From Cylindrospermopsis raciborskii Cr2010 (GTDB lineage: Bacteria; Cyanobacteriota; Cyanobacteriia; Cyanobacteriales; Nostocaceae), in contig NZ_CP065936.1 of the NCBI RefSeq assembly GCF_003367075.2, forward strand, positions 1,080,001 to 1,112,000: a stretch of DNA of 32,000 nt. Direction: 5' to 3'. Shown here in pieces: positions 1 to 32,000 of the stretch. Made by a program: the position numbers and the translations under genes. Within the stretch, counting starts at the first letter, position 1; the number at the start of each line of letters is the position of its first letter. Under the pieces are notes generated by a model, which saw only the letters and a program-made list of their open reading frames with translations, did not search any database and had not been told where the DNA came from.

Positions 1-807
1 ACCCGAGTGCGAGGTTTTACCGTGGACGATTCCCATTTATTTGTCACACCAGAGCAATTAGATGAAGAGTTTTTAAACGTTGTGGATTTAATCTTGACCG
101 TATTTAGAATGTTACAACTGAAAAATTTTAAAGCGAGATTGAGTTTTAGAGATCCGACCAGTGATAAATACATTGGTGGGGACGAAGTTTGGGATAAAGC
201 AGAGGGAGCAATTCGTCGTGCGGTGCAGCAGTTGGGAATGGATCACTTTGAGGGTATAGGGGAAGCAGCTTTTTATGGTCCAAAACTGGACTTTATCTTC
301 AGCGATGTTTTAGAAAGAGAATGGCAATTGGGAACAGTACAGGTGGACTACAATCTACCGGAAAGGTTTGACCTAGAATATGTAGCAGAGGATGGGTCAC
401 GAAAACGCCCAGTTATGATTCACCGAGCTCCCTTTGGTTCCCTAGAAAGACTGATTGGCATTTTAATTGAGGAATATGCAGGGGATTTTCCTCTCTGGTT
501 AGCACCAATACAAATTCGACTCCTACCAGTTGGTGAACAACAAATTGAGTTCACCAAAGAAGTAGCTGGGAAAATGACAGAGCTGGGAATTAGAGCCCAA
601 GCAGACCTAAGTGGCGATCGCCTGGCCAAATTAATCCGCAATGGGGAGAAAGATAAAATACCCGTGATGGCGGTAGTAGGTGCTAAAGAGGTGGAAAGTA
701 ATTCTTTGAGTATTCGCACCCGTGCATCTGGTGAACTGGGGGTAATACCCGTCGAAAAAGTTGTGGAGAAAATGCAGGATTCCATAATCAACTATAGCAA
801 CTTTTAG
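1..807 (+). CDS. thrS: Threonine--tRNA ligase, C-terminal part (5' end lies outside the window)
   Basis: The ORF is open from base 1 in frame 1. The translation (FTVDDSHLFVTPEQL..., HRAPFGSLERLIGILIEEYAGDFPLWLAP, then an anticodon-binding-like tail) matches the class II ThrRS catalytic core and C-terminal domain. Confidence 0.9.
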   Translation, partial: TRVRGFTVDDSHLFVTPEQLDEEFLNVVDLILTVFRMLQLKNFKARLSFRDPTSDKYIGGDEVWDKAEGAIRRAVQQLGMDHFEGIGEAAFYGPKLDFIFSDVLEREWQLGTVQVDYNLPERFDLEYVAEDGSRKRPVMIHRAPFGSLERLIGILIEEYAGDFPLWLAPIQIRLLPVGEQQIEFTKEVAGKMTELGIRAQADLSGDRLAKLIRNGEKDKIPVMAVVGAKEVESNSLSIRTRASGELGVIPVEKVVEKMQDSIINYSNF

Positions 808-829
808 GACGGGGGTTGTAAAGGTTCTA

Positions 830-2470
830 CTACCTGAGATTTGCCAAGGCGTAAATACTGGGAGAACTTTGGGAGATAACAGTATAAGATTGACGAATAT
901 GGGCATTGACAGCCACGGTTTTAGCATCATACATTTGCATAAATACCTTGGGATATAAACCAATGCCAATAATTAATACCAGGAAACAACCTGCTATAAA
1001 CACTTCCCTAGGTTTGGCATCACTGTAAATTGACTGATTAGGTAAAAGACAATCAGTACCAAAACAGGCGGTTCCTTCGTCTTCCTGATTCTCCACTCCC
1101 GCACTAGTGATATCGCATGTCAAAGCTGCATCTTTACCATAAAATACCTGACGTAACATGGAAAGCAGATAAATCGGTGTAAGAATAACACCCACAGCTG
1201 CGAGGAAAACTGTCACTGTACAGAAAGTGGATGTATAAACATCACTAGTGGTTACACCCACAAATACGGAAAGCTCTCCCACAAAACCACTCATTCCCGG
1301 TAAAGCTAGAGAAGCCATCGCACCCATGGTAAACAATGCAAATACTACGGGCATAGCTTGACCAACACCGCCCATATCCTTCATTACCATGGTATGAGTA
1401 CGATCATAAGTAACACCAGCTAAAAAGAAGAGAACGGAGGCAATTAATCCATGGGATAGCATTTGTAGCATTGCTCCATTCATACCCAAATCGGTAAAGG
1501 AAGCCAAACCGAGGAGGACAAAACCCATGTGAGAAATGGATGAGAAAGCCAAACGTCGTTTCATATTCGTTTGGGCAAAGGAGTTTAATGCACCATAGAT
1601 AATATTCACCACGCCCAGGACTGCTATTACTGGTGCAAAATAAATGTGAGCATCCGGTAATAATTCCATGTTAAGGCGAATTAATCCATAACCACCCATT
1701 TTGAGCAGCACTCCTGCCAAAATCATTGACACAGGAGAAGATGCTTCACCATGTGCATCTGGTAACCAGGTATGTAGGGGGAAAATTGCTAACTTGACTC
1801 CAAAAGCAATAAACAGTCCTGCATACAGCAGTAATTGTAGGGTAAGAGGGTAGTTTTTGGTAGCTAGGTCGCTAACATCAAAACTGAGATTATCTCCACC
1901 GTATAAACCCATGGCCAGAGCAGCTATGAGGATAAATATGGAAGCAGCTGCGGTGTATATGATAAACTTTGTAGCAGCGTAACGTCTTCTTTGACCACCC
2001 CAAATAGAAACTAATAGATATACGGGAATTAGTTCCACTTCCCACATGATGAAGAATAACAACAAGTCCTTAGCAACAAATACTCCTATTTGTGCTGCAT
2101 ATAACACCAACATCAAGGAGTAAAATAGGCGTGGTCTACGGTCTACTTGCCAAGCAGAAAACATAGAAAGGGTGGTCACAAACCCCGCCAACAGTACCAA
2201 AGGTGCAGAAATACCATCTACTGCTACTGCCCATTTGAGTCCCAGTATGGGCATCCAATTATAACTCTCTACTAGTTGAAAACCTGTATTAAGTGAATTG
2301 TAGTGTGTCCAGAAGGCATAACAAATTAATGCAAAATCAGTAATAGCTACACCTAACGCATACCAGCGAACCGTTTTACCGTCCTTATCTGGTATTAGGG
2401 GTATCAAGCAAGCTGCTAGTAGGGGGAAGACGATAATCGTCGTCAACCAAGGAAAATTATCCACCATCAT
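830..2470 (-). CDS. ndhD: NAD(P)H-quinone oxidoreductase (NDH-1) subunit 4, NdhD1/D2 type
   Basis: A 546-aa polytopic membrane protein. The N-terminus [36 protein letters not shown] and the proton-pumping-subunit core ([11 protein letters not shown]) are typical of cyanobacterial NdhD. Confidence 0.9.
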
Positions 2471-2609
2471 GTCAATAGGGAAAAATACTCATTTGTTTGA
2501 TGATGACATTGTACAAAATTTTGTAACAATGTTTTAACTATTTCCAATAATTTTTTGCGATACCTATCCATAGAAAAATATTACTATCTACTAATCTTAT
2601 AAGAAAGTT

Positions 2610-2846
2610 TTAATCTGTTAAACCTAATTGTTGTTCCATTTTTGGTCTTAACCACTTACCAAATTTAGCATAAAGAGCCGGAATTACGAGTAGAGTTAAA
2701 GCGGTAGAGGTAAATAAACCACCTAAAACTACAATGGTTAAAGGTTGTAAAATTTCACTACCCGCACCCGATGCGATCGCAAGGGGAAACATCCCTAAAA
2801 AAGAAAATAAAGCAATCATTAAAGTTAAAGATACGGGAATTGGCAT
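2610..2846 (-). pseudogene. Remnant of the extreme C-terminus of an RND (CzcA/CusA/AcrB-type) efflux pump
   Basis: The 78-aa ORF (...LAIASGAGSEILQPLTIVVLGGLFTSTALTLLVIPALY...) resembles the last transmembrane helices of roughly 1000-aa RND transporters. An in-frame TAA lies 4 codons upstream of the Met, and no remaining RND sequence is present. Confidence 0.6.
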
Positions 2847-3136
2847 TGATCCTTTTTATCGAATTAATAGCGATCGCTCATAAACATCAAGCAATTTTAA
2901 AATTCGAAAATCAATTACAACGGGGAAGTATTTTTATATTAGAGATGTCCATGTTGAACTTTGATGGTGGATTTATATGCTCTTAACAACTTTCGCTGTT
3001 TGGTAAATCCATGTCCCGAGATCTGGTTCAAAAGTGACTCTTGAAGTCGAAAAAAATATGCTACCATACCACCATAATGGGAGAATAGTAGTCCCGACTC
3101 GTTGGGTAATAGTTCAAAGTTTTCCGTTGTGTCTCC

Positions 3137-4084
3137 ATGTCCATAATTTCTCATGTTATTGTTAAAGTCCCAGCTACCACTGCCAACCTAGGCCCTGGTT
3201 TTGACTGTATTGGTGCGGCACTGCAATTGTACAATGAATTTAAGTTTACCTTAGGTGATTCCAAGTTGTGTATTAAGGTTCACGGTAAGGAAGCAGAAAA
3301 GGTTCAAACTGATAGCAGTAATTTAATTTATCAAGCATTTGTTAAGCTGTATGAGCGTATAAATAAAACACCCCCAGGCGTGGAAATTGAGATTAATTTA
3401 GGTATTCCCCTAGCCAGGGGTTTAGGTAGTTCGGCCACGGCCATAGTGGGGGGACTAGTGGGGGGTAACATTCTAGCTGATTCACCCCTATCCCCAGAGG
3501 AAGTAATCAAATTAGCCATTGAAATGGAGGGTCACCCGGATAACGTTGTTCCTGCCTTTTTGGGGGGATGTCAGCTAGCAGCTACTAGCAGCAGAGGTTG
3601 GGAAATTTGTCCAGTGCATTGGCATCCTGAGATTATACCAGTAGTAGCCATCCCCGATTTTGAATTATCAACATCCCAAGCCCGCAAAGTTTTGCCGATA
3701 GAAATTAGTCGTGACGATGCAATTTTTAATACTTCCCATTTTGGTTTGTTGTTGCAGGCCCTAGCTAGCAATCAGAAAGAATGGTTACAAGCTGCCTTAA
3801 AAGACAAATTGCATCAACCCTACCGTCAATCTCTAATTCCCGGTTATGATGATGTGGAAAGTGCTGTGATAGAAGCTGGTGCTTATGGTATGGTAATTAG
3901 TGGAGCAGGTCCAACCTTATTAGCTCTAACAGACAGCGCGCACTCCCCTAAAGTAGTTCAAGCCATGACCCATGCTTGGGCAAAAGTGGGGATAACATGC
4001 ACAGTGTTACCCCTTCCTATTGATATTAATGGCATAAGCTTTGACTTCTCCCCGCTCTCCCCCACACAAAGACAAAAAAGATGA
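3137..4084 (+). CDS. thrB: Homoserine kinase
   Basis: The N-terminal VKVPATTANLGPGFDCIGAAL and the GHMP-kinase motif PLARGLGSSATAIVGG are present, and the length of 315 aa fits. Confidence 0.9.
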   Translation: MSIISHVIVKVPATTANLGPGFDCIGAALQLYNEFKFTLGDSKLCIKVHGKEAEKVQTDSSNLIYQAFVKLYERINKTPPGVEIEINLGIPLARGLGSSATAIVGGLVGGNILADSPLSPEEVIKLAIEMEGHPDNVVPAFLGGCQLAATSSRGWEICPVHWHPEIIPVVAIPDFELSTSQARKVLPIEISRDDAIFNTSHFGLLLQALASNQKEWLQAALKDKLHQPYRQSLIPGYDDVESAVIEAGAYGMVISGAGPTLLALTDSAHSPKVVQAMTHAWAKVGITCTVLPLPIDINGISFDFSPLSPTQRQKR

Positions 4085-4259
4085 TCTTACCTATCAATAC
4101 CATTATGAGTTAGGATGATAAGTTAGCATTTCTTTGATGAAATATCGCTATTAAATTGTTGAAATTTTATGGACAAAAGTCCACCAGATAGCAGTAGTAT
4201 CCTCTCCTAAGTTGGCGAGATTGTCTCCCGCTGTAGGGGGGGACATAAGGAGGTGAATC

Positions 4260-5609
4260 GTGCTAACACAAGATGTTCGCAACGCTTTGGATGTTGCTGA
4301 CCTAAATAAACTCAAATATGATTTGAATAGTCTGCAACCTGTAGACGTAGGAGAGTATATTTCAGAATTGCCAGAACAACAAAGGGCGATCGCTTTTAGG
4401 TTGTTGAATAAAAATCAGGCCATTGATGTTTTTGAGTACTTACCTACGGATGTGCAGGAGGAATTGATTAATTCCTTACATGATGTTCAGGTGGTACATC
4501 TGGTAGAAGAAATGAGTCCTGATGAGAGGGCGTATTTATTTGATGAATTACCTGCAGGGGTGGTTAAAAGACTATTACAACAACTTAGTCCAGAACAAAG
4601 ACAAGCAACTGCGACAATTCTGGGATATCCCGAAGGTACTGCAGGTAGGGTAATGACCACAGAGTATGTGCGTTTGCGTCAAGGGTTAACAGTGGGGGAA
4701 GCATTAAGTAAAATTCGTCTTCAAGATGAGGATAAGGAAACTATTTACTATGCTTATGTGACTGATGACAACCGTAAGTTAGTGAGCGTGGTTTCCTTGC
4801 GTCAATTGTTATTTACCTTTCCAGAAGTTTTCATCAGGGATATTGCTAGTTCTCAGGTAGTAAAAGTAACTACTGAAACTTCCCAAGAAGAAGTGGCGCG
4901 GATCATGCAGCGTTATGATTTAATAGCCATACCTGTGGTAGATCGGGAGGATAGATTAGTAGGAATTATTACTATTGATGATGTGGTTGATATTTTACAA
5001 GAGGAGGCCACGGAGGATATTCAAAAATTGGCAGCGGTAAGTGGCGATGAAGAGGCTTTATCCCCACCCCATTTGACCATTCGCAAACGCTTACCCTGGT
5101 TATTAGGTATCATGGCATTGTATATTGGTGCAGCTAGTGCGATCGCTCCCTTTCAGCGGGTAATTGCAGCGGTTCCGGTTTTAGCGGTGATTATGCCCAT
5201 ATTTTCTAATACTGGGGGGACTGTGGGTATTCAGGCTTTAACTGTGACCATTCGGGGTTTAGGTGTAGGGGAGGTGACCACAAAGGATGCTGGGAAAATT
5301 TTGCGGAAGGAACTAATAGCGGGTTTGGGAACCGCTTTAGCCTTAGGTTCAACCATGATTCTACTTTCTTTGATTTGGGCAAAACCCGATGAAAAGTGGG
5401 TAGCTTTAATTGCTGGTGTGGTAATGGCCACCAACACCATGGTTGCTGTGAGTTTGGGGACTTTATTACCTATGGGATTACAAAGGCTAAAATTAGATCC
5501 AGCTTTAATGAGTGGTCCACTGGTGACAACTATGTTGGATACTATTGGTTTTTTAACCTTCTTGAGCATGATTTCCCTTGCTTTGAAAGTATTTAATTTA
5601 AGCTATTAG
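4260..5609 (+). CDS. mgtE: Magnesium transporter MgtE
   Basis: A GTG start is preceded by AGGAGG. An MgtE N-domain, tandem CBS domains ([23 protein letters not shown]) and a C-terminal five-helix membrane domain are present. Confidence 0.9.
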
Positions 5610-5631
5610 GCAGTATCATTTTCAGTTTAAC

Positions 5632-6633
5632 ATGTCAACGCCCGCAAGTAATTGGAATCGTCATCATATTCTTTCTCTAGCTGATTTTACTGTAAATGAA
5701 TATAATGCTGTTTTACAAACAGCAGCTTCATTTAAAGAAGTGTTATCACGGCGAACTAAAAAAGTCCCAACTTTACAAGGACAAGTGGTAGCCAATCTCT
5801 TTTTTGAACCTTCCACCCGCACCAGAAGTAGTTTTGAAATAGCTGCTAAAAGGCTAAGTGCAGATACTCTAAATTTCTCTAGTTCTAGTTCCTCTATGAC
5901 CAAGGGAGAAACAATTTTAGATACGGCTAAAACCTATTTAGCCATGGGTACAGATATTATGGTAATTCGCCATAAAGAAGCAGGAGTACCACAGGCGATC
6001 GCCCGGGAAATGGATCGTTTAGGTGTAAAAGTTAGTGTATTAAATGCTGGTGATGGACAACATGAACATCCCTCCCAAGGACTATTAGATTTATTCACCA
6101 TTTGTAGTTTAATTGATCCAGAACAACCCAAAATTGCATCTTTAGCAGGTAAAAAGATTGCTATTGTAGGTGACATTTTACACTCACGGGTTGCCCGGTC
6201 TAATATTTGGAGTTTGACCACCAGTGGTGCCCAAGTACATCTAGCAGCACCACCCACCTTATTACCCAAATACTTTAGTGAATATGTAGGATCACGGGAA
6301 AATTCCCAGAATTTATTCATCCATTGGCAATTAGATCCAGCTTTAGAGGATGCTGACTTTGTCATGACTTTGAGGTTGCAAAAAGAGAGGATGACTGGTA
6401 ACCTGTTGCCCAGTTTAAGAGAGTATCATCAACTATTTGGCATTACCAGGCAAAGATTAAAAGCTTGTAAATCTCAAGTAAAAGTACTACATCCAGGTCC
6501 AGTGAATAGGGGTGTGGAAATCAGTTCAGATTTAATGGACGATCCAAAATTCAGCCTAATTCAAGATCAGGTGACCAGTGGTGTAGCTGTGCGCATGGCA
6601 CTATTGTATTTTATCGGTGGTGCGAAAGGGTAG
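5632..6633 (+). CDS. pyrB: Aspartate carbamoyltransferase catalytic subunit
   Basis: The carbamoyl-phosphate motif STRTRSSFE, the HPSQ motif and the HPGPVNRG motif are present. The protein is 333 aa. Confidence 0.92.
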
Positions 6634-6697
6634 AAATAGTAGTACCCCAAATACAAAAATGGTAAGATAGAAAAGGCCAAATCCAAACACAACGACA

Positions 6698-9136
6698 ATG
6701 CGTATCTCTTTCAATTGGTTACGGGAACTTGTAGAAATTAAACTAACTCCGGAAGAACTAGCTCATACCCTAACAATGGCGGGGTTTGAGGTAGAGGGTA
6801 TAGAGGATCGTCGCACTTGGGCGAATGGAGTTGTCGTAGGAAAAGTTCTAAAACGGGAACAGCATCCAAACGCGGATAAATTAAGTGTTTGCACAGTAGA
6901 TATAGGCGGCGAGGAAACACTTAATATTGTTTGTGGTGCATCAAATGTGTGTGCTGATATTTATGTACCGGTTGCGACCAAGGGGACTTATTTACCCAAT
7001 ATTGATTTAAAAATCAAACCGACCAAGCTCAGAGGTGTACCCTCCAATGGGATGATTTGTTCATTAAAAGAATTGGGTTTACCCACAGAGATAGACGGGA
7101 TTCATATTTTTAGAGAAGAGGGTTTAACCCTGGGTAGGGAGGTAGGTCCCCTTCTAGGTTTGGACGATGTGATTTTAGATGTCACAGCTACCGCTAATCG
7201 TGCAGATGCTTTATCCATGGTAGGGATTGCCAGGGAAGTTGCAGCATTAACGGGTGGAAAGCTATCCCTTCCTCAACTAACAGGAGTAGAAATTACCCCC
7301 AGCACAGCACAAAAAATCCGGGTGAAAATTTCTGAACAGCACGCTTGTCCTCTATATATTGGTACCCTAATAGAAAATGTGAAAATTGCCCCTTCTCCTG
7401 AATGGTTGCAAAGGCGTTTAATTGCTGCGGGTGTACGTCCAATTAACAACATAGTAGATATTACAAACTATGTATTATTAGAAAGAGGACAGCCTCTACA
7501 CGCCTTTGATAAACAAAGATTAGAGCAGGTAGGTCAGGGAACAGATGTAACTATTGGGGTGAGATTTGCTCAAGGTGGAGAAACTCTCCAAACCCTAGAT
7601 GGACAAACCCGGAACCTATCTACTCAGAACTTATTAATTACTGCTAACAATCAACCTGTAGCTCTAGCAGGAGTTATGGGTGGTGAAGAAACAGAAATTC
7701 ATCCAGGTACAACCAGTTTATTTTTAGAAGCTGCACTGTTCAACTCAGTGGCTATTCGTCGTTCTTCTCGCAGTGTAGGTTTAAGAAGTGAAGCATCGGG
7801 AAGATACGAAAGAGGAGTTAATTGGGCAGAATTAGCAACAGCTTCTGATCGAGCTTTATCTCTGATGCAGGAGTTAGCAGATGCTAAAGTTGTTCATCAA
7901 GAAATTGCTGATTACCGTCCTGATAATGCTCTAAAGAATCATCCTATTATTTTGCGACTAGAGAGAATTAATCAAGTGTTAGGTCCCATTGATTTGGGCG
8001 TAGAAACGGGAGAGTTAAAAGCAGCAGATGTGGAAAAGATTCTCACAGCTTTAGGATGTGAACTAACTGATAATCAGGATGGTAGTTGGCAAGTAAAAGT
8101 GCCATCCTATCGCTATTCCGATTTAGAAAGGGAAATTGATTTAATTGAGGAAATTGCCCGACTTTACGGTTATGATAACTTTGTTGATACTCTACCCGAA
8201 AAAACTGAACCAGGTTATTTACCCTTAGACCAGGAACTAGTGCGAAAATTACGCAGTTATTTAAGAGCAGAGGGTTTAACAGAGTTAATGCACTACTCCT
8301 TGGTCAAACCCGGTGAAGACAGGCAAATTCTTTTAAATAATCCTTTATTTGCCGAATATTCAGCCCTGAGAACCGATTTAATTTCTGGTTTAATTGATGC
8401 TTTTGAATATAATCTACAGCAAGGAAATGGGGCGTTAAATGGTTTTGAAATTGGCACCATTTTCTCCAGAGAAGAAGAAGGACTAGAAGAATCTCAAGTC
8501 ATTGCAGGAATTATAGGAGGTGATACCACCGTCGGTAGATGGTTCAATGGGGGAAAAGAAAATCCCATGACCTGGTTCGCAGCAAAAGGTATTTTAGAAA
8601 ACGTCTTTCAACAACTGGGACTGGAGGTAGAATTTCAACCGGAAAATCGAGATAGACGTTTACATCCCGGAAGGACAGCTTCCTTATGGTTAGGAGGAGC
8701 TAGACTGGGAACCTTTGGACAAGTTCATCCCCAACTCAGACGAGAAAAGAGTTTACCAGATGCAGTTTATGTCTTCCAATTAGATTTGGATACCTTACTC
8801 AGTACCCTGGATAATGATGAACTATTGACTCCTAAATTTAAACCCTATTCTACCTACCCCGCAAGCGATCGCGATTTGGCGTTTTTCGCGTCTGTAAAAG
8901 TTACGGTTGGGGAGATTGAAAAAGTAATTACTAAAGCTGGTAAGGGGTTGCTAGAGTCTGTAGAGGTTTTTGACGAATACAGAGGTGAAAATGTCCCCAT
9001 AGGACAAAGAAGTTTAGCTTTTCGGTTAGTTTATCGTGCGGTTGACCACACTTTAACTGATAATGAGGTTGAACCAGTACACCATAAAATTCGAGAATCC
9101 CTAGTAGAAAAATTCGGTGTTACTTTAAGGAGTTAA
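6698..9136 (+). CDS. pheT: Phenylalanine--tRNA ligase beta subunit
   Basis: The 812-aa protein starts [12 protein letters not shown]. It has a tRNA-binding (EMAP-like) domain, B3/4 and B5 domains, and a C-terminal FDX-ACB-like domain. Confidence 0.93.
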
Positions 9137-9190
9137 ATCCCTAGGGAGCAGGTTAAGCTTCACAACTACAAATACCAGAGGAAAAAGATC

Positions 9191-9460
9191 ATGGCAAAAT
9201 ATATTATGTGGGGTAGTTATTGCGAAGAGGTTTTAACTAAACGGGAACCCTATCGTCAAGCACACCTAGAGGGACTGGCAAAACAAAAGGATGCGGGAAT
9301 ACTAATTACCATAGGTCCCACCAAGGATATTACTAAGGTCTTTGGTATTTATGAAGCTGAGAGCGAAAATGCTGTGAGTCAACTCATAGAAGCTGACCCT
9401 TATTGGAAAAATGGTATTTGGACAGAGTATATAGTTAAAGAGTGGATTCAAGCTTTTTAA
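9191..9460 (+). CDS. YciI-like small protein
   Basis: The 89-aa ORF has a YciI-type pattern (R.PYRQAHLEGL..., ...DPYWKNGIW....V.EW). An RBS-like GAGGAAA lies upstream. Confidence 0.55.
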   Translation: MAKYIMWGSYCEEVLTKREPYRQAHLEGLAKQKDAGILITIGPTKDITKVFGIYEAESENAVSQLIEADPYWKNGIWTEYIVKEWIQAF

Positions 9461-9478
9461 ACCAAATATTCAAAAACT

Positions 9479-9667
9479 TTATCGTTTGAGTGCTCTTTTA
9501 AAATTGCGCCTAAAGGAGGAGTTGGTCAGGTAAAACACTGGCCACAGAAGACTAAATTTTAGGCGATTGAAAAATCCTTGACTGAAATGTGTTCTTTCAA
9601 AACCTAACCAGAATCGCCAAGCGAAAACCAAATAAATAGAGCCAAGTCCAATAATCATTAGTTTCAT
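9479..9667 (-). CDS. Hypothetical small membrane protein
   Basis: The 62-aa ORF has one clear hydrophobic helix (MKLMIIGLGSIYLVFAWRFWLGF) and a basic tail. I recognise no family for it. Confidence 0.35.
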   Translation of the reverse strand: MKLMIIGLGSIYLVFAWRFWLGFERTHFSQGFFNRLKFSLLWPVFYLTNSSFRRNFKRALKR

Positions 9668-9694
9668 CTTTTTACATCCCTGACAGCTCTGTAC

Positions 9695-9727
9695 TGGTAA
9701 TATGGATTCTATGAATCCATATTACCA
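9695..9727. promoter_or_regulatory. Perfect 15-bp-arm palindrome (tGGTAATATGGATTC-tat-GAATCCATATTACCa)
   Basis: Read directly from the sequence. It lies 28 bp upstream of the minus-strand 62-aa ORF. No flanking T-run is present, so it is not a canonical intrinsic terminator. Confidence 0.5.
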
Positions 9728-10060
9728 CCTGTTTGAGCCATTGTCAAGAGTAAAAGGACAAAAATTTTAAGAAATTTGCTACGAGAACACAAAGAATCCC
9801 AGTCCAACTGGATCCTCAGCAAGATAATCATTGTATAATGGTCTGGTGTATAGCCGAGGCGAGCCATGATACCCACCTAGTAGATACTTGCTGAGGAGGA
9901 TGTCAATCATACAATTTTGAGGAGCACATAAGTAAATTTGCTGAACTTTTATAAGATGTCTCTTGTGGAAGTTCCTCAAAGGTCAAAATTAATAGGAGAC
10001 TAGAAGAGCCATATTTTATAACGAATCTATATGCAATTCAGCTAGTATACAGGAGGATTT

Positions 10061-12586
10061 ATGCGTGCAGTGCTAATGGCAGGTGGTTCAGGGACAAGAC
10101 TACGTCCTCTAACCTGTGATCTACCCAAACCAATGGTTCCCATCTTGAACAGACCAATTGCCGAACATATTATTCATCTTCTTCGAGAAAATGAAATTAC
10201 GGAAATAATCGCCACATTACACTACTTACCAGACGTAATTCGGGAATATTTTCAAGACGGTAGTGATTTTGGGGTGCAAATTACCTATGCAATTGAAGAA
10301 GAACAAGCTCTAGGTACAGCGGGTTGTGTTAAGAACGTAGCTGAACTATTAGACGAAACATTTTTAGTAATAAGCGGTGATAGCATTACAGATTTTGATT
10401 TAAAAGCAGCCATTGAGTTTCATAAGCAAAAAAACTCCAAAGCCACTTTAATATTAACCCGTGTTCCCAACCCAATTGAATTTGGAGTGGTAATTACAGA
10501 TGAGGAAGGTCACATCAGAAGATTTTTAGAAAAACCTTCCACAGGGGAAGTTTTTTCCGACACGGTTAATACGGGCATTTATGTTTTAGAACCAGAAGTT
10601 TTAGAATACCTACCAGAAAATACGGAATCTGATTTTTCAAAAGACCTATTTCCCTTGCTATTAGAGAAGAATGAACCCATTTATGGTTATATTGACCGAG
10701 GCTACTGGTGTGATGTAGGTCACTTAGACGCCTACAGAGAGGCACAATATGATGCTTTAAGGAGGAAAGTGAAATTAGAGATTGCCTATATGGAAGTTTC
10801 TCCCTCCCTATGGATAGGTCAAAATACTTATATTGACCCCACAGCAAAAATTGAGAGTCCCACTATTATTGGTAATAATTGCCGAATTGGGGCCAGGGTA
10901 AAAATTGAAGATGGTACAATAATTGGTGACAACGTGACCATTGGTGCGGATGCGAATTTAAAACGTCCCATAGTCTGGAATGGAGCGATTATTGGGGAAG
11001 AAGCAGAACTATCTGCTTGTGTCATTTCCCGTGGTACTAGGGTAGACCGTCGTGCCCATGTAATGGAAGCTGCTATTGTGGGTTCCTTGTCCACGGTAGG
11101 AGAAGAGGCACAAATTAATCCAGGGATTCGGGTTTGGCCGAGTAAAAAGATTGAATCTGGTGCTGTTTTAAACATTAATTTAATATGGGGAAACACCGCT
11201 CAACGAAACTTATTTGGTCAGCGAGGGGTACAAGGTTTAGCAAACATTGATATTAGTCCAGAATTTGCTGTGAAACTGGGTGTAGCTTATGGTTCCACCT
11301 TAAAACCGGGTTCCATAGTCAGCGTTTCCCGTGATCAGCGCACCGTCTCGCGTATGGTCACCCGTTCTCTGATTGCTGGATTAATGTCTGTAGGGGTAGA
11401 TATTCAAAATCTTGACTCCACTGCAATTCCCATTGCCAGAACCGTAATTCCCAAAATGGCTTTAGTTGGTGGGATTCATGTGCGAGTGCACCCAGACCGT
11501 CCCGATTATATCCTGATTGAGTTTATGGATGGTAAAGGAATTAATATTACTAAAGCTCAGGAAAAGAAAATTGAAGGAGCTTATTTTAAAGAGGACATGC
11601 GAAGGGCACAAAGTCATGAAATTGGAGATGTGTCCTATCCTAGTCAGGTCATAGATTATTATTGTACAGCTTTTGAAAATCTTTTAAATGTAGAAACTTT
11701 ACGTAATAGTCGAGCCAAGATTGTTATCGACTATGTTTATGCTATTTCCGGTGCTGTCCTACCCCAACTGCTGGATAAATTTGGTGCGGATGCAGTAGTT
11801 TTAAATGCCAGTGTAAATAAAACATCAATGACCATAACAACCAAAGAGGGGCTATTAACTCAATTAGGTCATGTAGTAGAAGCGGTGAAAGCGAACTTTG
11901 GTGTACAGGTGTCTGCAAATGGGGAACAACTAATTTTAGTGGATGAGTCTGGTTATCCCGTGCGTGGAGAAATGCTGACAGCATTAATGGTAGAAATGAT
12001 GTTAACAGCTAATCCTCGAAGTTCCGTAGTTGTACCAGTACATGCTTCGAGTGCAGTGGAACAGGTAGCACGTCGTCATGACGGTAGAGTAATTCGCACC
12101 AAAGCCAACCCCACAGCTTTAATGGAAGCTTGTCAAAAAAATTCCCATGTGGTATTAGGCGGTAGTGGCGAAACCGGTTTTATTTTCCCCCAATTACATC
12201 CTGGATTTGATTCCATGTTTTGCATCGCCAAATTGATTGAAATGTTAACAATTCAAGAGCGTTCCTTGACTGCTGTGCGGGGAGAGTTACCGCGAGTGAT
12301 TCACAAGAATTATACCATTCGTTGTCCTTGGATTGCCAAAGGAGCTTTAATGCGTTATCTAGTGGAAACCCATCCCGCACACAACCTAGAATTGATTGAT
12401 GGAGTAAAAATTTGTCAATCTTATGATGACAGTTGGGTACTAGTATTACCAGATGCTAGTGAACCCTTAGTGCATTTATTTGTTAACAGTAGTGATAAGG
12501 AGTGGGCAGACGAAAATATGAGGATTTATCGTTATCGCGTACAAACTTTTGTGGAACGTCAACAGGAACACTACGCAGAAGTTTAA
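10061..12586 (+). CDS. Fused sugar-1-phosphate nucleotidyltransferase (mannose-1-phosphate guanylyltransferase-like) with a phosphoglucomutase/phosphomannomutase-like domain
   Basis: The N-terminus MRAVLMAGGSGTRLRPLT...KPMVP is the NTP-transferase signature. It is followed by left-handed beta-helix hexapeptide repeats and a C-terminal PGM/PMM-like alpha/beta domain series. The protein is 841 aa with an AGGAGG RBS. Confidence 0.8.
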   Translation: MRAVLMAGGSGTRLRPLTCDLPKPMVPILNRPIAEHIIHLLRENEITEIIATLHYLPDVIREYFQDGSDFGVQITYAIEEEQALGTAGCVKNVAELLDETFLVISGDSITDFDLKAAIEFHKQKNSKATLILTRVPNPIEFGVVITDEEGHIRRFLEKPSTGEVFSDTVNTGIYVLEPEVLEYLPENTESDFSKDLFPLLLEKNEPIYGYIDRGYWCDVGHLDAYREAQYDALRRKVKLEIAYMEVSPSLWIGQNTYIDPTAKIESPTIIGNNCRIGARVKIEDGTIIGDNVTIGADANLKRPIVWNGAIIGEEAELSACVISRGTRVDRRAHVMEAAIVGSLSTVGEEAQINPGIRVWPSKKIESGAVLNINLIWGNTAQRNLFGQRGVQGLANIDISPEFAVKLGVAYGSTLKPGSIVSVSRDQRTVSRMVTRSLIAGLMSVGVDIQNLDSTAIPIARTVIPKMALVGGIHVRVHPDRPDYILIEFMDGKGINITKAQEKKIEGAYFKEDMRRAQSHEIGDVSYPSQVIDYYCTAFENLLNVETLRNSRAKIVIDYVYAISGAVLPQLLDKFGADAVVLNASVNKTSMTITTKEGLLTQLGHVVEAVKANFGVQVSANGEQLILVDESGYPVRGEMLTALMVEMMLTANPRSSVVVPVHASSAVEQVARRHDGRVIRTKANPTALMEACQKNSHVVLGGSGETGFIFPQLHPGFDSMFCIAKLIEMLTIQERSLTAVRGELPRVIHKNYTIRCPWIAKGALMRYLVETHPAHNLELIDGVKICQSYDDSWVLVLPDASEPLVHLFVNSSDKEWADENMRIYRYRVQTFVERQQEHYAEV

Positions 12587-12660
12587 CCTAGGTTATAGTT
12601 TTTTTGTCAAAAACCTGGAATAAGTTTAAAATATAAGACAGTAGATAGTTTCTTTTTCCT

Positions 12661-13368
12661 ATGAGCAAAACCTTAACTGAATCTATCCGCCAAAGGATTC
12701 TGGGTGGTGGGGAAAGATTTTGGCATCATCAAGACTTATCCGACTATCCCTTAGCCACCGTGGCTAAAACCCTTACTCAACTGGTGAAAGAAGGCATCCT
12801 GCAACGGGTCAGTAAAGGTCATTATTACCATCCCCGCCCTACTCGATTCGGTATAAGTCAGCCTATCCCTGGTAAAATTCCTCCCCGACTAGCCCAAACG
12901 CCCGTATATCCCGCCGGAGTCAATGCTGCTAATTTACTAGGATTTACCACCCAGAACGCCCTCAACGGGACTTTTGCAACCACCGCCAATAGCCTACCTA
13001 GGGTTTGGTTAGGAGAACGGGCAAAACTTTATACCCGTCGTCCTAGCACTTGGGGAAATCTATCAACTAAGGAAGCAGCTCTGCTGGACTTTTTACGTTA
13101 CCGGGGAAAATGGAGCGATTTGTCTCCTGCTCAGACGCACCAACAATTGCTCAAACATTTTCAATCTCCAGAAATGTTCGAGCGATTGGTAGCGATCGCC
13201 CATACCGAACCACCGCGAGTGAGAGCAATGTTGGGGGCACTAGGACAGGAATTAGGGTACTCGGTTGAGTTATTGCAACGGTTAAGGGGATTGTTGAATC
13301 CTTACTCTAGATTTGATTTTGGGAAATTAAGTACTTTGCGTTATGCTCGGGAATGGCAATCTAAATGA
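12661..13368 (+). CDS. AbiEi-like antitoxin/transcriptional regulator (type IV TA)
   Basis: An N-terminal winged-helix-like segment (ATVAKTLTQLVKEGILQRVSKGHYYHP) is followed by AGVNAANLLGFTTQ, as in AbiEi/DUF6088-type proteins. The stop overlaps the AbiEii start by 4 bp (ATGA at 13365-13368). Confidence 0.6.
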   Translation: MSKTLTESIRQRILGGGERFWHHQDLSDYPLATVAKTLTQLVKEGILQRVSKGHYYHPRPTRFGISQPIPGKIPPRLAQTPVYPAGVNAANLLGFTTQNALNGTFATTANSLPRVWLGERAKLYTRRPSTWGNLSTKEAALLDFLRYRGKWSDLSPAQTHQQLLKHFQSPEMFERLVAIAHTEPPRVRAMLGALGQELGYSVELLQRLRGLLNPYSRFDFGKLSTLRYAREWQSK

Positions 13369-14336
13369 GATTAAACCAACATCCTGACTTTCAAGATGCG
13401 CTTGTCGCAGCTAGTGTTTATTTTGCCGCACACGGACTTACTCCCCAGTTAATCGAAAAGGATTACTATGTGACCGAGGCTTTACGGAGGATTGCTTGTG
13501 GTTGGGAAACTTCAGTTATTTTCAAAGGAGGAACGAGTTTATCCAAAGGTTGGCAATTAATCAATCGGTTTTCGGAAGATATCGATCTATTTCTGAATAA
13601 ACAAGCTTTCACACCACCCTTGGGAGCCAATCGCGTCGATAAGGAATTGATGGAGATTGAAGCTGCGGTAGCTCTGAACCCCGGTTTAACTCTGGTGAAG
13701 GATTTAGGAAATCGCAAACGCGGTGCGAGTCGGAATAGTTACTTTGACTATCGATCAAGATTTCCAGAAACCGAGACTATCTCTATCATCGCTCCCAGAA
13801 TTTTACTGGAGATGGGAACGCGCAGCGGAGACTATCCCATTCAGCGAGTGGAACTTACTTCTTATGTGGTGAAATTTCTGCAGACCGTGGGGGAGAATTT
13901 AGGAACTGAGGATGAAAGTAGCTTTTCGATGCTTCTACTAGATTTTCGGCGGACTGCAATCGAAAAGTTGTTTGCAATCCACAGTCGTGTCGGACAGTAC
14001 ATCCAAACTAAAGAAGGCTTGGGAAAATACACTCGCCATTACTACGACCTCTACTGCTTATTGCAACAAGTCGAAGTTCGTACTATGTTAGAAAATGATG
14101 AGTATCAGCAACTTAAGTTTGATTGCGATCGCATTAGTCGCGAGAGTTTTGGTGATAGCTACACACCACCACCAGGATTGAGTTTTAGGGATAGTTTGGC
14201 TCTATTTCCTGATGCGGAGTTGAAGTCTTACTTGAGTTGGGAATATACAATTCAATGTCGTCCGTTATGTTATGGTAGTTTTCCCACTTGGGAGGAGATT
14301 TTAGACTGCTTTGAATCTGTTCGCCCGTTGCTATAA
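13365..14336 (+). CDS. Nucleotidyltransferase AbiEii/AbiGii-family toxin
   Basis: The pol-beta-type NTase motif FKGGTSLSKGWQLINRFSEDIDLF is present. The length of 323 aa and translational coupling to the upstream AbiEi-like gene also fit. Confidence 0.8.
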   Translation: MRLNQHPDFQDALVAASVYFAAHGLTPQLIEKDYYVTEALRRIACGWETSVIFKGGTSLSKGWQLINRFSEDIDLFLNKQAFTPPLGANRVDKELMEIEAAVALNPGLTLVKDLGNRKRGASRNSYFDYRSRFPETETISIIAPRILLEMGTRSGDYPIQRVELTSYVVKFLQTVGENLGTEDESSFSMLLLDFRRTAIEKLFAIHSRVGQYIQTKEGLGKYTRHYYDLYCLLQQVEVRTMLENDEYQQLKFDCDRISRESFGDSYTPPPGLSFRDSLALFPDAELKSYLSWEYTIQCRPLCYGSFPTWEEILDCFESVRPLL

Positions 14337-14711
14337 TTCTGATTTTGCAATCAGAGAAAACAGCTTATCAAACTATTATCATCAAAATAGGTAAAACCCG
14401 AAGTAGCACTCTCTCGAATGAACTTTTGTCCGTCATAATAACTGAGATTATGTTACATCTAGAGCAACTATTCACTGAATTTAGTCAGATTAACACAATT
14501 CATCAATCTAAAGTATTGTCACATTCAACAAAAATTTAATATAAGATAAGCAATAGGATTAAATAAACAGTCAATCTTGCCAATATTAATTTATGGCAGA
14601 TTGGATGATTTTTGAATGGATTATGATGGGGGAAAAAATATTGAATTTAATAATTTGAACTAATTTGAGTTTAGTTGATTGTCACTCTAAGACCTTGTAG
14701 TATTTGATAAA

Positions 14712-15332
14712 ATGGTGATAATTATGTCTTCTAGTCTTGATGCCAATAGTACCAATAATATTTATGAAACTTACGATAAACACGAGAGCAAGTTTTTAAC
14801 CCCCTTTGAACGTAAAACACTGTTAAAAAATTTGCAAACCAATTCCCACCCAGAGTATCGCCGCAGAATTGAAATTATCTTATTAGCTGATATGGGAAAA
14901 TCCCAATCTCAGATCTGTGAGATTATCGACTGTTCCCAGGAAATGGCCAGATATTGGATGGGTATAGCAGAAGCAGGAATGGCACACAAATGGAAAGAGC
15001 GAAAGATAGGGAGACCAAAAACCGTTAATAATCAGTACTTAGAAAGATTGAAAGACCTAGTTAATCATAGTCCTCGGGAATATGGCTATGCTTTTAGCAA
15101 TTGGACCGCTCAATGGTTGAGTAAACATCTAGCTAAGGAATTGGGTATTACCATTAGCGATCGCCATATTAATCGGTTACTCAAGCAAATGGGACTTTCC
15201 ACTAGAGCTAAAAACCCCTGTGCCATAAAAGATCCAGCAAATCAGGATAAAAGTATTTCAATTTGTGATTTACCATCCAACTTAGAACCTAGTTTTAATT
15301 GGTCATTTAGTCTACTTCCAAATCATCAATGA
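14712..15332 (+). CDS. HTH/winged-helix DNA-binding protein resembling the N-terminal half of IS630-family transposases (no DDE domain)
   Basis: RRRIEIILLADMGKSQSQICEIIDCSQEMARYW...GRPKT...REYGYAFSNWTAQWLSKHLAKELGITISDRHINRLLKQMGLS matches the double-HTH module of IS630/Tc1-type transposases. The ORF ends before any catalytic domain. An alternative start lies at 14724. Confidence 0.6.
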   Translation: MVIIMSSSLDANSTNNIYETYDKHESKFLTPFERKTLLKNLQTNSHPEYRRRIEIILLADMGKSQSQICEIIDCSQEMARYWMGIAEAGMAHKWKERKIGRPKTVNNQYLERLKDLVNHSPREYGYAFSNWTAQWLSKHLAKELGITISDRHINRLLKQMGLSTRAKNPCAIKDPANQDKSISICDLPSNLEPSFNWSFSLLPNHQ

Positions 15333-15355
15333 TCTCCGGCGAATAATCACTGATA

Positions 15356-15431
15356 AGAACGTAGGTTGGGTTGAGGAACGAAACCCAACGCCCCCATGAG
15401 CATCCTACAAATAATTGTGCCTCCCTACTTA
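15356..15431 (+). repeat. MITE-like element, copy 1: REP hairpin (GTAGGTTGGGTTGAGGAACGAAACCCAAC) plus a conserved tail (CATCCTACAAATAATTGTGCCTCCCTACTTA)
   Basis: The same two-part element recurs at 20577-20667. The REP part recurs at 26513, 29335, 29437 and throughout 30147-32000. The element ends 14 nt before the ABC transporter ATG. Confidence 0.75.
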
Positions 15432-15445
15432 TAGGAGTTTAGGAA

Positions 15446-18163
15446 ATGATTTCAGCCCTTTCTCAAGAACATATATCTGCCCAAATTAGTCATATTTTAG
15501 GTAAATCCCTGGATCAAAAGGATTTAGAAAATTGTTTGCAAAAATTGGAAATCATTGAACCTATTGTGGGGAAACAATTTTGGCAATCTGAAACCGCCCG
15601 CCCAGGAATTTATTTAGTATTATCAGGTCGAGCGAGAATATTAGATAGTAGGAACAATTTAGTTAGCACTTTAACATTGGGAGCATGCTTTGGGGAGTTG
15701 ACATTATTTCCCGAATATGATTTTGCCAATTATGTTGTTAGAGCTTCCGTAGATTTAAAGATTGGTTATCTTCCCCAGGAAGTAATTAATCAATTGCCTA
15801 GTGTTCTAGAGCGTCTGCTACTCCAAGCCAAGAATTGGGATAGCTTTTTAAAAACACACCTAGAAACACCAATCTCTACCACAAGTCAGAATATCATTCA
15901 ATTTCCTCCAGAGAGGAAACCAGTTAAACCAGCTAAACCAGAACGGAAAAAATCACAAAAATACTTCCCTACTCCCACAGTTACAGTTAGTAATTGGTGG
16001 CATAAAATTAGTAAACGATACCCATATTTTGAACAACAAAGTGCTTCCGACTGTGGCGCAGCTTGTTTAGTAATGATTAGCCGTTATTGGGGGAAAAATT
16101 TCAGTATTAATCGTCTGCGAGAACTGGCTAATGTTAACCGTTCTGGTGCATCAATGAAAAGTTTAACCAGTGCTGCTGAAAGTATTGGTTTTGCCACCCG
16201 TCCAGTAAAAGCCAGTTTAGATAAATTTGCTCAGCAACCATTACCCGCGATCGCCCATTGGGAGGGAAAACATTATATAGTAGTCTATGAGATTAGCAAA
16301 AAACAGGTAATTGTAGGAGATCCCGCTATTGGACAACGAACTTTAACAGTTGAGGAATTTAAAGCTGGGTGGACTGGTTATGCACTATTATTAGAACCTA
16401 CAAAATCTTTTCAAGAGAGCATAGAAGCTAACAGCCCATTTTGGCAGTTATTTGAGTTAGTGAAACCTCACTTTCAGATACTTGTAGAAGTTTTGGTGGC
16501 TTCGATTTTAATTCAGATCTTTGGTTTGGTAACACCCCTATTTACCCAACTTTTGTTGGATCGGGTTATAGTTCAGGGTAGCACAATAACCCTAAATACA
16601 GTTGGGTTTGGTTTACTAATTTTCGGATTATTTAGAGTAGTGATTAATGGACTTAGACAATATTTATTAGACCACACAGCTAATAAAATTAGCGTAGCAT
16701 TATTGGTGGGATTTATCAAACATACATTTTTACTACCCTTGTCTTTTTTTGAGTCTCGTTATGTGGGTGACATTGTTTCTCGCGTACAAGAAAACCAAAA
16801 AATTCAGCGATTCCTCACGGGGGAAGCCCTATCTATTATTCTAGATTTACTAACGGTATTTATTTATGTAGGCTTGATGTTTTGGTATAGTCCACCTCTA
16901 GCATTGTTTGTTTTAGCAATTGTCCCACCATTTGTTTTTCTAGCATTATTTGCCACACCTTTTTTGAGACGTATTAGTCGAGAAGTATTTGGAGCATTAG
17001 CCAAAGAGAATAGCTATTTAATTCAGGCTTTAAGTGGCATTTCTTCAATTCGTTCCTTAGCTATAGAACAAACTGTAAGATGGCGCTGGGAAGAATTACT
17101 ACATAATTTGACCAAGAAAAACTTTGCCGTTCAAATTATTAGTAATAAGTTACAAATAATTAGTGCCACCATTCAATCTTTAGCAACAACAGGCTTACTC
17201 TGGTTTGGCGCTTGGTTAGTAATTCACAATCAGTTGACTATTGGTCAACTAGTAGCCTTTAATATGTTATTAGGCAACATTATCCAGCCTTTTCAAAGGT
17301 TAATCGTGTTGTGGAATCAACTTCAAGAAGTTATAGTTTCTACCGAGCGCATTAATGATGTATTAGAAGCAGAAGTAGAAGAAGATTTAGTCATCCAACC
17401 TCGGCAAAGTCTATCAAAACTAAGGGGAGAAATTTGCTTTGAAAATGTCACCTTTCGTTATCACAAAGACAGCGATATTAACATTTTAGAAAACATCAAC
17501 TTTCACATTAAACCTGAACAAACCGTAGCAGTAGTAGGAAGAAGTGGATCTGGTAAGACAACTCTATCCAAACTAATTTTAGGATTATATCCTGCGACAG
17601 ATGGTAGAATTTTAATAGACAATCAAGATGTGACAAGTATTGCTCTCAAATCCTTACGGTCTCAAATAGGGGTTGTGGACCAGGACACATTTTTATTTGG
17701 TGGTACAATTAGAGAAAACATCAGTATTGCCCATCCAGAATCCACCTTAGAAGAAATCATTACCGTGGCACAATTAGCAGGTGCAGATGAATTTATTAAA
17801 TTTATGCCCATGGGTTACGAAACTCAAATTGGTGAGGGAGGAGGTATGTTATCGGGGGGACAAAGACAACGATTAGCTATAGCTAGAGCATTATTAGGAA
17901 ATCCGCGCCTTTTAATATTAGATGAAGCCACCAGTCATCTAGATGCAGAATCTGAAAGAATTATTCAAAAAAACTTGCAGAAAATTCTCAAAGGACGCAC
18001 TAGTTTAATAATTGCCCATCGTCTATCTACCGTACGTCATGCTGACTTAATTTTAGTATTAGATCGGGGAATTTTAGTCGAGCAAGGTACTCACGAAGAA
18101 TTGATTGCTAAACGTGGAAATTATTACTATCTTAATCAACAACAGTTATCCGTAGTTAGTTAG
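15446..18163 (+). CDS. Cyclic-nucleotide-binding-domain / C39 peptidase / ABC transporter fusion (PCAT-type bacteriocin/peptide exporter)
   Basis: The N-terminal cNMP-binding fold carries FGELTLF. The C39 domain has apparently intact catalytic positions (QQSASDCGAACL, HYIVVY, VGDPA). Six transmembrane helices follow. The nucleotide-binding domain has Walker A GRSGSGKTT, signature LSGGQRQR and Walker B LLILDEATSHLD. Confidence 0.88.
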   Translation: MISALSQEHISAQISHILGKSLDQKDLENCLQKLEIIEPIVGKQFWQSETARPGIYLVLSGRARILDSRNNLVSTLTLGACFGELTLFPEYDFANYVVRASVDLKIGYLPQEVINQLPSVLERLLLQAKNWDSFLKTHLETPISTTSQNIIQFPPERKPVKPAKPERKKSQKYFPTPTVTVSNWWHKISKRYPYFEQQSASDCGAACLVMISRYWGKNFSINRLRELANVNRSGASMKSLTSAAESIGFATRPVKASLDKFAQQPLPAIAHWEGKHYIVVYEISKKQVIVGDPAIGQRTLTVEEFKAGWTGYALLLEPTKSFQESIEANSPFWQLFELVKPHFQILVEVLVASILIQIFGLVTPLFTQLLLDRVIVQGSTITLNTVGFGLLIFGLFRVVINGLRQYLLDHTANKISVALLVGFIKHTFLLPLSFFESRYVGDIVSRVQENQKIQRFLTGEALSIILDLLTVFIYVGLMFWYSPPLALFVLAIVPPFVFLALFATPFLRRISREVFGALAKENSYLIQALSGISSIRSLAIEQTVRWRWEELLHNLTKKNFAVQIISNKLQIISATIQSLATTGLLWFGAWLVIHNQLTIGQLVAFNMLLGNIIQPFQRLIVLWNQLQEVIVSTERINDVLEAEVEEDLVIQPRQSLSKLRGEICFENVTFRYHKDSDINILENINFHIKPEQTVAVVGRSGSGKTTLSKLILGLYPATDGRILIDNQDVTSIALKSLRSQIGVVDQDTFLFGGTIRENISIAHPESTLEEIITVAQLAGADEFIKFMPMGYETQIGEGGGMLSGGQRQRLAIARALLGNPRLLILDEATSHLDAESERIIQKNLQKILKGRTSLIIAHRLSTVRHADLILVLDRGILVEQGTHEELIAKRGNYYYLNQQQLSVVS

Positions 18164-18186
18164 TGAACTTGAGGTAAGGGAAATTT

Positions 18187-19722
18187 ATGCCACAATCAAC
18201 CTATAATTCATCTTCGGCAATTTTGATATCAGAACAACCGCCAATTGCCGAAATTATTACTCAAGAAAATCCCAACCAGATAGAAACTTCAGTTAAAGAC
18301 TGGTTTTATGGCACGGAAGAATTATTAGATGCTTTACCCAAAGTGTGGACCAGATCAATGCTGTATTTACTAGTTACTTTTACAGCAGTTGCTTTACCAT
18401 GGATTATGTTCTCTCAAATTGACGAAACGGGGAGTGCTAGTGGTAGAATGGAACCAAAAGGTGCAACTCATAAGTTAGATAGTTCAGTCATGGGTAGTGT
18501 GGTTGCAGTTAATGTAAAAGAAGGTACCAGGGTTCAAGCTGGACAACCTTTGATGGAAATTGACTCTCAATTACTGCGCACACAATTACAAGAAGCTCAA
18601 GCAAAATTAGAGGGTTTAGTCAATCGTCAAACTCAAATAGAACTGTTATATAATCAGGTGTTGCTGGCTATTAATATTCAGAAACAACAAAATCAATCCC
18701 AATCCCTAGAAAAACTTGCCCAATTAAATCAAGCAAGGGAAAATCTCGATGCTAAACAGAGTGCGTATCAATTGCAAAAATTGGAAAGACTTACTCAAGT
18801 AGAACAAGTAAAACAGAATATCCAGTCTACCCAAATTGCTTATGGATTAGCTGAAAACCGTTTACGTCGAGATTCCCTAGAAGTTGCTCGCTATAACCAA
18901 CTGTTAGAAGAAGGGATAATTCCTCAAACCCGATTTGTGGAGATAGAAAAAACAGCAGAAGATAGTCAAAGATTACGACAGGAAGCTAGTTCTAACCTGC
19001 AAAGGGCTAGTTTACAACTACGGGAAGAATTAAGCCGATACAACTCGGTTATGAATCAATTAAGGTCAGAAATTCAACAAGCCAAACTCCGGTTACAAGA
19101 ACAGGAAAGTAGTTACCAAAGTATTATTCAAGCAGGTAAATTAACAGTGTTAAAAAATCAAGAGCAACTCAAAGATTTACAAACACAAATTAGTGGCATA
19201 AAATCGGAGATTAGCCAAACTAAAAGTCAAATCAAGTCCCTGCAATTACAATTACAACAACGAACATTGCGATCGCCTGTGGATGGTATAGTCTTCGAGC
19301 TACCGATTAAAAAGCCAGGTGCTGTTGTTCAGGTAGGACAAATGGTAGCTCAAATTGCTCCCAAAGATGCCAATTTAATTTTGAAAGCGGAAATACCAAG
19401 TCAACAAAGTGGTTTTATTAAAGTAGGAATGCCAGTAAAAATTAAATTTGATGCCTATCCATTCCAGGAGTATGGGGTAACTCAGGGAAGGGTTTTATGG
19501 ATTTCACCTGATGCAAAGGTTTCACCAAATAGACCCACTTCTGTGGAAACATACCAATTAGAAATTGCCTTAGAAAAACCCTATATCAAATCTGGGGATA
19601 AGCCCATTCCCCTAATACCAGGTCAAACAGCTACCGCAGAACTTATTGTCCGTCAACGTCGAGTTATGGATCTGATATTAGATCCATTTAAAAGATTACA
19701 GAAAAATGGTTTGGATTTATAA
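18187..19722 (+). CDS. HlyD-family membrane fusion/adaptor protein
   Basis: The protein has one N-terminal transmembrane helix (MLYLLVTFTAVALPWIMF), a lipoyl-like motif (V.EG..V.AGQPLMEID), a long Q/L-rich coiled coil and a C-terminal beta-barrel. It lies immediately downstream of the ABC gene. Confidence 0.85.
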   Translation: MPQSTYNSSSAILISEQPPIAEIITQENPNQIETSVKDWFYGTEELLDALPKVWTRSMLYLLVTFTAVALPWIMFSQIDETGSASGRMEPKGATHKLDSSVMGSVVAVNVKEGTRVQAGQPLMEIDSQLLRTQLQEAQAKLEGLVNRQTQIELLYNQVLLAINIQKQQNQSQSLEKLAQLNQARENLDAKQSAYQLQKLERLTQVEQVKQNIQSTQIAYGLAENRLRRDSLEVARYNQLLEEGIIPQTRFVEIEKTAEDSQRLRQEASSNLQRASLQLREELSRYNSVMNQLRSEIQQAKLRLQEQESSYQSIIQAGKLTVLKNQEQLKDLQTQISGIKSEISQTKSQIKSLQLQLQQRTLRSPVDGIVFELPIKKPGAVVQVGQMVAQIAPKDANLILKAEIPSQQSGFIKVGMPVKIKFDAYPFQEYGVTQGRVLWISPDAKVSPNRPTSVETYQLEIALEKPYIKSGDKPIPLIPGQTATAELIVRQRRVMDLILDPFKRLQKNGLDL

Positions 19723-19742
19723 GATTAGAGGAGGAAAAAATC

Positions 19743-20528
19743 ATGTTAGAAAAAATCAATGTTGGTGATCAAGATATTCTGTATCACCTAAAAATATCTT
19801 GTCAAATGCCCAACATATTAGATGCGATCGCCAGTAGGAAAATAGTGACACAGACAGCGATGAAAGAAGATATTCAGATAACCACAGCGGAACTACAGCA
19901 AGCAGCGGACAATCTGAGATTAGCCAATAACCTAGTCAAAGCAGAAGACACCTGGGCCTGGTTAAAGAAACACTATTTATCCCTAGATAACTTTGAAGAA
20001 ATTGCCTACACCAACCTACTATCTGCCAAATTGGCTAATCATTTATTTGCAGACCAAGTGGAATCATTTTTTTATGCTCATCAACTGGAATACATTGCAG
20101 CAGCAATTTATGAAGTCATATTAGATGATGAAGATTTAGCCCTAGAAATATTTTATGCCCTGCAGGAAGGGGAAATTAGCTTTCATGAAGTAGCTCGTCA
20201 ATATATTCAAAATCCAGAACTCCGTAGAGCAGGGGGATATCAAGGTATGCGTGAGCGAAAAGATTTCAGACCAGAAATTGCTGCGGCCATTTTTGCTGCT
20301 AATCCTCCACAAATCCTCAAACCCATCACCACACCTCAAGGAGTGCGTATCATCATGGTAGAAGAGATTATTCAACCCCAGTTGAATGAACAGATACGTC
20401 TGAGAATTATAGGAGATTTATTTACAAATTGGTTGAGACAACAAATAAGTACCCTAGAAATCGAAGTTAATTTAGGAGCTAAATACAATCTACCTCTGTC
20501 TCCACTTATCATCACTCAGACTAGTTAA
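19743..20528 (+). CDS. Parvulin (PpiC)-like peptidyl-prolyl isomerase-fold protein, possibly non-catalytic
   Basis: The C-terminal half reads ...EISFHEVARQYIQNPELRRAGGYQGMRERKDFRPEIAAAIFAA.PPQILKPITTPQGVRIIMVEE, which follows the rotamase pattern F..lA..yS....GG.lG.....f...f.......P..t..G.hii. It is the third gene of the exporter operon. Confidence 0.6.
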   Translation: MLEKINVGDQDILYHLKISCQMPNILDAIASRKIVTQTAMKEDIQITTAELQQAADNLRLANNLVKAEDTWAWLKKHYLSLDNFEEIAYTNLLSAKLANHLFADQVESFFYAHQLEYIAAAIYEVILDDEDLALEIFYALQEGEISFHEVARQYIQNPELRRAGGYQGMRERKDFRPEIAAAIFAANPPQILKPITTPQGVRIIMVEEIIQPQLNEQIRLRIIGDLFTNWLRQQISTLEIEVNLGAKYNLPLSPLIITQTS

Positions 20529-20550
20529 AATGTACTAACATATCCACAGA

Positions 20551-20706
20551 GTTTCAACCTTCCCATGCGGGGATGGAGAACGTAGGTTGGGTTGAAGTAT
20601 GAAACCCAACACCCAGATGGGTCTCGTTACTCGACCCATCCTACAAATAATTGTGTCTCCCTACTTAACACCAAAGTTTCAACCTCCCCATCCGGGGATG
20701 GAGAAG
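20551..20706 (+). repeat. Two 31-nt direct repeats (GTTTCAACCTYCCCATSCGGGGATGGAGAAS) bracketing MITE-like element copy 2 (20577-20667)
   Basis: The repeats at 20551-20581 and 20676-20706 match at 28 of 31 positions. Each contains a small CCCC/GGGG hairpin. The interior matches the 15356-15431 element with a roughly 15-20-nt insertion. Confidence 0.7.
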
Positions 20707-20729
20707 TTGAGAAACCAACAAACTCAAGT

Positions 20730-23700
20730 TTAAGAAAGAGCAAAAACCGCATCATTGAAATCATTGTTGGAATATTGGGTAGCGGTAGCGGGTAAATCCT
20801 CAAATCCATAGACTCCATTACCATAGGAACGGAGATGGGGAGATTTATCGGGATTAGCTGACCCAAAGCTAAAATAGGCTACAGGTTCCTGTACGAATCT
20901 AGGTGCATTATTGAACTCATTATCTACTTCCGTAGCAACAAGGTCTCGCACATGTTTAGGTGCATTGGCAAACCGGTTTACGTCTCCGTTTTCAGCAGCG
21001 ACGAAATCTTCTACTCCCTGTTGTAAATTGGGGAAGTAAGTTCCACAGTTAGCAATCACAAAAGGAGCATAAAACTTATTACCTTGAAGTGACACACCAG
21101 ACCCTAATTGTGTAGCGGTGCTGGGAATATCGCTATTACCTGCTTGTACTATGAAGTCCTTGACTCTAGCAGTGGTGAGAGCATAAAACGCATAATCGCT
21201 ATCTCCCGGTTTTAAGACCCCTTTCTCAGTATTAATTTCTCCTTGAGCATTCAAGACCTCGTATAGTCCAAATAAGTGGTTAAAATTGGACTTTGTTCCA
21301 TTTTGGACACCGGTAACTTCATTAGACATGGATAGTCTATTTGTGTCTAAAGACAGATTTCCTCCCCCATTGGTGCTGAAAACCAAACCCGTGGATATAT
21401 TCACGTTGGGTGCGTAATCAATAATAGGGGTGAGGGTGCGATCGTCATTGGTAATTGTTCCTGTGACTACACTGGTGGTGTCAATGTTGTAACCAGTGCC
21501 AGGAGCCAAAGTTAACTCCACTGTTTCATCCCCTTCTACTGTGGTGTCAGCTATGGGGTCAATAGTAACTGTAGCGGTGGATGACCCAGCAGCAAAAGTG
21601 ACAGTCTTTGTGGTTCCTGCACTGATAATCCCTGTGTAATCCGTGTCTAGGGTAGCTGTTCCCCCAATGGTGTAGTTTACAGCTAGAGTGTTAGTGATGG
21701 AACCAGTGCGGGTGAAGGTGTAGATTAGGTTATTATTTCCATCTTCTGTAACGGTGGTAGGGGAGACAGCTAGGTTGACCTGGGTGACTTGGGTATCATC
21801 ATTGATAATAACACCACTGGCAATATAGTTCAAAGAACTTATTCCTCCACTATAATCCACGCTGTAGTCCCAAGCTGTTCCTTGAACATTACCAGTAATT
21901 ATCACTTTGACCTGGTCTCCAGCTTTTAATTTGACTGAATTCAGGTCTAAAGATCCCTCTCCAGAGACAAATCCATTAGTTTGGTTTTGCAACACATTAT
22001 TGACAAGTATCTCCGCTTTATCTGGAATAGCGTACATATTATAGTTCAGCTTAAAGATACCATCTCCTGATGAAATATTGTAAAACTTCTCGGTTACCCC
22101 ATAACCACCTGAAGCTGACTCTCGGATATTAGTTCCGACAGAGGATGTACCCAAAACTGCTCCTATGGGGTTGGAGAGGGTAACTGTAAACCCTTCATCC
22201 GGTTCAAATGTGGTGTCTCCTGACACGTTCACTGTGATGATTTGACTGGTTTCACCTGCTGCAAAACTGACCATACCACTTGGTAGTGTTCCACCAAAAT
22301 CCGTAACATCTGCTTGGTTAGTGCTAGACCCTGTTACTGCCCAATTAGCACTGCTACTGCCAGTAGTATCTCCACTGCGGGTAACAGTAAAAGTAAAGGC
22401 TTTTGTACCTAAGTTCCCTTCCGTTTGAATGGCATTGGTAGGGGCGATCGCCAGTCCAGGAGCAACAACAACATCATCGTTTTGGATAGTTCCTACAGCA
22501 GTAGCAGTGGTAATGGTAGCATTGGTCGGGTTGGAGAGGGTAACTGTAAACCCTTCATCTGGTTCAACAGTGGTGTCTCCTAACACATCTACTATGATAG
22601 TTTTACTAGTTTCACCTGCTGTAAAATTCACTGTACCAGTTGGCAGGGTTCCACCAAAATCCGTGACATCTGCTGGGTTAGTGCCAGACCCGGTTACTGC
22701 CCAATTAGCACTGCTACTGCCAGTAGTATCTCCACTGCGGGTAACAGTAAAAGTAAAGGCTTTTGTGCCTATATTTCCTTCCGTTTGAATGGCATTGGTA
22801 GGGGCGATCGCCAGTCCAGGAGCAACAACAACATCATCGTTTTGGATAGTTCCTACAGCAGTAGCAGTGGTAATGGTAGCATTGGTCGGGTTGGAGAGGG
22901 TAACTGTAAACCCTTCATCCGGTTCAACAGTGGTGTCTCCTAACACATCTACTATGATAGTTTTACTAGTTTCACCTGCTGTAAAATTCACTGTACCAGT
23001 TGGCAGGGTTCCACCAAAATCCGTGACATCTGCTTGGTTAGTGCCAAATCCAGTAACTGCCCAATTAGCACTGCTGCTACTAGTGGTATCTCCACTGCGG
23101 GTAACAGTAAAGGGAAAAGCTTTTGTACCTGAGTTCCCTTCCGTTTGAGTGGCGCCGGTAGATGCGATCGCCAGTCCAGGAGCAACAACAACATCATCGT
23201 TTTGGATAGTTCCTACAGCAGTTGCAGTGGTAATAGTTGCCCCACCAGTGGCATTAGAGAGGGTAACCGTAAAGACATCCACGCTGGGGAAATCACCATC
23301 CACTTCAGGGGTAGTGTCTCCTTGCACATTCACTGTGATCACTTTACTAGTTTCATTTCCTACAAAGTTAACTCTTCCCGAGGGAAAAACACCTCCCACA
23401 AAGTCATCCCCAATAGCGGATTCCATCCCATCTATAACAGCTGTAAGTACGGGACTTTGTACTGTATAATCAACACTGACTGGAGTTAAGATATAGCCAC
23501 TCCGGTTGACAATAAATGTGAATGCCTTGCTACCACTATCTCCCTCAGGTTGGTTAGCATTTTCAGGAGCGATCGCCAATGTGGGAACATCATCTTCTAA
23601 CTTAGTGATAAAGACATCAAAAGATCCACTATTATTTTGTCCATCCAGGTTGCTATCAGTTATCCCACCTAAATAGATCGAGCCATCTTTTCCCGTGGTT

Positions 23701-25313
23701 AGGGTGGTTGGATAATTACTACCAGTCAACAAGGGGGGACTTTTCCAGATTTGATCACCGTTCGTACTGTACTTGGTGATAAAGCTCTCAGATGCTTGAA
23801 ATCCAAGGTAAGAATTAGGGTCAAGCTGGATATCTGGAGAAACCCCCAGATAAATGGAGTTATCATTCCCAATGCTTAAAGATCCTAGATCATCTCCACT
23901 AGTACCTATTAGCTTTGTCCAAACTTTACTTCCATCTGAACTGTACTTGCTAATAAATACATCTGATAAACCGCTATTAGGTTGCCCATCTAAATTTCCA
24001 CCGCTCGTACCACTAACATAGATAAATCCGCTACTATCTGTAGCTAACCCCGATGGTGTTTCATCTTCAATTGTTCCTAATACCCTCGTCCAAATCCGGT
24101 TGCCATTTGGATCATATTTACTGACAAATACATCTGTCGCTCCATTGTAGTTTTCTCCATCCAATTTCCACTCAGTATAACCTGTGACATAAATTGATTG
24201 GTCACTGCCGACAGTTAAAGCAATAGCCTCTTCATTACCACTAAGTGTTCCTAGTAACTTTGTCCAAATCTTAGTACCACTTGAGTCATATTTACTAACA
24301 AAAGCATCGGAAAGTAACTGACCACCTACACTAGTTTGGGTTGGGTCAATAGTGCTTCCTGAGATATATATGGAACTATCACTGCCAGCAACCACTGCAT
24401 AGGCAATATTTAGACTACCAGTATTTATATCTACCAACTGGGTCCAAACTTCATTGCCATCTGGATCATATTTTCTAATAAACGCTCCCAAACCGGTGCT
24501 ATTCTGACCACCAAGGTTCCCTCCTGTAACCCCAGCTACATAGATAAATCCATCACCAGATATGGTTACTGCATCAGCAATGTCACCTGCAACAGTACCA
24601 AATTGTTTTTTCCAAACATTTGTGCCATTGTCGTCGTATTTGGCAATAAAAGCGTCTTGAAGTCCCCTATTGCTTCCATCCAGATTGCCCTCCGTGAAAC
24701 CAACTATGTAGAGGGATCCGTCAGTTCCCACAGTTAAGTCCACACCAAAATCAATACCGCTGGTTCCTAATAAACGTGTCCAAGCTACTACGGGCAAGAT
24801 TGAACCATTCTTTTCTACTTCTACTGTTTTGCCATCAATGGTTACTGATGCTAGATCTTCTTCTGCTTTTAACCGACTAATCTCATCCTTATTTAATCCT
24901 TCACCCTGCACCAATGCAGCAAAAATCGCCCCTTCATCTCCGGGACTATCCACTGTATTAATATAAGCATCTACATAATGCCCTATTTCTTCTATAAGCA
25001 CCTTGCTAACTAAACCTAAAGTGCCCTTCTCTATTAACTTGCTAGACAGATAAATCCTATTCTCACTTGACGAGTAGGCACCATTACCATCGCCTAGAAT
25101 ACCGCCATCTACAATCTCCATTTGCGGTAACTGACTAAAATCCCCTTTTTGCCACTGTAACCTCAGTATTTGGGCATTTTCTCTGTTATATTCCGTACCA
25201 AACGCCGTATCCAACACTTGCCAAAAGTCACCTGACAAAGAAAAAACCCACAGCTGGTGCAATGCACTATTTAAGCCCTGATTAGTTATTTTCGCCACGA
25301 CCAAAAACCTCAC
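20730..25313 (-). CDS. Giant secreted/surface-type protein: conserved N-terminal module, 6-7 SBBP-like beta-propeller blades, about 5 Calx-beta domains and a DUF4114-like C-terminus
   Basis: Blade motif D[AV]F[IV][SA]KY[DS]..G...W is repeated. Calx-beta-like 120-aa units are present (LAIAP..A.QTEGN.GTKAFTFTVTRSGDTT....ANWAVTG...DFGG..P.G.V.F.AGETSK.I.V.V.GD...EPDEGF.V.LSNP). The C-terminus reads YGFEDL......NDFNDAVFALS. The start is uncertain. The ORF track extends to 25421, but residues upstream of about 25330 are encoded by the IS terminal repeat. GTG 25313, TTG 25304 and GTG 25298 are the first candidates in native sequence. Confidence 0.8.
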   Translation of the reverse strand: MRFLVVAKITNQGLNSALHQLWVFSLSGDFWQVLDTAFGTEYNRENAQILRLQWQKGDFSQLPQMEIVDGGILGDGNGAYSSSENRIYLSSKLIEKGTLGLVSKVLIEEIGHYVDAYINTVDSPGDEGAIFAALVQGEGLNKDEISRLKAEEDLASVTIDGKTVEVEKNGSILPVVAWTRLLGTSGIDFGVDLTVGTDGSLYIVGFTEGNLDGSNRGLQDAFIAKYDDNGTNVWKKQFGTVAGDIADAVTISGDGFIYVAGVTGGNLGGQNSTGLGAFIRKYDPDGNEVWTQLVDINTGSLNIAYAVVAGSDSSIYISGSTIDPTQTSVGGQLLSDAFVSKYDSSGTKIWTKLLGTLSGNEEAIALTVGSDQSIYVTGYTEWKLDGENYNGATDVFVSKYDPNGNRIWTRVLGTIEDETPSGLATDSSGFIYVSGTSGGNLDGQPNSGLSDVFISKYSSDGSKVWTKLIGTSGDDLGSLSIGNDNSIYLGVSPDIQLDPNSYLGFQASESFITKYSTNGDQIWKSPPLLTGSNYPTTLTTGKDGSIYLGGITDSNLDGQNNSGSFDVFITKLEDDVPTLAIAPENANQPEGDSGSKAFTFIVNRSGYILTPVSVDYTVQSPVLTAVIDGMESAIGDDFVGGVFPSGRVNFVGNETSKVITVNVQGDTTPEVDGDFPSVDVFTVTLSNATGGATITTATAVGTIQNDDVVVAPGLAIASTGATQTEGNSGTKAFPFTVTRSGDTTSSSSANWAVTGFGTNQADVTDFGGTLPTGTVNFTAGETSKTIIVDVLGDTTVEPDEGFTVTLSNPTNATITTATAVGTIQNDDVVVAPGLAIAPTNAIQTEGNIGTKAFTFTVTRSGDTTGSSSANWAVTGSGTNPADVTDFGGTLPTGTVNFTAGETSKTIIVDVLGDTTVEPDEGFTVTLSNPTNATITTATAVGTIQNDDVVVAPGLAIAPTNAIQTEGNLGTKAFTFTVTRSGDTTGSSSANWAVTGSSTNQADVTDFGGTLPSGMVSFAAGETSQIITVNVSGDTTFEPDEGFTVTLSNPIGAVLGTSSVGTNIRESASGGYGVTEKFYNISSGDGIFKLNYNMYAIPDKAEILVNNVLQNQTNGFVSGEGSLDLNSVKLKAGDQVKVIITGNVQGTAWDYSVDYSGGISSLNYIASGVIINDDTQVTQVNLAVSPTTVTEDGNNNLIYTFTRTGSITNTLAVNYTIGGTATLDTDYTGIISAGTTKTVTFAAGSSTATVTIDPIADTTVEGDETVELTLAPGTGYNIDTTSVVTGTITNDDRTLTPIIDYAPNVNISTGLVFSTNGGGNLSLDTNRLSMSNEVTGVQNGTKSNFNHLFGLYEVLNAQGEINTEKGVLKPGDSDYAFYALTTARVKDFIVQAGNSDIPSTATQLGSGVSLQGNKFYAPFVIANCGTYFPNLQQGVEDFVAAENGDVNRFANAPKHVRDLVATEVDNEFNNAPRFVQEPVAYFSFGSANPDKSPHLRSYGNGVYGFEDLPATATQYSNNDFNDAVFALS
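22150..23230. repeat. Three tandem, near-identical 360-bp (120-codon) repeats inside the giant gene (Calx-beta units)
   Basis: The landmark gtaacagtaaaagtaaaggcttttgt recurs at 22381 and 22741, and diverged at 23101, giving an exact 360-bp period. The plus-strand shadow ORFs 22429-22788 and 22789-23148 differ at only 5 of 119 residues. Confidence 0.9.
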
Positions 25314-25330
25314 ACAATTGTTTTTAAAAA

Positions 25331-26344
25331 TAGAGCTGTTGGGAAATAAAAGCATATTTCCGGATGACAGAACTTCCCCCATCCCGATTGAATTTATGCT
25401 GCATCTAAATAGAAGTTCCATAGCCCTGCACTGACCAACATCAATTGATCATCAAAATCGGTCACACGATTCCTATATACAGAATGTACACAGTTATATC
25501 TCTTAATTCCAGAGTGAGCGTGCTCACACACAACTCGCTGACGACTGAGTTCTCGATTCTCCTCCTTTTGCTGCTGTGTTAACTCCTTACCTTTCGGTTT
25601 CTTGTGTGGTAAATGGACATTGACAAATTCTTTCTCCAACCCATGAAAACCCAAATCTCCCTCTATTGCTACTTCATCAGGAATGTATTGCACTATCTCT
25701 GATTCATGGAGTAGCCGTTTGTCATGCACTTTACCTGCTCTGGTTTTCGTCAGAATAATCACTCGTTTCTCCCTTGTGCTGACTGTAATCTGCTTGCATG
25801 TATGCCGCTTTTTCTTGCCAGAGTAATACTCTTTTTGGCGTTCTCGGTTTTGAGGACGCTGGACTGGACGCTCCGTACCATCCACAATCACCTCCTTCAC
25901 ATCTGGAAACCTTTTGGTGAATTCCTGCTCCTGAGTTTGCGTGCTGGCAAAACTTGCTTTTCTCCTAAAGTGGTTTCTAGCACAGACAGTAGTCGATGTA
26001 CCCAATCATGAGCACAGGAGCGGTCAAAGTTGAACAACACACTCAGCAAGTCAAACGTCGGATAACATTTGCAGTACAGCAGGATATAAAATAGTTTTTC
26101 CTCTATACTTCTGAGTGTAGGCTTGCGTCCGCCCCCGGGCGCACGTTTGCGGTTTGCTAAGGAGTTGAACACGGTGCGTTCATAGGTATCAGCAAACTGA
26201 GATAACAGCTCGTTGAATGCTTGGCGGTTAAGTCCAGTCATTGCTCGTAGCAGTCGCTCTTGATTCAGGACGCGGTCTAACTTCAACATTAATGTCACCC
26301 TACTTGTCTGCTTGATTATTATCCCTTATTTTCCAACAACTCTA
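25331..26344 (-). mobile_element. IS element of about 1.0 kb, IS5-family / Harbinger-like (HTH_Tnp_4 + DDE_Tnp_4 type), with imperfect terminal inverted repeats
   Basis: IR at 25331-25349 (TAGAGCTGTTGGGAAATAA) matches the reverse complement of 26326-26344 (TAGAGTTGTTGGAAAATAA) at 17 of 19 positions. TA dinucleotides at both junctions may be a target duplication. The element encloses the transposase reading frames. Confidence 0.8.
25394..26298 (-). pseudogene. IS5/Harbinger-type DDE transposase split into two frames (133-aa HTH part and 203-aa DDE part)
   Basis: ORF A (26298-25897) ends ...LGEKQVLPARKLRSRNSPKGFQM*. ORF B continues in the -1 frame with ...QEFTKRFPDVKEVIVDGTERPVQRP...YSGKKKRHT...HDKRL...VVCEHAHSGIKRY. 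Family members that I recall are single ORFs, so a 1-nt indel near 25930-25945 is implied. Confidence 0.75.
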
Positions 26345-26512
26345 ATATTTGGTTAACAGTAGCAATCCTAACAGGGATTATAACATATCTATCTCAAATA
26401 AAACAATGAGCATGTTACAAAATGTTACAAATCCCATATCCTCCGTTTGGGTTGCATCAGTTTGAAATCAGTGATTTTTTATCACGCAGCATTACATGTA
26501 ATTAATAGAGCT

Positions 26513-26541
26513 GTTGGGTTTCGTTCCTCAACCCAACCTAC
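26513..26541 (-). repeat. Solitary REP hairpin in inverted orientation, abutted by a 13-nt match to the IS terminal repeat (26506-26518)
   Basis: GTTGGGTTTCGTTCCTCAACCCAACCTAC is the reverse complement of the REP consensus. TAGAGCTGTTGGG at 26506-26518 is identical to the first 13 nt of the IS left IR. Confidence 0.7.
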
Positions 26542-26650
26542 ATTCCAAATTTAGAATTGCTGACTAAATGGCATTTCCAGTCCACCGATTGTACTATAAT
26601 TCCTATATCCTTACCAAAACCCAACTGGATGTATAAACAAAAGTTACGCC

Positions 26651-27259
26651 ATGGCTTACAGTGAGTTCACCACCCTAGATAAGGTAATAAAAACCTTTAG
26701 CTTGCAGGTAGAAGAAGACCAAAATTTGTTTTGTGAGGTCAAACCTCTCCAACCTTCAGATTATCTTCAGCAGACCCTACAGGAGTATTTGCCCTTAGCA
26801 ACTGCCATTAATACAGAAAAAGCCCGTTCCGAATTTCTCATCGCCCCAGTGTTAGCAGAGCTACGCCGTCAAACTAAACACCAAATCAGTCTGTTTTCCG
26901 GTACTGAGTTTAATGTAGATCCGGAAAGGGGTTTGGTGGGATTTTGCGATTATTTAATTAGCCATTCTAAGGAACAGTATTTTATCACAGTGCCAGTCAT
27001 CGCTGTGGTAGAAGCAAAAAATGAAAATATTAAAGGGGGATTGGGACAGTGTATTGCCGAAATGGTCGCAGCCCAGTTGTTTAATTCCCAAGGAGGGACT
27101 CCCTTGACTTATATTTATGGGGTCGTTTCTACGGGGACGGTTTGGAAGTTCTTGCGTCTGGAAAACGCGACTGTTTTTATTGATTCCCTAGAGTACTATA
27201 TTAACCAAATTGATAGAATATTAGGCATTATGATGTTACCGCTGTGTAAAGCTTACTAA
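26651..27259 (+). CDS. Hypothetical protein with a PD-(D/E)xK / HsdR-N-terminal-like restriction-endonuclease fold
   Basis: The 202-aa protein has a motif arrangement ...GFCDYLIS...(16 aa)...VIAVVEAKNENIKGG that resembles the D...(D/E)xK core of HSDR_N-type domains. No partner methylase, helicase or specificity gene is nearby. Confidence 0.5.
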   Translation: MAYSEFTTLDKVIKTFSLQVEEDQNLFCEVKPLQPSDYLQQTLQEYLPLATAINTEKARSEFLIAPVLAELRRQTKHQISLFSGTEFNVDPERGLVGFCDYLISHSKEQYFITVPVIAVVEAKNENIKGGLGQCIAEMVAAQLFNSQGGTPLTYIYGVVSTGTVWKFLRLENATVFIDSLEYYINQIDRILGIMMLPLCKAY

Positions 27260-27394
27260 AATACCCAATTAAGACCTTTTGTACGAATAACCGAGCAGAT
27301 GGGCCTTCTATCAAAATTTTGCCAGATTATTATTCATGGTACCAAATCCCCTACAATAAATATCACTGATACAGAAATTCAGGAGAGTTAAGCC

Positions 27395-27706
27395 ATGCCA
27401 ATGGCAGTTGGCGTTATCGAAACTTTAGGTTTTCCCGCAGTTTTAGCCGCAGCAGATGCTATGGTTAAGTCTGCTGCTGTCACAATCGTATACTATGGCA
27501 TTGCAGAAAGTGGAAGGTTGTTGGTTGCTGTTAGAGGACAGGTAGCAGAGGTGAAAACCGCTGTTGCAGCTGGAATAGCTTCCGAAGAAACCGTTTATGG
27601 TGGTCAGGTGATTACTCATTACATAGTCCCCAACCCACCGGAAAATGTGGAGACAATTCTACCCATCCATTTCACTTCTAAGTCCGAACCTTTTCGCATT
27701 TTTTAA
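27395..27706 (+). CDS. ccmK3: Carboxysome shell protein CcmK3-type (BMC-H)
   Basis: [34 protein letters not shown]...HYIVPNPPENV is the BMC domain with the CcmK3-typical YY and VPNPPENV features. It is paired with a CcmK4-type gene downstream, as in other cyanobacteria. Confidence 0.85.
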   Translation: MPMAVGVIETLGFPAVLAAADAMVKSAAVTIVYYGIAESGRLLVAVRGQVAEVKTAVAAGIASEETVYGGQVITHYIVPNPPENVETILPIHFTSKSEPFRIF

Positions 27707-27743
27707 CTTGTACCGGTAATTTTATTTATACAGGAGATTAGTA

Positions 27744-28094
27744 ATGTCCCTACAGGCCGTTGGATCTTTAGAAACAAAGGGTTTTCCCGCAGTTTTAGCA
27801 GCAGCAGATGCTATGGTTAAAGCTGGAAGGGTAACTTTGGTCGGTTATATCCGAGTTGGTAGCGCCCGCTTTACAATCAATATTCGTGGTGATGTTTCTG
27901 AGGTGAAAACTGCCATGGCCGCTGGTGTGGAAGCAGCACAAAATGTCTATGGTGGTACTCTGGAATCCTGGGTAATTATCCCCCGTCCCCATGAAAACGT
28001 GGAAGCTGTCTTACCTATTGCTTACACAGATCAAGTCCAGCAATATCGAGACTCGGTGGAAAACCCCATTGTCCGCTCCTCCAGTGGTAGATAG
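27744..28094 (+). CDS. ccmK4: Carboxysome shell protein CcmK4-type (BMC-H)
   Basis: [57 protein letters not shown]...[11 protein letters not shown] closely follows the CcmK4 pattern. Confidence 0.85.
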
Positions 28095-28190
28095 TTTTTG
28101 GTAACTATCTCAACCTATCTTTTTGGAATACAAACGGCTTTTGTTAATGCCGACTTAAATGGTGCAGCAAATATTTTAGGCGATTTTACT

Positions 28191-29324
28191 ATGGAACTAA
28201 GTGCAGCAAATATAGCAGAATATTGGCGGAAACGACTCGCTGCTGAGTCTCCTGAAAACAGTGATGACGCTAGAAATAGTATTATGCTTTGGCTTTTGGG
28301 GTCGGACTTAACCAGATTTGCAGGGTTCACACCCAAAGAATTGGAGATTGCTCAAAAGGCTATGGAATATCGCTGGCGAGTTCTACGACAGCGATATTTA
28401 GGTGTGGGAAGGGAACAGGCCTATCGTAATTTGATGGTTCGCTTGGCAAGTGTTACCACAATTAGAAATAAAATTCAAACCTGGGTCTCTTTAAGTCGCG
28501 ATCGCCAGCGTAGTGTGATAGATGTACTGCAAGAGGTAATTCAGGAAATGCTGCAAAGTGATTCTTATATGCAGCAGCAAATGAGTCTAATTGCCGACGC
28601 AACTGGGGATAAAAGGTTACGAGACATGTTATTATTTGCCAGCTTAGAAGAATACTGTTTACGACCTGTGCGTAATCAACCTTTATTGACACATCGGTTT
28701 GTCAATTATTTACGCCGCATTCAGCGAGGGGGATTGACTCAAATTCCAGGTAAGGACGTGATTAGACTGGTTTCTGACGAAATATTAACAGAAGATACGG
28801 AAAGCAACTTAAATCTTTTAGATGACGAAGCGATCGCCCAGTATCAGGAGGCGCAAAAGGTAGAGGAGCAACAATTGTTACGTCAGGAAGTGCAAGAGAA
28901 ATTTGAGGAATACCTATTAGAGAAGCTGGGAGAAACAGCGGTGGAGTGGTTGAGGTTATATTTAGAGGGTAAGAGTCAAGAGGAGATTGCTAAAAAGCTG
29001 AATCAGCCAATTAAGGAGTTATACAGATTAAGGGAGAAAATTAGTTACCATGCTGTTAAAGTTTTTGCCATCAAGGATAAACCGGAGTTGGTAGAGAATT
29101 GGTTATCAACGTCTTTAAAGGAAGATGGTTTAGGTTTAACGCCAAAACAATGGGAGCAGCTGAGGGAGAAGATAAGTCCCCTAGGTAGGGAGATTCTTGA
29201 TAGAAGGAAAGGGGGGGATTCTCTAGCGGGAATAGGGGAGAAATTAGAGTTGAAGACCCATAAAGTGATAGGTGAGTGGACAAAAGTTTATTTAGTAGCT
29301 CAGAATTTAAGGGCCCAAAATTAA
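28191..29324 (+). CDS. HetZ-like protein with a C-terminal sigma-70 region-4/LuxR-like HTH
   Basis: The core YRWRVLRQRYLGVGREQAYRNLMVRLASV..IRNKIQTWVSLSRDRQRSVIDVLQEVIQEMLQSD matches my recollection of the cyanobacterial HetZ / HetZ-related family. The C-terminus EWLRLYLEGKSQEEIAKKLNQPIKELYRLREKISYHAVKVF is an HTH. I prefer ATG 28191 to the track's TTG 28098. Confidence 0.5.
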   Translation: MELSAANIAEYWRKRLAAESPENSDDARNSIMLWLLGSDLTRFAGFTPKELEIAQKAMEYRWRVLRQRYLGVGREQAYRNLMVRLASVTTIRNKIQTWVSLSRDRQRSVIDVLQEVIQEMLQSDSYMQQQMSLIADATGDKRLRDMLLFASLEEYCLRPVRNQPLLTHRFVNYLRRIQRGGLTQIPGKDVIRLVSDEILTEDTESNLNLLDDEAIAQYQEAQKVEEQQLLRQEVQEKFEEYLLEKLGETAVEWLRLYLEGKSQEEIAKKLNQPIKELYRLREKISYHAVKVFAIKDKPELVENWLSTSLKEDGLGLTPKQWEQLREKISPLGREILDRRKGGDSLAGIGEKLELKTHKVIGEWTKVYLVAQNLRAQN

Positions 29325-29334
29325 TTTGATGACC

Positions 29335-29540
29335 TAGGTTGGGTTGAGAAAACCCAAAAAATCAACGGGGATCTCAATAACAAATCTGACCCAAAAACTA
29401 TTTGAATCCATATCTACTCATATCCAACTTGATGAGGTAGGTTGGGTTGAGGAGCGAAACCCAACAAACCAACAGGTAGCTCAATAACAAATCTAACCCA
29501 CGAACCATTTGAATCCATATCTACTCATGCCCAATATGAC
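29335..29540 (+). repeat. Tandem duplication (about 107-bp period) of REP plus spacer plus the last codons of the RAYT gene
   Basis: Copy 1 starts at 29335 (TAGGTTGGGTTGAG-AAAACCCAA...TCTCAATAACAAATCTGACCCA...TTTGAATCCATATCTACTCATATCC). Copy 2 starts at 29437 (GTAGGTTGGGTTGAGGAGCGAAACCCAAC...GCTCAATAACAAATCTAACCCA...TTTGAATCCATATCTACTCATGCCC). Copy 2 contains the real RAYT stop at 29521. Confidence 0.8.
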
Positions 29541-30063
29541 CACCAAAAACATGCCTTTCTTCCGCTCCCCACATAACATCATAAAATCCCGCTTGAACAT
29601 AACGATGAAAACTTGAATACTGCCAATCTTTTGGTGCATTTACCAATCCATGACGAACCGGATTATAGTGAATATACTCGACATGATTAATAAAATCTCG
29701 ATCATCCCGAATTTGATGCTCCCAAAAGCGACGTTGCCAAATTGGCTTTTCACCTTTTTGCTCCTGAGATAAAGTCATTGTTCCCTGACAAGAAACCTGA
29801 CATTTACGACTAAAATAACTTTTAATTAATCGCCAACGAGTCGAAAAATCCCCATCATTTTCAGGTAATGTCCAAAGACAATGAAGATGCTCAGGCAAAA
29901 TAACGATCGCATCAATTTTAAATTGGTAGTTTTTCATCACATATCGAAACGCTTCCCTTAGTAAATCTATATTTTCCGATTTACCTAAAATGGGACGACG
30001 ACAATAAGTAACAAGAGTGAAAAAATAGGTCGCCCCTGGTGTCTTTGCTCGACGATATTCCAT
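29521..30063 (-). CDS. REP-associated tyrosine transposase (RAYT; IS200/IS605 TnpA-like HUH Y1 enzyme)
   Basis: MEYRRAKTPGATYFFT..., the HUH motif LPEHLHCLW and the catalytic-Tyr region HVEYIHYNPVRHGLV..DWQYSSF are present. REP hairpins lie on both sides. I prefer ATG 30063 because the track's extension to 30105 reads through repeat sequence. Confidence 0.85.
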   Translation of the reverse strand: MEYRRAKTPGATYFFTLVTYCRRPILGKSENIDLLREAFRYVMKNYQFKIDAIVILPEHLHCLWTLPENDGDFSTRWRLIKSYFSRKCQVSCQGTMTLSQEQKGEKPIWQRRFWEHQIRDDRDFINHVEYIHYNPVRHGLVNAPKDWQYSSFHRYVQAGFYDVMWGAEERHVFGGHIGHE

Positions 30064-30085
30064 ATTATAATTAATGAAACAGAAA

Positions 30086-32000
30086 AGGATAACCCAACAA
30101 ACCAACAGAGAGAAAAACAGATACCCTTAAAACATTATATAATCCCGTAGGTTGGGTTGAGGAACGAAACCCAACAAACCCCACTGTTAATTATAGTCCA
30201 TGTGAACTCCTTGTATTATAGGGTGAGCGGTTTGATTTTACTTCCAGCGATCGCCTGTTTTTAAAAATATTTACCGTAGGTTGGGTTGAGGAACGAAACC
30301 CAACAAACCCCACTGTTAATTATAGTCCATGTGAACTCCTTGTATTATAGGGTGGGCGGTTTGATTTTACTTCCAGCGATCGCCTGTTTTTAAAAACATT
30401 TACCGTAGGTTGGATTGAGAAAACCCAACAAACCCCACTGTTAATTATAGTCCATGTGAACTCCTTGTATTATAGGGTGGGCGGTTTGATTTTACTTCCA
30501 GCGATCGCCTGTTTTTAAAAACATTTACCGTAGGTTGGATTGAGAAAACCCAACAAACCCCACTGTTAATTATAGTTTATGTGAACTCCTTGTCTTATAG
30601 GGTGAGCGGTTTGATTTTACTTCCAGCGATCGCCTGTTTTTAAAAACATTTACCGTAGGTTGGATTAAGAAAACCCAACAAACCAACAGAGAGAAAAACA
30701 GATACCCTTAAAACATCATATAATCCCGTAGGTTGGGTTGAGGAACGAAACCCAACAAACCCCACTGTTAATCATAGTCTATGTGAACTCCTTGTATTAT
30801 AGGGTGGGCGGTTTGATTTTACTTCCAGCGATCGCCTGTTTTTAAAAACATTTACCGTAGGTTGGATTGAGAAAACCCAACAAACCCCACTGTTAATTAT
30901 AGTCCATGTGAACTCCTTGTATTATAGGGTGGGCGGTTTGATTTTACTTCCAGCGATCGCCTGTTTTTAAAAACATTTACCGTAGGTTGGGTTGAGGAAC
31001 GAAACCCAACAAACCAACAGATACCCTTAAAACATTATATAATCCCGTAGGTTAGATTGAGAAAACCCAACAAACCTCACCGTTAATTATAGTCTATGTG
31101 AACTCCTTGTCTTATAGGGTGGGCGGTTTGATTTTACTTCCAGCGATCGCCTGTTTTTAAAAACATTTACCGTAGGTTGGATTGAGAAAACCCAACAAAC
31201 CCCACTGTTAATTATAGTTTATGTGAACTCCTTGTCTTATAGGGTGAGCGGTTTGATTTTACTTCCAGCGATCGCCTGTTTTTAAAAACATTTACCGTAG
31301 GTTGGATTAAGAAAACCCAACAAACCAACAGAGAGAAAAACAGATACCCTTAAAACATCATATAATCCCGTAGGTTGGGTTGAGGAACGAAACCCAACAA
31401 ACCCCACTGTTAATCATAGTCTATGTGAACTCCTTGTCTTATAGGGTGATCGGTTTGATTTTACTTCCAGCGATCGCCTGTTTTTAAAAACATTTACCGT
31501 AGGTTGGATTGAGAAAACCCAACAAACCCCACTGTTAATTATAGTTTATGTGAACTCCTTGTCTTATAGGGTGATCGGTTTGATTTTACTTCCAGCGATC
31601 GCCTGTTTTTAAAAACATTTACCGTAGGTTGGATTGAGAAAACCCAACAAACCCCACTGTTAATTATAGTTTATGTGAACTCCTTGTATTATAGGGTGGG
31701 CGGTTTGATTTTACTTCCAGCGATCGCCTGTTTTTAAAAACATTTACCGTAGGTTGGGTTGAGAAAACCTAACAAACCCCACTGTTAATTATAGTCCATG
31801 TGAACTCCTTGTCTTATAGGGTGGGCGGTTTGATTTTACTTCCAGCGATCGCCTGTTTTTAAAAACATTTACCGTAGGTTGGGTTGAGGAACGAAACCCA
31901 ACAAACCAACAGATACCCTTAAAACATTATATAATCCCATAGGTTAGATTGAGAAAACCCAACAAACCTCACCGTTAATTATAGTCTATGTGAACTCCTT
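30086..32000 (+). repeat. Long tandem non-coding array (continues beyond the window): 13 A units of 125-129 bp, the last truncated by the window end, plus 5 B/B' units of 65-73 bp (including the RAYT-proximal partial copy), all in one orientation
   Basis: A-unit starts are 30147, 30276, 30405, 30530, 30728, 30857, 31047, 31172, 31370, 31499, 31624, 31749 and 31939. B/B' starts are 30655, 30982, 31297 and 31874, plus the RAYT-proximal copy at 30091-30146. The A unit is a REP hairpin followed by CCACTGTTAATTATAGTCCATGTGAACTCCTTGTATTATAGGGTGGGCGGTTTGATTTTACTTCCAGCGATCGCCTGTTTTTAAAAACATTTACC. No ORF of 60 aa or more occurs in any frame. Confidence 0.95.

Follow-up and report, generated by a model that had tools for sequence, protein, structure and literature searches.

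RESULTS

The RAYT gene and its REP sequences

The window analyzed here, a 32-kb stretch of 32,000 nucleotides, contains near one end a gene for a REP-associated tyrosine transposase (RAYT, or TnpA_REP), which is followed on its 5' side by a long tandem array (Table 1). The RAYT product matched Pfam Y1_Tnp and scored 210 bits against the NCBIfam equivalog REP_Tyr_transpos (NF047646; cutoff, 80 bits) and just 24 bits against the IS200 profile (cutoff, 55 bits). It also aligned with the Escherichia coli TnpA_REP protein (4ER8; E = 6e-40) over a region that spans HLH and YxxxNP. The NCBIfam score and the 4ER8 match bore out the identification of this gene as a RAYT in the initial annotation. An exact-protein look-up recovered the identical protein in 98 sample blocks, at one place per assembly.

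Cognate REPs lie on both sides of the RAYT gene, as in a REPtron: the 3' side has REPs at 29334 and 29437, and the 5' side has those of the array. The 107-bp unit on the 3' side occurs in two copies in most strains and in one copy in L001 and L003, and beyond the array there is a head-to-tail dimer of an 86-bp REP-plus-tail sequence. In all, five REP copies were located outside the array in the window, with more in the adjoining DNA of other strains; dispersed copies are likewise GTAG tagged, and the REP core was also present in other genomes, in 120 stretches or more. Every array unit begins with CC-GTAG-GTTGGRTT...AACCCAAC and thus carries a GTAG-tagged REP; in all of them the tag is on the strand opposite RAYT.

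A neighboring gene encodes HetZ-related protein 2 (595 bits). A link to heterocyst patterning through hetZ/patU was rejected, as the HetZ profile gave 67 bits against a cutoff of 550, and this neighbor has no bearing on the small RNA (sRNA) NsiR1 or on hetF. An association with a replication origin or terminus was likewise rejected, since there was no GC-skew switch at the array.

Layout of the array

When anchored on CCGTAGGTT, 17 head-to-tail units were parsed between 30145 and 32000, in the order A129 A129 A125 A125 B73 A129 A125 B65 A125 A125 B73 A129 A125 A125 A125 B65 A(64), where the numbers are lengths in base pairs. Tandem Repeats Finder reported 125-bp arrays with 92 to 97% match and higher-order periods of 190 and 327 bp; together with the unit parsing, this confirmed the position of the array and its period of about 125 bp. 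In each A unit (125 or 129 bp), a GTAG-tagged REP hairpin is joined to an 88-bp tail, and in each B unit (73 or 65 bp), the REP is joined to a copy of the 5' leader of RAYT, with A and B tails interchanging exactly at the borders of the common REP module. All 17 array REPs are head-to-tail on the plus strand and thus do not form BIMEs, and the array is not a CRISPR, since the would-be spacers (the A tails) themselves repeat at 92 to 97% identity.

Table 1. Coordinates in the window of the RAYT gene, the array units, and associated features
Feature	Coordinates	Strand	Description
RAYT (TnpA_REP)	29521..30063	-	180 aa; HUH (HLH) and YxxxNP motifs intact
Small second tandem array, 3' of RAYT	29326..29528	+	107-bp unit (REP + ~80-bp tail), 1.9 copies (Tandem Repeats Finder)
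B0, RAYT 5' leader/upstream region	30064..30144	+	Truncated REP remnant GGATAACCCAAC + B tail AAACCAACAGAGAGAAAAACAGATACCCTTAAAACATTATATAATC
A units 1-4 (129, 129, 125, 125 bp)	30145..30652	+	GTAG-tagged REP hairpin module CCGTAGGTTGGRTTGAG[GAACG]AAAACCCAACAAACC + 88-bp A tail; one HIP1 site each
B73 unit	30653..30725	+	REP (TTAAG variant) + full B tail
A units 5-6 (129, 125 bp)	30726..30979	+	
B65 unit	30980..31044	+	Long-loop REP + B tail without AGAGAAAAACAG
A units 7-8 (125, 125 bp)	31045..31294	+	
Second B73 unit	31295..31367	+	Identical to 30653-30725
A units 9-12 (129, 125, 125, 125 bp)	31368..31871	+	
Second B65 unit	31872..31936	+	
A unit 13	31937..32000	+	64 bp, cut off by window edge

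Much of the earlier description of the array was reproduced. The REP stem GTTGGGTT/AACCCAAC with a 9-nt loop was as claimed, as were the short-loop variant with an A/C mismatch, the single HIP1 site per A unit, and the absence of coding capacity (the longest open reading frame [ORF] in the array had at most 41 aa). The B tail corresponds to the approximately 55 bp that precede the RAYT ATG, and the B0 and B73 tails differ by one substitution (CATTAT versus CATCAT); the B units derive from B0. A higher-order recurrence was also found, in that block 30528-31169 repeats from 31170 with two A units added.

Variation among strains

At least 10 further assemblies of C. raciborskii contain the same locus, with an identical RAYT and with flanks that are 98 to 99.8% identical. 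Across six assemblies the array held 11, 14, 20, 20, 23, and about 35 units in differing orders, and its length ranged from 1.3 to 4.3 kb. In every array the first unit is a long-loop A129 that begins 82 bp from the ATG of RAYT, and the terminal REP and the distal junction are likewise common to all; in other strains the distal end is the block B65, A(GTTAGATT), A, and terminal REP, with an inverted REP about 105 bp off. A B73 unit is followed in every strain by a long-loop A unit with AATCAT/GTCTATG, and after a B65 unit there is always a short-loop A unit of the GTTAGATT type. Contigs assembled from short reads break within the array (L007, L008, L010, and L137). The strain-variable copy number and order, the fixed ends, and the short-read breaks therefore indicate a genuine hypervariable minisatellite, with the head-to-tail units, the common ends, and the range from 11 to about 35 copies in six large assemblies that are expected of a variable-number tandem repeat (VNTR).

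Among 74 A units that could be parsed cleanly, drawn from the window and five array assemblies, 27 distinct variants were recognized, and 37 of 78 informative site pairs showed all four allele combinations. Because all four combinations occur at about half of the polymorphic site pairs, recombination or gene conversion between units is indicated; the combinatorial shuffling of unit variants noted in the initial annotation was thus upheld and extended. In strain CS-506_A, a diverged 107-bp unit type (A') forms an array on a 251-bp contig of unplaced position, and its units delete the whole TATAAT/ATG segment. A match to the A' signature in L112 was discarded as a chance match in an unrelated coding context.

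The A and B tails outside the array

Neither tail was found outside the array, whether in the window, in 20-kb neighborhoods from six strains, or among more than 120 other loci (about 1 Mb), and the same sequence of about 1 Mb held no MITE-type copies of whole units at unrelated loci. Among 5.8 billion protein clusters there were two A-derived ORFs, both on fragments at contig ends of C. raciborskii; one has flanks that can be mapped and lies at the RAYT locus, and the other is on a 251-bp contig. Searches with two ORFs of the array returned no exact match on record, which is uninformative. A-tail probes gave no matches among public genome, metagenome, and viral contigs, in collections that lack this species, but these zeros are no evidence of absence, because L010, a JGI contig that contains the probe, was not returned either.

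Two sources for the A tail were considered and rejected. With regard to ancestral intergenic DNA, ccmK-ccmK-HetZ_rel_2 is retained in Sphaerospermopsis and Anabaena, but different genes come next, and the DNA there neither contains a REP nor resembles the A or the B tail. With regard to other sequence of the locus, blastn at word size 7 gave just HIP1 and T5A5 low-complexity matches. The short-loop mismatched REP, which dominates the array, was virtually absent among the REPs of 120 loci from other species and absent among the dispersed REPs near the array. The sequences point to a local origin, in which both the A and the B units probably arose at the RAYT locus.

RAYT homologues in other cyanobacteria

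Four RAYT homologues from other cyanobacteria (64 to 81% identity) have upstream spacers of about 45 to 215 bp with a single REP, and the REP closest to the start codon sits on the RAYT strand in these four species. No REP-containing tandem array was found among 120 REP-bearing loci, and the REP pairs in other species were head-to-tail in 2 cases versus inverted in 8. The tandem array is not a general feature of RAYT genes.

Tests for transcription signals and RNA structure

A cmscan search of positions 28500 to 32000 against Rfam 15 at an E value of 1 or below gave no matches, and the array contained no terminator-like sites versus 2.9 expected. Both unit types were folded on both strands and showed no extra stability over shuffled sequences (z, -0.9 to +0.5), and the covariation term was a negligible -0.86 kcal/mol. 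Most variants of the REP stem are compatible with G-U pairing on the RAYT-sense strand, as a transcribed RNA would be expected to show, but they reflect just three to four independent mutations, and one long-range pair of the minus strand changes from C-G to U-A in two variants. A structured RNA was rejected on these grounds, namely the absence of extra stability and a single weakly covarying pair with too few independent events.

Sigma-70-like matches were more frequent in the array than in shuffles (24 versus 7.6 +/- 2.6), nearly all of them on the RAYT strand, but they are copies of just about three motifs. The promoter-like boxes of the units are ACTATAAT and TATATAAT. Polymorphic among units are the last T of the -10 box (TATAAT/TATAAG), the AAGGAG-ATG mini-ORF, and the ATG itself (ATG/ATA). 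The six units said to carry a perfect CCCTATAAT were confirmed, but an ATG follows it in four of them rather than five, as the fifth unit with an ATG (31747) has TATAAG. The -10-like box ascribed to the B units was not at the position claimed and varies as TATAT[A/G]AT.

DISCUSSION

Relation to known systems

Tandem BIMEs can flank the tnpA_REP gene in numbers that vary from strain to strain, and the E. coli TnpA_REP enzyme assembles tandem BIME copies in vitro (Ton-Hoang 2012, PMC3333891); the view that REP/RAYT systems are described solely as dispersed singlets or doublets was therefore overstated. A 2013 study reported REP clusters repeated in tandem with flanking DNA, found head-to-tail REP arrangements to be absent or underrepresented, and listed GTAG families in Nostocales and Cyanothece (PMC3733652); the REP described here may correspond to its GTAG-12, -15, or -16 family. 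The locus described here resembles the E. coli REPtron (PMC3333891) in that an apparently single-copy RAYT is bordered by GTAG-tagged REPs, REP units are tandemly amplified, copy number is strain dependent, and the tandem copies of one locus are highly similar. In contrast to E. coli BIMEs, which are inverted pairs with short linkers, the units are single REPs in strict head-to-tail order with an 88-bp linker. The array is also far longer than that of the E. coli REPtron (11 to about 35 units), has RAYT's own leader as a second unit type, carries the GTAG tag opposite the RAYT strand, and is hosted by a cyanobacterium. The GTAG-tagged stem-loop (6- to 13-bp stem) and the tandem repetition of a REP with adjacent non-REP DNA agree with the REPs of PMC3733652, but that paper has no example this large or attached to a RAYT. 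REPINs are similarly tied to a single-copy RAYT (Bertels and Rainey 2011, PMC3116915), and the terminal REP with its inverted partner at the distal end in other strains is a further point of likeness; unlike REPINs, the array units are direct repeats, not inverted doublets, they show no sign of dispersal, and the A tail was not found elsewhere in about 1 Mb. Taken as a whole, the array is an uncommonly large case of known local tandem REP amplification and not a new type of system.

The array has much in common with bacterial minisatellites: the length of its units and their head-to-tail order, ends that are conserved around a variable interior, the mosaic makeup of the units, and a copy number that is specific to each strain. 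It differs from them in that every unit contains a recognition hairpin for a transposase, and the gene for that transposase directly adjoins the array. In Anabaena/Nostoc, the sRNA NsiR1 (about 60 nt) is encoded upstream of hetF by about 12 repeats, and every repeat has a promoter and a terminator of its own. The array is like NsiR1 in its tandem head-to-tail noncoding units, its heterocystous cyanobacterial host, and a -10-like box per unit, but it is without an Rfam match, terminators, or extra structure and has HetZ-related protein 2 and RAYT as neighbors. The genome paper on C. raciborskii CS-505 and D9 mentions an internally repetitive cluster that occurs 39 times, which is not equatable with the RAYT-locus array (PMC2821919), and a literature search found no paper that describes a RAYT-locus array in C. 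raciborskii.

Origin and remodeling of the array

On balance, we consider it somewhat probable that the array is a locus-bound minisatellite in the REPtron of the apparently single Cylindrospermopsis/Raphidiopsis raciborskii RAYT, remodeled mainly by recombination and slippage. A REP module with its 88-bp linker (A) and a neighboring REP with the RAYT leader (B) would have been duplicated head-to-tail, and the 125-bp homologies as well as the approximately 40-bp homologies of the REP module would then drive unequal homologous exchange, replication slippage, and gene conversion. Through repeated exchange, slippage, and conversion the array would therefore quickly expand, contract, and reshuffle while its two ends stay fixed. 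Ordinary recombination and slippage, rather than RAYT catalysis, probably do most of the remodeling, and the array probably has no dedicated cellular function, although RAYT may have seeded the first duplications. The initial annotation had pictured a REP-containing, hierarchical array attached to the RAYT locus, including copies of the RAYT leader and reshuffled by unequal exchange or gene conversion, and this picture is supported; of the origins that it listed, the one with the best support is that the array is a by-product of what takes place at the home locus of RAYT. The adjacency of the array to RAYT and the tandem REP-plus-tail duplication on both sides also fit an enzyme-driven process, and the present data fit RecA-type exchange and RAYT-catalyzed strand transfer alike.

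Local amplification catalyzed by RAYT is possible, if rather unlikely. As in the models of Ton-Hoang 2012 (Fig. 7), TnpA_REP would cleave single-stranded REPs and add REP-plus-linker units in cis, through strand transfer or a rolling-circle type of copying, and occasional use of the REP beside its own leader would give rise to B units. The position of the array directly against RAYT, the duplications on both sides of the gene, and the coincidence of unit junctions with the ends of the REP module are consistent with such a process. So are the intact RAYT, 100% conserved among strains and homologous to a biochemically active E. coli enzyme, the in vitro assembly of tandem BIME copies by that enzyme (PMC3333891), and the rarity of head-to-tail REP pairs elsewhere (2 versus 8 inverted; underrepresented in PMC3733652). 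However, the most amplified units have the shortened loop and the A/C stem mismatch rather than the canonical dispersed REP, which runs counter to the prediction of selection for enzyme substrates, and mosaic units with fixed ends are a classic signature of unequal homologous exchange. Moreover, the four RAYT homologues have no such array, and the GTAG tags of the array are opposite the RAYT strand, whereas the nearest REP is on the RAYT strand in four other species. The fuller proposal, that the adjacent RAYT both writes and rewrites the array in cis through REP-hairpin cleavage and strand transfer or rolling-circle copying, with the leader copies as its footprints, is unlikely.

We regard it as improbable that the units function in transcription, either as RAYT-strand promoters that would make the array a multipromoter or decoy region for RAYT or as sRNA genes of the NsiR1 kind. 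The excess of sigma-70-like matches, copied from about three motifs as it is, argues for such a function, as do the duplication of the -10-like box upstream of RAYT in B units, the G-U compatibility of the minus-strand REP stem variants, and the long-range pair that changes from C-G to U-A. Against it stand the lack of Rfam matches (E value of 1 or below) and terminator-like sites, fold z scores within +/-1, a covariation term of just -0.86 kcal/mol, a -10 T and mini-ORF ATG that are polymorphic, the deletion of the segment concerned in the A' units of CS-506_A, and a copy number that varies from 11 to 35 between near-identical strains; the suggested likeness to a tandem sRNA array is accordingly not upheld. 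It is highly improbable that the array was expanded artefactually during assembly or is a local accumulation of an ordinary dispersed MITE: short-read assemblies do collapse or break at the array (L007-L010 and L137), but at least six independent large or complete assemblies share its ends and differ in internal order, the A and B tails are unmatched outside it (window, six 20-kb neighborhoods, and more than 120 loci), and just two A-derived ORFs occur in 5.8 billion protein clusters, the mappable one at the RAYT locus.

Significance

The locus bears on how REPs multiply and on what role RAYT plays in vivo, and the turnover of REPINs is normally too slow to observe. At this locus, the number and order of array units differ fully between strains whose flanks are 98 to 99.8% identical, beside an intact and conserved RAYT, which provides a tractable readout. 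If the array is merely a by-product of recombination, it is an extreme yet ordinary minisatellite. If it were written in cis by RAYT, it would be a natural, fast-evolving in vivo record of RAYT-driven REP amplification, a process so far shown in vitro alone, for the E. coli enzyme. With the array, numerous REP hairpins and repeated boxes of promoter-like sequence come to lie upstream of RAYT, and if RAYT wrote the array, the amplified boxes might feed back on RAYT expression. For practical purposes, the locus is a potential high-resolution typing marker for bloom-forming C. raciborskii/Raphidiopsis strains, and the array is a predictable breakpoint of short-read assemblies.

Architecture of the array and identity of the RAYT gene

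The tandem array of REP-bearing units proposed beside the RAYT gene was borne out by direct reading of positions 29000-32000 and by Tandem Repeats Finder, both of which placed a head-to-tail array at the 5' side of the gene (see table). Splitting on the anchor motif CCGTAGGTT yielded 17 units, in the order A129 A129 A125 A125 B73 A129 A125 B65 A125 A125 B73 A129 A125 A125 A125 B65 A(partial). All 17 open with the REP module CC-GTAG-GTTGGRTT-GAG(GAACG)AAA-AACCCAAC-AAACC, which is followed in A units by an 88-bp tail with one HIP1 site and in B units by a 32-bp or 24-bp tail that corresponds, with one substitution, to the stretch separating the first A unit from the RAYT start codon. An ORF scan of the array found none longer than 41 aa. 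The RAYT itself matched Pfam Y1_Tnp, scored 210 bits against the NCBIfam REP_Tyr_transpos equivalog (cutoff, 80), and fell below the cutoff of the IS200 model; it matched crystallised E. coli TnpA_REP (4ER8) at E = 6e-40, in an alignment that spans the HUH and catalytic Tyr regions.

Features located in the window and in compared loci
Feature	Position	Strand	Remarks
Composite dispersed repeat	15361-15460		canonical long-loop REP at 15361 (+)
Composite dispersed repeat	20582-20680		REP loop variant at 20582 (+)
Composite dispersed repeat	L002 (same locus, other strain) 4844-5020, 6108
RAYT/HetZ_rel_2-side flank	20001-30060		98-99.8% identity to other strains
ORF, 1563-aa Calx-beta/DUF4114-type protein	20730-25421	-
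In-frame tandem repeat within this ORF	22168-23234		360 bp x 3.0, 92% match
Canonical long-loop REP	26513	-
HetZ-related protein 2 gene	28098-29324		next to RAYT; protein profile search
107-bp REP+tail unit	29326-29528		directly 3' of RAYT; 1.9 copies, 85% match
RAYT gene	29521-30063	-
Counterpart of B tail	30091-30144
Array	30145 to window end (32000)
A' units	L140 (251-bp contig, CS-506_A, VDFG01000389.1) 1-251		107 bp, tandem
Heptamer-type repeat runs	L138 (Sphaerospermopsis) 8189-8330		downstream of HetZ_rel_2

Variability between strains

An exact-protein look-up recorded the identical RAYT protein in 98 sample blocks, and ten RAYT loci were retrieved with their flanks, all from C. raciborskii genomes other than the window's own; all ten were the same locus. 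The proximal end is fixed, its first unit being a long-loop A129 that lies 82 bp from the RAYT ATG. The distal end is fixed as well: a terminal REP whose palindrome is extended (CCGTAGGTTGGATTGAGAAAACCCAACCTACGG) is separated by ~105 bp of unique DNA from an inverted REP, beyond which comes an 83-aa gene. Between these ends, six large assemblies carried 11, 14, 20, 20, 23, and ~35 units in differing orders, the last count being approximate, from a noisy assembly (L001) with indels in many units. The flank on the RAYT/HetZ_rel_2 side, the sole flank inside the window, is nearly identical between strains. Short-read assemblies break within the array: three contigs (L007, L008, and L010) end there, and another from the same assembly as L007 (L137) begins at the distal junction. 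Since independent assemblies share their ends and differ in their interiors, and since short-read contigs break there, the assembly expansion artefact contemplated in the initial annotation is excluded, and the array is a real hypervariable minisatellite/VNTR.

Dispersed REPs and array units

Canonical long-loop REPs are dispersed in the window, and more lie beyond the array in other strains, often bearing a different, conserved ~65-bp tail. No match to the A or B tail was found outside the array in the window, the 20-kb neighborhoods of six strains, or more than 120 loci of other species; the question of whether the A tail occurs elsewhere was thus answered for these stretches. Translated without a stop over 55 aa, the A unit matched just two proteins in a set of 5.8 billion clusters; each is a fragment from the end of a C. 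raciborskii contig, and one of them falls at the distal junction of the locus studied here. Moreover, the array is dominated by the short-loop REP with the A/C mismatch, a form all but missing among REPs elsewhere. Because the tails went unmatched and this REP form is scarcely seen outside the array, the array appears, from the neighborhoods and loci searched, to have grown through local copying and not through repeated arrival of dispersed REPs.

The 29-nt REP core GTAGGTTGGGTTGAGGAACGAAACCCAAC recurs exactly in other genomes, in at least 120 stretches that belong to many cyanobacterial genera and orders and also to MAGs labelled Desulfobacteria, Poribacteria, Gammaproteobacteria, and Thermodesulfobacteriota, a spread that parallels that of RAYTs at 60-84% identity. 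An exact core alongside cognate RAYTs of only ~63-84% identity indicates strikingly strong cross-phylum REP conservation, horizontal spread, or MAG contamination. The composite dispersed repeat comprises GAAC, a GTAG-REP, and the ~65-bp tail (consensus, ACCC.CA..GGGTTAC.CTACC.CTAACC.ATCCTACAAATAATTGTG.CTCCCTACTTAA), which seems to hold a second, inverted GTAG-type hairpin; this composite, an 86-bp head-to-tail dimer at one site, may represent the genome's genuinely mobile REP doublet.

Origin of the array

The combinatorial shuffling of unit variants noted initially proved to be real. The window and five other strains supplied 74 A units that parsed cleanly; these fell into 27 variants (53 among 117 when noisy assemblies were included), and 37 of 78 informative-site pairs showed all four allele combinations, which points to gene conversion or recombination among the units. 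In every case with a cleanly parsed next unit, B73 precedes a long-loop A subtype (AATCAT, GTCTATG) and B65 a different one (GTTAGATT short loop), and the distal end in most strains is the block B65-A-A-terminal REP. Unequal sister-strand exchange yields this kind of pattern, in which the ends are fixed, the interior varies, and higher-order repeats come in blocks. A/B tail swaps fall exactly at the edges of the common ~40-bp REP module, as expected if REP modules supply homology, or cleavage sites. On balance, we favor a minisatellite without dedicated function that would have been seeded within the REPtron of the RAYT (the gene with its flanking REPs) and remodelled by recombination or slippage between units. 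The main rival, amplification in cis catalyzed by the RAYT, is possible but rather doubtful.

Ton-Hoang et al. (PMC3333891) describe TnpA_REP strand transfer in vitro that can build tandem copies, as well as tandem BIMEs (inverted REP pairs) that are well conserved within a locus and vary in number there between strains, and they propose "diversification followed by local amplification". Di Nocera et al. (PMC3733652) describe REP clusters repeated in tandem along with neighboring DNA, and describe head-to-tail dimers as rare. The C. raciborskii locus is therefore a case of a known phenomenon. It departs from tnpA_REP/BIME amplification, however, in that its units are single REPs, strictly head-to-tail, with a long linker; its scale is unusual (up to ~4.3 kb); a second unit type incorporates the RAYT leader; the GTAG tag lies on the strand opposite the RAYT; and the host is a cyanobacterium. 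A literature search found no paper describing the C. raciborskii array.

A functional transcription array, whose units would act as small-RNA genes or as promoters or decoys, is unlikely. Promoter-like matches were enriched (24 versus 7.6), as copies of about three motifs, but key promoter and mini-ORF positions are polymorphic among units (TATAAT/TATAAG, ATG/ATA), and the CS-506_A A' units lack the whole TATAAT-AAGGAG-ATG segment. No Rfam family matched the array at E<=1, and a terminator scan gave 0 versus 2.9 expected. Folding and covariation, suggested initially as a check, gave no stability beyond that of shuffles (z, -0.9 to +0.5 on both strands; A and B units as RNA, A units as DNA) and, when 25 distinct units were run through RNAalifold on the RAYT-sense strand, a covariation term of -0.86 kcal/mol, with one pair doubly changed, in two sequences; the REP-stem variation on the same strand is G-U compatible, but only 3-4 independent mutations lie behind this. 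The tandem small-RNA array resembling NsiR1 that had been offered as an interpretation is thus without support; the initial annotation holds as an observation and in part as an interpretation, unit shuffling included. An artefact or an ordinary MITE pile-up is very improbable given the six large assemblies and short-read breaks and the tails unmatched in the neighborhoods and loci searched, respectively.

RAYT homologues and other tandem units

Four RAYT homologues (64-81% identity; L131, L133, L134, and L136) are ordinary REPtrons, with an upstream spacer of ~45-215 bp, a single GTAG-REP close ahead of the start codon, and REPs after the stop codon. No REP-bearing tandem array of >=2.8 copies was found in 120 REP-bearing loci, where adjacent REP pairs were inverted in 8 cases versus head-to-tail in 2. 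The array is thus not a general property of this RAYT family. In the four homologues, the GTAG tag of the REP nearest the start codon lies on the coding strand of the RAYT; in C. raciborskii, it lies on the opposite strand in all array REPs and both 3'-side REPs, as if this RAYT were inverted relative to its own REPs.

The 107-bp unit 3' of the RAYT is present as one copy in two other strains (L001 and L003) and is copy-number polymorphic, and an 86-bp REP+tail unit forms a head-to-tail dimer beyond the array; tandem REP+tail duplication is a recurrent local process in this genome. The A' unit is missing ~30 bp of the A tail and also diverges from A in its right half (GGTTTGGTTTTACTTTCAAAACTGCGATCGCTTG). 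The repeat-containing Calx-beta/DUF4114-type gene also appears repeat-length polymorphic, with called orthologue lengths of 1027-1668 aa between strains.

Genomic setting

The gene next to the RAYT was assigned as HetZ-related protein 2, HetZ identity being rejected; two BMC-domain genes precede it. This ccmK-ccmK-HetZ_rel_2 synteny is kept in Sphaerospermopsis and Anabaena (L138/L139), where different genes follow (a Crp-like regulator and an M61 peptidase) and no RAYT or REP was found after it. C. raciborskii instead has the RAYT and its array there, together with several 55-95-aa ORFs and a C39-peptidase ABC exporter/HlyD pair. Since unrelated genes occupy the same spot in relatives, the RAYT and array lie at a synteny break and mark a rearrangement breakpoint. 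Downstream of the Sphaerospermopsis HetZ_rel_2 gene, short tandem runs of GGGTGTA, CTCTTGC, and CACCTGT look like cyanobacterial STRR sequences.
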